NCBI GenBank assembly: GCA_963754845.1 | Contig: CAVWHE010000006.1 | Location: 15,035 to 79,034, forward strand | Source of the DNA: an uncultured bacterium | GTDB lineage: Bacteria > Babelota > Babeliae > Babelales > Vermiphilaceae | Direction of reading: 5' to 3' | DNA: 64,000 nucleotides | Part shown: positions 1-64,000 of the stretch, one piece after another | How positions within the stretch are numbered: the stretch's first letter is position 1 | Layout: every line of letters begins with the position of its first letter | Notes under the pieces: generated by a model | Told to the model about the DNA's origin: nothing | Database searches by the model: none | Seen by the model: only the letters and a program-made list of their open reading frames with translations | Made by a program: the position numbers and the translations under genes

Positions 1-519
1 CCGTTTTTTTCCCAGGCGCACGACCTGGCGGCAATAAGCTATTTTCGTTGAAAAAAAGCCTTCCTGCCCGGTGAGGATGGGCCACAGGGAATCGGCAATT
101 TCGTGAGCCAACATGTGCACACCGCATCCACGTTTGGCGATGGACTTTCCCTTGATCATGGTAGGCTGCACCGTATCGTAGAGGCGCCACAGGACGGCGA
201 GTCCATCCTTGGATTCTTCGACAAAAAGAGCCAGATGCCGACCGTGCTGAGCATAATGAGCCAAAACGTTCTTTGTCGGCTCCTTCTCAAGAGCGACGAG
301 AGATATTTTGCATTGCCCACTCCACGAAAGGTCGCGGGCAAGAGAGAGTGCGAGGCCCTGGACGTCTTCTGCTGCGGCAGGCGAGCCTATAGCACCGATT
401 ACAAGAGGAATTTTGGCATGTTCCTGTGCGTGAACACAGATAGCATTGTCGGAGGCTCCCATGGCACTCCACGCGAGGATGGCCAAAGAAGTTGTGATAA
501 AGACTTCTTTAACGTTCAT
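1..519 (-). CDS. tolB: TolB, N-terminal part (partial, continues past left window edge)
   Basis: The minus-strand frame is open from ATG 519-517 to position 1. It is absent from the ORF track because no stop lies in the window. Translation: MNVKEVFITTSLAILAWSAMG (signal-like) ... LAHEIADSLWPILTGQEGFFSTKIAYC. This fits the TolB N-terminal domain pattern (H.i.D.....lTG..G.F.TkIAY). It lies directly downstream of tolQ-tolR-tolA. Confidence 0.7.
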   Translation of the reverse strand, partial: MNVKEVFITTSLAILAWSAMGASDNAICVHAQEHAKIPLVIGAIGSPAAAEDVQGLALSLARDLSWSGQCKISLVALEKEPTKNVLAHYAQHGRHLALFVEESKDGLAVLWRLYDTVQPTMIKGKSIAKRGCGVHMLAHEIADSLWPILTGQEGFFSTKIAYCRQVVRLGKKR

Positions 520-566
520 AGCAAAGTTACCCTTCGATTAAAAGCACGACCTTGAGCTGCCAGCCG

Positions 567-1799
567 CTATTGTTTGAATGCAATGACAAATTCCCTGCCG
601 CACGCCCAGCGCGGCAATACCAGGGCACGTGCCGCCGCACGGGCGGCCATGTCGTAAATGAGCACCCCCGAGGACTCCTCTATGGTGCACGCCACTACTG
701 AACCATCACCACCGATGCGAACCTTGACTCCGCACGTCAACCCCTTGGCAAGTCCATGCGGTGGTTTCCAGCGCGTTTCAAGTTCACATTCGATGGTTGA
801 AACTATGCGGAGAGCCTCGGCGCTCGTATATTCACTTTCATAGTCTTGCCCATCATCAGGATAAGCTTCTTCGCCGGCTGCATCTTCACCTGCTTCACCC
901 GAAGAAGCGTCACTGCTGTTTCCATAGCCGCGCTCGTTGCCTGACGATTGCGAAGATGCCGCTTCGCTTTGTGGTGGCACCGCCGATTGCCCGACGCAAG
1001 TTTCTTCAGAATCGTGCGCTGTGGCGCCACGGGCTTCGGCGGCATCGTGATCATCCACGTGGTCGCCATCGGGCTCGATGTGGTGAGGAGCACCACCAGC
1101 GCGCTTGTCCTTTGCCCGTGTGCCCTGCGATTTTGACTTTTTGTCCACCGGCGGGGGCGGATGTTGAGCGACGGGTTCGGGACTTAAAGACTCGACGTTT
1201 TTCTCGTATGCAGCCGCCCGGGTGTTGACATTCGTCGGGGACTCTGCATGTGCGACTTTACGCAGTGCTGGTTTTTCTACGGAGTGCTCACGGGAGTGCT
1301 CGCGCGTTGTCGACGGCGTTTTCTTGATCGCGGGAGCCTTCTTGGATGCGCTTGCCTTACCAACGGGTTTGTCAACTAACATTGTTTGCCCAGCAACAAG
1401 ACGCGCACGCTGTGGTGGCGAATTTGAAGCGTTTGATGGTTGATCGGCGGCTGCTTTTTGAGCGCCGCGAGCGCGTGCCGCACACAATCCCTTCGATGCA
1501 CCGCTCTTTGACGTACGAGCTCCTTTTCCCGTCACCGCTCCGGCAGCGGTGGCGTTCCGACGTGTCGCCGCAACGCCACCGTTCTGCACACTTCGTTGGC
1601 GTCCGCGCACATGTCCCGGCCTGAACATGATGCTCCTGTGAGTTGCCCCCGTGCCTATTTCAAGATGGAAGGGGGCCGCGCCGCCGCGGTAAACAACGAA
1701 TAAAAAAAAACCAACCACACAGTGGGCGACAGTCGAAATTGTTGTCAGTTCACAAAAGAAAAGGTATTTGTTACGCGGGTTTCGTAGCCAAGGCAACAT
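567..1799 (-). CDS. tolA: TolA-like (TonB/TolA family) envelope-spanning protein
   Basis: It has an N-terminal hydrophobic anchor (LFFCELTTISTVAHCVVGFFLFVVY). A long Ala/Lys/Pro/Ser/Glu-rich low-complexity spacer follows, then a compact C-terminal domain (WKPPHGLAKGLTCGVKVRIGGDGSVVACTIEESSG...). Its position is between tolR and tolB. The 29-nt overlap with tolR means the true start is uncertain. Confidence 0.6.
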   Translation of the reverse strand: MLPWLRNPRNKYLFFCELTTISTVAHCVVGFFLFVVYRGGAAPFHLEIGTGATHRSIMFRPGHVRGRQRSVQNGGVAATRRNATAAGAVTGKGARTSKSGASKGLCAARARGAQKAAADQPSNASNSPPQRARLVAGQTMLVDKPVGKASASKKAPAIKKTPSTTREHSREHSVEKPALRKVAHAESPTNVNTRAAAYEKNVESLSPEPVAQHPPPPVDKKSKSQGTRAKDKRAGGAPHHIEPDGDHVDDHDAAEARGATAHDSEETCVGQSAVPPQSEAASSQSSGNERGYGNSSDASSGEAGEDAAGEEAYPDDGQDYESEYTSAEALRIVSTIECELETRWKPPHGLAKGLTCGVKVRIGGDGSVVACTIEESSGVLIYDMAARAAARALVLPRWACGREFVIAFKQ

Positions 1800-2196
1800 G
1801 TGCTATTCCCTCGATGCACTTCATCTGGTCCACGATTTCCGTAACAAAGCCATAGTGGACCGATCGATCGGCGTTGATGTAAACAGTTTTGTCGCGTCCA
1901 GATGCAACCATGTGCCGCAATTGTGTCATAAGAGCGCCGTTGGCGACGGGTGCGCCATTAAGATAGACGCGCTCATCTTTGTCGACATAAACAACCATAT
2001 CCTGCGTCGAACCACCATCTTCCTTGATACGTCCCCGCGGCAAGTTAACTTTAATGGCGTTGTGGACCATAGGTGTCGTGACCATGAAAATTATAAGAAG
2101 CGTCAAGGCCGTGTCAATAAGGGGGACAAGCGTTATTTCAGGCATGCTTGGCAGCGGGCGGACGCGGTGGCGTTTGCCGGTGTTCATGATCATCAC
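1771..2196 (-). CDS. tolR: TolR/ExbD biopolymer transport protein
   Basis: 141 aa. The ExbD/TolR signature is PEITLVPLIDTALTLLIIFMVTTPMV..VNLP. The 4-nt overlap with the upstream tolQ stop indicates coupling. Confidence 0.85.
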   Translation of the reverse strand: MMIMNTGKRHRVRPLPSMPEITLVPLIDTALTLLIIFMVTTPMVHNAIKVNLPRGRIKEDGGSTQDMVVYVDKDERVYLNGAPVANGALMTQLRHMVASGRDKTVYINADRSVHYGFVTEIVDQMKCIEGIAHVALATKPA

Positions 2197-2927
2197 TCCT
2201 TCGCGCAGATGCCTTGCATAATCATAACCACCTGATCAGCACACACATAAAGTTGTCGCTCGACCGATCTGATGCGGTTGGCAACGTGATGATACATGAC
2301 GAGGGCAGGTATTGCCACGATGAGCCCTGCAAGCGTTGTGATGAGCGCCTCAGCAATACCGGGAGCAACTGTCGCAATATCCGCTGTCTGCAATTCACCG
2401 ATTCTGACGAAGGCATGAATGAGGCCCCAGACAGTGCCAAAAAGTCCCAAAAGCGGTGAGACAGCTGCCGATATCGACAGAACCGGTACATACGCCTCCT
2501 CAGTTTGTACAAGCTCAACGACGGTATGATCAATATTCTGACTGAGCTGTGCGCATGCCTGCTCTGTGAGTCCCCTACGGTTTGCCAGGCCGTCCTTTGC
2601 AACCATGCCCTTGAACATAACGAGACCCTTTGAAATAAGGTAGCCCGGTAGCGTTTGGACACAGCGGTCGGCGACCACGAGAAGCCCTTCAAGGCCCGTC
2701 GTTTGTTTGAGCGCGGCACTTACGTCGCGCAACTGTTTATGCTTGAGGCGGTACATGATGATTTTATAGAGAAAAATCGTCCAACATGCGATGGACATGG
2801 TGAGTAAGAGAAGAAGGACGCCTTTTGTAACAACGTCTGACTGCTTTACTAAAAACCACAGCGAATTACCAAAAAGTTGATCCATTGAAGCAAACCTCTC
2901 GTGCTTATGCCATAACCTGCGCATCAA
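2193..2927 (-). CDS. tolQ: TolQ/ExbB/MotA-family proton channel
   Basis: 244-aa ORF. The conserved C-terminal block is LLGLFGTVWGLIHAF....IATVAPGIAEALITTLAGLIVAIPALVMYH. An alternative start is ATG at 2885 (MDQLFGNS...). Confidence 0.85.
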   Translation of the reverse strand: MMRRLWHKHERFASMDQLFGNSLWFLVKQSDVVTKGVLLLLLTMSIACWTIFLYKIIMYRLKHKQLRDVSAALKQTTGLEGLLVVADRCVQTLPGYLISKGLVMFKGMVAKDGLANRRGLTEQACAQLSQNIDHTVVELVQTEEAYVPVLSISAAVSPLLGLFGTVWGLIHAFVRIGELQTADIATVAPGIAEALITTLAGLIVAIPALVMYHHVANRIRSVERQLYVCADQVVMIMQGICAKE

Positions 2928-2975
2928 ATCTTAGAGCAATTCTCAAAAAAATTAAGCTTCCTTTTGTTTAACACG

Positions 2976-4307
2976 TCATCCATGTACTTGAGCATCGCGC
3001 TTAGCGTGCAGGCGTGCAATGCCTTCGTCGATGGCAGAAATCTTTTTCTGAAAGTACTCGACGCGCTCGCGCGCTATTTTTTCTTCATGGAGGACGGCAG
3101 TTTCAACATCAAGTGCCACACCGAACACGAGTGCGTACGTTGTCGCATGCCATGACGCCGAACGCAGGCGCGTGTCGCGATGATGGAGCGTCAACATCCA
3201 GTCGTCGAGTGCGCGCGCCGTCGTCATAACTGCATACGCGTCATAGAACGCCTGAAAAAGTACCTGATTGGCTTCAACGGGACTCGAAGAAACCGTCCAC
3301 ACGATTGCCCCCTCTTCCCTGCCCGACACGTAAAGCCCTTGCGAGACGCGGGGGTGAATTTTGTAAAACTCTTCGTTGCGGACAAACGCACGCACGTCAA
3401 CACCAAACTTTGGCGGTGCATTCTGGCGACGATCGCCTGTGACGGAAATAGTCGCATCACGGGCAAAAAAATTTATGAAATCTTTTTCAACAACTCCACC
3501 AGGTCCTCTCCCGTAACTCGATATTCTCACGACCTCAGCGGTGTCGTCTGATGTTCCTGCCACCACGTACAACGAAAGCGGTAGTGTATCGAAGAATCGA
3601 TTCACAAGGGTTATAAGACCGTCCTGCGTATAAGGAGTGGGAGCTGCGCGCAGGGAAATTTCGCGTCTGAGAGCATAATTTTGCCAACGCCGTCTGTCTT
3701 CGTGATCGCCCCGGATGAGGATAACGTGGTCAGGATTGACGTAGAGAAGACGCGCAACCACAACGAGAGTTTCAAGAGCATACGCCGATCTTGACTCAAT
3801 GTTGCCGTTGACGATTATGAAATAACCGTCCTTCACAATTCTGAGGTGTTTGTCAATTATACCATCCTTTTCGAGTTTAAGCAGGTCGCGTGCAAACGAA
3901 TGGAAAGCTCCCTGTAATTCGCCAAAAATGACAAATTTTGTTCCAGGAACCGCATCAGTTTTTATAATAAAACGTCCTCCGCGGCCGCGGTCTTCCTGGT
4001 GCCTCACAACCTCTTTAAGGAGGGGCTCAACAACCTTGGGATCCCAGAGGGGCTTTACGAGCCCTAGTTTTGCAAAAAACGTATAAAAAAGGTGTGATTG
4101 TTGGCGTTCGTGGTATGACGAAAAATCAGGATTTTCCCAGTCGTTATTGTCGGGTTTTGGGTTTTCCTGAGTGCTCCGTGCGTAACGTTCGATCGCGCCC
4201 AGCGTATCAAAAATGTCTGGCACGTGGCCGGCTGCCGGTCCAACGTAGCATGCGATCCACGACAGCAGACAGTGGCACGCGTAAAAGCAAGCACTTTGTG
4301 TTTTCAT
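2976..4307 (-). CDS. Secreted protein with degenerate PPP (calcineurin-like) phosphoesterase module and C-terminal coiled coil; short paralog of the N-terminal ~450 aa of the 1580-aa protein
   Basis: The ORF runs 2976..4481. I place the start at ATG 4307 (MKTQSACFYACHCLLSWIACYVGPAAG, signal-like), because the longer form overlaps the upstream gene by 125 nt. PPP-like motif positions are present but substituted: FGELQG for GDxHG, NGNIESRS for GDxVDRG, and RGDHED for GNHE. It is alignable by eye to aa ~35-480 of ORF 5495..10237 (DWENPDFS / DWTAPDFS, PLWDPKVVE / RLWSPSVIE, LSLYVVAG / LALYCAVTG). Confidence 0.55.
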   Translation of the reverse strand: MKTQSACFYACHCLLSWIACYVGPAAGHVPDIFDTLGAIERYARSTQENPKPDNNDWENPDFSSYHERQQSHLFYTFFAKLGLVKPLWDPKVVEPLLKEVVRHQEDRGRGGRFIIKTDAVPGTKFVIFGELQGAFHSFARDLLKLEKDGIIDKHLRIVKDGYFIIVNGNIESRSAYALETLVVVARLLYVNPDHVILIRGDHEDRRRWQNYALRREISLRAAPTPYTQDGLITLVNRFFDTLPLSLYVVAGTSDDTAEVVRISSYGRGPGGVVEKDFINFFARDATISVTGDRRQNAPPKFGVDVRAFVRNEEFYKIHPRVSQGLYVSGREEGAIVWTVSSSPVEANQVLFQAFYDAYAVMTTARALDDWMLTLHHRDTRLRSASWHATTYALVFGVALDVETAVLHEEKIARERVEYFQKKISAIDEGIARLHAKRDAQVHG

Positions 4308-4356
4308 GGCAATTTTTATGCCCACGGCATTGCCGCAAAAAATCTTCACAACGTTC

Positions 4357-5430
4357 CTAAACATTGTGCAAAAAATAGTACCACGAACAAAGGAATCCAA
4401 CATGGAGAAAGGTGTAGACGAGACCTTTGAGCACAATAATGAACGGCTTAAGCTCAGCGAGTCGTATGAGAAAAATGGCAAGGGAAAAAATAATGAGCGT
4501 AGCCGTCAAAAAGAAAATAAAGACCTTGTCAGACAAAACAAAATAGCCAACTTTGGGCGACATGCCCTCGATGACAAAACGGTAACCCAGAAGCGCCGTC
4601 ACGCCGGCTGAAGCCAGCCCAAAAACGATCGTTGGATACCTTCGTGGATCAAGCGCCAAGGAAAAGAGACTTAAAAAGTAAATCATAAAGAGTGGCAAAA
4701 GTATGAGCATTGCATTGCGGAACCCAATGCGCCGCATACGCATTGAAAAAACCGCGCAGGGCCGGCTGATATTTCTTTTGGTTTCGTATTCATCGATAAC
4801 GATCTCTCGCCAACCAGTTCTTATCGAAGTGCCAAGAAGAAGCCACCCAATACGCTTTGAGAGTGCCGGCGAAAGCTCAAAGAACGGCGAATACGACCTA
4901 AAGATCATTTCACTGGGCACGGCTTTGTTATTGACAAGGACGAGGTCGATGCGGTGCGCATCGAAGGGAAAGAAGGCATAATCCATATCCGATTTAAAGC
5001 GCACACGGACGGTATAATGTGCAAAAAAGCGACCATCTACAACTTGAACACTCGGTTTTGATTGATGGATAATCTCGCCCTTTTCAAAGGAAAAGTTGCC
5101 AACGGTGCTCAGAGAAATAAGGGCGGGATCAAAACCAAACCAGAGCCCACCATCAAAGGTAAAATCACTGTTAACAAAATCGAAGGTGGGGAAATTTGTG
5201 ATGTACAAGCCGACGCTTACCCGTATCGGCACCCCTGCCCATTCCTTCACCATGCCAGGCGTCATCGGTGTCAGGAGAATTTCTTTTTCGGTTCCCACGA
5301 GTCGCGTGCAAGGACGATACGCTATGAGAACGGCAACAAGTGAGACTATGAGCATACCGATGACTTGGGGCACCGGGTGAGTAATGCGACCAAGAAGTCT
5401 CACCGGGAAAGCATCGCACGCTGATACCAT
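4357..5430 (-). CDS. Pentameric ligand-gated ion channel (Cys-loop receptor superfamily, GLIC/ELIC-like) homolog
   Basis: 357 aa. The extracellular-domain pattern is PIRVSVGLYITNFPTFDFVNSDFTFDGGLWFGFDPAL. The loop motif is MDYAFFPFDAHRIDLVL (compare FPFD.Q.l.l). Four hydrophobic helices follow: AMLILLPLFMIYFLSLFSLAL; IVFGLASAGVTALLGYRFVI with the PKVGYFVLSDK pre-M3 pattern; VFIFFLTATLIIFSLAIFLI; and IIVLKGLVYTFLHVGFLCSWYYFL. Confidence 0.6.
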   Translation of the reverse strand: MVSACDAFPVRLLGRITHPVPQVIGMLIVSLVAVLIAYRPCTRLVGTEKEILLTPMTPGMVKEWAGVPIRVSVGLYITNFPTFDFVNSDFTFDGGLWFGFDPALISLSTVGNFSFEKGEIIHQSKPSVQVVDGRFFAHYTVRVRFKSDMDYAFFPFDAHRIDLVLVNNKAVPSEMIFRSYSPFFELSPALSKRIGWLLLGTSIRTGWREIVIDEYETKRNISRPCAVFSMRMRRIGFRNAMLILLPLFMIYFLSLFSLALDPRRYPTIVFGLASAGVTALLGYRFVIEGMSPKVGYFVLSDKVFIFFLTATLIIFSLAIFLIRLAELKPFIIVLKGLVYTFLHVGFLCSWYYFLHNV

Positions 5431-5494
5431 AAAAATCGAGCCCCTTCACTCTGTGCGCAACCGAAAAGTGCCCTGCCGACTGCGCCGATTTCAT

Positions 5495-8400
5495 TCACAC
5501 GCTATATTCCTGCCAGGGACCTTTGCCAGGATCAATCCATATCTTATTAATGAGCCAGCGCCGCCCACTATTGAAAGACAAAGTGATTCCGCCCAGGTCG
5601 ACATCGACACAGGCTTCGGCTGCCTTAATTATTTTTTCGTTAGTCACCTTGCCATCAATACCTTGTATGAACCTCGTAAAGATCCGTGCACTTATGTAGG
5701 CTTGGAATGCAAGAGGATCCACAGCTATGCCGTTGCGCTCAGCAAACTTTCTAAAATCCTGCGCTATGGGCAGCGGTGATTCTGCAGGATTGGCAACGAG
5801 GCTTATAACAGAATACCTTATGCCACGATCCTTACAGTATTGTTTGAGATCGTTGGTATTGGTGAATCCGGACCCACCGACAAGGGGACACCGTACAAAA
5901 AAATCGTCGCCAAGTTCACGTATAACCTCCTTGGCAGCAGTTTGCGTGCCAAAGATAACGAGAACGTCGGGCGATTCGTTTTTAATTTTTTGCGCATGTA
6001 CGGAAAAATTGACGTCGGCCGATGTGTAGGGAATATCGACGCACGTGACTGTTCCTTCCTTGGCCGCCTCTCTTTTGAATCCGTCGGTGTTGTAGGCAAC
6101 GGCATCAAGGTAAAAAAGGGCGGCTTTGCGTGGTCCGTAGTTGTGTACAACAAATCTATACATGAAGGCCCCTTCCTCGAAGCCCGAAACGCCGAAGTTG
6201 ATAATATTTGTTTGCAAACGCTCTCTATAGGATGGTGATTCACTTATGGGAAACAGAACAATAAGATCGCCCCTCATGACCAGATCAAGGTACCGCTGAA
6301 GCGTGGGGCTACCGACGGGAGTGAGAATAATGTTTGTGTGATACGTACTCCTGAGCTCTTGAACATTGCGGCGCGCCTGTTCGGGGACGTAACCATCATC
6401 AAGAACACGAAGCCTCACCGTACGCGCTCCCAGGACGTTGTCCCTATCAAGCTCACTAAAGTACGTTTCAAGAGTGGTTTTGATGAGAATCCCCTCAGCC
6501 CGAAGGTGCCGTGTGTAATCGAGAGTGCTTCCGACAAAAATAACCTCCCGACCCTCTCTGTCGACCTTTGCCGCCTCTTTCGATACTGCAACACCCTCTT
6601 TTAATGGCAGTTGTGCTGGAGCGTGGCTCTTCGTACCTTTGTCCTCGGGAGCCACCGACATCTGATGCTCCGAAGAGTCGCTCAATGAATACTCGTACCA
6701 GGGGCCCGATCCTGGATCAATCCAAAATTTATTGATAAGGCGCCGCGTTGCAGGATCAAACGTCAGCGTGATCCCCCCGAGGTCGACTCCTTTGAGCTTT
6801 TCGGCGGCCTCTACAAGTGTTCTGCCTGTCACCGGTCCCTTGATCATACCCACAAGATGGGTAAACATTCGAGCGCTTATGTACGTTTGAAAGGCAACTG
6901 GTCCTTGGTCAATACCATGGTTGAGGGCAAACTCCTCAAAGTCTTGCGCAATCGGCAGATGGCACGTCTCATGGTCGGGAACGGTACTTACAAATGCGCA
7001 CGCAATGCCGCGGTCTTTGCAATATTTTTTGAAATAATTGACGTTGAGGAACGAAACAGCGCTCATGAGAGACCGTCCGGTCACAAAAGCGATGCCAAGT
7101 TCCCGTAAAAGTTCCATTGCCGGTGTAACATCACAAAAAAGCATGAGGATGCCGGGATCTTCTTCTTTAATTTTTTGTACCTGCGCCGCAAAATTTACAT
7201 CCGTTGGAACGTAGGAAACAGTCGCGTACGTCGCCGGATCCCGGTCCTTGAGCTTATGTTTTATTCCATCAAGGAGTCTGGGCGTCGTTGCCTCGAAGAA
7301 GACCACAATTTTATTGCGTTGTCCGTGAAGATCAGTGGCAAAATTATACATCGCCGCCCCCGACTCGAGGCTCGATATGCCAAAATTAACTATATTTTTA
7401 AAATTTTTTGCCCTAAAGATAGGTGATTCGCACAAGGGAAAAAGCACGGTAACACTGCCGCTTTTGACAAAATCAACGTAACGTGCGAGCGTAGGACTTC
7501 CAAGCGGTGTCAGAACTATATCAGTTTGATAGGACGAAACAAGCTCCTGAACATTGGCGCGTGCACGCTCAGGATCGTACCCGTCGTCGAGAACGCGGAG
7601 CTTAACCTTCTTGCCGTGCGACAACCGTGGATCCTTGTTGAAGTCATCAAAGTACGCCTCCAGCGTAACCTTAATGAAGGTTCCCATGATCTTTTCACTT
7701 TTAGTGAAATCGAGTGTACATCCTACGTTAATGACCTCCTGCGTAGTTTCTCGATGTTTCGGCTGCCCAGGCTTTCTTGGAGTCGCGCTGATGCCGCTAT
7801 CGGATCCACGGCCGACATCAATCTTGACGGTTTTTCCCTGTCCGAAATTAATCCACAACACGCTTGAAAGTCTGTGATGATAGTTATCAAAATCCAGGAG
7901 CATTCCACCAAAGTCAAAGGTGCGCATGCTTTCAAAAGACTTAATGAGCGCCCCTTTCGTGATAGGCCCGGGTATGCGCTTAACGGCCTCGATGAAAATG
8001 CGTGCACAGAGATACGTGGAAAGCGACAATTGGTTGATGTCGACTCCCGCCTCTTCCATATCTTTTCGATATTCCTGAATGATGGGAAGATTGCTGTAAT
8101 GCGGATCAGGCAGAGCGATACTCGAGATTAATTTTCCACCCCGCTCTTCAATAACCTTCCTCACGCTGTCAACGCTAAAAATGGACGGGGCAAAGAACAC
8201 TTTTCCGCGGACGAGCGAATCCGGCAGTTCGCGGAGGAAGGCGCGCGTAGGAACGTCAGGTGATAAAATGCCAACGCAGTCAAAATCGAGGTTTCGCACG
8301 GCGTCAAGTTGTTTCTCAAAGTTTACATCATTTTTTTCGTGGGTAATTTTTGTTACGGGAATATTTTTCTTCTCAAAGTAAAGGGAAATTGGGTTGGTCA

Positions 8401-10237
8401 GTTCTTCGACGGTACCCCCCTGAGCAAAAAGGACGACAGAGCGCGGATTTTCATGCTCGATAACATAGGGCACAAGGAGGCTAAGATCCTCTAAAAACGA
8501 AGGTCCAAAGTAAATGGCATAATCAATTTCGGGCGAACGTAGTCGGGGGTCGGCCGTGAGGGGAAAAAGAACGACAAGCTTGTGCTCCTTAACCAGCTTC
8601 AGACACGTCGCGAAAGCCTGGGGAGCAAAAGGCATGAATATTACGTCTGTGTTATATTTTGTCAGCAGAGTTTGCACGTTTGCCACTGCATTTTCAGCGC
8701 TGTATTGATCATCAAGAACGCGCCAGTTGATCGTCGTATTCGGTAATGTTCCCACTTTACGTGCCTTGTCAAAAACAAATTCCGTAACCTTGCTGATTAC
8801 CGTGCCGTAATTTTGGGCACCACGTGTGAGATCGACACTTGTTCCAAGAGATACGACGCGCTTTTCGGCAGTTACGCGCCCTTCAAGAGAAACTTTCGGA
8901 TGCTGAAGTGTCTTGGTTCCGCGATCTTTGATAACTCTTTCTACTTCTTCGTGACACGCGGCGAGGGACTTCTGGGCCGTGTCAAGTTTTTCCTCAAGAA
9001 CACTTCTTTCTGCCGTGGCGACGTCAATCTGTTCCAGCGTAACGTCGTGCGAACTTTCTGGTTCGCCAGTTGCAAAGTTGAAAGATGCTCGCGGTACGAG
9101 GGGACCATGCCTCCGGATATCTCTGCTGTAGAGCGTCAACGTCCACAAGCGTACACGAGCAGCCGTGTCAATAACGACAAAGGCCTCAGTCAAGAAACGG
9201 CACGCCACGCGATTAAAACCCACGGGACCCGATTCAAGTCTCCAGACTGTCGTTGCCCGCGTTGGATGAGCTACGCGCGCCCCGCTCGCCCGATGTGCCT
9301 GGCGGGTCGAGCAGCGCTCCCCCGTGACGCGAACGACGACGGGCTCGGCTGCCGCCGCGCTTTTCGGTGCCCCTCTTTCTTCGCCATTAACAGGGACAAT
9401 AGTACTATGCTGATCGCCGAAGGAGTCGACGTGCCGTGCTTCGTCAAATTCATAGCTATCAAGAGCTCCGTTGTCGACCTTAACAAGGTCAATGGCATGC
9501 TCGTTGCCAGTCACGGCACAGTAAAGAGCAAGGGGGAAAGTCTCTAAAAAGCGATCAATGATCTCGGAAACCACCGGCACATTAAGGCCACATGCCGTGC
9601 CTGCAATCTCAGTCCCCAGAGTGTTCTTTTTCCACGCTCCCTTTGCCTCCTCGTCGCCCATGATCGCCACAACATTGCTGGGATTTTCTTCCATGAGACG
9701 CGCACCAAGAAGAAGCGTATCAATGCCGTATGCCGAACCGACAAAAGTGTTGCCATTGAAAACTATGTAGACGTTTTTTTGGATTATTTTGAAATCTTTG
9801 TCAATGATTTTTTGTGTAATGAGAATATCAAGGTACCGTACGAGGGACTGAAAGGCTCCATGAAGGCCGGTGATGATGATGAGGCGCGCCCCAGGAACAG
9901 GCCGCAGCACGTAAACATGCTCATTTTCATGGCCAGCGGAAACACGTTTTTCAGTGAGCTTTGCGAGCCTTTTTTCAATAACCGATGGACTCCATAAGCG
10001 CGGAGAAAGACCGATAAATTCAAGCATACGTTCACGGAAATGCGGAGCTCGCCGAACGTACACGTTGCTGAAGTCCGGAGCGGTCCAGTCATCGCCGGCC
10101 GACCAGGGATGTTCATCAAGAGACTCCGCATAGACCTTCACGTCATCAAACGAGCCCCAGAGGGACACGGTTGACAAAGGCGCGACCTCCACCACCTCCG
10201 TGCGGCAGGATACGGCGGCGGCGAGCACGGCAACCAC
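5495..10237 (-). CDS. 1580-aa multidomain protein: degenerate PPP-phosphatase-like module, coiled coil, three tandem type-1 periplasmic-binding (LivK/ANF-receptor-like) domains
   Basis: This is a single uninterrupted ORF. The N-terminal module carries ITGLHG / NGNTFVGS / MGDEEA at the PPP motif positions (nt ~9450-9900). A coiled-coil segment (LEEKLDTAQKSLAACHEEVERV) follows. Then come three ~340-aa repeats at nt ~7800-8865, ~6690-7740 and 5498-6548. Each starts (V/I)xxG(T/C/S)(S/T)(V/L)D(L/F/Y)T, contains LRVLDDGY(D/V)PE(R/Q)AR.NVQEL...Y.T.I.LTP.GSPTL, and ends W(I)(N/D)(F/P)G.G. The start codon as listed is GTG, and MVAVLAAAVSC ends in a lipobox-like AVSC. Confidence 0.8.
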   Translation of the reverse strand: MVAVLAAAVSCRTEVVEVAPLSTVSLWGSFDDVKVYAESLDEHPWSAGDDWTAPDFSNVYVRRAPHFRERMLEFIGLSPRLWSPSVIEKRLAKLTEKRVSAGHENEHVYVLRPVPGARLIIITGLHGAFQSLVRYLDILITQKIIDKDFKIIQKNVYIVFNGNTFVGSAYGIDTLLLGARLMEENPSNVVAIMGDEEAKGAWKKNTLGTEIAGTACGLNVPVVSEIIDRFLETFPLALYCAVTGNEHAIDLVKVDNGALDSYEFDEARHVDSFGDQHSTIVPVNGEERGAPKSAAAAEPVVVRVTGERCSTRQAHRASGARVAHPTRATTVWRLESGPVGFNRVACRFLTEAFVVIDTAARVRLWTLTLYSRDIRRHGPLVPRASFNFATGEPESSHDVTLEQIDVATAERSVLEEKLDTAQKSLAACHEEVERVIKDRGTKTLQHPKVSLEGRVTAEKRVVSLGTSVDLTRGAQNYGTVISKVTEFVFDKARKVGTLPNTTINWRVLDDQYSAENAVANVQTLLTKYNTDVIFMPFAPQAFATCLKLVKEHKLVVLFPLTADPRLRSPEIDYAIYFGPSFLEDLSLLVPYVIEHENPRSVVLFAQGGTVEELTNPISLYFEKKNIPVTKITHEKNDVNFEKQLDAVRNLDFDCVGILSPDVPTRAFLRELPDSLVRGKVFFAPSIFSVDSVRKVIEERGGKLISSIALPDPHYSNLPIIQEYRKDMEEAGVDINQLSLSTYLCARIFIEAVKRIPGPITKGALIKSFESMRTFDFGGMLLDFDNYHHRLSSVLWINFGQGKTVKIDVGRGSDSGISATPRKPGQPKHRETTQEVINVGCTLDFTKSEKIMGTFIKVTLEAYFDDFNKDPRLSHGKKVKLRVLDDGYDPERARANVQELVSSYQTDIVLTPLGSPTLARYVDFVKSGSVTVLFPLCESPIFRAKNFKNIVNFGISSLESGAAMYNFATDLHGQRNKIVVFFEATTPRLLDGIKHKLKDRDPATYATVSYVPTDVNFAAQVQKIKEEDPGILMLFCDVTPAMELLRELGIAFVTGRSLMSAVSFLNVNYFKKYCKDRGIACAFVSTVPDHETCHLPIAQDFEEFALNHGIDQGPVAFQTYISARMFTHLVGMIKGPVTGRTLVEAAEKLKGVDLGGITLTFDPATRRLINKFWIDPGSGPWYEYSLSDSSEHQMSVAPEDKGTKSHAPAQLPLKEGVAVSKEAAKVDREGREVIFVGSTLDYTRHLRAEGILIKTTLETYFSELDRDNVLGARTVRLRVLDDGYVPEQARRNVQELRSTYHTNIILTPVGSPTLQRYLDLVMRGDLIVLFPISESPSYRERLQTNIINFGVSGFEEGAFMYRFVVHNYGPRKAALFYLDAVAYNTDGFKREAAKEGTVTCVDIPYTSADVNFSVHAQKIKNESPDVLVIFGTQTAAKEVIRELGDDFFVRCPLVGGSGFTNTNDLKQYCKDRGIRYSVISLVANPAESPLPIAQDFRKFAERNGIAVDPLAFQAYISARIFTRFIQGIDGKVTNEKIIKAAEACVDVDLGGITLSFNSGRRWLINKIWIDPGKGPWQEYSV

Positions 10238-10496
10238 GAAAATCGTGGGTGGCTGGCCACGTCGTGGCTGGCCACGTCGTGGTGGAACACATAGGGGGGG
10301 CGAAAAAGCTATGTTTAATGCTCTTCATCATGCTACCGACGCTTTTACAAAAACTGCTAGGTTGCGGAGGCATAAAAGCATGCGCACCGCTGCACCTGCG
10401 CAACATCATCCGCTTGCCCACTTCACCGTCAAGTCTTGTATATGCCCACATGAAAAAGCAACAAAAAAATGGGCGGAGCCAAGAGGGCCCTCTGCG

Positions 10497-12827
10497 GGAG
10501 CGCCAGGGGATTGTCCAACTCCCCTTGGATCCACAAAGGCAATAACAGCAAGAGTCCTCTCTGAAGAACGCCCTGCGACAGGGGGAAGGCCCTATGCGGG
10601 AGGCACCAACAGCCTGTTGGATCCTATTTTAAGAGAACCTCTGTGGGAGTGAATGCCCTATGACTGGGGGAAGGCCCTGCGCGGGCGGCGGAATTAATGC
10701 CCTACGCGGGCATGCGCCAAAGGGAGGGTTGCGCCGCCCAACCTCCCTCTGGACTCCCAAGGGCGCCAACAGCCTGTTGGATCCTCTCCCGCGCGGTTAT
10801 CCACGACACGACTTAATGGCTTGCCTTGCAGGGCAAGACAAACCATACGTCGGTCATGGGACGCGCTACCGGAAGCGCGAGGCGCGCACAGACCAAGGGG
10901 TGGTCAACTCCCCTTGGATCCCCAAAGGCAATAACAGCAAGAGTCTCTCTGAAGAATGCCCTGCGACAGGGAGAACGCCCTATGCGGGCGGCGGAATTAA
11001 TGCCCTATGCGGGCGGCACCAAAGGGAGGGTTGCACCACCCAACTCCCCTTGGATCCCAAAGGCAATAACAGCAAGAGTCCTCTCTGAATGCACTATGAT
11101 GGGGAGAACGCCCTATGCGGGCGGCGGAATTAATGCCCTACGCGGGCATGCGCCAAAGGGAGGGTTGCGCCGCCCAACCTCCCTCTGGACTCCCAAGGGC
11201 GCCAACAGCCTGTTGGATCCTCTCCCGCGCGGTTATCCACGACACGACTTAATGGCTTGCCTTGCAGGGCAAGACAAACCATACGTCGGTCATGGGACGC
11301 GCTACCGGAAGCGCGAGGCGCGCACAGACCAAGGGGTGGTCAACTCCCCTTGGATCCCCAAAGGCAATAACACCAAAAGCTTGTTTTGAATGCCCTGCGA
11401 CAGGGAGAACGCCCTATGGCGGGCGGCGGAATTAATGCCCTATGCGGGCGGCACCAAAGGGAGGGTTGCGCCGCCCAACCTCCCTCTGGACTCCCAAGGG
11501 CGCCAACAGCCTGTTGGATCCTCTCCCGCGCGGTTATCCACGACACGACTTAATGGCTTGCCTTGCAGGGCAAGACAAACCATACGTCGGTCATGGGACG
11601 CGCTACCGGAAGCGCGAGGCGCGCACAGACCAATCCCGCGCGTATATCCATGACACGACTTAATGGCTTGCCTTGCAAGGCAAGACAAACCATACGTCGG
11701 CCATGGGACGCGCTACCGGAGGTATACCTGAATGGCGCGCGGTGAGCGCGCGCAGGTTGCCAGCAATTCTATGAAAATTCACGCGAAAATAATCCAAAGC
11801 AACCAGATCGTGGAAAAATATTTTCCGGCAATCGCTGATGTTCTGCACCGGTGTTAGCCGCTTTTATGCAAGAGGTCTGCCTTCTATGAATGTGCCTTGG
11901 TATCATTCCGGTAGCGCGTCCCATGACCGACGTATGGTTTGTCTTGCCCTGCAAGGCAAGCCATTAAGTCGTGTCGTGGATAACCGCGCGGGAGAGGATC
12001 CAACAGGCTGTTGGCGCCCTTGGGAGTCCAGAGGGAGGTTGGGCGGCGCAACCCTCCCTTTGGTGCCGCCCGCATAGGGCGTTCTCCCTGTCGCAGGGCA
12101 TTCAAAACAAGCTTTTGGTGTTATTGCCTGGGGTCTCCAAGGGGAGTTGACCACCCCTTGGTCTGTGCGCGCCTCGCGCTTCCGGTAGCGCGTCCCATGA
12201 CCGACGTATGGTTTGTCTTGCCCTGCAAGGCAAGCCATTAAGTCGTGTCGTGGATAACCGCGCGGGAGAGGATCCAACAGGCTGTTGGCGCCCTTGGGAG
12301 TCCAGAGGGAGGTTGGGCGGCGCAACCCTCCCTTTGGTGCCGCCCGCATAGGGCGTTCTCCCTGTCGCAGGGCATTCAAAACAAGCTTTTGGTGTTATTG
12401 CCTGGGGTCTCCAAGGGGAGTTGACCACCCCTTGGTCTGTGCGCGCCTCGCGCTTCCGGTAGCGCGTCCCATGACCGACGTATGGTTTGTCTTGCCCTGC
12501 AAGGCAAGCCATTAAGTCGTGTCGTGGATAACCGCGCGGGAGAGGATCCAACAGGCTGTTGGCGCCCTTGGGAGTCCAGAGGGAGGTTGGGCGGCGCAAC
12601 CCTCCCTTTGGCGCATGCCCGCGCAGGGCATTAATTCCGCCGCCCGCGCAGGGCCTTCCCCCAGTCATAGGGCATTCACTCCCACAGAGGTTTTCTTAAA
12701 ATAGGATCCAACAGGCTGTTGGTGCCGCCCGCATAGGGCGTTCTCCCTGTCGCAGGGCATTCAAAACAAGCTTTTGGTGTTATTGTCTGGGGATCCAAGG
12801 GGAGTTCGGACAATCCCCTGGCGCTCC
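10497..12827. repeat. 2.3-kb composite imperfect palindrome (mosaic of GC-rich hairpin modules in tandem units); non-coding
   Basis: The left arm (10497-11720) and right arm (11907-12827) are reverse complements, and their outer and inner ends match. The marker CTTAATGGCTTGCC occurs at 10812, 11248, 11549 and 11659 on the plus strand. Its complement occurs at 11960, 12234 and 12508. Confidence 0.85.
11908..12455. repeat. Two exact-period 274-bp tandem units of the right arm (a third, variant unit starts at 12456)
   Basis: CCGGTAGCGCGTCCCATGACCGACG recurs at 11908, 12182 and 12456. Identical 76-aa phantom ORFs appear at 12011..12241 and 12285..12515. Confidence 0.85.
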
Positions 12828-12873
12828 CCGTCATAGTGCATGTTAGCGATAAGGAACATTTAATGTGTGACCA

Positions 12874-14598
12874 CTATACAGTACAACGCAACGCTGCTTG
12901 CCAAACGGCAACATCAGGGTACGCACTGCCCGCGCTCGCCGATCCTGCTGCGCAGTACACGCAATCACCTGAACACGCGCACCAGTCGACGGCGTTAACA
13001 GCACTATTAAACTGCGCCCCTGCGATGGCCTTCAAAACGTGCTCATGCGGGGCCCGTTCATAGATGATAACGTTGGCCTGCTGTCCGAGCGCGTTGTCTA
13101 AAATTCCGGCAGCGGCCAGATATTTACACGGACAGCTCGGGTACCAAGCGACGCTCTTGATGCTTTTAAGACCATTTGCAGCCATCGTTGCACTTGCAAA
13201 CTCTTTGAGCCCAAGATCATTGGCCAGAGCGTAAAGAACGACGTTTTTCCCCTGCGTATTTGCCGGCGTGCAACCAACGGCAAGAATGGGCATATTCGGG
13301 CACGTGGCACCGGGACAGCACCAGGAAAGCATGTTGACAGCCCCGGAACAGCACCGTTGGGCAATCGGGCTCGGTTGCCCGATATCGGAGGCCGCTGCAT
13401 CGGTAAAGGCGTACACAAAGATGACGGGATTGGCGCACACGGGGACCCGTTTAACACGGCACGGCGCAGAACCAGAACGGTCGCCATCGACCGACCTGCC
13501 GGTGCTCGTTGTAGCGACAGGTGAAACATTTTGAAAAAAGTGTTGGCAACACGGCCACGTTGAGCCGTTGGAACAACATAGAGTTTGATTGGACTGGCAG
13601 TAGGCCATATTGGCACAGTTGCAGCACGGTCCGCCCGGCCCTGACGGCGTGCAGCACGCCGCGCTGTTGGTCGTGCAGTAATCGTTATGTGAACAAAGAC
13701 ACGCAAGAGTCTCCTGACACGCAGGATTGCTGCAGTTGGGAGTTTCAGGGTCGCACGGCGTGCCGCCGGCTGCTAATAAGGGCGGGTATCCCGCTCTGCA
13801 GCACCACGACAGCGCCATAACCGTGACGGGGGTCTGAAGAGAGTACGTCGGATCGTCAGAAATGCAGGACTCGGAGTTGTTATAAGGGGGGCCGTAAAAG
13901 GAGAGAACGCGCGCTGTTGCTCCGTCAGTTCCTGCTGTTCCCCCGATGGCCAGGCAAGCGAGGTCAATGGCATCGTCGGTGATATCGGGGACGTACGCAC
14001 CGCACGACCTACAAAGCCACGCGAGAGAATACAGAGGAGCTCCGTGAGTATAGCCGGTAACGCAGTCAAAAGCGAGATCGCCCCCTAGCGTATCAAGCAC
14101 ATATACGAGCACATCGCCCGTGGCACCGCTGCCGAACGACCCGTCGGTAAGGTTGGAACCGGCAACGGCAAGATAGTACAGGTCATCGCCAGCGTAACAC
14201 CAGGCAAGGGCGTTGACAGTATTTCCCGTAGCAATTGTCAGCGCCACATCCAAGCTCCCGGTATCTGTATCGATCGTATAAATACGCACCGTTGCCCCAT
14301 CGATGGGACTTTGAACACCACCGATAGCGAGCGCACAAAAACTCATACCGGTATCGTCGAAAAAAGCGTTGGCCGGGCAACACCAGGCGACAGCATTCAC
14401 GTCGGCACCGTGTATCTCATTGTATTTATAAAGGAGGCTCCCTGAATGGCCGCAGGAACGTGAAAGCAGCTTTGGAGCAGCGCTGTCCAACGGAGTGCCG
14501 GCCCAAAAATACGTTGGTACAAGAGAGAGCAAAACTATCGCGTAACAAAAACCGACACCTAAAGACGCTGAAACCGAACCGTGCTTTCTGAAAACCAT
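12874..14598 (-). CDS. Cys-rich seven-bladed WD40-like beta-propeller protein with N-terminal signal/anchor and a ~75-aa Cys-knot insertion
   Basis: The ORF runs 12874..14628. The likely start is ATG 14598 (MVFRKHGSVSASLGVGFCYAIVLLSLV). Seven spaced copies of V.a.aWC......lA.gG are present: VNAVAWCC, VNALAWCY, LYSLAWLC, VMALSWCC, VNMLSWCC, IKSVAWYPSC, VNAVDWCAC. Between blades 4 and 5 lies the insertion CDPETPNCSNPACQETLACLCSHNDYCTTNSAACCTPSGPGGPCCNCANMAYCQSNQTLCCSNGSTWPCCQ. Confidence 0.6.
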   Translation of the reverse strand: MVFRKHGSVSASLGVGFCYAIVLLSLVPTYFWAGTPLDSAAPKLLSRSCGHSGSLLYKYNEIHGADVNAVAWCCPANAFFDDTGMSFCALAIGGVQSPIDGATVRIYTIDTDTGSLDVALTIATGNTVNALAWCYAGDDLYYLAVAGSNLTDGSFGSGATGDVLVYVLDTLGGDLAFDCVTGYTHGAPLYSLAWLCRSCGAYVPDITDDAIDLACLAIGGTAGTDGATARVLSFYGPPYNNSESCISDDPTYSLQTPVTVMALSWCCRAGYPPLLAAGGTPCDPETPNCSNPACQETLACLCSHNDYCTTNSAACCTPSGPGGPCCNCANMAYCQSNQTLCCSNGSTWPCCQHFFQNVSPVATTSTGRSVDGDRSGSAPCRVKRVPVCANPVIFVYAFTDAAASDIGQPSPIAQRCCSGAVNMLSWCCPGATCPNMPILAVGCTPANTQGKNVVLYALANDLGLKEFASATMAANGLKSIKSVAWYPSCPCKYLAAAGILDNALGQQANVIIYERAPHEHVLKAIAGAQFNSAVNAVDWCACSGDCVYCAAGSASAGSAYPDVAVWQAALRCTV

Positions 14599-14922
14599 AA
14601 CGTTGCCCTCTTTTTGAGGCGGTGGCAATCACGTGCTTCTTTTTCAAAAACAACAATCGCCGCACTCCGTTTTACGCTTCTCCATATGAGCTTGCGTGCC
14701 CAGACATGCCAAAAGAACCACCATCATCAGGATATGGCTTCCGGCCTTACCTTTATCAACGTAGTTTTGAAGTGCCATGGCATGGATCCCTTTTTTTGCA
14801 CGTCATCGTTAATTTTGGAACCTCGCGTATCTGCACTGTTATCACGATATCACAACGCCCAAGCACACCGAAACACTTAACTTTTAAGCGATGGGATTTT
14901 TGGCTTAAACAACGAGAATTTT

Positions 14923-16012
14923 TTAGCGTGGCTTTGGTACAAGGTCTTTAAGTGCCTCGTCGGCGAGCTCTTTCAATTCATCCTCACGTGCCTGTTCATA
15001 GGTGAGTCTCTTGAGATCTTTACCGGATGAGTCACGAAAGACAATGCGTGTTTCAGGAACACGAAGATGGTTACCCGACCACTGAGTTTTTTGAAGCGAC
15101 ATAACGATCCTGTGGCGCGTCATGAGCTCGGCCACGCATGGAAAATTCGACTGCGAGCGTATGAGACAATCAAAGTGCGTAAGGACAAGCATATCGGTAA
15201 GGATGCTTCTTTGGTCTTGTTTGTTATTGCGACTGTAATCCCACATAATTGTTGATCCTGGAACGCGCGTTTTAAACCTTTCAAGAAGGGCCGCTGGATC
15301 TTTGTCATCGGTGAAAATACAGATGTAGAGCGGCCGTTCGCCGATAAGGCGCACGAACCTGCGCAACTGATCGACGTAAAACTGTTCTGGGGGAAATTTC
15401 ATGGGCCATCCACCGTCGGCTCCAGAGCGGTGAGCTTCAAAAAATTGCTCCGAATATTGCGTCGACCCTAGGGCCGGATCGCCACCGGAACCTTTGCGCA
15501 CGTGAACAGCAACCGAAATGCGACCTTGAGGGATGACGGGAGCAGGTACGGCAACGATAGGCTGCAGCATAGCTCGGTATTTTTTCGTAAATGACGGGCT
15601 CACGTACAACGGCGTCACAAATACCTTGTCCGCACGAGGTGGCAATGGCAAGTATCGAAGATTCGAAGGCATCAACGGGGGGTATTTCCCTTATGACAAT
15701 TTTATGCGCATAGCCTCTTTCAAAGCCCGCGGGGCGCGGTTTCTCATACTTCGATAGCGCAAAGTAATCATGCCCACGAAAGGGCTTGAAAAAAAACGGG
15801 ATGTCATACTTGAGTGAAATATATTTTGCTACGCAGTAGAACAAAAGTTGGTCCCCGAGACGGCCTCCTCCTTCGTGTGTAATGGCGATGTTTCTTTGTG
15901 CCACTGGCTCGCGGACACCGCACGAGCTGTGGACAACCATCACAAACATACCAGAAATGATGACAACACAGACCAGAGTGGCACCAATCCTTCGCATGTT
16001 TTCTTGTTTCAT
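14923..16012 (-). pseudogene. GT11-like glycosyltransferase (alpha-1,2-fucosyltransferase family pattern) split by a frameshift at a homopolymer
   Basis: The N-terminal ORF (15437..16096, likely start ATG 16012) carries HEGGGRLGDQLLFYCVAKYISLKY (compare GGLGNQ.FQYA). The C-terminal ORF (14923..15675) carries VAVHVRKGSGGD (compare HVRRGDY) and DMLVLTHFDCLIRSQSNFPCVAEL (compare DM.LMS.C...I.SNSTFSWW). The frames switch at REIPP | LMPSNL, exactly at the G6 run 15677-15682 (C6 on the coding strand). Confidence 0.6.
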
Positions 16013-16067
16013 AAATAGGATCTCCTTATTTTTGTTTTTTGACGGCCTTACTTGGCGTACGCGGCTT

Positions 16068-17222
16068 TCAGCACGATCCTCCTGTGTCGTGAGCATCAGC
16101 CATGAGTTCTATCCAAATTTCATTGAGAACTTTTTCTGGTATTTTCGCCCTGAAAAAAGCCATACGGGCGAACTGCGTGTCGGGGGGGCAAAATTGTTCG
16201 TTTTCGCTTTTTTGCAAGCGCCTGATCGGCGGGCACATACCGTAAAGTTCGCGGTGGCGCTCGAGGACATCGGCACGATACAGGTAATTAATAAATTCGT
16301 AGGCAAGATCGTCCTTGGTGCTTTTTCCTGCAAGAGCGAAAGAATCTATGACAACAAAACCCCCCTCGCGTGGAACGATAAAATCGATATAAGGATGGGT
16401 TTTTTTGATGCGCAAAACATCTGGTCCCGTGGCAACAACAACGGGACAACTCTGGCTTAAAAGGAGATTTTCGGCACCGCTTTCCGTGTACGCTTCGACC
16501 CACGCGCGTTGCTCAGAAAGTACTTTTTGTATCGCACGAATATGTTCTGAGCCAATTTCGTCTTGAGCTCCGAAGAGATAAAAACAGGCAAGGAGAACGG
16601 CCTCGCGGGCTGATTCGGGCATACCGACTGTCCAGGACACTTTGTTTTTGTCAAAAATAAGCCCCCACGAAGCCTCAGGAACCGGACCATTGCCATTGTT
16701 ATTGAAAAAACGCGTGTCAATCCCGAGGCCGTAAACTGCCCAAAGGTAGGGAAGAGTGTATTTGTTGCCCCTATCAAAATAAAGGTCAAGGAGCTTGCCA
16801 TCGAGTTCGTGCCAAAAACGGATTTTCGTTGTATCTATCCTTTTTATAAGGCCGTCATCAACGAGCGCCTGGACGATGTAGTCGGAGGGAATTATAATAT
16901 CGTAGCCTGTGCCACCTGTCGCCTTGAGTTTGCTAAAAAGCTCTTCATTTGTTTCGTAGTAGCTCACATTGACCTTGATGCCCGTCTCTCGCTCAAAGGC
17001 TTGCAAGCACGTATTGTCAATGAGCATGGGCCATGTGAAAACGTTGATGCTTCGCGAGCCTTTAAAAAGCTGAATTACGTGAGAGAATCCCACAAAAACG
17101 AGGAGTACGCAGAGCCAAAAAACAAACATCAAACTACGTACAGCAACGGTAGTCCAGTGTGTGCAGAGCATACGTAGTCTCCGAAGGATTACAAACATTG
17201 TTCCCGGCGCTGATATCACCAA
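16068..17222 (-). CDS. potD: Spermidine/putrescine ABC transporter substrate-binding protein
   Basis: It has an N-terminal anchor. A PotD-like block follows: INVFTWPMLIDNTCLQAFERETGIKVNVSYYETNEELFSKLKATGGTGYDIIIPSDY. It is the last gene of a potA-B-C-D ordered operon. Confidence 0.8.
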   Translation of the reverse strand: MVISAPGTMFVILRRLRMLCTHWTTVAVRSLMFVFWLCVLLVFVGFSHVIQLFKGSRSINVFTWPMLIDNTCLQAFERETGIKVNVSYYETNEELFSKLKATGGTGYDIIIPSDYIVQALVDDGLIKRIDTTKIRFWHELDGKLLDLYFDRGNKYTLPYLWAVYGLGIDTRFFNNNGNGPVPEASWGLIFDKNKVSWTVGMPESAREAVLLACFYLFGAQDEIGSEHIRAIQKVLSEQRAWVEAYTESGAENLLLSQSCPVVVATGPDVLRIKKTHPYIDFIVPREGGFVVIDSFALAGKSTKDDLAYEFINYLYRADVLERHRELYGMCPPIRRLQKSENEQFCPPDTQFARMAFFRAKIPEKVLNEIWIELMADAHDTGGSC

Positions 17223-17243
17223 AACTTAGTGTATCGCGAACGT

Positions 17244-18029
17244 TTACCCCGTGAAAGAAAAACCTTTGCGCGTTTGCATGAATGCCATGAGAACAATAAT
17301 AAAGCTCCCGAAACCAAGGAGGACAACCGAAAGAGCGTTGACCATAGGAGAGCCTCCCGCGCGTACGGCGGAAAAAATATAGAGGGGTAGCGTTTGCACC
17401 TGAGCCCCGGCGCAAAAAAACGCTATCAAGAAATCATCAAGCGATACGACAAAAATAAGAAGCGATGAGGCCACGAGCGAAGGAGTTAAAAGCGGGAGAA
17501 TAATTTTGCCAAATGTTTGCAGGTGCGTTGCCCCCAGGTCAAGCGAAGCCTCGCTGAGGTGTTTTTCAAGTTCAGCATACCGTGCATTGATCGTGGGGAC
17601 TGCATAACCGAGACCCAGGAGTGTGTGCCCGGCAATAAGGGTCGTGTAACCGAGTGGTACGTGAAGAAGCGAGAAAAAACCCAGAAGGCCAACGGCGACG
17701 ATAACTTCCGGAACAAGGAGGGCCCCGTAAAAGAGTGCAAAAAAGCGACGAAATCTATCGGGGCTGTAACACACAAGAAAAGCCGCCATCGTTATGCTGA
17801 GAAAGACGCTTGAAAGTGCAACAATGAGTGAATCACGCAAGGCAAGCCATGCTTGGCGTGAGGCAAAAAGCTGCACGTACCAACGCAAGGAAAAGCCTCC
17901 CCACTCGTAGGCCACTGATGAGGAACTCAATGAAAAAACGACAAGAACGGCGATGGGAACGTAGAGAAAAATAAAAAAAAGGGCAACGAACATCGGCAGA
18001 GCTACGCGTGAGCACGATGTGCTTTTCAT
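17244..18029 (-). CDS. potC: Spermidine/putrescine ABC transporter permease
   Basis: 261 aa with six hydrophobic segments. The BPD-transporter EAA-type loop is LEKHLSEASLDLGATHLQTFGKIILPLL. Confidence 0.8.
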   Translation of the reverse strand: MKSTSCSRVALPMFVALFFIFLYVPIAVLVVFSLSSSSVAYEWGGFSLRWYVQLFASRQAWLALRDSLIVALSSVFLSITMAAFLVCYSPDRFRRFFALFYGALLVPEVIVAVGLLGFFSLLHVPLGYTTLIAGHTLLGLGYAVPTINARYAELEKHLSEASLDLGATHLQTFGKIILPLLTPSLVASSLLIFVVSLDDFLIAFFCAGAQVQTLPLYIFSAVRAGGSPMVNALSVVLLGFGSFIIVLMAFMQTRKGFSFTG

Positions 18030-18041
18030 CTTTGCCTCTCC

Positions 18042-18914
18042 TTATGAGCCACGCGTTTTAACAACGCCCGCTTGCTTGCTTAAGTAACGGTATATAAAAA
18101 ACGACGCGCATACGACAACACAGCTACTTATACACGTAAAAGCCGAGCCCAGGGCAAAATTGCGCACCGTCAGATAGTAATACGAAATGAGCGAGCCGAC
18201 GAACATTTGTTTGCCTCCCCCCAGGAGCGCGGGGATAACAAATTCGCCAAAAACAGGGATAAAGACGAGAAAAAAACCCGTACGCACGCCCGGCGAAGAA
18301 AGAGGCATGATGACGTGAAGCCACGTTGCCCACCACCGCGCCCCGAGATCAAGTGACGCCTCAATGAGCCGCTCGTCGAGCTTTTCGAAAATTGCATAGA
18401 GCGGCAAAATCATGAAGGGAACGTAGCAGTATACCATGCCCACGTACACGGCCCACGGCGTGTTGAGTATGTGGACGGGGCTTCCGACAATACCGAGTTT
18501 CAAAAGAATGGTATTGAGAAGACCCGCGCGACCAAGCATAAAGAACCATGCGTAGGCCTGTATGAGAAGGTTGACGCTAAAAGGGAGCATGACGAGAAAA
18601 AGGAGGACATTTTTCCAACGCCGGGCACGGCGCGCAATGAAATAGGCGACAGGGTATCCCACGACAAGACATACCGTCGCCGTGGAAAATGCCAAAAAGA
18701 GCGACCGGCGTATGATGGCCAGGTAAGGCCAATCGATAAAGTTCACGTAATTGCCGAGACTCATGATGGAAAATGCCGATGTCGATGATGTCGTCACACA
18801 AAAACTTTGCGCAATAACCGTGGTGAGGGGAACGTAAAAAAAGAGGACGATCCAGGCAACCGCCGGCATGGAAACAAAAAACGCCACGTCCTTGCGCACT
18901 AAAAACTTGAACAT
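18042..18914 (-). CDS. potB: Spermidine/putrescine ABC transporter permease
   Basis: 290 aa. The EAA loop is LDERLIEASLDLGARWWATWLHVIMPLSSPG. It lies between potA and potC. Confidence 0.8.
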   Translation of the reverse strand: MFKFLVRKDVAFFVSMPAVAWIVLFFYVPLTTVIAQSFCVTTSSTSAFSIMSLGNYVNFIDWPYLAIIRRSLFLAFSTATVCLVVGYPVAYFIARRARRWKNVLLFLVMLPFSVNLLIQAYAWFFMLGRAGLLNTILLKLGIVGSPVHILNTPWAVYVGMVYCYVPFMILPLYAIFEKLDERLIEASLDLGARWWATWLHVIMPLSSPGVRTGFFLVFIPVFGEFVIPALLGGGKQMFVGSLISYYYLTVRNFALGSAFTCISSCVVVCASFFIYRYLSKQAGVVKTRGS

Positions 18915-18932
18915 CTGCGCCCCTACACATCT

Positions 18933-20048
18933 CTATTGTTCGAGTATGACCACGTTTTCCTTCTGCCAGTACATAGTGACTTCATCGTCGTAGTCGATGA
19001 CTTCCTGGGGAAAGTGCTCCTCATTTTGCTCAAAAACACGCACGACGGCTCCTCCACGAATTTGAACATTGTAGCGAGTCGAGCTGCCGTGGTACACGAT
19101 GGTTTTTACGCTGCCACACACGTGATTGGAAAAACCCGTCAGAGGCTTTTTGCTGATATCTATTTTTTCAGGACGCAGGCTCATGAGTACAGTGGCACCA
19201 TGGTGTGCCCACGATTTATCAGGTGGAACAACAACACGACACAGTCCCAGCCCATCGATGGCAATGGTTGATTCGCCATCTTCAAGATTAAGAATGCCCT
19301 TGAAGATATTGGTTGTGCCGACAAATTTTGCAACAAAGGACGACGTAGGAAATTCGTAAATTTCCTTGGGCGTCCCGACCTGTTCAACGTCTCCATCGTA
19401 GTTCATAATTGCCATCGAATCGGCAACCGTGAGGGCCTCGAGTTGGTCGTGAGTTATGTATACGAACGTCGAACCAAGGACATCCTGAAGTTCTATGAGC
19501 TCAACGAGCATGCGTTCGCGGAGCTTCATATCAAGCGCAGCAAGCGGCTCGTCAAGCAGAAGAACGTCTGGTTTATTAATGACGGCACGCGCCAGAGCAA
19601 CACGCTGCTGTTGGCCACCTGAAAGTTGTTGAATCGAGCGCGTGATCATTTTTTCAAGGTGGACCATGACGAGAGCGTCGTGCACACGCTCGGCGACGAC
19701 ATCTTCGGCGAAGCCTTTGACGCGAAGTCCATACGCAACATTGTCAAATACGTTGAGATGAGGGAAAAGAGCGTAGTTTTGAAAGACTGTATTGACGCGC
19801 CGTTCGTTGATCGGCATGGCCGTAATGTCCTGATTGCCCAAGAAAATGCGCCCGGCATCGACGGATTCAAAGCCGGCAATGAGGCGCAGCAACGTCGTCT
19901 TGCCACTTCCGCTCGGGCCTAAAATGGCAAAGAACTTGCCACCGGGTATGGTCAACGTGAGATCATCGAAAACAACGGCATCGGCAAAGCGTTTCCTGAC
20001 GTGCTCAAGTCTAATGCTCCTCGTGTCCATCTCCACGCGTCCCTGCAA
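18933..20048 (-). CDS. potA: Spermidine/putrescine ABC transporter ATP-binding protein
   Basis: It carries Walker A GPSGSGKTT, the Q-loop VFQNYALFPH, the signature [14 protein letters not shown] and Walker B LLLDEP. A TOBE-like C-terminal domain is present. The probable start is the internal MDTRSIRL at 20030. Confidence 0.9.
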   Translation of the reverse strand: MQGRVEMDTRSIRLEHVRKRFADAVVFDDLTLTIPGGKFFAILGPSGSGKTTLLRLIAGFESVDAGRIFLGNQDITAMPINERRVNTVFQNYALFPHLNVFDNVAYGLRVKGFAEDVVAERVHDALVMVHLEKMITRSIQQLSGGQQQRVALARAVINKPDVLLLDEPLAALDMKLRERMLVELIELQDVLGSTFVYITHDQLEALTVADSMAIMNYDGDVEQVGTPKEIYEFPTSSFVAKFVGTTNIFKGILNLEDGESTIAIDGLGLCRVVVPPDKSWAHHGATVLMSLRPEKIDISKKPLTGFSNHVCGSVKTIVYHGSSTRYNVQIRGGAVVRVFEQNEEHFPQEVIDYDDEVTMYWQKENVVILEQ

Positions 20049-20835
20049 AGAAAATGGGAACTACAACATCCGACATTGAACATGGTATCACGACGGCAAT
20101 GATGAGAAAAATAAAAACAAAGCCGATGTCATGGTACCACGTGATAAAACCGTGCGAGACAAGGTAGAAGGCTGCCGCTAGCGAGCTCACGAGCGTGTGG
20201 ATGCTGTGGGAAAAAACCGAATACATGGGTTGCATCGACGTGCGATGCCTGCTCATGATAAAACCATTGGCAATGCCAACGCCAAGAAACGGCACAACCT
20301 TGGTTATATCGGTGACAAAGCAAATGTGAAGCCTCATGGGAACGCCCAAAAGTCTGCCACCAATGTAGGGTAAAAGTACATCCGACATGACGCAAAACGT
20401 TATGGGGCATACAACGGCCAGAAGAAGCGCCTGCCACACATTGCGCGAAAAGCGAAAGAACGTTATAACGGTCCCCGTTGCAGCAAAAACGATGTGCATA
20501 AAGTGAAAACTATGAAAGAGAATAGTGGCACCATCGCAGAGAGCTGCTTCATTGCGGTCGGCAACGAAGAAAAAACTTGCAAAACTCAGGATGACAAGAG
20601 CAAAAGCGACAGAAAAAATGGCATAGGGAACATGAGCCACCACCTCTTTGATGATGACGTGCGAGTCACAGCAATGTCGATGTCCACAGTGGTCGTTCAT
20701 GCCTTCCATGCTCCCGTAACCATGATACTGAACGCTGACGAGCGCCGATGCGTGCGACAACGCACAGCAACAATAGCGTTTTTTTGCCCGTAAATCAAAA
20801 GAATCGTGCAGAGCCCACAATGATGCGCTCTGCAC
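20011..20835 (-). CDS. Multi-pass membrane protein with His/Cys-rich N-terminus (possible metal-ion transporter)
   Basis: The N-terminus reads HCGHRHCCDSH. At least six hydrophobic helices follow, with conserved-looking His residues (LFHSFHFMHIVFAATG, FSHSIHTLVSS). I recognised no family with certainty. Confidence 0.45.
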   Translation of the reverse strand: MQSASLWALHDSFDLRAKKRYCCCALSHASALVSVQYHGYGSMEGMNDHCGHRHCCDSHVIIKEVVAHVPYAIFSVAFALVILSFASFFFVADRNEAALCDGATILFHSFHFMHIVFAATGTVITFFRFSRNVWQALLLAVVCPITFCVMSDVLLPYIGGRLLGVPMRLHICFVTDITKVVPFLGVGIANGFIMSRHRTSMQPMYSVFSHSIHTLVSSLAAAFYLVSHGFITWYHDIGFVFIFLIIAVVIPCSMSDVVVPIFFAGTRGDGHEEH

Positions 20836-20924
20836 ATAATCCTCTACGCCGCAAGAACAATTGTGAGGTACGTATAAGCCGGTAGCTCACGATGTTTTTT
20901 CAAGCCCGCCGTACTTTGTAACAA

Positions 20925-21518
20925 TCAGGCTGGGGTTGCCAACGAGTCGCTCGGCATGATAACGCCAAAATTTTTACTGCGACCCTTCACTATTTCGAAG
21001 GGCCGATTTAGTGCCCCCGCAACATCAGTGAAAAGCTTATAATCTCCTTTGCGATTAACATCATCGAAAATCATGATGCAATTAGTTTTAAAAAGCGCCA
21101 GATTGGTATAGAAGCCATAGCGGGAATTTTCGTTAATACCGACCGGACCGTCGATCAAAATAAGATCGTACTGGTGGGGAAGTTGAGTTTTGAGGACGTT
21201 AACATCGTACCAACCGTTAACTAGGAGAGCGTAAATGTAATGTGAGTCAAACCGATTGAGCCACTTTTTGTCATGCTCTACGGAATAAACGGTATAGTGT
21301 TTGACAAGCTCGCCAGTTGCCCATCCACTTCCCAATTCAAGCACTGTTTTTCCGTCAGGCAGGACGCTCAAGATGTAGTCAAAAAGTTGCCTCTCAACCG
21401 CCCAGCCTCCAAAATCGCGTTCGATGTCCTCGCTGTTCGCGTCCATAAGTTCACCGGCGGCCTCACATGCTGCGGTTGTAAGCATCAAAAAAAAGAAGCC
21501 AAAGATAATGCTTTTCAT
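20925..21518 (-). CDS. Secreted class-I SAM-methyltransferase-fold protein (putative)
   Basis: The signal peptide is MKSIIFGFFFLMLTTAACEAAG. Motif I is VLELGSGWATGEL. A later acidic strand reads YDLILIDGPVG. The overall length (197 aa) fits a minimal Rossmann methyltransferase. Confidence 0.45.
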   Translation of the reverse strand: MKSIIFGFFFLMLTTAACEAAGELMDANSEDIERDFGGWAVERQLFDYILSVLPDGKTVLELGSGWATGELVKHYTVYSVEHDKKWLNRFDSHYIYALLVNGWYDVNVLKTQLPHQYDLILIDGPVGINENSRYGFYTNLALFKTNCIMIFDDVNRKGDYKLFTDVAGALNRPFEIVKGRSKNFGVIMPSDSLATPA

Positions 21519-21600
21519 CTCACATCACTCCCATTTAGGTTTTCCAATATCAGCCTTTGTGCGCTTTCTTTTACGCACTCATAGTTTCGTCGGCACAGTC

Positions 21601-22727
21601 AAGTATGAAGTGCAACACTTTAAAATTTCGAGTTGAAACGTTGTTTTGGTGGTAAAAAAGGTCATCTGCATCCTGCCGCTCCTTTCTGTTTCACATCAAT
21701 TCCCGCGTGTATTTCGCGGGGCGTATAAAACCCCAAACAGGCGAGTGGAATATTGTTTATGAGGTCAGCAACCTCGTCAAGCCGCTCCTGTGTTATATGT
21801 GCTTCATCGACCTTAAAGGGTAAGAAGCGCCGGATACGCTTGTGTACATTTTCAACGGACCCTTTTTGCCATGGGGCTCCCGGATCGCAAAAGTACGTTG
21901 ATATACCCAAGTTTTTTGTTATCTGCCCATGGAGGGTGAACTCTGAACCGTTATCGAACGTTATGCTCTTGACACCGAGAGTCTTGGCGAGATTTTCCAT
22001 GGAGTCTATAATCATTTGTGATCTTTTTGAACAATTCTTCGTGAGCATGATCATTCTGCTTTTTCTGTCTATAAGAGTGAGTACGTTGCTTGACAGACTC
22101 CCAGAATTAAAGAAAAGATCGCCCTCAAGATGTCCGAGCTGGTCGCGTTTTTCGATATCCTTTGGTCTGTCATGGATCGAAACACGGTCGGGTATACTCG
22201 TTAATGGCTTTCGCGCTCTCAACACGCCTCGCTTCGGTCGCTTTTGCGGCAAGAACGTATAGAGTCCTCGCTCAATGCCGTCACTGCTGTAAATCCACGC
22301 ATAGACCGCCTCTTTGGTTATAGCTTCATTGGCTTTCTCCATCGACCAACGTCCAGCGATTGTTCCAGGAGACCAACCTTGCTTGAGCTTTCCCTCGACA
22401 TACTCGGTAAATCCCTTGATACGTACTGCTTTGTAGCCGTGATGCGCCTTTCGTTTATCCGTGAGCTCCTTCCTGGGCGCGCTGCGGATAATGATAAAAA
22501 CCTTGCTCGTTGCTATTTCTTCTCAACTCCCTACTGATCGTTGATGGCGCTCTTTCCAGACTTCGAGCTATGAAGCGAGCTGATTGGCCGCTGTTGTGAA
22601 CTTAAAAAATCTTTGCTCTTTCTGCCTGCGAAATTTGTGTATACTTTCTCATGCAACACCTTTTTCCTGTTGGATTTTTTGCATATAAAATAATTATATA
22701 ACAGGATAGGTGTTGCACTTCAACTTA
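21601..22727 (-). mobile_element. IS30-family insertion sequence, decayed
   Basis: The terminal inverted repeats are AAGTATGAAGTGCAACAC (21601-21618) and GTGTTGCACTTCAACTT (22710-22726). They enclose a 1.1-kb element that encodes an interrupted IS30-type DDE transposase. Confidence 0.75.
21662..22652 (-). pseudogene. IS30-family transposase, interrupted by an in-frame TAA and a frameshift
   Basis: The catalytic part is intact in ORF 21662..22342 (HLEGDL...TFDNGSEF...PWQKGSVEN). The N-terminal HTH part, read from ATG 22652, is MRKYTQISQAERAKIF*VHNSGQSARFIARSLERAPSTISRELRRNS. It then shifts frame before ...KQGWSPGTIAGRWSMEKANEAITKEAVYAWIY. The span is 991 nt, which is not divisible by 3. Confidence 0.8.
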
Positions 22728-22937
22728 GTCTATGCACACCACCGTATGATGCCAACGATCGTGGCCGCCAGAACCACCAATGGCATACACCATCAAGACC
22801 CATATTATGGCTTTGTCAAAATGCTTGTCAAGACAATTGCGTTTGCCCTCTTGCGCAACGGCAGAAAATGGAGTAGCTATGATGTACAGGAGCATCGAAA
22901 ACGTCAGCGTGATGGGGTAAACAACTGAGGCAAAAGC

Positions 22938-23825
22938 GTGCCGTACGTTTGTGAAAGAGTCAGAGACATTGCCGCGCAGCTCAAAAAGGCAGGATTCGGA
23001 TGCACGCAGGAATGTGCACAGCACGCGTGGTGGCTTCTGGAATCACTCACGGGTAAAAGTCTCACCGAACTTATGATTGCCACGCCACCCGTACTTACTG
23101 AAAAACATAACGAGACTCTCGACACCTGGTTAAAAAAAATTGTTCACGAACACATGCCGCCTCAGTACCTCTGGGATGGCATTCCTTTTGCCGGTGTTAC
23201 CATTAGCATCGCCCCCCCCGTGCTTATACCGCGACCTGAAACCGAGTGGTGGGTTGCCGGACTCATCGATGAGGCCAGAGCCTTAAAAGCACGCCACCTC
23301 CGCATTCTTGATATGTTTACCGGAAGCGGTTGTATTGCGATAGCCTTCGCGAAGGCCATTGCCCATGCCCGCGTGTATGCCAGCGATATTGATGAAACGG
23401 CCCTGCGCTGTGCACGTGCCAACAATGAACGCAACGGGACATCGGCAACCTTCAGCACATCTGACATTTTTGCGGCACTTTCGGGTGGAGAACACTACGA
23501 CATAATCGTTGGCAACCCTCCCTACGTCGCACCCGATGAGTGGAATTCCCTTGCTGCGAGTGTACGGTGCTGGGAGGACAAACGTGCCCTCGTTGCCGAC
23601 GACGACGGCTATGCCCTCATAAAAACTTTCGTCGCGCAGGCACGGTCATTTTTGCGCTCGGAGGACCCATCGACGCGCACATTCCGACATAACCTTGTGT
23701 TTGAAATAGGACACAAGCAGGGTGCGCACGTCAGAGAAATCCTGGAAAAACATGGTTATTGCGATGTTATCATCGAAAAAGACGTGAGGGGAAAGGATCG
23801 CGTCGCACGCTCGCGGTTGGCGTAG
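22938..23825 (+). CDS. prmC: Peptide chain release factor N5-glutamine methyltransferase
   Basis: 295 aa. SAM motif ILDMFTGSGCIAIA and catalytic motif IIVGNPPYV are present. The start codon is GTG. Confidence 0.85.
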   Translation: MPYVCERVRDIAAQLKKAGFGCTQECAQHAWWLLESLTGKSLTELMIATPPVLTEKHNETLDTWLKKIVHEHMPPQYLWDGIPFAGVTISIAPPVLIPRPETEWWVAGLIDEARALKARHLRILDMFTGSGCIAIAFAKAIAHARVYASDIDETALRCARANNERNGTSATFSTSDIFAALSGGEHYDIIVGNPPYVAPDEWNSLAASVRCWEDKRALVADDDGYALIKTFVAQARSFLRSEDPSTRTFRHNLVFEIGHKQGAHVREILEKHGYCDVIIEKDVRGKDRVARSRLA

Positions 23826-23858
23826 ACCGCTCGTTCGCGAATCATAGGTGCAGTTCTC

Positions 23859-24533
23859 ATGAGGATTTTTAGATCGGCGGTAAGGAATTTTGTTGCCCTT
23901 GCTTTCGGACCGCGTGAACTTGCGTGGGCGTGCGTACAGCGACCAGCTGACGCTGAGAAATTCACGCTTGTAGCAAGCGGACGATGCACGTGTGATGATG
24001 GGGAAGTCGGTGACGGCATTATTTTCAATCCGACGCGTATAGACAAACTCACGCACTCATGTTTGGCGCGACTGCCACACCACAACCGCCACCTGCGTAT
24101 AAGTCTATCGCCGCCGTCAGTCACGGAATTCATTGTCACGACCATGGGCGAGCCTCCACGTCGCGAGGATCTTGGCGACGAACGTCGTGCGCTCATGGTG
24201 TGGCAAGCAACAAGTATTGGCAAAAGCGATGCTGCCCATACCGTGTTCTACGTGGGAGCGATACGTCGCGAGCATCTTTTTCAGTATGAGCTCCTGGCAC
24301 TGCGTCAGCCCTGCCGTCTCGATTGCATAACAACGCGAGCAAGTACGCTCTTGTGCGCTCATGCGCGTGCTAGTGGTGTTGGCAACCATGAAATGTACGC
24401 TCTATCATGTTTGGAGGATCTTGAACGATTGGCGACGGCTGAGCTTGTTGCGACGCTCTGCGACGGTGTTCCTGATGATGCGGACCAGAAGATTATGGTC
24501 GAACTCATAGGGTTGTGTTGCACACGAGGCTGA
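23859..24533 (+). CDS. Hypothetical protein, weakly PilM-like N-terminal pattern
   Basis: 224 aa. The N-terminal stretch VALAFGPRELAWACVQRP..KFTLVASGRCTCDDGEVGDGIIFNPTRI resembles the first actin-like subdomain of PilM. The protein is about 130 aa shorter than PilM. Its stop lies 2 nt before the start of the next gene. Confidence 0.3.
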   Translation: MRIFRSAVRNFVALAFGPRELAWACVQRPADAEKFTLVASGRCTCDDGEVGDGIIFNPTRIDKLTHSCLARLPHHNRHLRISLSPPSVTEFIVTTMGEPPRREDLGDERRALMVWQATSIGKSDAAHTVFYVGAIRREHLFQYELLALRQPCRLDCITTRASTLLCAHARASGVGNHEMYALSCLEDLERLATAELVATLCDGVPDDADQKIMVELIGLCCTRG

Positions 24534-24535
24534 CT

Positions 24536-25063
24536 ATGAAGCTCATTAATTTTGTCGAGACCGTTCCCGAGGAATATGAGCGCGAGTATACGCTGTGGCT
24601 CATCGTATCGATCTTCATGATCACCGTCGTTTGTGTGATCATGAGTGTGATTGAGGTCCGTCAGCTTGGACGATGGCGTACGGCACATGCCGAAAATCAA
24701 AGTCGCCTGCAGGCGACGGCGACCTGTGAGCGTGAAGCTGAACACGTAAAAAAGGTTGATGCTCGCCACGCAGAGCTTAAGGAAAAGGTTGCAACCATAA
24801 GTGCATATGCCCGCAAAAATTCGCAGGCCGTCTCCCGCCTCAAGGGATTCCACGCCGCGTGTTCAACCGGCACTCGCCTTGCGTCACTTATGCTTGCACA
24901 TGAGCAGGCAACCGTTGTTATCATATGCACTACACTTGAGGACGTGCACCGCTACAGCACATCCCTTGCACACGACGCCGACACTTTCGGCACTGTTGCC
25001 CTAACGTCGATCACGTGTGCCGCTGGCAAGGGTATTACGGCGACCTTCACGTCAAAAAGCTGA
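24536..25063 (+). CDS. Single-pass membrane protein, PilN-like architecture
   Basis: The start is MKLINFVETVP (compare the INLLP motif). A TM helix (YTLWLIVSIFMITVVCVIMSVI) follows, then a coiled coil, then a small C-terminal domain. A GAGG RBS sits 7 nt upstream of ATG 24536. Confidence 0.35.
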   Translation: MKLINFVETVPEEYEREYTLWLIVSIFMITVVCVIMSVIEVRQLGRWRTAHAENQSRLQATATCEREAEHVKKVDARHAELKEKVATISAYARKNSQAVSRLKGFHAACSTGTRLASLMLAHEQATVVIICTTLEDVHRYSTSLAHDADTFGTVALTSITCAAGKGITATFTSKS

Positions 25064-25141
25064 TTTTGCACACATCGTATATGAACCATTGCAATTGCGT
25101 GACTAGACGCGCTAACATCGGGACAGGATTTATGTGGACTC

Positions 25142-26506
25142 ATGTGCAAGCGCGGCGGAACGGCAATGGTAATAGCGGTACTTGTGATGCCTTTGGTTTC
25201 ACTGCCTCTTTCATCCCTTGGCAGTGGAGATTCTTTTGCTACCAGTCGCCGTTCACCATTTTCCGTTGCCGAGGCTCTCAAAAGTGCCTACGAAAACAGG
25301 CCCGATTTCAAAAAAACGCACTTTGATATCCGCGCCCTCGAGCGGTCCCAGCGTGTTGCACTTGCCGACTATCTTCCTCATATATCGTTCAAGGCCGGGG
25401 CTGGTACAGCCTCTCCGCTAAGCTTTTTTGCACCCAAGCGCTTTGCCCAGATTGAATTTTCGCAACTACTCTATAATCCGGCAGGTCCGATCCAGAGATT
25501 TCGCATCGCACGACAGGATACACGCGTTGCCCAGTGGCAACGTAAAATCCTCGAGTACAATATTCGCGTCAACGTTGAAAGGGACGTGCTTGATCTATGG
25601 TACTCCCAGCAACGACGATGGCTCATCCTCGATTACTACATCGTCTCAAAAATGGTCTATTCTCAGGATGTTCATGAGTTTAACCTCGGCCTTTCTAACC
25701 TGAGCGCGTTCCTTCAAAAAAGGTCTGATTTTGCCAGCGCCCAGTCTCGCGCACGCCAATATTTGGAGGAAATCAGAGTTTCAAGCGAAAACCTTGAGAG
25801 GAGCGCGGCGATAACCATAAGCCCACTCACGCCGATTGATAAACAGTCTGTGAACGACCTCATTGCCGAAGCGCTACGCTCAGCGGTTACCCACACAGCA
25901 CCGGAATATTTTCAGGAAGCGGTCCTTAACCGTCGGGAACTTGATGCTATCGACGAGACCATTACAAAAGAGTCGTATTGGCAAAAATTTTACTGCAAGA
26001 GTTACTTTCCCAAAATCGCTCTTTACACAATGCTTGTCAAGTACACGTATAAGGGAAACATAGCAGCGACAATCGAAGCGAGCGTGGCAACCGGATGGAA
26101 CACCGGTCTCAGTATCAGCTGGCAGTTTGACGGCCTCGCCAATGTCTTTAATGCAAGTGCCGCCGATGAGCGCGCTTTTGCCGCCATGATGGAGCGCATC
26201 GACATGATAGCAAAGATAAAAAAAGACGTGTTCATCAACCATGCCGAGCTCCGCAAGTTTTTCAAAGATTATGTATCTGCTATCATTGACTATCGACGAG
26301 CATCCAACGAGATCAAGCTCAAGAGAAAACAGTACGAAGTTGGCCTTCTTTCCCTTGTAGAAAAAAGGCAGGCTGACGTTGTTTGGTACAAAGCCAGTTA
26401 TGATTTTTTAACAACCAAAATTAACGTTGCCAAACAATACAGAACTTTGCTCCATAGTTGCGGATATCCAGAAGCGTTGCCCACGACGGCACATAGGCGT
26501 GTATGA
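25142..26506 (+). CDS. TolC-family outer-membrane efflux protein
   Basis: 454 aa with a signal peptide. It shows a duplicated helical-repeat pattern typical of OEP proteins (ALKSAYENRPDFKKTHFDIRALERSQRVALADYLPHISFKAG...). It is the first gene of the efflux operon, with a 4-nt overlap with the next gene. Confidence 0.7.
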   Translation: MCKRGGTAMVIAVLVMPLVSLPLSSLGSGDSFATSRRSPFSVAEALKSAYENRPDFKKTHFDIRALERSQRVALADYLPHISFKAGAGTASPLSFFAPKRFAQIEFSQLLYNPAGPIQRFRIARQDTRVAQWQRKILEYNIRVNVERDVLDLWYSQQRRWLILDYYIVSKMVYSQDVHEFNLGLSNLSAFLQKRSDFASAQSRARQYLEEIRVSSENLERSAAITISPLTPIDKQSVNDLIAEALRSAVTHTAPEYFQEAVLNRRELDAIDETITKESYWQKFYCKSYFPKIALYTMLVKYTYKGNIAATIEASVATGWNTGLSISWQFDGLANVFNASAADERAFAAMMERIDMIAKIKKDVFINHAELRKFFKDYVSAIIDYRRASNEIKLKRKQYEVGLLSLVEKRQADVVWYKASYDFLTTKINVAKQYRTLLHSCGYPEALPTTAHRRV

Positions 26507-27693
26507 ACATAGTCAAAATGTTGGTGATACTTGGGGGCATCGCCACGGGGACCGCAGCAGCTGCCGGCATATACAAAGCGTTTTTTGTAAAAAAAGAGAA
26601 GCGACTTTTTGCGACAGAGAAACCGCAGCGTAGAAACATAACGCAGGCTGTTCGGGCGACGGGGTACCTTGAGACGGAAGATCTCCTTAAAATTGGCAGC
26701 ATCGTGCCTGGTATCATCAAAAAGCTCTGCGTCGAAGAAAACGAGTACGTAAAAAAAGGTGATGTGCTTGCAATCATTGACGACGGCAAGGATGATACGG
26801 AGGTTCGTGAGACAGAAGGTGCCCTCGAAGAGGCACAGGCAGCCCTCGTGTACACGACCGTGCACTATCAACGGCAAAAAACCCTCTTTGATGTCGGACA
26901 ACTTTCCAAGGACAATTTTGACAAAGTCGTGAGCGATTACGACACAGCCAAGGCGCATGTAAAATCAAAACAAGCCGCATACGAATGCGCTAAACTGACT
27001 TTCACAAACAAAACCATCCGCTCGCCTCAGGACGGCCTCATTATTGAAAAAATTTCAACCGAGGGGGAAACGGTTACTCTGGCATCGCCGGCGACGATCA
27101 TCTACACGCTAGCAAAAGACATACGCACCATGGACGTCAAACTTGAAATTGATGAAAATCGTGTCGGTCAAATCAAAAAAGGTCTCGTTGCTACTCTCAC
27201 CTTCGATACGTACCCCTACAAAAAATTCTCGGGCACCATCGCCGACATTAGCAATGCGCCCATCAAAAAACAGACGGCCGTCAATTATCACGCGACGTTT
27301 ACCATCGACAACAAGGAGCTTCTCCTGCGGCCCGGCATGACGGTTAATGCACACATCGTCGTGGCGGAAAAGGACAATGTCATAACCGTTCCCGGAGGAA
27401 TATTCGCCATCAACGACATTATTCTTGAAGAGGTTGCCAAAGCGTCGAAGTATCTCTTCAAGCCCATGACACGCCAGGCAAAGAAGGAACTTGAGAAAAA
27501 GGGCGCCTTCAAAACCGTGTGGCTTGTTGAGGACAAGGCATTCGTTGAAAAGCCCGTTGAACTCGGCATCAACGACAACGCATTTTTCGAAATAGTATCG
27601 GGGCTTACGGCAGACGAGGATATCATCGTCGACGTGGAGGAGCCAGACACGATGCAACAACTGTACAGCAAGATATTCAGCAAGGGCCTTTAG
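26503..27693 (+). CDS. HlyD/MacA-type periplasmic adaptor (membrane fusion protein)
   Basis: It has an N-terminal anchor. The lipoyl-like segment is GIIKKLCVEENEYVKKGDVLAIIDD. A coiled-coil hairpin follows, then the IRSPQDGLIIEKISTEGETV motif (compare I.AP.dG.v). A beta-barrel C-terminus completes it. Confidence 0.8.
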   Translation: MNIVKMLVILGGIATGTAAAAGIYKAFFVKKEKRLFATEKPQRRNITQAVRATGYLETEDLLKIGSIVPGIIKKLCVEENEYVKKGDVLAIIDDGKDDTEVRETEGALEEAQAALVYTTVHYQRQKTLFDVGQLSKDNFDKVVSDYDTAKAHVKSKQAAYECAKLTFTNKTIRSPQDGLIIEKISTEGETVTLASPATIIYTLAKDIRTMDVKLEIDENRVGQIKKGLVATLTFDTYPYKKFSGTIADISNAPIKKQTAVNYHATFTIDNKELLLRPGMTVNAHIVVAEKDNVITVPGGIFAINDIILEEVAKASKYLFKPMTRQAKKELEKKGAFKTVWLVEDKAFVEKPVELGINDNAFFEIVSGLTADEDIIVDVEEPDTMQQLYSKIFSKGL

Positions 27694-27694
27694 T

Positions 27695-28930
27695 GTGAAA
27701 AAGATCATTCTTCTGAAAACCTCTTTGAAAGCCATTGCGCGCCACCCGGCACGATCATTTTTGACTATTTTGGGTGTCATGGTTGGTGCCTCGGCCATCG
27801 TCGTTACCTTTTCAATAGGACGTGGAGCAGAAGATAAAATTAGGGCCCAGGTTGCCGAGATGGGCGAAGGAACGATCCTCATTTTGCCCGGAAATGTCAT
27901 AACGCCCGGCGGCACACGCTCAAGTCTTGCTCAGCCGGCACGACTCACTATCCAGGACCTGGAAGCGCTTCATGCCCAAATCGATGGCATACGTGAAATA
28001 TCGCGCGGAACGCTCGGGTACCTTCTCATGGAACGCGGCACGAGAGCCGTCAAGGAGCAAGTCATTGGTGCCGACGCCAACATCCTTAAAATATTTTGCG
28101 CAAACAAAATAAAATACGGGGTTGCATTTACCCAAGAGCACGTCACTACGCGTGCCAACGTTGTCATCATCGGATCAACGATTGCCGAAAAACTCTTTGG
28201 TGCCGAATGCGCCCTTGATAAAACCATACGCATCGGTGGGTTTCCCTTTGTCGTTATTGCGGCCATACGACCACAAGCTCACTACTTTGGCACCGATGAT
28301 CCCAACGCGCGCGTCTTCGTACCATTTACCACGGCAAAAAAATACTTCAAACAACTAGAAGAAGTTGACGATGATCTTGGGTACATAGGATTCAGCCTTT
28401 ATCATGGCGTTCCGGCAGCGCGTGTCGTACGTACGGCAAAACGCGTACTTCGCTTCCGGCACACGATAGCGCCGGCAGACGAGGACGATTTTATCGTGCT
28501 CAACCAAGAGTCGATAGCGCAAACGGCCTCGGCAGCGGGCACTATCGTCAAGCTTTTTGGGCTCATCGCAGCGTCAATTTCGCTTATTGTCGGTGGCGTT
28601 GGTGTTATGAACATCATGCTCGTGTGCGTCCAGGAGCGCAAACAGGAAATCGGGCTTCGTATCGCCGTGGGCGCAACGAGGGCCCTCGTTCAACTGCAGT
28701 TTATTCTTGAATCGGCAATACTTTGCGGCATAGGAGGCATCTTGGGCACCGCACTCGGCCTCCTCGGACAATGGGCCATTGTTACTTTTACCATTCTACC
28801 GAGCACCACCGAAATCACGCCTCTTGTCATGTCGCTCCTGGCAACCATTGCCATCGGCATTTTTTTTGGCTACTACCCGGCACGAAGGGCATCGCTTCTT
28901 GATCCTATCAGCGCACTCATGGGACGGTGA
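27695..28930 (+). CDS. MacB/LolC-type ABC permease (FtsX family) 1
   Basis: 411 aa. TM1 is followed by a ~220-aa periplasmic domain and then three C-terminal TM helices (ISLIVGGVGVMNIMLVCVQERKQEIGLRIAVGAT; FFGYYPARRASLLDPISAL). The start codon is GTG. Confidence 0.85.
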   Translation: MKKIILLKTSLKAIARHPARSFLTILGVMVGASAIVVTFSIGRGAEDKIRAQVAEMGEGTILILPGNVITPGGTRSSLAQPARLTIQDLEALHAQIDGIREISRGTLGYLLMERGTRAVKEQVIGADANILKIFCANKIKYGVAFTQEHVTTRANVVIIGSTIAEKLFGAECALDKTIRIGGFPFVVIAAIRPQAHYFGTDDPNARVFVPFTTAKKYFKQLEEVDDDLGYIGFSLYHGVPAARVVRTAKRVLRFRHTIAPADEDDFIVLNQESIAQTASAAGTIVKLFGLIAASISLIVGGVGVMNIMLVCVQERKQEIGLRIAVGATRALVQLQFILESAILCGIGGILGTALGLLGQWAIVTFTILPSTTEITPLVMSLLATIAIGIFFGYYPARRASLLDPISALMGR

Positions 28931-28933
28931 CGC

Positions 28934-30166
28934 ATGCAACTAACCGTCATTGTAAAAAGCTCCCTGAGAACGATTTTTCACCATACGGGACGTTCGCTTT
29001 TGACGGTACTAGGTATTATGATTGGCATTGCGGCGATTATCATAACATTTGCTATTGGTCGCGGCGCCGAAGAGCGCGTGAAAGGCCAGATTATGTGGAT
29101 GGGCGAAGGGGCCTGCTACATCGTTTCCGGCAATGTTATCACCCGCGGAGCTGCTCGCGCCGCCCTCTTCAAACCCGTACGATTAACCGTCGACGACATG
29201 GACGCCATTGTTCGTCAGGTAGCCGGGATCAAGGAGATATCGCGGAGCACATACACGCTTGAATTGATCGAGTACGAAGGACAGGCGACACGCGATCGCG
29301 TACTGGGCACTGATGCCAACATTCTCAAGATCAACAGAAATAAGCTCCGCCAGGGAACAACGTTCACACAGCAGCACGTGCTCAACAGGGCAAATGTTGC
29401 TATCATTGGACACAAGACCGCCGAAAAACTTTTCAGCAGCGCGTCGCCACTTGAAAAAACCATTCGCATCAGTGGCTACCCTTTTGTCGTCATCGGCGTC
29501 ATTGAGCACCAGGAGCATTTTTTTGGTCCTGACGATCCCAATGCACGCGTTTTTGTGCCCTTCACCGTCGCCAAAAAATATTTCAGCAAAAAAAATGAAT
29601 CAGAGGACGATCTCAATGCCATAGCTTTTAATTTTGATGCGAAAGTCCCGTCAGACGCTCCCTTGAGAAAAATACGACGCATCCTACGCTCTCGCCACGG
29701 CCTGAACGAAGGAGAGGAGGATGATTTCACCATCTTTGATCAGGAGTCGATCAAGAAGACCGCCGAGGACGCCATGAGAGTAATCAAGCTTCTTGGCCTC
29801 ATCGCAGCATCCATTTCCCTCATTGTCGGTGGCATCGGGGTCATGAACATTATGCTCGTTTCCGTGCAAGAACGCCGGCAGGAAATAGGCCTTCGTCTTG
29901 CCCTCGGGGCCACGCAGACGCTCGTGCGTCTGCAATTTCTTTGCGAAGCGGTCATTGTGTGCGTGCTCGGCGGCCTCATCGGCACACTTATGGGCCCGGT
30001 ACTACTTTTTATTCTTACGTGCATGACGAAGCTACCGAGTACCATCGAAGTGACGCCTCTTGTTGTTTCCCTTGCCGTTACCATTATAACAGGCGTATTC
30101 TTTGGCTATTATCCAGCACGATCAGCGGCGTTACTGAGCCCTCTTGATGCCCTCCTTGAACGGTGA
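28934..30166 (+). CDS. MacB/LolE-type ABC permease (FtsX family) 2, paralog of the preceding gene
   Basis: 410 aa, colinear with the previous permease (ISLIVGGIGVMNIMLVSVQERRQEIGLRLALGAT; FFGYYPARSAALLSPLDAL). Confidence 0.85.
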   Translation: MQLTVIVKSSLRTIFHHTGRSLLTVLGIMIGIAAIIITFAIGRGAEERVKGQIMWMGEGACYIVSGNVITRGAARAALFKPVRLTVDDMDAIVRQVAGIKEISRSTYTLELIEYEGQATRDRVLGTDANILKINRNKLRQGTTFTQQHVLNRANVAIIGHKTAEKLFSSASPLEKTIRISGYPFVVIGVIEHQEHFFGPDDPNARVFVPFTVAKKYFSKKNESEDDLNAIAFNFDAKVPSDAPLRKIRRILRSRHGLNEGEEDDFTIFDQESIKKTAEDAMRVIKLLGLIAASISLIVGGIGVMNIMLVSVQERRQEIGLRLALGATQTLVRLQFLCEAVIVCVLGGLIGTLMGPVLLFILTCMTKLPSTIEVTPLVVSLAVTIITGVFFGYYPARSAALLSPLDALLER

Positions 30167-30169
30167 TGT

Positions 30170-30880
30170 ATGGCACTTTTGTACATGCGCAACATTACTA
30201 AAACGTTCGTCACAGGCGGAGTTCCCCTGACCGTCCTCAAGGACGTCAACCTCACCATCGAGCGCGGCGAACTTCTTGCTATCACGGGACCTTCTGGCTC
30301 GGGCAAATCGACGCTCATGCATCTCATAGGATGTCTTGATACAGCAACATCAGGTACGTATACACTCGACAACAAAAATATTTCGGCATTATCGATGCGC
30401 GAGCTTGCACGCATTCGCAACGAACACATAGGTTTTGTTTTTCAAAAGTTTTTTCTCCTTTCTGATATGTGCGCCCTTGATAACGTGGCCCTCCCGCAGC
30501 TCTATGCCGGCGCAAGTGAAAAAGAAGCTCATGAAAAGGCGCGCATCCAGCTTGAGCGTTTGGGGCTCGGCCAACGCCTCACGTACTATCCCAATCAGCT
30601 TTCAGGAGGTCAGCAACAGCGCGTTGCCATCGCCCGAGCTCTCGTTAACGACCCCGACATCATCTTGGCTGACGAACCAACTGGCAACCTTGACTCGGCA
30701 ACAGGAGCGACAATTGTTAATACATTTCTTGATCTCAACGAACATCAGAATGTAACCATCATCATAGTGACACACGATCCTGGACTTGCTCACAAAACCA
30801 AACGCATCATCAGCCTCTTTGACGGCTCCATTGTTGAAGATACAAAATTTCCAAAAGCAGCGATGCCAGACGAGCCGTGA
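30170..30880 (+). CDS. ABC transporter ATP-binding protein (MacB/LolD type)
   Basis: It carries Walker [10 protein letters not shown], the signature [14 protein letters not shown] and Walker [12 protein letters not shown]. The H-loop is VTHD. Confidence 0.9.
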
Positions 30881-31076
30881 ACGAGCGTAGTATTTTTAAC
30901 CTACATCGGGCAACCCTTGACCACGACTACGCCAAACAACGCGGGCTTGTTTTTATGGAAGGAGTAAGCAGCGATGGTCGCAAAGAGATTGGTGAAGGAA
31001 CCAGCCCCGGACCTATGACGTGTGTGTTCTACTTGTAGGGCATTGTTCAGAGGTCTATTATTGCAATCTGCAACCA

Positions 31077-31106
31077 TTGGTATTTTAGATGATTTTTTTG
31101 TATAAT
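31077..31106 (+). promoter_or_regulatory. Candidate sigma70-type promoter for the ankyrin gene
   Basis: TTGGTA (31077-31082), an 18-nt spacer, then TATAAT (31101-31106) preceded by TG. It lies about 35 nt upstream of ORF start 31142. Pattern match only. Confidence 0.3.
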
Positions 31107-31141
31107 TCTACACTTAGTGGCTAATTATTATTTGAGACTAT

Positions 31142-32587
31142 TTGCAGAAGGATCTATTGGTGAATTACATACTTAGACGTGTTTTGTTGTGTACCATAAT
31201 TTTCACGTGTTCGCCGTCTTTTTATGCTATGGAGCCAGGTGGTGAGACACCGCTTTGCGCAGCAGTTCGAGATGGCAACAAGGAAACGGTTGTTCAATTG
31301 CTTAATGACGGAGCTAACATAAAAGCGACAGATAACGATGGTAACCACCCTCTCCACTGGGCTTGCGCGTACGGCCATACGGAAATCGTTGAACTACTTC
31401 TTGACAGGGGGGCTAACATAGAAGCAGCAGATGGTTATGGGCGCCATGCTCTTCACCTGGCTTGCGAGTACGGCCATACGGAAACCGTCGAACTGCTTCT
31501 TGACAGGGGGGCTAACAGAGAAGCGACAAGGGCGAATGGTGCACGACCCCTCCACGGGGCATGCTGGGCGGGCAACGCGGAAATCGTTGAACTACTTCTT
31601 GCCAGGGGGGCTAACAGAGAAGCGACAGGTAGGAATGGTGCACGACCCCTCCACTGGGCATGCTGGGCGGGCAACGCGGAAATCGCTGGACTACTTCTTG
31701 CCAGAGGTGCTGACATAGAAGCGACAGGTAGGAATGGTGCACGACCCCTCCACTGGGCGTGCGGGAAAGGCCATCCTCTCCATATGGCGTGCGGGAAAGG
31801 CCATACGGAAATCGTCGAACTACTTCTTGCCAGGGGAGCTAACATAGAAGCAGCAGATAACGATGGGTGCTCTGCTCTTCACATGGCTTGCGCGTACGGC
31901 CATACGGAAACCGTCGAACTGCTTCTTGACAGGGGGGCTGACATAGAAGCAGCAGATAACGATGGTAACCGCCCTCTCCACTGTGCCTCCAAGGTAGGGG
32001 CGGAAGATATTGTTGACCTTCTCCTGCTCTATGGAGCTCATGAGGATGCCCGCGACAATGAAGGAAGAACTGCTGCCGACCTTACTTTATATCTTGAGAA
32101 ATATATCCTCATTCGCGACCGCGTCACGCGCATGCGCACGTTTTTACAGCATCTGGCCAAAGCCAATCTGGAAGAAGCAAAGAGTGCATTCAGGGATCTC
32201 GGTCAGCCTGGCACACATTACAATCTTCATGGCAGGGATGGCAGGACACCACTGCATTATGCCGTACGTAACGCCGGCAGATGCGAGAGCATCAGCAACA
32301 GCTGGGTAAAGCTTGTTAGCGCTCTTATTGATCGAGCGGTCGATGTTAATGTCCGCGATTGTGATGGCAATACGCCGCTTCATTACGCCGTGTTTAATGA
32401 AAATGCTCTCCTTACCCGTTTTCTCGTTGCACGCGGTGCACGCGTTGATGTGCAAAACCGTGAAGGTATTTCACCTATGTCGGCAAATGCAAGTTTTTTC
32501 ATGAATTATGTCTTCGGCTCAGCACGTGCCATTAAAGATGTTGAAAGTTCGAGCTCCTTGAGTGGTGCCGGTGCTCACCAAAAATAA
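31142..32587 (+). CDS. Ankyrin-repeat protein with N-terminal signal-like segment
   Basis: At least 9 ANK repeats (G..PLH.A...GH.E.VELLL.RGAN.EA). The N-terminus reads LLCTIIFTCSPSFYA. A non-ANK C-terminal third also contains two more ANK units. The ORF start as listed is a TTG codon. Confidence 0.85.
   Translation: MQKDLLVNYILRRVLLCTIIFTCSPSFYAMEPGGETPLCAAVRDGNKETVVQLLNDGANIKATDNDGNHPLHWACAYGHTEIVELLLDRGANIEAADGYGRHALHLACEYGHTETVELLLDRGANREATRANGARPLHGACWAGNAEIVELLLARGANREATGRNGARPLHWACWAGNAEIAGLLLARGADIEATGRNGARPLHWACGKGHPLHMACGKGHTEIVELLLARGANIEAADNDGCSALHMACAYGHTETVELLLDRGADIEAADNDGNRPLHCASKVGAEDIVDLLLLYGAHEDARDNEGRTAADLTLYLEKYILIRDRVTRMRTFLQHLAKANLEEAKSAFRDLGQPGTHYNLHGRDGRTPLHYAVRNAGRCESISNSWVKLVSALIDRAVDVNVRDCDGNTPLHYAVFNENALLTRFLVARGARVDVQNREGISPMSANASFFMNYVFGSARAIKDVESSSSLSGAGAHQK
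31408..31850 (+). repeat. Near-identical 99-bp tandem repeats encoding ANK units, including one truncated/duplicated unit
   Basis: The peptide units GANREATRANGARPLHGACWAGNAEIVELLLAR, GANREATGRNGARPLHWACWAGNAEIAGLLLAR and GADIEATGRNGARPLHWACGKGH are almost identical at the DNA level. An out-of-register 27-nt duplication (PLHWACGKGH PLHMACGKGH) is also present. Confidence 0.7.
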
Positions 32588-32819
32588 GTAAAGTTTGGGG
32601 GCGGTGGGTGAGATCGGAGGCTCTGAAACCGCCCTTATTTCCTTGGCTATCCATGTGAGAAGATGCAGAACATAGCTTCATAGCGCAGGGTGCTTTTGTT
32701 CATTCATTCACCGCAACTCACGCAAACTCGATAATCTTTGGCATCACGTTATAGTCGAGCTTTGCTTGATTTTTCCCTTATAATTTGATGCCAAGATTTA
32801 TCGAGTTCGCGTTCATTAC

Positions 32820-35800
32820 TTATGACCGAAAAAAGCGGTCAATGAAGCGCATCTTCTCTTCGTCGCACTTTTTCATGGAGGCGTTCGTTCGGCAGGGCCC
32901 GAGAATCGCGGTAAGCTCTTCATTTGAACGGGCAAGATTGGCAAGGAATTGTGAATCCTGCAGCTGCATCCACGAGTATAACGATGAAGCGAAAGCTCGT
33001 TTTTCTTGGTCGTGCTCACACGCGGAATCAAATTTGGCTAGAGCATGGGCGGCCGAAGAAAAATGGCTCCTATGAGCACATTCGGTGGCGCGGAGCCCAG
33101 GACATATATCCTTCGCTGTCCACGCGTAGAGTGAGCGTAAAAATGCACCACGTGCCTGATGACACACCTGCGGCCCCGGTTCTTCAAGGAGAGACGGGAT
33201 GATGGTGTTCGCAAGAAGCCGCGACGTGCTGTAGTTTGTTCCACACACATCGCGCGCCAAAAAATCAAGCCATTGCGGTTGTACGAGCCTGCTATACATT
33301 GCTGAAAGCAAATGTTTGTAGGCGCTTGAAACGGCATCGCAGGACGTGCCGTGGTGCACACACAAAAGAATCCACGACACAAGCTCGGCTGCTCCGAGGG
33401 GAAGCATGTTTCCAGCCTCAAGTTCGGTGCCAAGACATTCGCATATGAGGTCAAAAAAATGATTGAGGGAATCTTGGCGTTCCGTCGATGCCCTACTTTT
33501 AACGAGTGTAGCAAGGAGCGACGAGATCCTTGCGGAGCTTGTCGCACAATCTTTTATTACTGAAACATGAGGCGCCAAGGTGTGGCATAGTGTATCGATA
33601 AGGTTCCGCCGTGCTCCCTCCTCGCTTGATGGCAACGGAGAAGAAAGAATGATTTCTACGAGCTCTGCAGCTTCGCTTTTTTCCTCATGGATGCGCTCTG
33701 TCAGCGCCTTTATTGCCGCGCCACCTGCTGCTGCTTCGTAGAGGCTTTTCATGAGTTTTGTGGAGCACAAGCGCGGCTGCCGTACTTCGATGAGAGCACG
33801 GATGCGTGCAACGGGTTCTGAGAGTACAAACGACGCGGCCATGTGCACATCCTCGGGCCATCGCTCGAGAAGGTTCTGCACGAAGTGGTCACCATGAGCG
33901 TCGTCCTGGCCCTGCTGGCCGCTCCATGTGCGCAAACGGTTCACGAGCTTTTCGATGATTACGTGGGCCTGCCCGTGTGAGAGGTTTTTGAGTAACTCTG
34001 GTCGTGGCGTCCAGAAGCAGACGTCACGTGACGCCGATCGACCATCGAGGACGAGCTTGAGGGCGCACAGCAACCCCAGGGACGTAGTTTGGCGTTCAAA
34101 GATGTTTCTCGTCAGCGAACCACAATCGCTGACCGCACCCAAAAATGCCATCATGCTTCCCTCATCACTGGCCACATGTTTGCTCGCCGAGCACACAATC
34201 CTCGCCAGAACTTCGCCGCCATCGGCTGCCATAATGCCGCCACTGACTTCAGCATTTTTCCATGCCACTGCTATGCCAAGAGCAGCTGCCATGAAGTCGC
34301 CTTCTGTGGCCAAGGGCAGCGCGTAAAGCGCGAGGCCACCGTTGGTATCGCGAAAAGCTGGAAGCCGAAAAAGACTCGTATACGAGGTTGGCAAGGAGGC
34401 AGAGAGGCACGCGTGGGCAAAGGAAAGCGGCGCTTCTCTTCTGCCTATGCCAACCATGAGCGCGTCAAGGAAATCGTTGGCATCGTCCTGCCGTTGAGGG
34501 GTAAGTGAAAAATGAAGGTTTGAAAATTTCCACGAAAGCGTCGGGGCGGCGACGCCGTTTCTTGAAAACGTAAGATCAACTTCATTATCGGTAAAAAAGC
34601 ACGCGGCCTCAGGACCCGTCAAAGGATGTCGGGGAGCGATCTCCATGTCAATATCGACGCCAGGTTTTTTGAGCTTATGAGCAAGATCGTCAAGCGAGGT
34701 AACTCCCGGACACAGGGTTGAAAGAACTTTCATGATATTATCAAAGCCCGGACGTATGTTGCACACGCATACTTTGCCGCCCCGCGACTCGCTGTAGGCC
34801 ACGCCGGGAAGTTCTGAGACAACGTGTGCCCAGTCACCGTGTGCTTGAGGTGTATCTATGCCCTCGGCGGTGGGACGGCGCTCGTAAAAATCTGTAACTG
34901 GCGCGACAAAGCCTACGTCGCGGAGTATCTGCGGGCAAAATTTCTTGGTCCCTGAATCGTAGCAAATGGTATTAATAAGGTTGCGCAGCGACGTTTCTCC
35001 GCAATCGGGAAACCCCTTGCCTTTGTAAGGGGCATCGCACACCATGTCGACCGTGGGTGGCAATATCACATCGTAGATTTCAAAACCTCCGCGTGCAAAT
35101 GTTAGTTCATCAAGAGGCCATGAGGCGATATACTCAGGCAACGCAAGGGCAGCTTCTTTAAGATCTTCGTAGTCGGCGAACGTGAAAGGTCGCTCTTCAA
35201 GGTCAGATGGCCACGTGTAAAGGTGGGAAGGTTCGATGCCAAGGCCGTGTGCGACGGCATCCATGTACGCACGTACGTCGGCGATGGTATGCCCCTTCTT
35301 CCATAAAAATGCTGCAAGCATACCGGGAACGAGGTCGCGCGAAGAGCGTCCGTCGAAACCAGCCTGTGAGGCACGCGCCAAAATTTTACTAAAACGCTCA
35401 ATGCGTGGGTCGCCGGCATCAAGAAGCCTCTGTGCCGTTGCTATCTTTGCCGTCAAACTATCGCGGCGTGCATCAAGCACGCGTAGTTCCTCCTTGAGTC
35501 TCTGGCCCTTCAGAGCGTATTCACGTCGCACCTGCTTACGGCTCACCGTGGACTGGTCGCCGAACGCACGTAGTTCGATGGTTTGCGGCTCTCGTTCGCG
35601 AAGCATACGATTCGTCGACGTCAACGCCTGGCTGAGCTCAGCATGGTTACGCTCAAGGTCGCCGAGCTCTCTTGCCAGCGTATCAAGAGATTTTTGCGTA
35701 TGCTCGGCGATACCAAACTTTACTGCCGACGCAAGCTCGTCACGTATAATGCCATGTACATTTTTGTAAACGAGTGCGGCGAGAGTTCCGGCAGTAGCGC

Positions 35801-36182
35801 AGCTAAAATGGGCTGCAGCTTTGCTTGTATGGCTTGTTGCATCAAGAGAGCCGTCGGTTGCGACATGAAAAAGTTCTCCAGCAAGTTCGCCAAGTGGATC
35901 ATCAGCCGGGGCATGAAGACTGACATTTTTTATGAAATTGCTTGAAAGAATAGCAGCACCCGTTGCGGGACTCAGGAGTTCCTGACAATCGTCCACAACG
36001 ATGAAGCTATCCTTGGCATCGGGTGTTGCGCCCGAATGCGGTACTTTTATGCTCGTGGCGATGCCAGTGGCCAGTCCGCGCAAAGCCGTGAGGTGTATAC
36101 CAGCACGCACCGCCGCCCCAACCATGATGATGGCGAAGGAGACGATGCTTGCACATAGATTTAGACGCTGAGGATACCTCAT
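32820..36182 (-). CDS. 1120-aa membrane-anchored orphan protein (coiled coil, central Cys-containing domain, helical-repeat C-terminal half)
   Basis: This is a single long ORF. The N-terminal TM segment is LCASIVSFAIIMVGAAVRAG. A coiled coil spans aa ~170-270. The motif KGKGFPDCGETSLRNLINTICYD lies in the middle (Cys codon 35003-35001). The C-terminal half is Leu/Ala-rich and helical. I recognised no family. Confidence 0.7.
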   Translation of the reverse strand: MRYPQRLNLCASIVSFAIIMVGAAVRAGIHLTALRGLATGIATSIKVPHSGATPDAKDSFIVVDDCQELLSPATGAAILSSNFIKNVSLHAPADDPLGELAGELFHVATDGSLDATSHTSKAAAHFSCATAGTLAALVYKNVHGIIRDELASAVKFGIAEHTQKSLDTLARELGDLERNHAELSQALTSTNRMLREREPQTIELRAFGDQSTVSRKQVRREYALKGQRLKEELRVLDARRDSLTAKIATAQRLLDAGDPRIERFSKILARASQAGFDGRSSRDLVPGMLAAFLWKKGHTIADVRAYMDAVAHGLGIEPSHLYTWPSDLEERPFTFADYEDLKEAALALPEYIASWPLDELTFARGGFEIYDVILPPTVDMVCDAPYKGKGFPDCGETSLRNLINTICYDSGTKKFCPQILRDVGFVAPVTDFYERRPTAEGIDTPQAHGDWAHVVSELPGVAYSESRGGKVCVCNIRPGFDNIMKVLSTLCPGVTSLDDLAHKLKKPGVDIDMEIAPRHPLTGPEAACFFTDNEVDLTFSRNGVAAPTLSWKFSNLHFSLTPQRQDDANDFLDALMVGIGRREAPLSFAHACLSASLPTSYTSLFRLPAFRDTNGGLALYALPLATEGDFMAAALGIAVAWKNAEVSGGIMAADGGEVLARIVCSASKHVASDEGSMMAFLGAVSDCGSLTRNIFERQTTSLGLLCALKLVLDGRSASRDVCFWTPRPELLKNLSHGQAHVIIEKLVNRLRTWSGQQGQDDAHGDHFVQNLLERWPEDVHMAASFVLSEPVARIRALIEVRQPRLCSTKLMKSLYEAAAGGAAIKALTERIHEEKSEAAELVEIILSSPLPSSEEGARRNLIDTLCHTLAPHVSVIKDCATSSARISSLLATLVKSRASTERQDSLNHFFDLICECLGTELEAGNMLPLGAAELVSWILLCVHHGTSCDAVSSAYKHLLSAMYSRLVQPQWLDFLARDVCGTNYSTSRLLANTIIPSLLEEPGPQVCHQARGAFLRSLYAWTAKDICPGLRATECAHRSHFSSAAHALAKFDSACEHDQEKRAFASSLYSWMQLQDSQFLANLARSNEELTAILGPCRTNASMKKCDEEKMRFIDRFFRS

Positions 36183-36210
36183 GAGAGAGAACTCCTTTTT
36201 TGTGTGCTCT

Positions 36211-37062
36211 TAGGCCCTGTTGACTTTTTATCGGAGCCATATGCAAGTCCCCACAAAAAGCAGAAAGGCCCGGTAATTGCGCAGCTTTTTATCGAAACGA
36301 GAAAAAATGCGTCTGTACTGCTTAATCTTTGAAAAGAAACACTCGATGACAGACCTCTCCTTGTAGACGTGTTTGTCGTATTCCACAACTTGCGTTCGAT
36401 TACTTTTGCCTGGGATTACCGGGCAACAATTTTGAGCCCTTATTTGCCTGCGAAAAGGGTCCGAGTCATACCCCATGTCACCGATGATATGCGATTCAGA
36501 ATCTCCCTTAATAAGCTCCTCTCCTTGGGTGATGTCGGCAACTTGGCCTGGTGTAATAATGAATTTAAGAGGATTTCCGAGAGCATCAACCTTAGCATGG
36601 ACCTTTGTAGTGAAGCCCCCCTTGCTTCGCCCAAGACCCTCTTCTGCTTGTTTGCCGTGGCCAGCTGCGCACGGATGTGCTCTGACTATTGTTGCGTCAA
36701 CAGACAGATACTCCTGGTCAGGGTCGTGTATACAAAAGGCAAAAAGTTTCTCCCATACGCCCTTTTTGCTCCAGGCATCGAATCTTTTGTATACACTGTT
36801 CCACGCGCCGTATCGTTCTGGCAACTCCCTCCATTGCGCTCCAGTTCGCATAATCCAGTACACTGCCTCAACGAAGTTCCTGAGCCTTTCTTCGCTGACG
36901 ACGTAAATTTTGGCGTCTTCTTTCAGGAAGGCAAACATTTTTTCCCACGCATCACTTGTGATATACTTTCCCTGCATGATAGCTCCTGTTCGAGTGTTCC
37001 ATTTTTTTGGATTGGAGTTATCATGCAAAAAAATCAGCGTTTTGAAAAGTCAACAGGGCCTA
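36211..37062 (-). mobile_element. IS5-family (IS427/IS1031-like size class) insertion sequence, apparently intact
   Basis: Perfect 18-bp terminal inverted repeats are present: TAGGCCCTGTTGACTTTT (36211-36228) and AAAAGTCAACAGGGCCTA (37045-37062). They enclose an 852-bp element with one uninterrupted DDE transposase ORF. Confidence 0.85.
36228..36977 (-). CDS. IS5-family DDE transposase
   Basis: The sequence reads MQGKYITSDAWEKMFAFLKE...YWIMRTGAQWRELPERYGAWNSVYKRFDAWSKKGVWEKLF...LSVDATIVRAH...GRSKGGFTTKVHA.VDALGNP...GDMGYDSD...YKERSVIECFFSKIKQYRRIFSRFDK. This is the typical IS5/IS427 pattern. The start is placed at ATG 36977 inside ORF 36228..37028. Confidence 0.9.
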   Translation of the reverse strand: MQGKYITSDAWEKMFAFLKEDAKIYVVSEERLRNFVEAVYWIMRTGAQWRELPERYGAWNSVYKRFDAWSKKGVWEKLFAFCIHDPDQEYLSVDATIVRAHPCAAGHGKQAEEGLGRSKGGFTTKVHAKVDALGNPLKFIITPGQVADITQGEELIKGDSESHIIGDMGYDSDPFRRQIRAQNCCPVIPGKSNRTQVVEYDKHVYKERSVIECFFSKIKQYRRIFSRFDKKLRNYRAFLLFVGTCIWLR

Positions 37063-37449
37063 GTAATTGAGGCTTTGACAGAAAAAATCAACAGGCTCGC
37101 AATAGGCTCGCAACAGGCTCGAGCAGACAACATTAAAAAACTGAAGTATGTTTTAAAAGAACAACCATCTTCTATAAATTCTGGCACGTAAAATTCTTTC
37201 TGTCAAAATCACGATGCAAAAATTGGCAATAATTAATCGATAATTGTTTCCTTTGAAATACTTTTTGCGTAAACTTATTGACAAATTTCAAATTAATTCT
37301 GTAGGATTAGTCTTGTCCCGCATGTGCACAACGCGATGGGTGCGTGCGTCGCATGTGGCGCGTGCTCGCCGGGCATCGTTGGCGGGGTGGGTTGCTTTTT
37401 GTGTAGTTATTGTGTCTTATCGTTGTAAGTATTGAGGGGAGGTTTTCAC

Positions 37450-38220
37450 ATGAAGAAAAAATTAGTTTTAGCCGCGTGTGTGGTCTCTTTGAACGTCGGG
37501 GCGTCTTTGTTCGGTGGGGGCGGAGGATATCAGGAAGGATACCAAGAAGGATACCGGGAAGGATACCGGGAAGGATACCAGAGGGGATACCAGAAGAAAC
37601 AAAAGCGGGAGGCACTTTCGAAGGAAGATGCCATGCAAAGGCTGCATCGTATGTGGCAAGCACTGCCAATGGAAACGACGCTTCCCATGATCCCGCATGA
37701 TATCTTTGGACGTATCGTTAGGAATAGGGGCACAGGCACTATTGCCAGGCAAGAAAACGAGCCAGGTGAAGTTACAGTTAACGTAGAAAACACACTGCCA
37801 ACGATGGTATACGTCGTTGCCTATCCTTTCACTCCACCGAACGAGCAGGGTCTTGTTACTCCAGCCGGTTCAACAGGGTCTGAAGTTGGAGTGATTTTTC
37901 TCAATCAGCCGCTTAGTGCAGCTCGCTTACCTAAGGCCGCAATGTTCGGTGCTCTTGGTTCGTCGAACCCAATGAAACTTCCCGTCGCTGATCTGCAAAT
38001 TCGTGTTATGCCGGTAAAACCCGTAAATAACATAAAATTTCAGTTAAAAAGCAATCTCGGATTTCCCGAGTTGTTTGCTGACATACGTGCCACTTACCTC
38101 GAAAAAACCAAGAAGATCACCATAGAACAAGTAACCTCTTCTGATCTTGGGATTGTTTTCGGCCTTTCTCTCATTGGCGAGGACGATCAAAGCTTCGAAT
38201 TTATTCCTTTAAAGAAATAA
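37450..38220 (+). CDS. Secreted hypothetical protein with (G-Y-x-x)6 repeat
   Basis: The RBS GAGGGGAGG lies 8 nt upstream of ATG 37450. The signal peptide is MKKKLVLAACVVSLNVGASLFG. Then comes GGGG-GYQE-GYQE-GYRE-GYRE-GYQR-GYQK, followed by a ~200-aa non-repetitive domain. Confidence 0.65.
   Translation: MKKKLVLAACVVSLNVGASLFGGGGGYQEGYQEGYREGYREGYQRGYQKKQKREALSKEDAMQRLHRMWQALPMETTLPMIPHDIFGRIVRNRGTGTIARQENEPGEVTVNVENTLPTMVYVVAYPFTPPNEQGLVTPAGSTGSEVGVIFLNQPLSAARLPKAAMFGALGSSNPMKLPVADLQIRVMPVKPVNNIKFQLKSNLGFPELFADIRATYLEKTKKITIEQVTSSDLGIVFGLSLIGEDDQSFEFIPLKK
37525..37596 (+). repeat. Six tandem 12-bp units (GGATAYCRRGAR) inside the CDS
   Basis: The units are ggatatcaggaa, ggataccaagaa, ggataccgggaa, ggataccgggaa, ggataccagagg, ggataccagaag. 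Confidence 0.9.
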
Positions 38221-38318
38221 AAATGAACCAAGTCCTTCCACCGACTACTACGCCGACGCCTCCGTCGTCATGAGACTGAGCAGCCTCTTCGCGGTCTACT
38301 TCATTCGTCGTACAAAGT

Positions 38319-38348
38319 GGGCGCGCGCTGCGCGCCCTTGTGTTTGTG
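38319..38348. terminator. GC-rich hairpin between convergent genes (candidate bidirectional terminator)
   Basis: GGGCGCGC-gct-GCGCGCCC (38319-38337) is followed by TTGTGTTTGTG. It lies between the stop of 37450..38220 (+) and the stop of pepA (-). Confidence 0.45.
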
Positions 38349-38396
38349 CGCTCGGCTTTTTTTGCTCGCCCTGCGCGTGCTTTTAACGAAGCACGC

Positions 38397-39965
38397 TCAC
38401 GATGTCCTGACGGCACCGTCTGCAGGTGTAGCTCCGTGTGGTTGCTTATTCCAATTCATGGCAAGTTCAATGAGAAGACGGACGCCGGCGCCTGTTGCAC
38501 CCGATCGATAGTAACTGACACCGGGAACATCAAATGCCGTGCCGGCTATATCAAGATGGGCCCAGGGAACTGAGCCGACAAAGTTTTGCAAAAAACACGC
38601 TGCCGTTATCGTTCCGGCCATGTATTTGCGGTTACCCGTGTTTTTGATGTCGGCGTACTCTGATTTTATCGCGGCTTTGTAATCCTCAGAAAGCGGTAAG
38701 CGCCATACGCGGTCACCGGAAACTCGTGATGCTTCAAGTATCCGCGCAACGAGGGCGTCATGCGCACTCAGGAGTCCGCTGTAAAAAGGGCCGAGGGCAA
38801 CGACACAGGCGCCCGTGAGTGTTGCCACGTCAACGATGGCGTCGAGCGTGTAGTGCTTAACCGCATAAGCGAGGGCGTCGGCAAGAATGAGTCGTCCTTC
38901 GGCATCGGTATTGAGAACCTCGGCTGTCATGCCGTTGTAGAGGGTGATGATGTCACCAGGCTTGAGGGCCTTGCCACTCGGCAAGTTTTCAGTCAAGGGC
39001 ACGATAGCAACGATGTTGACGTCGGGTTCAAGCGAACCAAGCGCGTCCATCGCTCCAACAACGGCGGCAGCGCCCGCCATATCGGATTTCATCGTCTCCA
39101 TACCATCCGATGGCTTGATGCTGAGGCCACCTGAATCAAACGTAATGCCCTTGCCAACAAAGCCGATTGTGCGCGCGTTGGGATTTTTACTCGTGTATTC
39201 AAGAACGACGAGGTGACAATCGCGCTCAGACCCGCGCGATACACCGGCAAGGCCTCCCATACCCATGTGTCTTACTTCGTGCTCAACAAACGTCGTTATT
39301 TTAAAGCCGTGAAAAACGGCTATTTCACGAGCGCGTTCTGCAAGCCAGCTCGGCGTTGCATAATCCGCTGGCAGGTCGCTCCAATGGCGAGCGATGCGCA
39401 CGCCACGCGCACAGAGAGATCCGTACGTGAGAGCAGGTTGCCCAGAATGTGGTTCACCGAAGCCGTCCACAAGCTTTACGGTAAGCTCCGGCACCTGCTT
39501 GCGACTGGCATCGGTGATAAAATCGTCGCAATGATAATACGCCATGTCGACAGCTATGACGGTTTGGCCTACGAGATAGTCTTGACTGACGCCGATGGCG
39601 TCAGGAATTGGCAGCTGCAGAACAAGCTCGTCAACCTTAAGCTCTGCGGCTCGGCGTACGATGGAGCCTATGGCGCGTCGATAGCGCTCAAAGACCTCAG
39701 CACCACCACCGCCTGTTGGCCCCAGGCCAGCGACAATAACGTTAATGAGGCCGCGGTCGGTAGCGAAGGGGGCAACGAGGTAATGACCACACTCGCAAAC
39801 ATAGGGATGGCCGTCGATAACCTTTGCAAGGCCGGGGGTGTGGTATCTTTCGAGGGTTCCAATCGTAATGCCGTCATGGTATTCAGGGCCCATGACAAAG
39901 GCGTAGCATCGGGCAGCGACATCGGCAAGGGGTGATTTTTCATAGACAAAACGTACAACGCTCAT
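38397..39965 (-). CDS. pepA: Leucyl aminopeptidase (M17 family)
   Basis: The M17 signature NTDAEGRLILADALAYA is present. So are the metal-ligand blocks VGKGITFDSGGLSIKP and MKSDMAGAA. Confidence 0.9.
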   Translation of the reverse strand: MSVVRFVYEKSPLADVAARCYAFVMGPEYHDGITIGTLERYHTPGLAKVIDGHPYVCECGHYLVAPFATDRGLINVIVAGLGPTGGGGAEVFERYRRAIGSIVRRAAELKVDELVLQLPIPDAIGVSQDYLVGQTVIAVDMAYYHCDDFITDASRKQVPELTVKLVDGFGEPHSGQPALTYGSLCARGVRIARHWSDLPADYATPSWLAERAREIAVFHGFKITTFVEHEVRHMGMGGLAGVSRGSERDCHLVVLEYTSKNPNARTIGFVGKGITFDSGGLSIKPSDGMETMKSDMAGAAAVVGAMDALGSLEPDVNIVAIVPLTENLPSGKALKPGDIITLYNGMTAEVLNTDAEGRLILADALAYAVKHYTLDAIVDVATLTGACVVALGPFYSGLLSAHDALVARILEASRVSGDRVWRLPLSEDYKAAIKSEYADIKNTGNRKYMAGTITAACFLQNFVGSVPWAHLDIAGTAFDVPGVSYYRSGATGAGVRLLIELAMNWNKQPHGATPADGAVRTS

Positions 39966-40329
39966 AATGTCCTCGCAAAGGCAAGTGGGTAACCACTCAT
40001 CATCACACGCGCGCGCAGATCGACCTCACGCAGAAATTCGAGCACAACGCCCCGCCCATGTACCTGGTCACAGGAACGACGTCGCGCACTCGCTTCTTAG
40101 AGTACTCCAGCGAGCCAACTATACAAGGAGTGCGTGTGAGTCGCACACAACGGGGTGCATCTTGTATGCCGCGCTACCGCACACGTGTGACAGCATTGCT
40201 TCCACAAACGCCTCACACACACAGCCCGCCAGCCGACCTGGACGTCAGTCGATGCTTTTGGTATATTGTCCATATCACGTAAAGAATATAGCACAGTATT
40301 TCGACACTACCGTCATGCGAGGATAAGGT

Positions 40330-40659
40330 ATGGAAGCCACGAAAATTACTGAAAGATATGCTATTTTTCAGTCAGGCGGCAAGCAGTACCAGGCAATCGA
40401 AGGAACAACGATTGCCTTGGAAAAGATCGAGGGCGAACCTGGCAACACTCTTGAATTTCGGGAAGTTCTGCTTCGCAAGCTCAGCAACGATGAGGTTGAA
40501 ATTGGGCGGCCGCACGTGAGCACACCCATCAAGGCCTCGATTGTTAAACAAATGAAAGCGCCTAAAGTTATCTCTTTTCGTTTCAAACGCCGCAAAAAAG
40601 TTCAAGTAAAAAAGGGTCATCGGCAGCTCATGACCATCGTTCGCATTGAGGCAATTTGA
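40330..40659 (+). CDS. rplU: 50S ribosomal protein L21
   Basis: 109 aa. It reads YAIFQSGGKQYQAIEGTTIALEKIEG...KVISFRFKRRKKVQVKKGHRQ..T.V.I..I. Confidence 0.9.
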   Translation: MEATKITERYAIFQSGGKQYQAIEGTTIALEKIEGEPGNTLEFREVLLRKLSNDEVEIGRPHVSTPIKASIVKQMKAPKVISFRFKRRKKVQVKKGHRQLMTIVRIEAI

Positions 40660-40746
40660 AGTTCCTCACACAGATTCAAAAGGGAAATCGCGGGCAGCTG
40701 CAGTATGTGCGATGACCTCACATAATTTTTCTCTCTGAGGCTCCGT

Positions 40747-42591
40747 ATGAATCACGAGTCTGCCGAGAGTTGCTGCGCACGCGTGGCGCAGGAAGTGCGC
40801 GACGTTGTTGGCGCCATCGGCATTGTTTTTGGTGACATAGGAACGAGTCCACTCTACGCCCTCGTCGCCATTTTTTCCCTTCTGCCAGTTTCTCTTGATA
40901 ATGTCGTCGGAACCGTTTCTCTCATAATCTGGACACTCATTTTTGTTGTTTCGGTCCAGTATGCCTGGCTTGCCATGAGCCTCAGCAAGAAAGGCGAGGG
41001 CGGCACCGTTGTGCTTCGTGAGATCATAAAATCACTCCTGAGTTCGAAGACGGCCGTAACTTCCATAACGCTTATGTCCTTCGTGGGGATAGCGCTCTTT
41101 ATGGGCGATGGCGTCATAACGCCAGCAATCAGCATCCTGGGGGCCGTTGAAGGTCTTCGTCTCATACCCATTTTTTCAACGCTCAGCACGGCAACCCTTG
41201 TTGCCATTGGCGCTGCCATCGCCGTTGCCCTTTTTTGCCTTCAGCGCCGCGGCGTCGAAGGCGTCTCAGGGATGTTCGGACCAATTATGGTCGTATGGTT
41301 TTGTGTCATAGGCGTCTCCGGCTTTGCCGAACTCATACATGAACCAAGCATACTTTTGGCCTTTAATCCCTACTACGGTATCAAGTGCCTCTTCACCAAT
41401 GGACTGGCGACGTCGGCCTTCATCTTGTCAGGTATCATACTGTGTGCAACGGGGGGCGAGGCGCTCTACGCCGACATGGGTCACATGGGACGCAGGCCCA
41501 TCAGGCAAGCCTGGGTCATCGTGCTCATATCACTCGTGCTTAACTACATGGGACAGGGAGCGTTTTTGCTCGCCCATCCGGAAGCCAACCTCATCTTTCA
41601 CGAAATGTTTTATCACCAGGTTCCGTGGCTCTACGTACCCTTCCTCGGCCTCTGTGTTGTCGCCGCCGTTATAGCTTCGCAGGCCATGATCAGTGGCGTC
41701 TTTGCCGTGGTTTATCAGGGTATAACAACCGGCATGCTTCCACGTTTCAAAGTTGATTACACATCGCAACGTTTTCACGCCCAAGTCTACGTCGGTTTTA
41801 TTAACTGGCTTCTTTTGGGCGCCGTCGTTTTCATGATGATCCGCTTTAAAAGTGTCGAAAACCTCGCAGCTGCTTACGGCATGGCAGTGAGCGGAACAAT
41901 GCTCATAACGAGTACGTTCATCACTCTCATCTTTCGGCTTCGCCGACAACCGTACCGGCAGGCTTTGGCAACCGTGCTTATCGTGATTAACTTCGTTTTT
42001 GTATGTACGTCGCTCACAAAACTCACCCAGGGCGGAATCTATTCGCTCATTATTGCCCTTGTTCCACTGAGCATCATTGTCATCTACTACTTTGGCCGCA
42101 AAAAGATGCACCGCCTCGTCGAATCAGTGCCGCTGACGAAGTTTCTCGAAGTATACAAATCAGCATATGCGCGTGCAACCAAGATCGGCGGCACCGCTGT
42201 CTTTTTTATGCGTGATTCCCGCGCCGTGCAACCCTATCTTGTACAAACAATGGTCGACAACGGCATCATTTACGATGACAACATCATCGTCTCAGTTGTG
42301 CAAGACGACACGCCCTACGGCATCGGTGGGTCCTTCAAAGAGAAGCTCGCCGACGGGCTGCGCGTCTTTGAGATCCATTGCGGATACATGGAGGTACCCA
42401 ACATTGAAAAGATACTTCACAACGCCGGTATTGACATCAAGGTCATCTTTTTCGGCCTCGACGAAATTGTGACACGCAACCCGGTGTGGCGAATTTTTTC
42501 GATTATTAAACGCCTCGCGCCGACCTTTGTGCGCTTTCACAAATTACCTCCCAATAAAATACACGGCGTCGTGACACTCATCAACATGTAA
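40747..42591 (+). CDS. kup: KUP/HAK/KT potassium uptake protein
   Basis: 614 aa. The N-terminal signature is GIVFGDIGTSPLYAL. Twelve hydrophobic segments follow, then a cytoplasmic C-terminal domain. Confidence 0.9.
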   Translation: MNHESAESCCARVAQEVRDVVGAIGIVFGDIGTSPLYALVAIFSLLPVSLDNVVGTVSLIIWTLIFVVSVQYAWLAMSLSKKGEGGTVVLREIIKSLLSSKTAVTSITLMSFVGIALFMGDGVITPAISILGAVEGLRLIPIFSTLSTATLVAIGAAIAVALFCLQRRGVEGVSGMFGPIMVVWFCVIGVSGFAELIHEPSILLAFNPYYGIKCLFTNGLATSAFILSGIILCATGGEALYADMGHMGRRPIRQAWVIVLISLVLNYMGQGAFLLAHPEANLIFHEMFYHQVPWLYVPFLGLCVVAAVIASQAMISGVFAVVYQGITTGMLPRFKVDYTSQRFHAQVYVGFINWLLLGAVVFMMIRFKSVENLAAAYGMAVSGTMLITSTFITLIFRLRRQPYRQALATVLIVINFVFVCTSLTKLTQGGIYSLIIALVPLSIIVIYYFGRKKMHRLVESVPLTKFLEVYKSAYARATKIGGTAVFFMRDSRAVQPYLVQTMVDNGIIYDDNIIVSVVQDDTPYGIGGSFKEKLADGLRVFEIHCGYMEVPNIEKILHNAGIDIKVIFFGLDEIVTRNPVWRIFSIIKRLAPTFVRFHKLPPNKIHGVVTLINM

Positions 42592-42613
42592 GCGGGCAGC
42601 CGCTTCAAATGTA

Positions 42614-43582
42614 TCAACGGACGGGGAGCCTCTGCTGGACGATGCTTTCTTCGATGAGCGTGGCGACTTGCGTGTGACCTGCTCGTCTGGCAATCTGGAG
42701 TGGAGTCTGATTATAACGGTCGGTACTCGACACCAGTATCTTGGCATAGCCTTCAAGAAGGATGCTCACGATACTGGCAAATCCAAGACGAGCCGCCAGA
42801 TGAAGGGCTGACGTACCGTCCTTGTCAACTATTGTTGGCAAGACCAATTCCTTTGCAAGAATGGCTCTCACAACCCGTGGTCCCTTCTCAAAAACGGCCT
42901 GATGGAGCGCCGGCCACTCGTCGTTGTCGCGCATATTGATTTCCGTATCGCGATCTTCGACAATTTTGCACGCTACGTCCCAGTTATGTTTTTCGATGGC
43001 GAGCATAAGTGCCGTCTTGCCCTCGCTGCTTTTGGCGTTGACGCAGACCCTTGCAAGCCACGGGTGCTCCTGCCGCAAAAGCTCGGTAACGGCGGCTAGT
43101 GAGTTATGAAAGGCAGCATAGTGAAGCGCTGATTGTTGGTACGTATCGACGGCATCGAGATCGATGTCAGGATGGTCCAAAAGAGCTCTAACGATGGCAG
43201 CCGTCTCCGGAGTTCGCGTTCCGCATACAAGATGAAGTGGCGTTTGTCCCACGTTGTTCTTCTTGTTAACGTCTATCCCGGGTGCTTCCAGAAGCGCACG
43301 CACGACGTCCAAAGACCTGAGGGCAAGACCACACTGCATGGCGGCAACATGGAGCGCCGTCATGCACTCCTCGCTCGTCATAACACCATTGACGTCGGCC
43401 TCGCCAGCGGCAATAAGCTGCCGAACGCGTCCACAATCCTTTTTTTCGACAGCGCTAAAAAACTCCTCTTGGGGTGTCATGGGAGCGGCAGCACATGCCG
43501 TGGAACACGTGACAAACAGAGTGAAAACGCAGGCCACAACAGATGGTAATAAACCGGGAAAACACGTGACATACTTTTTCAT
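42614..43582 (-). CDS. Ankyrin-repeat protein with signal peptide
   Basis: The ORF runs 42614..43627. The likely start is ATG 43582 (MKKYVTCFPGLLPSVVACVFTLFVTCSTACAAAP). About 8 ANK repeats are present (TALHVAA, TPLHLVC, SALHYAA, TALMLAI, PALHQAV, SALHLAA, TPLQIAR). Confidence 0.85.
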   Translation of the reverse strand: MKKYVTCFPGLLPSVVACVFTLFVTCSTACAAAPMTPQEEFFSAVEKKDCGRVRQLIAAGEADVNGVMTSEECMTALHVAAMQCGLALRSLDVVRALLEAPGIDVNKKNNVGQTPLHLVCGTRTPETAAIVRALLDHPDIDLDAVDTYQQSALHYAAFHNSLAAVTELLRQEHPWLARVCVNAKSSEGKTALMLAIEKHNWDVACKIVEDRDTEINMRDNDEWPALHQAVFEKGPRVVRAILAKELVLPTIVDKDGTSALHLAARLGFASIVSILLEGYAKILVSSTDRYNQTPLQIARRAGHTQVATLIEESIVQQRLPVR

Positions 43583-43689
43583 CGAAGACCTCGAAAAGCA
43601 CATTGACCAAACAACAACAAAAAGCACACACGATACAACCGCCTATCACAAGACCGCCAACGCACCGGCTGACCGCGCACTGACCACAA

Positions 43690-44409
43690 TCACCGAAGAC
43701 CACCCGTACCATCAAAAAAGGCGATTGGTTGAGCCGGCTGCCGCGACTTTGAAGTACCCCCCGTGTAATTTTCACCGGAGCACGCATCTGATGACACATG
43801 CACGGGACCTGGCTGCACTGGCCTACTTTCGATACGGCATCGATGGCTTATTGCATAGTCCTTCTTCTGACACTCGCATGCATCTTCATCGACAGCGCGG
43901 CGCACGCGTTTGGGGCTGCGCACAGGTTTCTGTTGATCTTCTCCACCACTCGCACCGTCGCCTCCACCCATCTCGGCTAAGGTCCTTTTCCCGCCGGCAA
44001 GACCGTGCGAACACTCGTCGTCAGAAGTACCTGCCCATGACTGTGCTTGAGTACAGTCGTGGTTGGCACGAAACGCGAAACCACTGGAGACACTTTCCTC
44101 GCCAGGCATTATTTCTGGCTCAGCGTCACGCTGACTGCCTAATATGCTTTGATGCAAAAATGGCGGCCCATCAAGAGGTTGGTGGAGAAACGATTGCTTA
44201 TAAAGCTCGGGAAATCTCTCTAAAAGCACCATATGCATGGCACGATTGATGCGCTCCGCACGATTGTCGGCGGCCGCGTCGGCTCTTCTGCTGGCGGCGT
44301 TGTCCTTGCGCGGCCCACCACCGGCCAGGATAGTACCGAAAGCTATTGTCATACACACAACAGCCACATACGATAGTTTAATGTTTAAGTGCGGTAATAT
44401 TTGCTTCAT
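43690..44409 (-). CDS. Hypothetical membrane-anchored, largely disordered acidic protein
   Basis: Its ATG (44409-44407) overlaps the TGA (44408-44406) of the upstream zinc-finger gene as ATGA. The N-terminal TM segment is LSYVAVVCMTIAFGTILAGG. A basic patch SPKRVRRAV is present. I recognised no family. Confidence 0.5.
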   Translation of the reverse strand: MKQILPHLNIKLSYVAVVCMTIAFGTILAGGGPRKDNAASRRADAAADNRAERINRAMHMVLLERFPELYKQSFLHQPLDGPPFLHQSILGSQRDAEPEIMPGEESVSSGFAFRANHDCTQAQSWAGTSDDECSHGLAGGKRTLAEMGGGDGASGGEDQQKPVRSPKRVRRAVDEDACECQKKDYAISHRCRIESRPVQPGPVHVSSDACSGENYTGGTSKSRQPAQPIAFFDGTGGLR

Positions 44410-45200
44410 GGCTTGTTGTCCCCTCGGTACGTAAACTTACTATGAACACATCGCCTGTGGTAGGTAAGTCCACCACAACGAGCAGCCACAAAGCCGCACA
44501 ATTCACATTTAAGCGATCTCTGCTGTACGTGCATCCTGAGGACATGAGTTGCAAGGTCTGACGCGTACGCAGAGGCGTACGAACATTGATTGCATACATG
44601 CCGCTTAACACCTTGGTGAACCGACGAAACGTGTTGTGCAAGATGACCCTTGTACGCTGTTGTAAAGTTGCACTGAGTACACGCAAAGGGCCTTTCTCCC
44701 GTGTGGGTCCGCCTGTGTTCAAGAATTCTTCGGTTCTTGCTAGTCACATAGCCACACTCACTGCAGGCAAACATTCGGCCGGGCAGTGGTACATCGTGTC
44801 CCTCATGGGGGTTGCTCTTGACAGCACATGCAGACAAGTTTGCACCGAGATCGACCCCACCGTCCTGGCACCATGGTATAAAGCCAGCAGGAGCATCGTC
44901 ACCATCGAGCCGACCAGTAGATTCTGACGAGGGTGTTGCTGCGGCAGCAGTAGTAGTATGTGCCGAGACGGCCGCGATGGTACTTCCAGGCAAGGCGTTT
45001 ATATAACCATCACCAGTAGGCAGACGTAAAGGCCCAAGGGGATCTACACCATCGTCACTAACGAAGTCAAACATCGAGTTTCCAAATAAATTCCACGATT
45101 CATGAGCGCGCGGAGGTTCAAAGCTCGCATGTGCACCGTAAGCGGCACCGCACAAAAAACATACAAGAAACGACCTCAAAACTTTTTCGATTATCATCAT
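44406..45200 (-). CDS. Signal-peptide protein with four tandem eukaryote-type C2H2 zinc fingers
   Basis: The ORF runs 44406..45299. The likely start is ATGATG at 45200 (MMIIEKVLRSFLVCFLCGAAYGAHA|S). The fingers lie at nt 44439-44771: FACSECGYVTSKNRRILEHRRTH-TGERPF-ACTQCNFTTAYKGHLAQHVSSVH..HVCNQCSYASAYASDLATHVLRMH..LKCELCGFVAARCGGLTYHRRCVH. All four show C-x2-C-x12-H-x3/4-H spacing. Confidence 0.75.
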   Translation of the reverse strand: MMIIEKVLRSFLVCFLCGAAYGAHASFEPPRAHESWNLFGNSMFDFVSDDGVDPLGPLRLPTGDGYINALPGSTIAAVSAHTTTAAAATPSSESTGRLDGDDAPAGFIPWCQDGGVDLGANLSACAVKSNPHEGHDVPLPGRMFACSECGYVTSKNRRILEHRRTHTGERPFACTQCNFTTAYKGHLAQHVSSVHQGVKRHVCNQCSYASAYASDLATHVLRMHVQQRSLKCELCGFVAARCGGLTYHRRCVHSKFTYRGDNKP

Positions 45201-45500
45201 GGCACAACTTCCTCGCCAAAAAACGTATTTCAAACATGCGCTAGCACCTACAACATCTCTCCAGGAGCTGTAGATACACAACGGTAACAAGCTTAACACA
45301 TTTAGTGCAGCGAGAAAACAGGCGAGTAATTATTAACTAAAACTGTGATAATTTTTTCAAAAATAGTGTGCAAGACGTGATATGCACCACACATAGATGG
45401 CACGAAACCCCCCGCTAGAATTTGTTAGTGAGTACTGAAAGTTCAGCATATGGGTGCCGTGAAAAGCACGTTGTTCTCGGGGGCGCGACCGAGCTTCGTG

Positions 45501-46820
45501 CTAACTTGTGCGCGGGATGAAAACAAGCGGTACGCTTTTAAGGTCAAACGTCGCGCGCAGCACGTTGTCGAAAAATCCCAGCTGACCGTCGCCGAACCAT
45601 CGTGGTTGGTTGACAATCATGAGGAGGGTCGGCGGAGCCGTTTTGACCTGTCGCACACGAAAGAGCTTGAGCAGCTGTGTCTTGTGGTACAGTGGCCGAC
45701 GCGTGAGAGCCTCTTTGCACGCGAACGTGAGCTCATGATCGTTGAGTTTTTGTTCGTATCTTTTCCACACTTTTTCAACAAGGGGCATTATTTTGCCGAT
45801 GTTTTTCCCTGTAGTGCATGAAATAGAAAGATGCTCGACCTTGTCGATGAGATGCGCGTATCCTTCAAGGTCGCGGGCAAGATCGGCCTGCGTCGATTGG
45901 TCGGCCAGGTCGTCCTTATTGAAAAGAATGATGAGCGCTTTGTGAAGGTCAGCAAAGGCGTGAAAGGCGAGCTTGAGTTCCTGGTCGGCAAGCTGTCCTT
46001 CGTGGGCGTCGATCATGAGAATGACAATGTGAGCATCATCAAGTGCCCTCAACGAGCTCTTGACCATCATAGTCTCAAGTCCCTCGTGGACTGAGCGCTT
46101 TCGACGAATACCGGGAGTATCGGTTACGACAATGTCGTGCTTGCAAAAAGCAACGCGTTCGGAAATTGACTCGCGCGTCGTTCCCGGCACGTCTGAAACG
46201 ATGGCGCGCTCTTTGTTGACAAGGAGGTTGAGGAGCGATGACTTGCCGACATTGGGCTTGCCGAGGAGGACGACGTTGTATGCCGCCTTTTCTTCGTCGT
46301 GCGCGTGCCCTGCTGTTTGGGCTAGCTGTTCGACGATGAGTTCGAGCACATCGCCGACGCCCGTACCGTGCTGGCACGACACATCAATTGCCTCCTTAAA
46401 ACCGAGTCGAGCGCACTCAAAGGCGTTTTCAGCCGAGGTCTTAACGTCGCTTTTATTGATAATGAGAATGACATTTTTGCGCTCTTTGTGCAGAAGGCGG
46501 GCGATCGCGCGATCTTCGGCAAGAGGGCCAACGGAGCCGTCGACAACAAAGAGGATAACGTCGGCATGCTCAATCATAGAAAGTGCTCTTTGGCGCGTTT
46601 TTTCAACAAGATCATCGTGAGCTTTCGTGAGACTGACGCCGCCCGTGTCGATGAGCTCAAAGCAGGCGTCCTGCCAGTACACCGTATCGGATACGCAGTC
46701 GCGCGTTACACCGTGACAATCGAACGTGATGGCTTTGACTGACGTCGAAAGACGATTAAAGAGGCTCGATTTGCCGACGTTTGTTCTTCCTGCTATGACG
46801 ACCTTCGCACGTTTTTTCAT
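45501..46820 (-). CDS. der: Ribosome-associated GTPase Der/EngA
   Basis: Two GTPase domains are present (GRTNVGKSSLFNRL ... DTGG ... NKSD, and GKPNVGKSSLLNLL ... DTPG ... NKDD). A KH-like C-terminus follows. The start is placed at ATG 46820 (MKKRAKVVIAG) inside ORF 45501..46916. Confidence 0.9.
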   Translation of the reverse strand: MKKRAKVVIAGRTNVGKSSLFNRLSTSVKAITFDCHGVTRDCVSDTVYWQDACFELIDTGGVSLTKAHDDLVEKTRQRALSMIEHADVILFVVDGSVGPLAEDRAIARLLHKERKNVILIINKSDVKTSAENAFECARLGFKEAIDVSCQHGTGVGDVLELIVEQLAQTAGHAHDEEKAAYNVVLLGKPNVGKSSLLNLLVNKERAIVSDVPGTTRESISERVAFCKHDIVVTDTPGIRRKRSVHEGLETMMVKSSLRALDDAHIVILMIDAHEGQLADQELKLAFHAFADLHKALIILFNKDDLADQSTQADLARDLEGYAHLIDKVEHLSISCTTGKNIGKIMPLVEKVWKRYEQKLNDHELTFACKEALTRRPLYHKTQLLKLFRVRQVKTAPPTLLMIVNQPRWFGDGQLGFFDNVLRATFDLKSVPLVFIPRTS

Positions 46821-46830
46821 GGGATCCTTT

Positions 46831-47568
46831 TTACTGGGAGCCTTCGTACACGATACCTGGAAAGGAGCGCACAAGAGCGCACGCCTTGGGCCACACGCTG
46901 GCGTCTGAAATATCAACTGTCATACGGCGCGCCGGACGCTGTGACGGTGTTTTTGTAGAGGTGCGGTACGCACGCGGCGGTGCCGCTTCTTCGTGCTCGC
47001 GTCCGCACGAAGTTTGTATCACCGGTGGTGAAACAGTACGCGGAAGAGCTGCCTCGCGAGCCTCGTGTTCCTGAACTGTTGCCGTCGGCGACGTCGGTAC
47101 GATGTCGGGAACAAAGAGAGGAATGAGGCGCGCACCCGACCCGAAGATATCGCTAAGTGCCGCCGCCCACGATGCCGTTTCCCTCACAAGAAGTTCTTCA
47201 AAGAAAGCAAATTGTTGCGCAAAAGCGGCAGTGACTTTTTTGTTGTGCTCATCGTATGATCGGTACTGTCCGTGACCAAAAATTGAGCTCAAAAGTGTAT
47301 TGTCAAGCGCTGCAATTTTATCAACAAACGTGCGCCAAAGTCTGAGCCCGGCATCGGCAGGCGTGATAGCGGTAGATACACCCACAGTGCGGATGCTGCG
47401 CTTCGAGTCCTCACTCCCAGTTCGTCGGTGCTCAACGGCGTCGCCTGTATTTCTGCGCAGCTCATCGGTCTGTCGCTGACACGAGGCGATCTTCAGAAGT
47501 GCGGCACGTGGGCGAGGGGGCCTGAGGGATGTGTGAAGGAAAATGCTGCGTTGCCTGCGGGGTCGCAC
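46831..47568 (-). CDS. dnaX: dnaX C-terminal (tau-like) region, in the +1 frame relative to the central dnaX ORF
   Basis: It contains LWRTFVDKIAALDNTLLSSIFGHGQYRSYDEHNKKVTAAFAQQFAFFEELL...LSDIFGSGARLIPLFV. This is the W..fl..i....l.s.l.....d...l.l.f pattern of the DnaX C-terminal domain. It overlaps the end of the central ORF by 107 nt. Its stop lies 8 nt before the der start. Confidence 0.5.
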   Translation of the reverse strand: MRPRRQRSIFLHTSLRPPRPRAALLKIASCQRQTDELRRNTGDAVEHRRTGSEDSKRSIRTVGVSTAITPADAGLRLWRTFVDKIAALDNTLLSSIFGHGQYRSYDEHNKKVTAAFAQQFAFFEELLVRETASWAAALSDIFGSGARLIPLFVPDIVPTSPTATVQEHEAREAALPRTVSPPVIQTSCGREHEEAAPPRAYRTSTKTPSQRPARRMTVDISDASVWPKACALVRSFPGIVYEGSQ

Positions 47569-48514
47569 ATTCTAGCGCCTGCGATGCCTCCACGCCGGAA
47601 ACGCGACAGCCATCGTGGCAGAGGCTCACGAGGAGCATTTCAAGCACAAGATGTTTGCTCGACGTTCGTGCAAACGCCCGTTCGTGGGCATACAGTGTTT
47701 CAAGAATCGTCATGAGACGCTCATGGGTGTATTTTTGTGCAAGGTTCTTGAGCGCGATAGCATGTACATGAGCAACGGGAACCTCAAGCCCGTGATGTGA
47801 CCATACAAGAAAGCGCACAAATTCCATGGACCTCTTCCACACGTAATCAGCGTCGAAGGTTTCAAAGGCGATGCTTCTCAAGAGTTCGACGAGGCGTTGC
47901 TCATTGCGATCGGCGAGGATACTAAAAAGGGCAACCACGTAATCGTCGCTCATGTGTCCGAGGACAGCAAGCACCGTATCAACCGTTATGCGCCCTTTGG
48001 CAAAGCGTACGCGCTCGAGCATGTTGAGGGCGTCGCGTACCGAGCCCTGTGATTCACGTGCGACAATGTCAAGGGCCGGCTCATCCGCAGCTATCGATTC
48101 ATTGGCGCACACGACCGCAAGATGTTTAACAAGCTCGCGCGTGCCGACGGACCCAAAACATACCTGAAAGCACCGCGATCGTACCGTTTCGATGATCTTG
48201 TCCTGGTCCGTCGTTGCTAAAATAAAGACCACCGCATCCGGCGGTTCTTCCAATATCTTAAGCATCGCATTAAAGGCCGCCTTGCTGAGCATGTGAGCTT
48301 CGTCGATCAGATAAATTTTTTTGCGGCCCATGAGCGGCAAAAACGAGGCTGAATCGATGATTTGGCGAACATTATCAACACCCGTATGTGAAGCGGCATC
48401 AATTTCGATAAAATCAGGATGTTTACCGGCTTCCATAGCCGCACATGATGGACATGCACGACAGGGCAGAGTACTGTTTTTAGGATCCTTTTGAAAGTGG
48501 ACAATTCCTGGCAA
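47462..48514 (-). CDS. dnaX: DNA polymerase III subunit gamma/tau, central part
   Basis: It carries a Zn module CRACPSC, then DFIEIDAASHTGVDNVRQII, Walker B KIYLIDEAHMLS and the sensor block FNAMLKILEEPP..VVFILATT. The codon at 48514 directly follows an in-frame TAA. Confidence 0.85.
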   Translation of the reverse strand: MPGIVHFQKDPKNSTLPCRACPSCAAMEAGKHPDFIEIDAASHTGVDNVRQIIDSASFLPLMGRKKIYLIDEAHMLSKAAFNAMLKILEEPPDAVVFILATTDQDKIIETVRSRCFQVCFGSVGTRELVKHLAVVCANESIAADEPALDIVARESQGSVRDALNMLERVRFAKGRITVDTVLAVLGHMSDDYVVALFSILADRNEQRLVELLRSIAFETFDADYVWKRSMEFVRFLVWSHHGLEVPVAHVHAIALKNLAQKYTHERLMTILETLYAHERAFARTSSKHLVLEMLLVSLCHDGCRVSGVEASQALECATPQATQHFPSHIPQAPSPTCRTSEDRLVSATDR

Positions 48515-48736
48515 TTAATGTGCCGCGGCAAAAATACGAGCCATTGACGTTTTTCCCGTGCCCCGTTGTCCCCAAAAAAGATACACGGGAAAAAGATGAC
48601 CGCGATACAAACTATTTTTGAGCATCTTCGCCGACAATTCCTGGCCAATGATCTGGTCAAAGTTTTGCGCCCGCCACTTACGTGCCAGGTTGAGCTGGAT
48701 TTCATTCATGGCAGTACCCATTACAAAACACGACAA
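48515..48736 (-). CDS. dnaX: dnaX N-terminal fragment (73 codons) ending at an in-frame TAA
   Basis: It reads LARKWRAQNFDQIIGQELSAKMLKNSLYRGHLFPVYLFWGQRGTGKTSMARIFAAAH*. This is the standard DnaX N-terminus with Walker A. The TAA lies at 48517-48515 and the same frame continues as LPGIVHFQ.... Confidence 0.7.
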   Translation of the reverse strand: MSCFVMGTAMNEIQLNLARKWRAQNFDQIIGQELSAKMLKNSLYRGHLFPVYLFWGQRGTGKTSMARIFAAAH

Positions 48737-48940
48737 ACGCGATCATCACGCCGCACGAGCCCATAACTTAAGACACGCAGCCAATTACAATCAACGACGT
48801 CACGCTCGGCTACATACAGTGTCATAACAAGAAGGGGAAAATATACAAGAATCATTGCCCCTGCTGCTTTCTTTCGAACCTGACAGATTAAACAACTATT
48901 CTTTATATAGTTTCCCCAATTTTTTAATTGCTGCTCATCC

Positions 48941-49032
48941 TGGCGGAGAGAGAGGGATTCGAACCCTCGATGCCCTTTTCAGGACATACACGATTTCCAA
49001 TCGTGCTCTTTCGACCACTCAGACATCTCTCC
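48941..49032 (-). tRNA. tRNA-Ser (anticodon GGA), CCA encoded
   Basis: The reverse complement is GGAGAGATGTCTGAGTGGTCGAAAGAGCACGATTGGAAATCGTGTATGTCCTGAAAAGGGCATCGAGGGTTCGAATCCCTCTCTCTCCGCCA. It has a 7-bp acceptor stem, an anticodon loop TTGGAAA, a long variable arm and a T-arm GAGGG-TTCGAAT-CCCTC. Confidence 0.9.
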
Positions 49033-49916
49033 TAAACTTTTGGCCGCGTCCGTTGAAAAACACCACCGGCAGGGGCTCCCCCGCGACGTCCACCCGTGCG
49101 TGGACCTTTTGGTCGCGCAACGCCGCCTCGCTCCTCTTCTTCCTCACCGCCTCCCGTCGATCCGGGGGTGGTATTTGCCGTGTCCCCGTCGTCCTGATCG
49201 AACTCACCGGAAGCACCCTCGGCCTTTTTGAGTTTGGCAGTTTGCTTGCCGCGCATCGTCGCTTCTTCAAGGTAGCTTATAATGAGACTGACCGAGCGCG
49301 GTGCATCGTCATTGCCGGGAATAACATAATCGACGAGGGACGGGTCGCCGTTGGTATCAACGAGGGCAATGACGGGGACCTTTGTTGCGGCAGCCTCGCG
49401 CAACGCCGAGGCCTCTTTGTTGACGTCAACGAGAACGATAGCTCCGAGTGGCCACTTGATCTTGACGATACCGCCGATGTTTTTTCGAAGCCGATCAACG
49501 GCTTTCTTAAATCTGTTGAGTTCTTTCTTTTTGTAAAATGTATCGCCGGCTTCCTTGGAGAGCACGTCTTCGTAGTGGAGCAGCTTGGTCACGGATTTCT
49601 TGACCTGCGAATAGTTGCTCAGCGTCCCACCGATCCAGCGATGGTCGACGTAGGGCATGTCCATGCGTTCGGCGGCGGAACGAATAACATCGTGAGCGGC
49701 TTTTTTTGTTCCGACCCACAAGACGGATTTGCCAGCTGCTGCCAACGCTTCAAGAACCTGCGCGGCCCTCTCAAGCTGAACGGCAGTTTTTGAAATGTCG
49801 ATGAGGTGAACGTCGTTCTTGTGACCCCAAATGTAAGGCTCCATGCGCGGACACCACACCGACCGCCGATGTCCAAAGTGAACGCCGGCCTTAACAAGTT
49901 CTCTAAAATCAATCAT
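49032..49916 (-). CDS. rpsB: 30S ribosomal protein S2 with Gly/Arg/Glu-rich C-terminal extension
   Basis: MIDFRELVKAGVHFGHRRSVWCPRMEPYIWGHKNDVHLIDISKT... is the canonical S2 start (ATG 49916 inside ORF 49032..50048). The last ~65 aa are low complexity (GGGEEEEERGGVARPKGPRTGGRRGGAPAGG). The stop codon abuts the first base of tRNA-Ser. Confidence 0.9.
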   Translation of the reverse strand: MIDFRELVKAGVHFGHRRSVWCPRMEPYIWGHKNDVHLIDISKTAVQLERAAQVLEALAAAGKSVLWVGTKKAAHDVIRSAAERMDMPYVDHRWIGGTLSNYSQVKKSVTKLLHYEDVLSKEAGDTFYKKKELNRFKKAVDRLRKNIGGIVKIKWPLGAIVLVDVNKEASALREAAATKVPVIALVDTNGDPSLVDYVIPGNDDAPRSVSLIISYLEEATMRGKQTAKLKKAEGASGEFDQDDGDTANTTPGSTGGGEEEEERGGVARPKGPRTGGRRGGAPAGGVFQRTRPKV

Positions 49917-50234
49917 CCTCAAAACCTTTCCGGTGGTTACGACAATCACCCCTCGGGCACGACAACGTCGGAGGCCACCACGCGAAGAGAGGGGCAAGAA
50001 GAATATCAATCTAGCTAGTATTTTAGCAATCGCCCGATTAAAAAGCAATTAAAAAATCGCACTCACTGTGCTCATGTTTTCCATGGATGGGTGACGGTAT
50101 TTTACGGCCATCACATGCCCAGGGAAGTCACATCAAAAGTCATGTGGTATCATGAGCATGGTTTGCATACGGACCATTTTGTGCTAGATTTGGAACGTGT
50201 GAATGTGGTTGATTATTAGTGTTGCGATAGGCGG

Positions 50235-50308
50235 GGCGGCATAGCCAAGTGGTAAGGCATGGGTCTGCAAAACCCTGATCCCCGGTTCAAATCCGGGTGC
50301 CGCCTCCA
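50235..50308 (+). tRNA. tRNA-Cys (anticodon GCA), CCA encoded
   Basis: The sequence is GGCGGCATAGCCAAGTGGTAAGGCATGGGTCTGCAAAACCCTGATCCCCGGTTCAAATCCGGGTGCCGCCTCCA. The acceptor stem is GGCGGCA/TGCCGCC, the anticodon loop is CTGCAAA and the T-arm is CCCGG-TTCAAAT-CCGGG. Confidence 0.9.
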
Positions 50309-50335
50309 AAATTTGGTCATCTTTATGTCAAGGTT

Positions 50336-50422
50336 GCCGGGATGGCGGAATAGGTAGACGCAAAGGACTTAAAATCCTTCGGGCTAATGCCTGTGCCGGT
50401 TCGAGTCCGGCTCTCGGCACCA
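50336..50422 (+). tRNA. tRNA-Leu (anticodon TAA), CCA encoded
   Basis: The sequence is GCCGGGATGGCGGAATAGGTAGACGCAAAGGACTTAAAATCCTTCGGGCTAATGCCTGTGCCGGTTCGAGTCCGGCTCTCGGCACCA. It has a long variable arm, the T-arm GCCGG-TTCGAGT-CCGGC and the anticodon loop CTTAAAA. Confidence 0.9.
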
Positions 50423-50515
50423 CTGCGTCTTTCTCGCATACGCCTGTCACATTTCTGTATACAGTGGCGCATGTGCAGATGCTCGCGTGCGCTGTGCGCA
50501 CGCGTGTTGTACACT

Positions 50516-64000: not shown

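Follow-up and report, generated by a model that had tools for sequence, protein, structure and literature searches.

A divergent pentameric channel encoded with pseudo-phosphatase and periplasmic-binding modules, probably forming a multi-part bacterial sensor-channel

The three-gene locus

Positions 2976-10237 of the window, the whole 64-kb stretch of DNA analyzed, hold three co-directional genes on the minus strand that encode a giant protein, a channel homolog (C) and a short protein. The giant combines a PPP-like module (P) with three type-I periplasmic-binding domains (B), and the short protein carries P only. The ORF listing of the window bears out the layout given in the first-pass annotation, with intergenic gaps of 64 nt (giant to channel) and 49 nt (channel to short gene) and an end 48 nt before tolQ, whose longest ORF spans 2193-2927. 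The features are as follows.

5495..10237, minus strand: gene of the giant protein (P+B+B+B), GTG start, 1580 aa; ORF, translation, Pfam and a public 1609-aa variant
9038..10141, minus strand: P module of the giant (PPP-like, pseudo-phosphatase), residues ~33-400; BLASTP match to the short paralog, E 4e-47
8888..9037, minus strand: giant linker from P to the first binding domain, residues ~401-450; aligned with the C-terminal helix in the AF2 model of the short protein
7835..8863, minus strand: PBP domain 1 (Peripla_BP_6 type), residues ~459-801; Pfam and internal-repeat mapping
6683..7741, minus strand: PBP domain 2, residues ~833-1185; best Pfam stretch 836-1173
5498..6550, minus strand: PBP domain 3, residues ~1230-1580; internal-repeat mapping
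4357..5430, minus strand: divergent pentameric ligand-gated ion channel (pLGIC) homolog, 357 aa; profile match, AF2 and Foldseek
5305..5376, minus strand: extra N-terminal transmembrane helix of the channel, residues 19-42; AF2 helix H19-42, block pLDDT ~89-93
4726..5253, minus strand: periplasmic beta-sandwich of the channel, residues ~60-235; AF2, Foldseek and family alignment
4363..4722, minus strand: M1-M4 channel domain, residues 237-356; GLIC profile match, AF2 and family alignment
4561-4635, minus strand: M2, within the M1-M4 channel domain
2976..4307, minus strand: short gene (P only), 443 aa; Metallophos, BLASTP, profile search, AF2 and Foldseek

The 49-nt gap holds for a short-gene start at the 4307 ATG. 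Public gene callers instead place the start at an ATG at 4364, for 462 aa and an 8-nt overlap with the channel stop, and the maximum ORF (2976-4481) extends to 501 aa. The start of the giant gene is likewise uncertain, as a second assembly of the same locus is 4 bases shorter at a short tandem repeat, which brings an upstream ATG into frame and would lengthen the giant to 1609 aa. Pfam and NCBIfam confirmed TolQ, TolR and TolA-like gene neighbors; the juxtaposition with tolQ is peculiar to this genome and is not conserved in relatives.

Architecture of the channel and its partner modules

The divergence of the 357-aa protein puts it beyond the reach of the Pfam Neur_chan models, none of which matched it, and yet it passes both profile and structure tests as the pLGIC that had been proposed from the letters alone. 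A single-sequence search gave DeCLIC as the best PDB match (E 6e-5), and a 29-sequence family profile matched GLIC (E 3e-13). The AF2 model (pLDDT 89.4, pTM 0.79) returned pLGICs for 50 of the 50 PDB matches listed by Foldseek, at E ~1e-15 and probability 1.0. These profile and model comparisons show the protein to be a very divergent pLGIC subunit built from an N-terminal anchor helix, a periplasmic beta-sandwich and four membrane helices, its C-terminus being predicted to be periplasmic. The extra N-terminal helix is preceded by a partly conserved cytoplasmic motif (family consensus FFxxIVxPxxQ). In the beta-sandwich the Pro-loop motif FPFD lies at 4960-4971; its F-P is family-invariant, F154, P155 and H159 of FPFD(D)H are invariant in the channel family, and W97, F98, F113 and Y139 are invariant as well. 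Numbered back from the conserved M2-M3 proline rather than from coordinates, the window channel has Thr at 9' and Phe at 16' of M2; across the family 9' is Thr in 24 of the 29 sequences, 13' is Gly, Ala or Ser, 6' is Ala, Thr or Gly, and the 16' Phe is invariant.

The giant begins with a hydrophobic N-terminus bearing a lipobox-like VSC, followed by the pseudo-PPP module, a helical linker and the three type-I periplasmic-binding domains. The linker is assigned by homology as a helix or coiled coil, on its alignment with helix 401-442 in the AF2 model of the short paralog. Three type-1 binding domains had been claimed for this protein, and Pfam finds Peripla_BP_6 in three stretches (E 2.9e-69), along with ANF_receptor at E 5.8e-9. 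The closest solved structure to PBP domain 2 is 4kv7, a Leu/Ile/Val-binding protein (E 5e-11), and the 48% identity between PBP domains 2 and 3 indicates a recent duplication inside the giant. Peripla_BP_6 proteins bind many classes of compound. Pfam scans of the ORFs in the 64-kb window, and within 10 kb in three relatives, detected no Liv-type permease or ATPase genes, which argues against an ABC-transporter binding-protein role for the B domains.

In the short protein a signal-like helix (residues 1-27) leads into the PPP-fold core, and residues 401-442 form a long helix at the C-terminus. The proposed homology of this protein to the N-terminal non-PBP part of the giant holds: giant residues 33-442 align with it at 27% identity (BLASTP E 4e-47). 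It scores 24.5 bits against the Pfam Metallophos cut-off of 21.5, the P-family profile matches BSU1, PP2A, PP1 and PP5 at E 7e-9 to 1e-5 among the 60 chains listed, and its AF2 model (pLDDT 88, pTM 0.87) retrieves PP5, PP2A, PP1 and calcineurin with Foldseek at E ~1e-11. All six of the checked motif I-III residues are kept in only 3 of 151 P-family representatives; the short protein (GELQG / NGNIESRS / GDHED) retains two of the six and the giant (TGLHG / NGNTFVGS / GDEEAK) one, and the C-terminal half of the module has no conserved His. On these alignments both proteins are shown to carry a PPP-phosphatase-fold module whose catalytic metal-binding residues have been lost. The PPP-like label of the first-pass annotation thus stands as to fold and is refined to catalytically degenerate pseudo-phosphatases.

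A signal-like hydrophobic segment occurs at the N-terminus of 130 of the 151 P-family proteins, and in C+P+B fusions P comes immediately after M4, without another membrane helix in between, an order that in pLGICs puts P on the side of the ligand-binding domain. The signal-like N-termini and the order of parts after M4 suggest that P, P+B and the fused parts would all face the periplasm. A Lys/Arg-rich linker after M4 in the L035 C+P+B fusion would, under the positive-inside rule, hint at a cytoplasmic location, at odds with the signal peptides carried by the free forms.

Conservation of the cassette in relatives

We sampled 38 genome loci from relatives, mostly from records titled Dependentiae/TM6/Babeliales. 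A P module lies directly after the channel gene on the same strand at 37 of 45 evaluable channel genes, usually fused to one to three B domains, and two further channel genes are themselves fused to B; no match to C, P or B was found on the opposite strand in the 38 loci, and overlapping genes are frequent in the cassettes. The trio, whose co-occurrence in relatives had been put forward as a check, is a conserved cassette and not a chance neighborhood, and P modules are the component linked most tightly to the channel. Distances between channels correlate with distances between P modules (r = 0.775, a value reached by 0 of 2000 permutations), which is confounded by shared phylogeny and, so qualified, suggests that cassettes may duplicate as units.

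Single-chain C+P+B fusions occur in L035 (twice), L036, P0143, P0185 and P0197, and a C+B fusion occurs twice in L016. Of the genomic evidence, the single-polypeptide C+P+B forms of some genomes speak most strongly for a physical system of several subunits, and together with the conserved co-occurrence they lend weight to the multi-subunit sensing system first suggested for the window. Three channel genes, those of L011 (from a complete 1.64-Mb chromosome), L031 and L034, have neither P nor B within reach, implying that the channel may work alone; several loci hold more P+B genes than channel genes, so that some P+B proteins may have channel-independent roles.

The sensor-channel reading and its comparison with known systems

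We consider it somewhat better than an even prospect that the three genes encode parts of one periplasm-facing receptor-channel in which sensing by B is passed via P to channel gating. The small-molecule ligand of the LivK-type Venus-flytrap B domains would possibly be an amino acid; on binding it they would act through P, a putatively non-enzymatic docking or adaptor module, to change gating, so that a chemical signal in the periplasm would be turned into ion flux or an altered membrane potential. For this trio we infer both the amino-acid ligand and the ion flux. The P-only short protein may serve as a second, sensor-less accessory subunit. The system probably reads host-derived metabolites. 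It is probably a multi-part sensor-channel, not described before, of bacteria living inside protists; on this explanation the cassette would have arisen within Dependentiae-type bacteria as an invention of that lineage, often present in several copies.

The channel might instead be gated by its own extracellular domain, through pH, Ca2+ or a small ligand, with P and P+B acting only as modulators, assembly or stability factors, or inhibitors. We regard this as unlikely, if the most credible of the alternatives: the full beta-sandwich with its invariant aromatics is kept, three loci have channels that lack P and B, and in DeCLIC an accessory domain modulates rather than triggers gating (PMC12664993), but the tight adjacency of C to P and the repeated Venus-flytrap fusions fit sensing more simply. 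Less probable still is a solute conduit, in which B captures a host metabolite and the pentameric pore passes the solute itself down its gradient; if true, this would be a new type of binding-protein-dependent uptake, suited to an energy-poor intracellular parasite. In bacteria that depend on a host and have small genomes the cassette has expanded to several copies, B domains are numerous relative to channels, ABC permease genes are absent nearby in the window and three relatives, and the family M2 is small or polar at 9', 13' and 6', where other pLGICs have a hydrophobic gate. The invariant 16' Phe, however, could form a conventional hydrophobic constriction of the kind reported for ELIC, the pore-lining assignment depends on counting from a proline, and we know of no pLGIC that transports metabolites.

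The least probable alternative, in our estimate, is co-regulation without physical coupling, where P+B proteins would serve, as periplasmic binding proteins or as enzymes, some transporter or pathway encoded elsewhere and would sit beside the channel gene only through shared expression; in a sub-variant, P is an active periplasmic phosphoesterase that frees the ligand from phosphorylated host metabolites. One JGI record labels a fusion protein as a branched-chain amino-acid ABC substrate-binding protein, and the phosphoesterase variant can draw on the three family members with a full set of checked residues and on the above-threshold Metallophos score of the short protein. Set against these are six or more distinct sequences in which C is covalently joined to B, with or without P, the failure to find Liv-type permease genes near the cassette in the window and three relatives, and catalytic residues that are unconserved across the family and largely missing from both window copies.

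The receptor-channel reading has its closest counterpart in the bacterial pLGICs described by Tasneem, Iyer, Jakobsson and Aravind in 2004, with N-terminal PBP-I fusions and with PBP-II or Cache operon partners (PMC549065); the first-pass annotation was correct in recalling such N-terminal fusions. Both sets join a pLGIC core to periplasmic-binding-type sensors, fused or separately operon-encoded, under the same proposed logic of an extra small-molecule sensor cooperating with the channel. Here, in contrast, PBP-I lies on separate secreted proteins or C-terminally after M4, a PPP-fold pseudo-phosphatase stands between channel and sensor as the most constant partner (the word 'phosphatase' occurs 0 times in the text of PMC549065), the cassette is multi-copy with most loci from Dependentiae/TM6/Babeliales-titled records, and the channel escapes the Neur_chan models.

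DeCLIC of Desulfofustis (PDB 6v4a, 9ftg) is a pLGIC whose gating is modulated by periplasmic accessory domains, N-terminally fused lobes reported to resemble Ca2+-binding regulatory domains of other prokaryotic proteins (PMC12664993). Our channel model is close to it in structure (rmsd ~4.5 A), whereas the aligned 9' residue is Leu in DeCLIC and Thr in this family, and the PBP and PPP modules of the cassette are not described for DeCLIC in that paper. With GLIC, ELIC and sTeLIC the channel shares the fold, the Pro-loop motif and the four-helix channel domain at a sequence identity of 12-19%, and its family adds the N-terminal membrane helix, the polar 9' position and obligatory-looking partner genes. 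P shares the catalytic-domain fold and remnants of motifs I-III with PP5, PP2A, PP1, calcineurin and BSU1; unlike PPP Ser/Thr phosphatases, it is without the conserved metal-binding and catalytic residues, is predicted to reach the periplasm by secretion and is found joined to binding-protein domains or to the channel, so that an enzyme-like structure would come with no expected enzymatic function. Eukaryotic ionotropic glutamate receptors and class-C GPCRs, which carry Venus-flytrap domains, resemble the cassette, by analogy only, in coupling a LivK/ANF-type clamshell sensor to a membrane channel or receptor. The tetrameric glutamate receptors belong to a channel family unrelated to pLGICs, and coupling here would presumably be non-covalent, or run through a C-terminal fusion via a pseudo-enzyme adaptor.

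Organization of the trio and of the surrounding window

The first-pass annotation had described three consecutive minus-strand genes, spaced by 64 and 49 nt and ending 48 nt before tolQ, and the ORF scan reproduces this arrangement in strand, size and spacing:

5495-10237, minus strand, giant protein, 1580 aa
4357-5430, minus strand, channel, 357 aa
2976-4481, minus strand, short protein, maximum 501 aa

In what follows, C denotes the channel, P the PPP-like pseudo-phosphatase module and B a Peripla_BP_6 type-I periplasmic-binding (PBP) domain, so that the giant protein is P+B+B+B and the short protein P only. The giant and channel genes lie 64 nt apart, and the short gene, read from ATG 4307, encodes 443 aa and lies 49 nt from the channel; an alternative ATG at 4364, overlapping the channel stop by 8 nt, yields the 462 aa found in public records. 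The longest tolQ ORF begins 48 nt beyond the end of the short gene and opens a run of TolQ, TolR and TolA-like genes (Pfam, NCBIfam), which a second assembly of this locus extends by a TolB-like gene further along. Within tolR, at 2090-2117 (minus) and upstream of the TolA-like gene, lies a perfect sigma-70 consensus (TTGACA, spacer of 16 nt, TATAAT, 12/12). The number of terminator-like sites is at chance level for the region (15 observed, 13.6 expected from shuffling), and the sole internal candidate is a weak hairpin at 4347-4368 (minus) with a 9-bp stem, three G-C pairs and a T-rich tail, which spans the channel stop codon between the short gene's two possible starts and could act as a weak terminator or attenuator or be there by chance. 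Just upstream of the GTG start of the giant gene, the 15-bp tandem repeat CCACGACGTGGCCAG is present in two copies (10253-10282, minus; 240-275 in L001, the same locus in a Logan assembly). The Logan assembly has 4 bases fewer at this repeat, which brings an upstream ATG (MKSIKHSFF...) into frame and gives a giant protein of 1609 aa instead of 1580 aa, a difference attributable either to assembly error or to strain or phase variation touching the signal peptide.

That the giant protein carries three type-1 PBP domains is confirmed by PF13458 (Peripla_BP_6), which matches three stretches at 234.8 bits (cut-off 31.7, E 2.9e-69), by PF01094 (ANF_receptor; 35.9 bits) and by self-comparison, which delimits domain 1 (residues ~459-801), domain 2 (833-1185) and domain 3 (1230-1580). 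The last two share 48% identity and are on that ground read as a recent duplication. The nearest solved structure to domain 2 is the Leu/Ile/Val-binding protein 4kv7 (E 5e-11).

Elsewhere, the window codes for a Kup potassium transporter, a MacB-type efflux system and the following features:

16068-20048, minus strand, complete ABC importer: SBP_bac_8 binding protein, two BPD_transp_1 permeases and an ATPase with TOBE domain
44406-45299, minus strand, eukaryote-like C2H2 zinc-finger protein
31142-32587, plus strand, ankyrin-repeat protein
42614-43627, minus strand, ankyrin-repeat protein
21662-22342, minus strand, integrase-core (rve) ORF, 226 aa, probably a transposase or insertion-sequence remnant
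32820-36182, minus strand, ORF of 1120 aa without Pfam match (E <= 1e-3 or 1e-4)
12874-14628, minus strand, ORF of 584 aa without Pfam match (same thresholds)
55035-57341, plus strand, ORF of 768 aa without Pfam match (same thresholds)
61248-62714, minus strand, ORF of 488 aa without Pfam match (same thresholds)
48829-50419, RNA cluster: bacterial small SRP RNA and three tRNA genes

No rRNA was found within the 64-kb window. Ankyrin-repeat and C2H2 proteins are typical of intracellular-symbiont effector repertoires, and the ankyrin, zinc-finger, Kup, MacB-type and Tol genes together fit a host-associated diderm bacterium. The G+C content of the window (51.7%) exceeds that of all related loci (30 to 48%).

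Identity of the channel and of the PPP-like module

The first-pass proposal that the 357-aa protein is a pentameric ligand-gated ion channel (pLGIC) is upheld by profile searches and structure prediction. As a single sequence the protein retrieves DeCLIC (E 6e-5) and sTeLIC (E 3e-3). A profile built from 29 homologs reaches GLIC at E 3e-13 (residues 144-347) and brings in 146 PDB sequences at E <= 0.01. The AF2 model (pLDDT 89.4, pTM 0.79) comprises an N-terminal helix, a beta-sandwich with strands over residues 69-234 and four membrane helices (237-259, 266-290, 299-324 and 329-356), and when it is compared with the PDB by Foldseek, 50 of the 50 matches listed are pLGICs (E ~1e-15, TM 0.55-0.72). 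The Pro-loop motif FPFD(D)H, whose FPFD occupies residues 154-157 in the beta6-beta7 loop, has F154, P155 and H159 invariant (29/29), and none of the Cys residues (5, 41, 225 and 348) flanks this loop; a Cys pair around the Pro-loop is not expected in prokaryotic pLGICs. The expected Neur_chan Pfam match failed to appear for the window protein, which has zero Pfam matches, whereas the pLGIC fold and family-profile matches stand; each of Neur_chan_LBD and Neur_chan_memb is touched weakly by just one of the 29 family members (E 0.009 and 0.054), and the NCBIfam model LGIC_1 gives 18.9 bits where its cut-off is 500. From these sequence matches, the model with its Foldseek matches and the invariant Pro-loop residues, we conclude that the protein is a genuine, very divergent pLGIC, a predicted superfamily member by fold and profile that falls outside current curated models. 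A word-indexed search places its family at 51 clusters (90% identity), the members of which have no Pfam domain on record and are named 'hypothetical protein' wherever a source names them.

Two features set this family apart. The M2 helix (window 4561-4635), with its register inferred from the alignment by counting from the conserved M2-M3 proline, has Thr (24/29) or Ser (3/29) at 9', Gly, Ala or Ser at 13', and invariant Arg 15' and Phe 16' (the latter 29/29), so that in this numbering 27 of the 29 sequences have a polar residue in place of the canonical hydrophobic Leu/Ile gate at 9'; this lining could mean an atypical gate. Residues 1-42 (window 5305-5430) hold an extra N-terminal membrane helix after a partly conserved FFxxIVxPxxQ, and the confidence with which AF2 models it suggests a retained fifth membrane helix and not a cleaved signal peptide.

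The short protein proved, as claimed, to be a paralog of the giant N-module (27% identity to giant residues 33-442, E 4e-47). Its Metallophos score lies just over the Pfam cut-off (24.5 versus 21.5 bits), and a profile of 39 P sequences retrieves PPP Ser/Thr phosphatases, led by BSU1 (E 7e-9) with PP2A, PP1 and PP5 weaker. AF2 models the short protein (pLDDT 88.3, pTM 0.87) as a PPP core framed by an N-terminal helix and a long C-terminal helix, and this model matches PP5, PP2A, PP1 and calcineurin in Foldseek (E 2e-11 to 4e-9, probability 1.0). We then scored six PPP positions, two in each of three motifs (Asp and His in GDxHG; first Asp and Arg in GDxVDRG; Asn and His in GNHE), whose canonical residues are kept in 82, 43, 51, 93, 42 and 93 of 151 P representatives, in that order, and all together in just 3 of the 151. 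The short protein (GELQG / NGNIESRS / GDHED) retains two of the six and the giant P module (TGLHG / NGNTFVGS / GDEEAK) one. PPP enzymes normally conserve, in their C-terminal half, two histidines that serve as metal ligands (PP1 His173 and His248); across the 151 P sequences no column between residues 204 and 400 exceeds 26% His. What is conserved in them instead is AFHS...R, N191-P192, E203, W208, W337, S341-x-P and D356, and because this alternative set of positions is maintained, a binding or scaffold role fits better than catalysis. By predicted fold and aligned residues, then, P is a pseudo-phosphatase that has the PPP fold and has lost the catalytic residues. An exhaustive search of 1.84 billion representatives recovered 509 members of the family (50% identity representatives) at E <= 1e-30, a number that rises to 1694 at E <= 1e-10; lengths cluster at the sizes expected of P, P+B, P+B+B and P+B+B+B, with a maximum of 3020 aa.

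Conservation, fusion and topology of the cassette

A scan of species-representative genomes, onto which the window proteins were mapped, returned 38 related loci, the majority titled Candidatus Dependentiae, TM6, Babeliales or Babeliaceae, some carrying the unverified titles 'Pseudomonadota' or 'Alphaproteobacteria', and a few being short contigs in other bins. It is from these titles, and from no marker in the window itself, that the link to Dependentiae is drawn. These loci contain 49 channel genes, 45 of them with enough downstream sequence to score. A P module lies directly downstream on the same strand in 37 of the 45; in two the channel is fused to B, and in six nothing follows, three of these being a few kb from another cassette. 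Among the matches in the 38 loci no C, P or B gene is on the opposite strand. P usually carries between one and three fused B domains (P+B, P+B+B, P+B+B+B). The cassette also takes other forms, among them [B][C][P], cassettes in tandem, and a single channel with as many as three P+B genes after it. The genes flanking the cassette vary between genomes. Distances between channels correlate with those between adjacent P modules (r = 0.775, reached in 0 of 2000 permutations), a correlation to which shared phylogeny contributes. We conclude from this gene order that the trio is a conserved cassette, and the co-occurrence predicted for relatives is thus observed. In locus L003 the gene after the channel encodes a short-type P with B+B attached, and the next one a giant-type P with one B, whereas in the window every B domain sits on the giant-type protein; this comparison suggests two P subtypes in the window's clade. 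Separately, the locus L011/L042 (OY970257.1, a 1.64-Mb chromosome) encodes at 10001-11077 a channel 49% identical to that of the window, with no P or B gene within 10 kb and with LRR proteins, DJ-1/PfpI proteins and enolase as neighbours.

In some lineages the parts are covalently joined. A single ORF encodes C+P+B at L035 5809-9189 and 9899-13255 (two paralogs) and at L036 9872-13180, where M4 leads through a ~35-residue linker into the conserved P start. The same architecture occurs in three P-family proteins of the representative search (P0143, of 1113 aa, P0185 and P0197), which come from independent 50%-identity clusters, and L016 6358-11146 carries two C+B fusions without P. The L035 and L036 MAGs are titled 'Alphaproteobacteria bacterium' and the L016 MAG 'uncultured Pseudomonadota', unverified titles that could reflect mis-binning or transfer among co-resident endosymbionts. 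Together with the linkage, these fusions lend comparative-genomic backing to the first-pass reading of sensor and channel as one system. A pLGIC has its C-terminus on the side of the membrane where its ligand-binding domain is found, and 130 of 151 free P or P+B proteins have a signal-peptide-like hydrophobic start; from these two independent lines we infer that the channel ligand-binding domain, P and B are all periplasmic, with the caveat that the post-M4 linker of L035 is Lys/Arg-rich.

Proposed mechanism and relation to known systems

What the three parts are is established, as are their close linkage in many genomes, their covalent fusion in some lineages and the loss of catalytic residues from P, and they probably share a periplasmic location. 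We propose that P would serve as an adaptor docking onto the channel, and that the B domains would act as Venus-flytrap sensors that pass their ligand state on to the gating of the channel, with ion flux as the output. In the window, the P-only short protein would be an accessory subunit without a sensor, and the giant protein would supply three sensors. The unusual M2 lining (Thr 9', Gly/Ala/Ser 13') leaves room for a different output, a wider solute-conducting pore supplied by the binding proteins.

Other roles fare less well. One of the fusions is annotated as an ABC substrate-binding protein, and such a role for the B proteins was considered; among the window ORFs scanned with Pfam there was no BPD_transp_2-type permease as a LivHMGF partner, the window's sole ABC importer found (16068-20048, minus) is unrelated to the Liv type and has a binding protein of its own, and no Liv-type permease lies within 10 kb in three relatives. 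Since no Liv-type permease gene was found nearby and fusions to the channel exist, the ABC-transporter role is disfavoured. An active periplasmic phosphatase is rejected for the window's two P copies because the catalytic residues are missing. Despite the adjoining tol genes, a functional Tol-Pal link is also rejected because this adjacency is restricted to the window's genome: TolQ, TolR and TolA were matched in L001 only and in none of the 38 related loci. A defence-system role is rejected as well, PADLOC returning zero matches for the giant, channel and short proteins.

At its widest, the receptor-channel mechanism proposed here would define a previously unrecognised class of tripartite receptor-channels in which a secreted pseudo-phosphatase is the obligatory adaptor docking Venus-flytrap sensors outside a pentameric ligand-gated channel, gated by a liganded partner protein and not by free ligand, and which, in Dependentiae as obligate intracellular bacteria, branched into numerous paralogous cassettes that read host metabolites or even let them in; we regard this full formulation as speculative and rather doubtful. 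pLGICs rank among the central drug targets and serve as models of allostery. The cassette offers a natural split system, single-chain in relatives, in which sensor, pseudo-enzyme adaptor and channel are separable, so that gating of a pLGIC by a partner protein becomes directly testable. It also gives a plausible role to a family unflagged by current Pfam models, adds a probable periplasmic example to the known pseudo-phosphatases, and suggests that Dependentiae, little-known intracellular bacteria of protists, have a sensory or ion-flux capacity specific to their lineage.

Our searches of the literature on Dependentiae channels and on pLGIC neighbourhoods and operons found no account of this cassette and no link between Dependentiae and ligand-gated channels, and a text search of a Pro-loop receptor inventory paper found no accessory-domain terms. 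The closest precedents are the bacterial pLGICs of Tasneem et al. 2004 (PMC549065), which carry N-terminal PBP-I fusions or have PBP-II or Cache genes in predicted operons, and whose PBP and Cache domains were proposed to cooperate with the channel, and DeCLIC, a structurally characterised pLGIC with an accessory periplasmic domain (PMC12664993). In the Tasneem proteins, PBP-I is inserted between the signal peptide and the ligand-binding domain, whereas in the window it resides on a separate protein and in relatives either on separate P+B proteins or C-terminally, after M4. New here are the predicted pseudo-PPP module as constant partner, PBP-I domains carried by secreted proteins of their own or attached C-terminally, the extra N-terminal membrane helix of the model, the polar 9' position and the multi-copy cassettes, mostly in records titled Dependentiae, TM6 or Babeliales.

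Follow-up and report, generated by a model that had tools for sequence, protein, structure and literature searches.

A 2.3-kb imperfect palindrome built of tandem GC-rich hairpin modules in the genome of a Dependentiae-like bacterium

REP and BIME elements of enterobacteria and pseudomonads (REPIN/RAYT) are intergenic, non-coding mosaics of GC-rich imperfect palindromes with short linkers. In BIMEs, copies of a single REP family (~20-40 bp) alternate over tens to a few hundred bp, and the elements are dispersed in hundreds of copies, often between co-oriented or convergent genes, where they can act in transcript stabilisation or termination. BOX elements of Streptococcus pneumoniae (boxA-(boxB)n-boxC) and NIMEs are a further modular class; to our knowledge, neither forms kilobase-scale inverted arrays. 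In eukaryotes, Foldback (FB) transposons of Drosophila and other hosts are demonstrably mobile, have conserved termini with target-site duplications and vary in unit composition from copy to copy. Palindromes kept uniform by conversion (plastid inverted repeats, primate Y-chromosome palindromes) and tandem-inversion duplications of Salmonella arise via template switching at short hairpins. Bacterial chromosomes rarely contain near-perfect palindromes of kilobase size, as these usually fall prey to hairpin-processing nucleases, and long palindromes are normally unstable in bacteria with SbcCD.

The locus described here lies in a window of 64 kb (the whole stretch of DNA analysed) and resembles each of these systems in part. 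It has the REP/BIME character of an intergenic, non-coding mosaic of GC-rich imperfect palindromes joined by short linkers, but it extends over 2.3 kb, its units measure 274-436 bp and its arrays are mirrored. With BOX and NIME elements it shares a modular grammar, a variable number of internal modules, strong predicted structure and an intergenic position, whereas their units are shorter than ~0.3 kb and highly dispersed. Long inverted arms of hierarchical tandem sub-repeats, inequality of the arms and a short unique loop are features in common with FB elements; in contrast to those, the termini of the palindrome are its most diverged part and lack a target-site duplication. Near-identical arms, a unique spacer and a uniform interior recall the conversion-kept palindromes and tandem-inversion duplications, although conversion-kept palindromes bear genes and are not made of hairpin tandem repeats.

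Architecture of the palindrome

The imperfect palindrome spans 10496-12828 of the window, a 2.3-kb stretch of intergenic repeat between two co-oriented (minus-strand) genes, and comprises a 1.22-kb left arm, a 186-bp unique centre and a 0.92-kb right arm (Table 1). An initial annotation had placed the outer ends where GGAGCGCC... begins at 10497 and ...GGCGCTCC finishes at 12827; the sequence reads accordingly, and one extra complementary base per side extends the inverted repeat. The same annotation described the arms as reverse complements, in agreement with a global alignment in which the left arm is collinear with the reverse complement of the right at 98-100% identity. The longest complementary blocks are 358 nt (98%), 274 nt (96%), 210 nt (99%) and 200 nt (100%), with weaker complementarity reaching 8 bp further into the centre, to 11728 and 11899. 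Arm-to-arm differences consist mainly of three module-sized insertions in the left arm, at 10991-11149 (159 bp), 11411-11436 (26 bp) and 11592-11701 (110 bp), together with 12 substitutions. The centre itself scores no better than shuffles when compared with its own reverse complement and shows no excess folding as RNA (z = -0.03 and -0.39), ruling out a hidden palindrome or structured RNA within it.

Each arm is hierarchical. Sub-repeats of ~21-24 bp, whose sub-motif copies are spaced 20-24 bp, make up eight hairpin modules (A-H) and an AT-rich module X, and these in turn make up units of 274, 301 and 436 bp; the module borders have GGATCCAA...TTGG in common. Every module listed previously was located at the kind of position described and is mirrored in the right arm. 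Tandem Repeats Finder (TRF) returned periods of 133, 274 and 301 bp, and the exact 274-bp period claimed for the right arm corresponds to a repeat at 11906-12611 with 2.6 copies and 100% matches. The marker CTTAATGGCTTGCC was likewise found at 10812, 11248, 11549 and 11659, giving the spacings of 436, 301 and 110 bp first noted. The account of the 301-bp unit as the 274-bp unit plus ~26 bp also holds: the difference is made up by the 26-bp insertion and 1 further bp.

R1 and R2 are identical, and an opening stretch of 158 nt is invariant across six copies of the unit, so that the array must be taken to have expanded or been homogenised very recently. Among the modules, domain A shows the strongest conservation. 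The X module (10621-10655 and 12673-12707) is confined to the outer block of each arm; since neither arm has such a block anywhere but at its outer end, the array predates its mirroring. Identity increases from edge to interior, being lowest in the flanking sub-motifs, 97.8% in the outer block (10566-10874 of which falls inside the 358-nt collinear block 10566-10923 / 12405-12762) and 98.6-100% in the inner blocks. Repeat-related sequence runs ~15-20 bp past each outer end, where the left and right edges derive from two different internal sub-motifs, and no target-site duplication is present at the borders (left flank ...CTCTGC, right flank CGTCAT...).

Table 1. Features of the palindrome and its surroundings, in window coordinates
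Feature	Position	Strand	Description	Basis or comparison
Left flanking gene	5495..10325	-	Large periplasmic-binding-domain lipoprotein; downstream in transcription direction	Pfam Peripla_BP_6, 2.9e-69
Promoter-like site	10405..10432	-	TTGACG-16-GATGAT, in unique DNA between palindrome and left gene	Consensus scan only
Left degenerate outer edge	10483..10495		Diverged D-type sub-motif GAGGGCCCTCTGCGGGA..., outside perfect inverted repeat	21/24 match to 10585-10608
Left arm	10496..11720		1225 bp; + strand order G' F E D B X E D D C B A; H G F E D D C/G F E D D C B A; H G F E D D C B A; H A'	
Left outer block	10496..10874		Carries AT-rich X module	Mirrored by 12454-12828
B hairpin + X module	10606..10655		Inward terminator-like site on + strand (CCAACAGCCTGTTGG ATCCTATTTT), overlapping outward promoter-like TTCACT-16-TAAAAT on - strand	Consensus matches only
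436-bp composite unit	10875..11310		301-bp type with internal ~133-bp duplication	TRF period 133, 2.2 copies
301-bp unit	11311..11611		274-bp unit plus 26-bp insert at 11411-11436	
Innermost truncated unit	11612..11720		H + variant A'	A' has 5-6 substitutions vs other A copies
Unique central spacer	11721..11906		186 bp; 170-bp core 48% GC; small hairpins GCGCGC-GGTGA-GCGCGC and GGAAAA-ATA-TTTTCC	
Right arm	11907..12828		922 bp; + strand order A B C D E F G H; A B C D E F G H; A B C D D E X B D E F G'	Reverse complement of left arm
274-bp unit R1	11906..12179	+		
Domain A	11906..11995	+	90 nt; imperfect ~36-bp hairpin, 5 G.U pairs on outward strand	
Other domain A copies	10795-10873, 11231-11309, 11532-11610, 11642-11720		Outward strand is -	
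Other domain A copies	12181-12259, 12455-12533		Outward strand is +	
274-bp unit R2	12180..12453	+		100% identical to R1
Right outer block	12454..12828		Extra C at 12807	Mirror of 10496-10874
Mirror B + X block	12673..12722		Terminator-like site inward on -; promoter-like site outward on +	Consensus scan
Right degenerate outer edge	12829..12849		Diverged E-type sub-motif, reverse complement ATGCACTATGACGGGGAG	26/32 match to 11082-11113
Right flanking gene (P0001)	12874..14598	-	574-aa Cys-rich repeat protein, function unassigned; upstream in transcription direction	

Two Logan short-read contigs from the same organism cover the flanks, L002 matching window 1-10525 and L001 window 12798-21621, and each ends 29-30 bp inside an outer end of the palindrome. 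Since both unique, non-mirrored flanks enter a common 30-nt terminal sequence in opposite orientations, an inverted arrangement is required, and this independent k-mer assembly supports the inverted outer junctions. The earlier argument that unequal arms speak against a simple fold-back artefact is thereby strengthened. The extra C that sets the right end apart from the left is missing from L001, and a 4-bp indel at 10249-10282 of the window frameshifts the left gene, whose product is 1580 aa in the window vs 1609 aa, intact, in the short-read contig, with a true start near 10325 (evidence from P0126 and L002). Interior copy numbers come from a single assembly, with small indel discrepancies sited in repeats.

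Coding status and occurrence elsewhere

The locus is non-coding: every unit length (274, 301 or 436 bp) leaves a remainder of 1 on division by 3, the ORFs in the arms have no Pfam match, and a comparison of these ORFs with 1.84 billion representative proteins returned only products of the same repeat, bar one weak chance match to an unrelated eukaryote-type repeat protein (P0130, E 1.8e-7). A protein-coding tandem repeat is ruled out by the loss of frame between units and the absence of homologues outside the repeat. These results bear out the initial view of a gap without credible CDS that is almost wholly repeat, and the conserved protein homologues of the unit that would have counted against that view are absent from the protein collection beyond same-repeat ORFs. 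The public annotation places two mirror-image 'hypothetical proteins' inside the arms, P0129 (10856-11386, +) and P0127 (12102-12668, -); both are spurious ORFs.

A third such spurious product points beyond the window. P0128 (228 aa), which the window does not encode, comes from a 633,769-bp contig (NCBI/ENA) and is built of the palindrome's modules, with 85 consecutive identical residues, a 366-bp unit format and a C-terminus that reproduces the H-to-A' inner junction, as at 11612..11720. As it is made of the same modules on another contig, this one protein record makes it probable that the palindrome belongs to a small repeat family with two or more loci in this genome.

Searches elsewhere were negative. 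No 14-mer of the palindrome recurs elsewhere in the 64-kb window, one isolated match aside, which excludes chance, and the 61.7 kb of flanking DNA contains no modules, sub-motifs or 14-mers apart from single chance matches at 17837 and 17916. The 25-nt conserved marker TTAATGGCTTGCCTTGCARGGCAAG had 0 matches in the genomes of 185,579 GTDB species, in the JGI metagenome and in viral contigs. Megablast of window 9000-15000 against a plasmid collection returned nothing, nor did the 274-bp unit match any phage or plasmid in a sensitive blastn search. An alignment of P0001 with three distant homologues led to no related locus in genome and metagenome collections; the protein collection contained no second assembly of this species, the next-best homologues being 66-67% (Der) and 49% (P0001) identical. 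Rfam 15 gave nothing in the region at the gathering threshold and, at E<=5, a sole match to c-di-GMP-II (18.3 bits vs a gathering score of 53.5). A literature search yielded nothing relevant on Dependentiae repeats and no described prokaryotic foldback element.

Two IS elements and ruvA are present in the window. The palindrome is not a MITE of a resident IS, as the IS inverted repeats (GTGTTGCACTTCA... and TAGGCCCTGTTGACTTTT) are unrelated to its ends. CRISPR arrays and integron cassettes were also rejected: unique spacers and ORFs are lacking from the locus, and the ORFs scanned include neither cas nor intI genes.

Predicted folding and transcription signals

Folding predictions differ between the strands. 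As RNA, the 274-bp unit R1 reaches -135.8 kcal/mol (z -5.2) on the outward + strand and -110.3 kcal/mol (z -2.7) on the - strand. For domain A the corresponding values are -49.7 kcal/mol (z -7.4) on the outward strand vs -34.1 kcal/mol (z -3.1) on the other, and a single structure accounts for 29% of the outward-strand ensemble. G.U pairs number 13 vs 5 (outward vs other strand) in the unit and 35-37 vs 16-23 in the whole arms; the outward strand is G+T-rich, which favours such pairs. Predicted strand asymmetry of RNA or single-strand folding as strong as this is not expected from a purely neutral DNA repeat.

The stop codon of P0001 is followed, ~150 nt further on, by the terminator-like site of the mirror B + X block, which has the right orientation to terminate that gene. 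The terminator-like and promoter-like sites of the locus are weak consensus matches, with a 6-bp stem and 9/12 hexamer positions, respectively. A consensus scan found no promoter-like site in the centre or within a unit.

Origin of the array and competing explanations

We consider the locus best explained, with a probability of about one half, as a non-coding, lineage-specific, higher-order array of hairpin repeats that was duplicated in inverted form and homogenised by recombination, and that probably acts at most as a transcription insulator. Short GC-rich hairpin sub-repeats of ~21-24 bp would have been assembled into the eight modules and the modules into 274-436-bp units, after which the whole unit array would have been duplicated, inverted, around the 186-bp unique core. 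Unequal recombination or replication slippage between modules may then gain and lose units, while arm-to-arm and copy-to-copy gene conversion would keep the interior 98-100% uniform and the edges decay. At the DNA level such a locus would be a hotspot of recombination and inversion. Rather than a gene, it probably represents a by-product, neutral or selfish, of the relaxed selection experienced by an intracellular bacterium rich in IS elements. Its likely effect in cis would be to insulate the two co-oriented flanking genes through the inward terminator-like hairpins and outward promoter-like sites of the mirrored outer blocks, and a transcript across both arms would be expected to fold into ~0.9 kb of double-stranded RNA. 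Among the roles first proposed, repeat accretion and recombination fit best, and an RNA array draws some support from the strand-asymmetric folding; a replication-related role is disfavoured because no GC-skew switch occurs. The lack of such a switch at 10-13 kb speaks against an oriC, a terminus or a fork trap.

The folding asymmetry would also suit an array of structured non-coding RNA genes or domains in which both arms are transcribed outward from the centre, yielding two transcripts of the same sequence, each a chain of ~274-nt multi-hairpin units in which the 90-nt hairpin of domain A predominates; such transcripts might act as a protein sponge or be processed into a small RNA. In unit and domain A alike, predicted folding of the outward strand is much stronger than that of its complement or of shuffled controls; this strand also carries the G.U excess, and conservation within the unit is highest in domain A. 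In the diverged A copy, A21 to G gives a G.U pair and G71 to A converts U.G into U-A, so that outward pairing is kept. We nevertheless regard this explanation as rather unlikely: two other substitutions in the variant copy disrupt a 2-bp helix, the placement of five of five transition mismatches on one strand has a chance probability of ~0.06, G+T richness alone favours G.U pairs, and a strand-specific single-stranded DNA hairpin would produce an equal signal. The absence of any Rfam family match even at E<=5 and of a promoter-like site in the centre and units (consensus scan) also weighs against it. Far less plausible is a protein-binding array, whether a DnaA-box cluster (origin or titration), a centromere-like or iteron array, or a fork trap of opposed sites. 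The motif TTATCCACG in each unit agrees with 8/9 DnaA-box positions, three copies on the + strand and three on the - strand lie mirror-symmetrically about a less GC-rich centre, and the 20-24-bp sub-repeat spacing resembles that of iterons. However, the six boxes amount to one independent event, a match with <=1 mismatch being expected in ~6% of 274-bp units, and the window as a whole is not significantly enriched in DnaA boxes (17 observed vs 10.7 +/- 3.3 expected). Cumulative GC skew drops steadily through the locus, the neighbouring genes are co-oriented, and a scan of window ORFs found no dnaA, par or rep genes nearby.

The initial annotation had likened the locus to REP/BIME elements. The likeness stands as far as a mosaic of short GC-rich hairpin modules and a giant imperfect palindrome are concerned; family membership does not, given eight modules in one orientation per arm and no module copies elsewhere in the 61.7 kb of flanking DNA. 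An intergenic position, GC-rich imperfect palindromes, modular mosaicism and the second locus suggested by P0128 would fit a REP/BIME (or BOX- or NIME-type) family member grown unusually large. This is very improbable, since each arm holds eight unrelated hairpins in fixed order and a single orientation instead of one alternating REP, module copies are absent from the rest of the window, the 25-nt marker is absent from the 185,579 species genomes and JGI metagenomes, and no gene of the RAYT type, a Y1/IS200-like transposase, was seen (Pfam or NCBIfam) among the ~41 window ORFs scanned. Reading of the palindrome sequence also revealed no dRS3-type (ATTCCC...GGGAAT) borders. A foldback-like, non-autonomous mobile element, in which the whole 2.3-kb structure would have moved or been copied between loci, has more in its favour and is still unlikely. 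Long inverted arms of tandem sub-repeats around a short unique loop match textbook descriptions of eukaryotic Foldback elements, one additional array with the same modules and inner junction is indicated on another contig by the P0128 record, and the genome contains active-looking IS elements; a literature search found no prokaryotic counterpart described. Against it, no target-site duplication is present, conservation is lowest at the termini, and the left and right edges come from different sub-motifs, the opposite of transposase-bound ends. Neither IS in the window has inverted repeats similar to those ends, no further copy was found in the 61.7 kb, and no transposase is associated with the palindrome. 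A broader proposal is distinctly unlikely, namely that the locus is a copy of a previously undescribed, self-propagating prokaryotic foldback-type element consisting of strand-specific hairpin modules only, with domain A, the 90-nt hairpin that folds well on one strand only, as functional core. Recognition of the modules would take place on the outward strand of either arm, in the form of single-stranded DNA or RNA, and the arms, long, unequal and made of tandem repeats, would remodel themselves and spread from locus to locus. It is improbable that the interior arrangement is an assembly artefact, with unit number and order or the palindromic join an arbitrary path through a collapsed repeat graph. 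The short-read contigs do break exactly at both repeat ends, all differences between window and contigs fall in repeats, and perfectly identical 274-bp copies exceed short-read resolution. Yet the junctions are independently assembled, module-sized indels and substitutions distinguish the arms from exact mirrors, arm sequence stands on both sides of the unique centre, and contigs of 80-634 kb suggest long-read data.

As a practical warning, the two annotated 'hypothetical proteins' in the arms are spurious. Inversion, unequal exchange and broken assemblies are likely to concentrate at the locus, at whose borders short-read contigs end. Domain A is a candidate for a new structured RNA or single-stranded-DNA module; else the locus may be what corresponds in bacteria to foldback elements. 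Coming from a phylum of obligate intracellular bacteria that has been little studied, the palindrome shows non-coding DNA building satellite-like higher-order structure in a small genome.

Layout of the palindrome and its support in independent contigs

Sequence reading, Tandem Repeats Finder and a repeat finder agree on the layout of the palindrome (window 10496-12828) and confirm the reverse-complement arms around a centre that the initial annotation had described; its marker and module positions proved exact. The 274-bp unit it had reported with an exact period in the right arm was recovered by Tandem Repeats Finder at 2.6 copies with 100% matches. Between the arms, complementarity is longest in blocks of 358 nt (98%), 210 nt (99%) and 200 nt (100%). 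Globally aligned to the reverse-complemented right arm, the left arm is collinear throughout; its extra length comes from three insertions the size of modules, together with a few indels of 1-12 bp. Across 829 aligned positions in the six long collinear blocks (short end blocks left out), the arms differ by 12 substitutions, 8 of them in the outer block. The palindrome and its repeat organisation are not attributable to chance.

Features of the palindrome and its flanks (window positions)
Feature	Coordinates	Strand	Length	Description	Basis
Left arm	10496-11720			reverse complement of right arm	sequence reading, Tandem Repeats Finder, repeat finder
Centre	11721-11906		186 bp	between the arms	
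Right arm	11907-12828			reverse complement of left arm	sequence reading, Tandem Repeats Finder, repeat finder
Left-arm insertion	10991-11149		159 bp		global alignment
Left-arm insertion	11411-11436		26 bp		global alignment
Left-arm insertion	11592-11701		110 bp		global alignment
Module A			roughly 90 nt	imperfect long hairpin	
Modules B, C, D, E, G, H				short GC-rich hairpins	
Module F				linker	
Right flanking gene	12874-14598	-	574 aa	upstream by transcription; Cys-rich repeat protein	
Left flanking gene		-		downstream by transcription; large protein with three Peripla_BP_6 domains	

Independent support comes from two Logan (k-mer) contigs of run ERR11594402, L002 matching window 1-10525 at 99.96% and L001 matching 12798-21621 at 99.99%, each of which ends 29-30 bp (k-1) within the palindrome. 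In their last 30 nt the two contigs are exact reverse complements of each other, so that one and the same sequence is entered in opposite orientations from two flanks that are unique and not mirrored, which is what a real inverted repeat requires. The far end of L001 lies at an IS, i.e. another repeat. The window differs from these contigs at two places only, both within repeats: an extra C in the window at 12807, and a 4-bp indel in a 15-bp tandem repeat at 10249-10282 (window 10237-10330), where L002 is 4 bp shorter. This indel, either an assembly error or a real variant of the short tandem repeat, frameshifts the 5′ end of the left gene, giving 1580 aa in the window vs. an intact 1609 aa in L002 (P0126), whose N-terminus is a signal/lipobox (MKSIKHSFF...VLAAAVSC). 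Given the junctions and the confinement of discrepancies to repeats, the large-scale structure is credible.

Modular hierarchy and a second array

On the + strand of the left arm, the modules of a unit run H-G-F-E-D-(D)-C-B-A. The D/E part is a run of sub-repeats of the form GCCCTNYG...GGG at a spacing of about 20-24 bp, and Tandem Repeats Finder detects an intermediate period of 133 bp; the structure is therefore hierarchical, like a satellite higher-order repeat. Both arms open on the outside with a special G'-F-E-D-B-X-E-D-D-C-B-A block, to which the AT-rich module X is confined. Inward of it, the left arm holds a 436-bp unit, a 301-bp unit and a truncated H-A' unit (A' being a variant of A), and the right arm two identical 274-bp units. 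Because the special block stands at the outer end of both arms, the order of modules implies that a complete array must predate the mirroring. GGATCC (BamHI/GATC-containing) occurs 13 times in 2.3 kb (10527-12791), always at module borders in the contexts …TTGGATCC… or GGATCCAA…, vs. 10 times in the remaining 61.7 kb, and may mark the microhomology behind module shuffling.

There is also a record of a related array, on a different contig. P0128, a 228-aa product not encoded in the window, is composed of the palindrome's modules, and 85 of its residues in succession are the same as in a reading frame of the window; a 366-bp unit is present in almost two copies, and the H-to-A' junction is the same as that at the left arm's inner end. 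It lies on a 633,769-bp contig, and the window proteins on one of 80,594 bp. No other assembly of the species was visible in the protein collection, where the next-best homologues are at 66-67% (Der) and 49% (P0001, the 574-aa flanking protein). Read most simply, these sequences mean that the genome contains a second array at another site, which P0128 reflects.

Coding potential and alternative readings

That the gap is non-coding, as the initial annotation held, is borne out. Since 274, 301 and 436 bp each leave a remainder of 1 on division by 3, the frame changes from unit to unit, and the arm ORFs have no Pfam match. The 188-aa arm ORF, which is P0127, was compared with 1.84 billion representative proteins; apart from itself it matched only its left-arm mirror image P0129 (10856-11386), the further repeat product P0128 and, by chance, one eukaryote-type repeat protein. 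These results rule out a protein-coding repeat; P0127 and P0129 in the window, and P0128, are spurious 'hypothetical protein' annotations. A known RNA family is ruled out by Rfam searches of the palindrome region, which gave no match at the gathering threshold and, at E<=5, a sole, meaningless 18-bit match. The 186-bp centre showed no self-complementarity, no promoter-like site and no excess structure vs. shuffled sequence.

Read as RNA, the outward strand (the + strand of the right arm and the - strand of the left) has much better predicted folding than its complement: -135.8 kcal/mol (z -5.2) vs. -110.3 (z -2.7) for the unit, -476 and -618 kcal/mol vs. -407 and -546 for the whole arms, and -49.7 (z -7.4) vs. 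-34.1 (z -3.1) for domain A, the module A hairpin, alone. The difference is due to G.U pairs, of which a unit has 13 outward vs. 5 on the complement, with five in the domain A stem of roughly 36 bp. Only one A copy is diverged: two of its stem substitutions preserve pairing on the outward strand, and two others disrupt a 2-bp helix. No other feature hints that selection has acted on a single-strand structure, be it RNA or single-stranded DNA, and this predicted asymmetry is suggestive without deciding the matter: the outward strand is G+T-rich, one lineage is involved, and the probability of finding all transition mismatches (5/5) on one strand is about 0.06. It favours an array of structured RNAs transcribed outward, a reading that remains rather doubtful given that there are no promoters and no family match.

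A foldback-like mobile element would fit the architecture and the second locus, but is unlikely, as there is no target-site duplication and the termini are the least conserved part. About 15-20 bp more repeat-related sequence extends beyond the perfect inverted repeat on each side, and the sequences past the two outer ends are diverged copies of two different internal sub-motifs. Arm identity climbs inward, being lowest at the edges, 97.8% in the outer block and 98.6-100% in the inner units, a gradient that would be expected of continuing interior homogenisation and not of sharply defined transposon ends. Interior copy numbers and some single-base arm differences rest on one assembly; an artefactual interior is improbable. 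Each unit has one copy of TTATCCACG, which agrees with the DnaA box at 8/9 positions; the six sites (10797-12531) are arranged symmetrically around the centre, the left arm having its three on + and the right arm its three on -. An array of DnaA boxes or other protein-binding sites is nevertheless very improbable, since mirrored boxes amount to one independent event and the locus has no GC-skew switch; the unit probably carries this match by chance. True membership of the REP/BIME family, to which the initial annotation likened the organisation, is highly unlikely, two defining features having been sought and both found absent. As a general kind, the intergenic hairpin-repeat mosaic is already known; the hierarchical, kilobase-scale, mirrored form had no sequence relative in any collection searched and no description in the literature open to searching. 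The palindrome is a real, unusual structure.

Origin, genomic setting and possible effect

What the sequence shows is a hierarchical array of hairpin repeats, non-coding and mirrored about a unique core, in which units have been duplicated very recently and module borders remodelled by indels. Growth and shrinkage by unequal recombination or slippage between modules is the most likely mode of change, with a single inverted-orientation duplication and with conversion between arms and copies maintaining uniformity. The window includes ruvA.

The window also carries der, dnaX, SRP RNA, tRNAs, TonB/ExbB, TolC-type efflux genes, several ankyrin-repeat genes and two IS elements, a content that identifies it as chromosomal DNA from a diderm bacterium that is probably host-associated. 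Among Der homologues with a name, the best are from Candidatus Dependentiae (TM6) and Babeliales (about 55-57% identity), and the nearest overall reach only 64-67%; by sequence comparison, the organism is a deep relative of Dependentiae that has been poorly sampled. Its GC content is about 51%, an unusually high value for this phylum. Ankyrin-repeat proteins are encoded at 31142-32587, 42614-43627 and 59833-60978, with 99-bp DNA repeats at 31.3-32.0 kb, and fit a host-associated, intracellular lifestyle. Of the IS elements at 21579-22749 and 36211-37062, one is of rve-integrase type and has imperfect inverted repeats of roughly 40 nt; a break of L001 at the border of this element shows that it is multi-copy. 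The second, a DDE element of IS4/IS5 type, has 18-bp inverted repeats without mismatch (TAGGCCCTGTTGACTTTT). The genome as a whole seems rich in IS elements.

In the 574-aa protein the motif ...AWCC... recurs and may reflect a propeller-like repeat. The protein belongs to no Pfam or NCBIfam family and has three homologues only, all distant (30-49% identity), among 5.8 billion proteins, none of them found in GTDB genome or JGI metagenome scans.

The most plausible effect on the cell is local, although confidence in any function is low. The mirrored B+X blocks each contain a hairpin followed by a T-run, facing inward, and a promoter-like site (TTCACT-16-TAAAAT) that faces outward; all are weak consensus matches. 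The right copy, about 150 nt past the stop codon of the upstream gene, is oriented so that it may terminate that gene; the left faces the downstream gene, whose own promoter-like site lies in unique DNA (10405-10432). Read-through across both arms would produce about 0.9 kb of double-stranded RNA.

Follow-up and report, generated by a model that had tools for sequence, protein, structure and literature searches.

Tandem classical C2H2 zinc fingers are the most abundant DNA-binding module in eukaryotes, and many eukaryotic C2H2 fingers bind RNA or protein. To our knowledge, tandem fingers of this kind are usually considered absent from bacteria. The zinc-finger proteins of the Ros/MucR type have a single finger, set in a larger (roughly 58-aa) globular fold with other spacing, and regulate bacterial genes from within the cytoplasm. 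In Magnaporthe oryzae, the effector MoHTR2, a signal peptide joined to a C2H2 finger, is localised in the nucleus of rice (PMC12488382). Two reviews of nucleomodulins (PMC7819608, PMC7232420), searched by term, name none of the C2H2 type, and zinc fingers are mentioned there only for host proteins and as a MYND motif. The terms zinc finger and C2H2 are also absent from the main text of a preprint on the effectors of the genus Legionella and from the main text of an atlas of L. pneumophila effector domains. No paper on eukaryotic-like zf-C2H2 proteins in bacteria was found in the literature searched; nor was there a report of a bacterial classical poly-C2H2 effector in that literature or, by full-text search, a paper linking Dependentiae with C2H2, which is no proof of absence.

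The only members of the phylum Dependentiae of which we know are parasites of protists. Those in culture are intracellular (PMC6561590). In Chromulinavorax, signal peptides are present on 44% of CDS and on 78% of the 98 ankyrin proteins, and the signal-peptide proteins have been proposed as effectors (PMC6561590).

Here we describe a gene whose product, P0001, has a Sec-type signal-like N-terminus, then an acidic spacer of 117 aa that is predicted to be disordered, and then four C2H2 fingers in tandem. It lies in a stretch of 64,000 nucleotides from an uncultured bacterium (GCA_963754845.1, CAVWHE010000006.1:15035-79034), the whole of which was analysed and is called the window below. Read from its ATG, the protein is MMIIEKVLRSFLVCFLCGAAYGAHA, and the identical copies in NCBI, ENA and Logan form a singleton cluster. 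The ATG at 45200 is the start chosen in public gene calls, and the (C)GAGG motif that precedes it is also found before rplU, pepA, kup, the neighbouring ORFan and the ankyrin gene. A longer reading from a GTG at 45299 is mechanically possible and was set aside, that GTG having no Shine-Dalgarno-like motif. The gene has no introns. Coordinates of the gene, its parts and its neighbours are given in the table.

Table. Features of the four-finger locus, in coordinates of the window
Feature	Position	Strand	Basis or remark
Four-finger gene (P0001), product 264 aa, ATG start	44406..45200	(-)	ORF + translation
Shine-Dalgarno-like GAGGAA, 8 nt 5' of ATG	45209..45214	(-)	positions -14..-9
Sec-type signal-like N-terminus, residues 1-25	45126..45200	(-)	sequence heuristics
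Spacer, residues 26-142, acidic (pI 4.3), Thr/Ala/Ser-rich, predicted disordered	44775..45125	(-)	
Finger 1, aa 146-166, H-x3-H, CSECGYVTSKNRRILEHRRTH	44703..44765	(-)	pLDDT >90, predicted beta-beta-alpha
Finger 2, aa 174-195, H-x4-H, CTQCNFTTAYKGHLAQHVSSVH	44616..44681	(-)	motif, AF2
Finger 3, aa 203-224, H-x4-H, CNQCSYASAYASDLATHVLRMH	44529..44594	(-)	motif, AF2, Pfam
Finger 4, aa 232-253, H-x4-H, CELCGFVAARCGGLTYHRRCVH	44442..44507	(-)	motif, AF2
ORFan downstream of P0001, 239 aa	43690..44409	(-)	ORF + translation
Ankyrin-repeat protein, signal-peptide-bearing, 322 aa, third cluster gene	42614..43582	(-)	Ank_2 1.1e-34
Der/EngA GTPase, upstream flank, taxonomic anchor	45501..46823	(-)	Pfam
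Kup potassium transporter, downstream flank	40747..42591	(+)	PF02705 K_trans, L001 gene table

The initial annotation had read in this gene a Sec-type signal-like N-terminus, a Thr/Ala/Ser-rich spacer and four consecutive C-x2-C-x12-H-x3/4-H units, the first two joined by a TGERPF linker, and each of these elements was recovered. The four units stand in one frame with exact spacing, the linker reads H-TGERPFA-C, and the spacer contains ..AHTTTAAAATPSSESTG.. as described. When all six frames of the window were scanned for C-x2-4-C-x12-H-x3-5-H, 8 matches were found, 4 of them the fingers of P0001, against a mean of 0.52 and a maximum of 3 in 50 shuffles, so that the C2H2 pattern is not due to chance. 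The profile check gave the same assignment: zf-C2H2 scored 29.5 bits against a Pfam cut-off of 25.2, zf-H2C2_2 51.4 bits (cut-off 40) and zf-H2C2_5 44.7 bits (27), the best-scoring stretch for the last being finger 3. Beyond the C2H2 families, Pfam returned two marginal matches below cut-off.

All 16 of the 16 zinc ligands are intact, as are the hydrophobic core positions of all four fingers; in each finger the core aromatic residue, Tyr or Phe, is at +2 after the second Cys (C-x2-C-x-[YF]) and helix position 4 is Ile or Leu. Each of the three linkers has the canonical 7-residue length, and one of them (TGERPFA) matches the TGEKP consensus, linkers 2 and 3 being QGVKRHV and VQQRSLK. The residues at helix positions -1, 2, 3 and 6 are K, R, R, E in finger 1, Y, G, H, Q in finger 2, Y, S, D, T in finger 3 and R, G, G, Y in finger 4; fingers that contact bases do not usually have Tyr at -1, as two of these do, or Gly at 2 and 3, as finger 4 does. 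AF2 predicts for each finger a two-strand hairpin and a helix with pLDDT mostly >90, and the top Foldseek matches of the model are the DNA-bound proteins CTCF, Aart, ZBTB7A, PRDM9 and ZFP568 (probability 1.0, E about 1e-7). Against PDB sequences, phmmer returned ZFP568 at 6e-40 and CTCF at 9e-30. The finger domain is basic (pI 9.55), and a simple regex for the classical NLS (K-K/R-x-K/R) had no match in P0001. By their spacing, profile scores, predicted fold and core, the four units can be classed as C2H2 fingers of the classical Kruppel/TFIIIA type.

The signal-like character of the N-terminus was borne out by heuristics: basic residues (K6 and R9) are followed by a hydrophobic core and by A-H-A preceding S26, and the AF2 model has a helix at residues 2-23. 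The maximum 10-residue Kyte-Doolittle hydropathy of P0001 is 2.56; the outer-membrane protein OEP reaches 3.10, and the cytoplasmic controls Der, L21, LAP and RuvA lie at 0.70-1.52. The N-terminus can thus be called signal-like, resembling the leader of the window's own OEP, unlike the cytoplasmic controls. From residue 21 to residue 140 the mean pLDDT per 10-residue block is 41-56. Among 1.84 billion representative proteins, the first 143 aa matched only P0001 itself and, marginally and over the hydrophobic leader, one other sequence (E 6.6e-4); the spacer has no detectable relatives there.

The start codon of the ORFan overlaps the stop codon of P0001 by 4 bp (ATGA). In the ORFan product there is a hydrophobic helix at the N-terminus, and the basic motif SPKRVRRAVDED (SPKRVRR / PKRVRR) is SV40-like. 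The product matched nothing but itself in the protein database, Pfam returned no match, and its single-sequence AF2 model is mostly disordered (mean pLDDT 48.5). The ankyrin protein, as called in the L001 gene table, starts at ATG 43582 with the N-terminus MKKYVTCFPGLLPSVVACVFTLFVTCSTACA. A signal-like hydrophobic N-terminal segment is therefore common to all three genes of the cluster (P0001, ORFan and ankyrin gene). Scans for promoter and terminator consensus sequences around the cluster gave counts not above those in shuffles.

The locus is embedded in bacterial genes. On the upstream side are a bacterial SRP RNA, tRNAs, S2, DnaX and Der, with the nearest bacterial gene within 300 bp, and on the downstream side are Kup, L21 (rplU) and leucyl aminopeptidase (LAP, pepA). 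The order S2-DnaX-Der is common to the window and a related Dependentiae contig, and the named homologues of Der, at 53-57% identity, are almost all from Candidatus Dependentiae, Babeliales or TM6, which places the genome in Candidatus Dependentiae (TM6). The window has three ankyrin genes, and from these and the phylum we infer an intracellular lifestyle for the source bacterium. The GC (0.506) and GC3 (0.456) of the P0001 gene are both inside the range of the window. A Logan contig from run ERR11594402, built by a different assembler, is identical (100%) over 9,213 bp that take in the gene and both flanks, running from within Der through P0001, the ORFan, the ankyrin gene, Kup and L21 to LAP. 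The contig is accordingly neither eukaryotic nor chimeric, and it was a eukaryotic or chimeric contig that the initial annotation had named as fatal to its reading. Remnants of mobile elements are present in the window, namely an IS5 transposase (36228-37028) and an rve fragment (21662-22342). The dnaX gene is broken by one stop codon and one frameshift, which are either genome decay or assembly errors, and for this reason the intact reading frame of P0001 is by itself no proof of function.

No relatives of P0001 were found across 185,579 species-representative genomes, and P0001 is absent from the syntenic site in all three related Der loci that were read. Apart from its own copies, P0001 has 71 matches, of which 70 are named as eukaryotic or look so; the exception is P0054, on contig L007. 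The finger protein thus does not belong to an old bacterial family, in agreement with the origin first proposed for it, and these comparisons support the horizontal acquisition of a eukaryote-like C2H2 module by a Dependentiae genome. Of the three results that the initial annotation had named as fatal to its reading, none came up. The best HSPs to giant-virus, vertebrate, arthropod and protist-like sequences all score 60-80 bits at 30-40% identity, so no single donor can be named, and a giant virus is as admissible a source as a eukaryote. A tree built on repeats of 28 aa was judged unreliable.

The same design was found on two other contigs. Contig L007 (GC about 38%) has a RecF that scores 187.9 bits against the TIGR00611 cut-off of 172, and was on that account counted as bacterial. 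Its four complete genes stand in tandem, and each encodes a conserved signal peptide and 1-6 C2H2 fingers that match the motif, the linkers being of the TGEKP form; a bipartite-NLS-like segment (KRP...AKRxR) is present in three of the four. A fifth paralogue, cut off at the contig end, has the signal and the NLS-like segment and no finger. The second case is a gene on the tailed-phage contig L055, whose product combines a signal peptide with a pair of C2H2 fingers and has PLKKRRF at its C-terminus. Eleven further loci from a metagenome scan seeded with P0054 (L010-L020) have finger ORFs that are fragmented or differently organised and look eukaryotic, and they were not used. As judged from sequence, the fusion of a signal peptide to C2H2 fingers has arisen, or been retained, on two unrelated prokaryotic contigs, and its occurrence in the four paralogues of L007 and in L055 suggests that P0001 is one example of a recurrent, overlooked class of effectors.

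The reading that we prefer, and hold with middling confidence, is that P0001 is a domesticated, horizontally acquired poly-C2H2 module joined to a bacterial Sec signal, and acts as a nucleomodulin in the host nucleus. The initial annotation had put the protein forward as a candidate of this kind; as a candidate it stands, on the strength of the fingers, the bacterial context and the signal-like N-terminus, and the nucleomodulin role itself is what we infer from these. For such a role the signal would have to be cleaved, and the protein would have to reach the host, enter its nucleus, bind DNA and affect transcription. The pre-protein would be exported unfolded via Sec and its signal cut after A-H-A (residue 25), and the mature protein of roughly 239 aa would leave the bacterium by the route that the phylum uses for its signal-peptide ankyrin proteins. 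In the reducing, zinc-containing cytoplasm of the host the four fingers would fold, and the basic finger domain (pI 9.6) would bring the protein to nucleic acid, most likely the nuclear DNA of the protist. There P0001 would mimic a host transcription factor, and its acidic disordered N-terminal region may serve as an activation or interaction domain. P0001 is probably co-expressed with the ORFan and its PKRVRR motif, and perhaps also with the ankyrin gene.

Several points weigh against this nucleomodulin reading. P0001 stands alone, no orthologue having been found. The regex for a classical NLS had no match in it, and with one TGEKP-like linker among three and the unusual residues at the specificity positions the array could also bind RNA or protein. 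The signal peptide was judged by heuristics, and the broken dnaX of the same window lessens the weight of an intact reading frame. With its 12 Cys, the mature protein would have to pass through the oxidising periplasm; a DsbD homologue was found in a relative. For Dependentiae, we know of no translocation route across the outer membrane into the host.

The first point is also the starting point of an alternative that we regard as rather unlikely, in which P0001 is an evolutionary by-product: a fragment captured from a eukaryote or giant virus that came to lie behind a hydrophobic leader, and now either has no function or stays in the envelope or periplasm, perhaps binding zinc there, and does not reach the host. 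In favour of this are the singleton status of P0001 and its absence from the syntenic position in the three related loci read, its neighbours (an ORFan and mobile-element remnants, the IS5 transposase and the rve fragment), the disrupted dnaX of the same window, and a codon-usage fit of -1.248, which is toward the low end of the window, where several genes are lower still. Against it, every zinc ligand and hydrophobic core position has been retained, the gene has a start with a proper Shine-Dalgarno motif, and there is coupling between its stop and the start of the ORFan. The GC and GC3 of the gene are already genome-like, which argues against a very recent arrival, and the fusion of signal peptide and C2H2 fingers recurs in two unrelated prokaryotic contigs, one of them with four paralogues.

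Unlikely, too, is that P0001 is delivered to the host as an effector whose C2H2 array binds cytoplasmic RNA or protein instead of nuclear DNA. With one TGEKP-like linker and unusual specificity residues, the array could bind RNA or protein: two of its three linkers are not TGEKP-like, Tyr is found at -1 twice and finger 4 has Gly, Gly, and the regex found no classical NLS in the protein. Chromulinavorax, moreover, remodels mitochondria and membranes, and the nucleus is not its obvious target (PMC6561590). Yet the top matches of P0001 in both structure and sequence are DNA-bound poly-finger proteins and its finger domain is strongly basic; in addition, the L007 genes have bipartite-NLS-like segments, the phage protein has PLKKRRF, and the ORFan next to P0001, probably co-transcribed with it, has PKRVRR.

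That P0001 regulates the bacterium's own genome, its N-terminus being no export signal or translation beginning at an internal Met, is quite improbable. Bacteria do use zinc-finger regulators, of which Ros/MucR is an example, and the N-terminus of P0001 was judged by heuristics; but its positive-inside n-region, hydrophobic core and A-x-A site are what a Sec signal typically has and are like those of the OEP leader, and an SD-like motif precedes the first ATG. Moreover, P0001 has no similarity to Ros/MucR, the searches brought up no family of such regulators in bacteria, and elsewhere the same architecture is accompanied by eukaryotic NLS-like motifs. An artefact of assembly or binning, in which a eukaryotic or viral fragment was mis-joined to a bacterial contig, has a negligible chance of being the explanation, for although the source is a metagenome-assembled genome and the stop codon and frameshift in dnaX may be assembly errors, there are bacterial genes no more than 300 bp upstream, the ORFan overlaps the end of the P0001 gene by 4 bp, composition shows no break, the gene is intronless with bacterial translation signals, and the Logan contig from another assembler is identical from Der through LAP.

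If P0001 does act as a nucleomodulin and reaches the host nucleus, it would be a new DNA-binding module among bacterial nucleomodulins and would give a first concrete handle on host reprogramming by Dependentiae. The recognition rules of C2H2 fingers are partly predictable, so that target sites in the host would be predictable and testable, as they are for TAL effectors. We tentatively extend this to a wider proposal, itself doubtful at present, that bacteria living inside protists (Dependentiae and at least one other low-GC lineage), and the phages of these bacteria, may deploy Sec-exported poly-C2H2 mimics of transcription factors in the host nucleus, where they would parallel TAL effectors on the scaffold of the eukaryotic finger. 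Lineages would have acquired the module in repeated captures, from hosts or from co-infecting giant viruses, and tandem arrays of paralogues in some lineages would diversify the fingers toward different host loci. The likeness of P0001 to giant-virus finger proteins is relevant to gene exchange between parasites that share protist hosts.

Among known proteins, P0001 shares with eukaryotic Kruppel-type factors (ZFP568, CTCF, PRDM9, ZBTB7A) the finger spacing, the predicted beta-beta-alpha fold, the 7-residue linkers, one of them TGERP, and a basic domain. It differs from them in being encoded in a bacterial operon behind a putative Sec signal, in having no KRAB, BTB or SCAN domain, and in sequence, identity being only 30-40%. 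Its core aromatic residue, at +2, is that of the zf-H2C2_5/REST-like subtype, whereas the canonical position in Kruppel-type fingers is +4. This C-x2-C-x-[YF]-[AVT]-[AST] subtype is shared with poly-C2H2 proteins on giant-virus MAG contigs in IMG/VR, whose genes are likewise intronless and come from a parasite of protists. One of them (GVMAG-S-1091232-186, L021:5992-7050) is the best single-HSP match to P0001 among the sequences compared (80 bits, 36% identity, 105 aa). A protein of this type was considered as the donor, and the similarity is too low to name one. These giant-virus proteins have 5-16 fingers, compared with four in P0001, and among the IMG/VR finger ORFs listed none has a signal-like N-terminus except the phage pair L055/L056, a lack that fits synthesis in the cytoplasm of the host.

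The Ros/MucR proteins share with P0001 a bacterial origin and a Cys2His2 zinc site, which in Ros/MucR is DNA-binding. Membership of that family was rejected, since P0001 has no ROS_MUCR Pfam match at E<=0.1 and has four tandem classical units instead, so that the separation from the Ros/MucR type drawn in the initial annotation holds. The fungal effectors MoHTR1 and MoHTR2 have the same succession of a signal peptide and a C2H2 domain, and are secreted and host-nuclear (PMC12488382). They differ in being made by a fungus and exported by the eukaryotic secretory pathway, and MoHTR2 has 110 aa and one finger domain (PMC12488382); no homology to P0001 is implied past the finger fold.

With the TAL effectors of Xanthomonas and Ralstonia, HsvG/HsvB, the Ehrlichia TRPs and AnkA, as treated in the two reviews (PMC7819608, PMC7232420), P0001 would share a proposed logic, in which a modular DNA-binding protein of a bacterium serves as a transcription factor in the host nucleus. 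Those proteins are built of 34-aa TAL repeats, tandem repeats or ankyrin repeats and are delivered by T3SS, T1SS or T4SS. P0001 is not a TAL effector, having no TAL repeats, and the likeness would be functional only. Within its own phylum, P0001 resembles the ankyrin proteins of Chromulinavorax and Babela in the apparent fusion of a Sec signal to a eukaryote-type domain; their domain is a protein-interaction repeat, and P0001, by contrast, has a C2H2 array of what appears to be the nucleic-acid-binding type.

The protein under study divides into a signal-like N-terminus, a Thr/Ala/Ser-rich spacer and a finger domain of four C2H2 units, as the initial annotation had described it. A six-frame regular-expression search of the whole 64-kb window finds eight C2H2 motifs, against a shuffle mean of 0.52, and half of these are the consecutive in-frame units of this one protein; the translation gives the same exact spacing. 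Neighbouring units are separated in each case by 7 residues. The linkers are of the consensus (TGEKP) type in one instance only, and the first two fingers are joined by TGERPFA, which bears out the TGERP linker reported earlier. The sequence scores above the curated Pfam cut-offs for zf-H2C2_2 (51.4 against 40), zf-H2C2_5 (44.7 against 27) and zf-C2H2 (29.5 against 25.2), so the expected zf-C2H2 match is significant and is joined by two further families. The same Pfam search gave no Ros/MucR match, and identity with the Ros/MucR finger was rejected on that ground.

Coordinates of the zinc-finger protein, its gene neighbourhood and other features (window nucleotides unless a residue range or another contig is given)
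Feature	Position	Strand	Description
Zinc-finger gene	44406..45200	-	ATG start, 264 aa
Signal-like N-terminus	residues 1-25		MMIIEKVLRSFLVCFLCGAAYGAHA
Spacer	residues 26-142		Acidic, pI 4.3; Thr/Ala/Ser-rich
Finger domain	residues 143-264		Basic, pI 9.55; four C2H2 units
C2H2 units	aa 146-166, 174-195, 203-224, 232-253		Exact C-x2-C-x12-H-x3/4-H spacing
239-aa ORFan	43690-44409	-	N-terminal hydrophobic helix; SV40-like basic motif SPKRVRRAVDED; rest predicted disordered
Ankyrin gene	42614-43582	-	Signal-peptide ankyrin protein
331-aa ORF	43254-44249		Opposite strand, overlaps ORFan; probably spurious
Der/EngA	45501-46823	-	300 bp upstream of zinc-finger gene
dnaX	46831-48709	-	Disrupted
Small SRP RNA, bacterial	48829-48919		Beyond Der
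Logan contig match	37035-46247		100% identical
IS5-family transposase	36228-37028	-	DUF4096 + DDE_Tnp_1
Nine-repeat ankyrin protein	31142-32587	+	Hydrophobic signal-like N-terminus
Pump operon	25142-30880	+	TolC-like OEP, HlyD-family adaptor, two MacB/FtsX permeases, ABC ATPase
rve fragment	21662-22342	-	Integrase core
GC-rich block	10905-12611		Long tandem repeats
1580-aa protein	5495-10237	-	Peripla_BP_6 solute-binding domain at aa 836-1173
Finger-gene array	L007 2424-7070		Tandem paralogues
Finger ORF	L007 6597..7070	-	Reaches contig end
Phage finger protein	L055:5803-6423	+	206 aa
GVMAG finger protein	L021:5992-7050		Best single alignment
RING-like protein	L002:16214-16783	-	189 aa, signal-like N-terminus

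An AlphaFold2 model built from a 19-sequence alignment places a helix at residues 2-23, a low-confidence and probably disordered stretch at residues ~26-140, and four beta-beta-alpha units in which pLDDT mostly exceeds 90. A Foldseek search of the PDB matched the model with probability 1.0 to the DNA-bound fingers of CTCF, Aart, ZBTB7A, PRDM9 and ZFP568, and phmmer against PDB sequences gave 6e-40 for ZFP568 and 9e-30 for CTCF. The fingers are of a subtype with the core aromatic two positions past the second Cys, C-x2-C-x-[YF]-[AVT]-[AST]. Ligand spacing, Pfam scores, the modelled fold and the hydrophobic core together place the domain in the classical C2H2 clan, with zinc and DNA binding predicted.

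The gene is part of a minus-strand run. Beyond Der on the upstream side lie the disrupted dnaX, the small SRP RNA, tRNA-Ser and ribosomal protein S2, and downstream follow in order the ORFan, the ankyrin protein, Kup, L21 and leucyl aminopeptidase. Der homologues are 53-67% identical; those with names (53-57%) belong nearly all to 'Candidatus Dependentiae', 'Candidatus Babeliales' or 'candidate division TM6'. A related JGI contig, which has ATP/ADP translocase (TLC) and ankyrin genes, keeps the S2-DnaX-Der order. These two findings make the genome a Dependentiae MAG. Members of the phylum in culture live as obligate parasites inside protist cells (PMC6561590). The GC content (0.506) and GC3 (0.456) of the zinc-finger gene are within the window's spread. 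GAGGAA stands at -14..-9 before its ATG, and a (C)GAGG motif likewise precedes rplU, pepA, kup, the ORFan and the ankyrin gene; the alternative GTG start at 45299 lacks it. A Logan contig (run ERR11594402), separately assembled with a different assembler from reads that may be those behind the MAG, is identical from inside der through the zinc-finger, ORFan and ankyrin genes to kup, rplU and pepA. With this composition, Shine-Dalgarno-like motif and matching contig the gene looks native. Given also the bacterial flanks, contamination or chimerism is very unlikely, and the contig is taken to be neither eukaryotic nor chimeric.

Several other features of the window were recorded. The dnaX gene is interrupted twice, by an in-frame stop codon following ..RIFAAAH, at a point where related sequences continue ..AAALNCEHL.., and by a frameshift somewhere from aa ~367 to ~418; these lesions are either an assembly indel error or gene decay, and a split dnaX is also present in a related contig (L005). 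Mobile elements have left remnants in this small symbiont-type genome: the rve fragment, and the IS5-family transposase, which is ~5.6 kb away from the ankyrin side of the cluster. In the GC-rich block (GC 0.58-0.62; window ~0.51) the repeats have periods of 133, 301 and 274 nt and are 87-100% identical; the block has no Rfam match, and its ORFs are probably spurious. In the 1580-aa protein the solute-binding domain is the sole recognised part.

The zinc-finger protein is a singleton in a collection of 5.8 billion proteins. The other 71 matches, all but one (P0054, considered below) named or looking eukaryotic, are chiefly vertebrate KRAB-ZNFs, with fewer from arthropod, fungal or protist-like sources, and cover the finger region only, at 23-47% identity. 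No relatives of the N-terminal 143 aa were found among 1.84 billion representative proteins, nor any relative in a scan of one genome per bacterial or archaeal species; the homologues thus do not form an old bacterial family. Three related Dependentiae Der loci (L002, L003/L004 and L005) lack the gene, keeping DnaX-Der with unrelated genes downstream; L002 is a 1.64-Mb MAG chromosome whose Der is 59% identical. The absence from these loci and from the searches marks the zinc-finger, ORFan and ankyrin cluster as a lineage-specific insertion. A 189-aa protein of L002 (OY970257.1, MFD00082.bin.1.38) bears a RING-like Cys/His motif (zf-RING_2 21.8 bits, under the 27.3 cut-off) behind its signal-like N-terminus, and is another fusion of an export signal to a eukaryote-type zinc-binding domain, here in a related Dependentiae MAG.

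A pattern scan of IMG/VR returned 36 contigs with intronless poly-C2H2 proteins of 2-16 fingers, at least seven of them labelled giant-virus MAGs (GVMAG). Among the sequences compared, the best single alignment was to GVMAG-S-1091232-186 (L021; 80 bits, 36% identity over 105 aa), which has the same aromatic-swapped finger subtype. With viral and eukaryotic hits both scoring in the 60-80-bit range, the matches do not tell whether the donor was a host eukaryote or a co-infecting giant virus.

A signal-like N-terminus was absent from the finger proteins of these 36 contigs except in a tailed-phage pair, L055 and L056 (3300031524_000097 and 3300029908_000363), which carry a P22-like portal gene (245 bits). 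Both encode a 206-aa protein in which a signal-like N-terminus is combined with two fingers (zf-C2H2 33.4 bits), connected through HTGERPYKC, and with PLKKRRF at the C-terminus; it may be phage-borne cargo targeting eukaryotes. P0054 lies on a 7-kb JGI contig, L007 (JGI 3300022707, Ga0247389_10017840; GC ~38%), which is bacterial since it begins with a RecF above the TIGR00611 cut-off (187.9 bits against 172). L007 holds a tandem array of paralogous finger genes, also seen in L008: a 374-aa signal-peptide protein is followed by tightly packed same-strand paralogues, the first three genes being 3-14 bp apart. The four complete genes encode one to six motif-matching fingers each with TGEKP linkers; the signal peptide is MKQTTFFSTLLFsCLLxGPVxA|ME in three and divergent in the first, and in three of the four a segment KRP..(about 12 aa)..AKRxR resembles a bipartite NLS. 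A fifth paralogue, cut off by the contig end, has the signal and the NLS-like segment without a finger, and is overlapped by a minus-strand finger-coding ORF. Fingers of L007 and L055/L056 are ~35% identical or less to those of the zinc-finger protein, with nothing common outside them, and these proteins look like parallel solutions, not orthologues. The design of a Sec signal with classical C2H2 fingers, in some cases with an NLS-like segment, is thus a recurrent one among prokaryotes, and this makes it less likely that the window gene is an accident.

In Chromulinavorax destructans, signal peptides are found on 44% of CDS and 78% of 98 ankyrin proteins; such proteins are proposed as secreted host-manipulating factors, and only the Sec system is recognised (PMC6561590). 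All three cluster genes encode a hydrophobic, positively charged N-terminus which, by hydropathy and a small-x-small heuristic, resembles the leader of the TolC-like OEP, unlike the cytoplasmic Der, L21, leucyl aminopeptidase and RuvA. The ORFan is translationally coupled to the zinc-finger gene, its ATG overlapping the stop codon (ATGA), and may act alongside it. The nine-repeat ankyrin gene directly follows the pump operon; as speculation, a MacAB-TolC-type pump is a conceivable route from periplasm to outside for signal-peptide effectors. From the Chromulinavorax proteins and the cluster N-termini we infer that the zinc-finger protein would be exported unfolded by Sec and cleaved after AHA, would reach the host via a putative outer-membrane step, and would there fold around zinc in the cytoplasm; its basic domain would bind nucleic acid, with nuclear DNA the most plausible target. 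An acidic, disordered region before a DNA-binding domain is, speculatively, a layout like that of eukaryotic activators.

The initial annotation's proposal of a nucleomodulin stands as a candidate, having withstood the three checks set for it (on the profile match, the bacterial contig and the range of homologues), and we regard it as an evenly balanced proposition. Among its weak points are the twelve Cys of the mature protein, which must cross the periplasm, the lesions in dnaX within this window, and the lack of an orthologue, so that selection on the gene cannot be measured. The nucleomodulin reading is weak also in that no classical NLS was found in the protein, only one linker is of the consensus type, and base-contacting positions are atypical (Tyr stands at -1 in two of the fingers, and finger 4 has Gly-Gly). 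A capture that is non-functional or retained in the envelope is rather unlikely, and an effector binding RNA or protein in the host cytoplasm is unlikely. A regulator of the bacterium's own genes, beside the signal-like N-terminus, is improbable, and an artefact, beside the identical Logan contig, extremely so.

The interest of the nucleomodulin candidate is in a surprising domain with a well-supported bacterial context and evidence of recurrence, limited by a function that is predicted and by singleton status. In two nucleomodulin reviews (PMC7819608, PMC7232420) the zinc-finger passages retrieved deal solely with host proteins or the MYND motif, and neither the Legionella effector-domain atlas nor a genus-wide effector preprint mentions zinc fingers in its main text. 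A literature search of incomplete coverage found no paper with both 'Dependentiae' and 'C2H2', which is absence of evidence only. As far as could be found in this literature, the DNA-binding module has not previously been associated with bacterial effectors; secreted eukaryote-like effectors and nucleomodulins as such are already known. As treated in passages of the two reviews, TAL effectors, HsvG/HsvB, Ehrlichia TRPs and AnkA, functionally among the nearest counterparts, work on the logic proposed for the zinc-finger protein but differ in fold and delivery route. Among the closest by function is MoHTR2, a fungal effector with the same layout of signal peptide and C2H2 finger, which localises to the rice nucleus (PMC12488382), and the pattern of a signal peptide with a eukaryote-like domain is shared with the Dependentiae ankyrin proteins.
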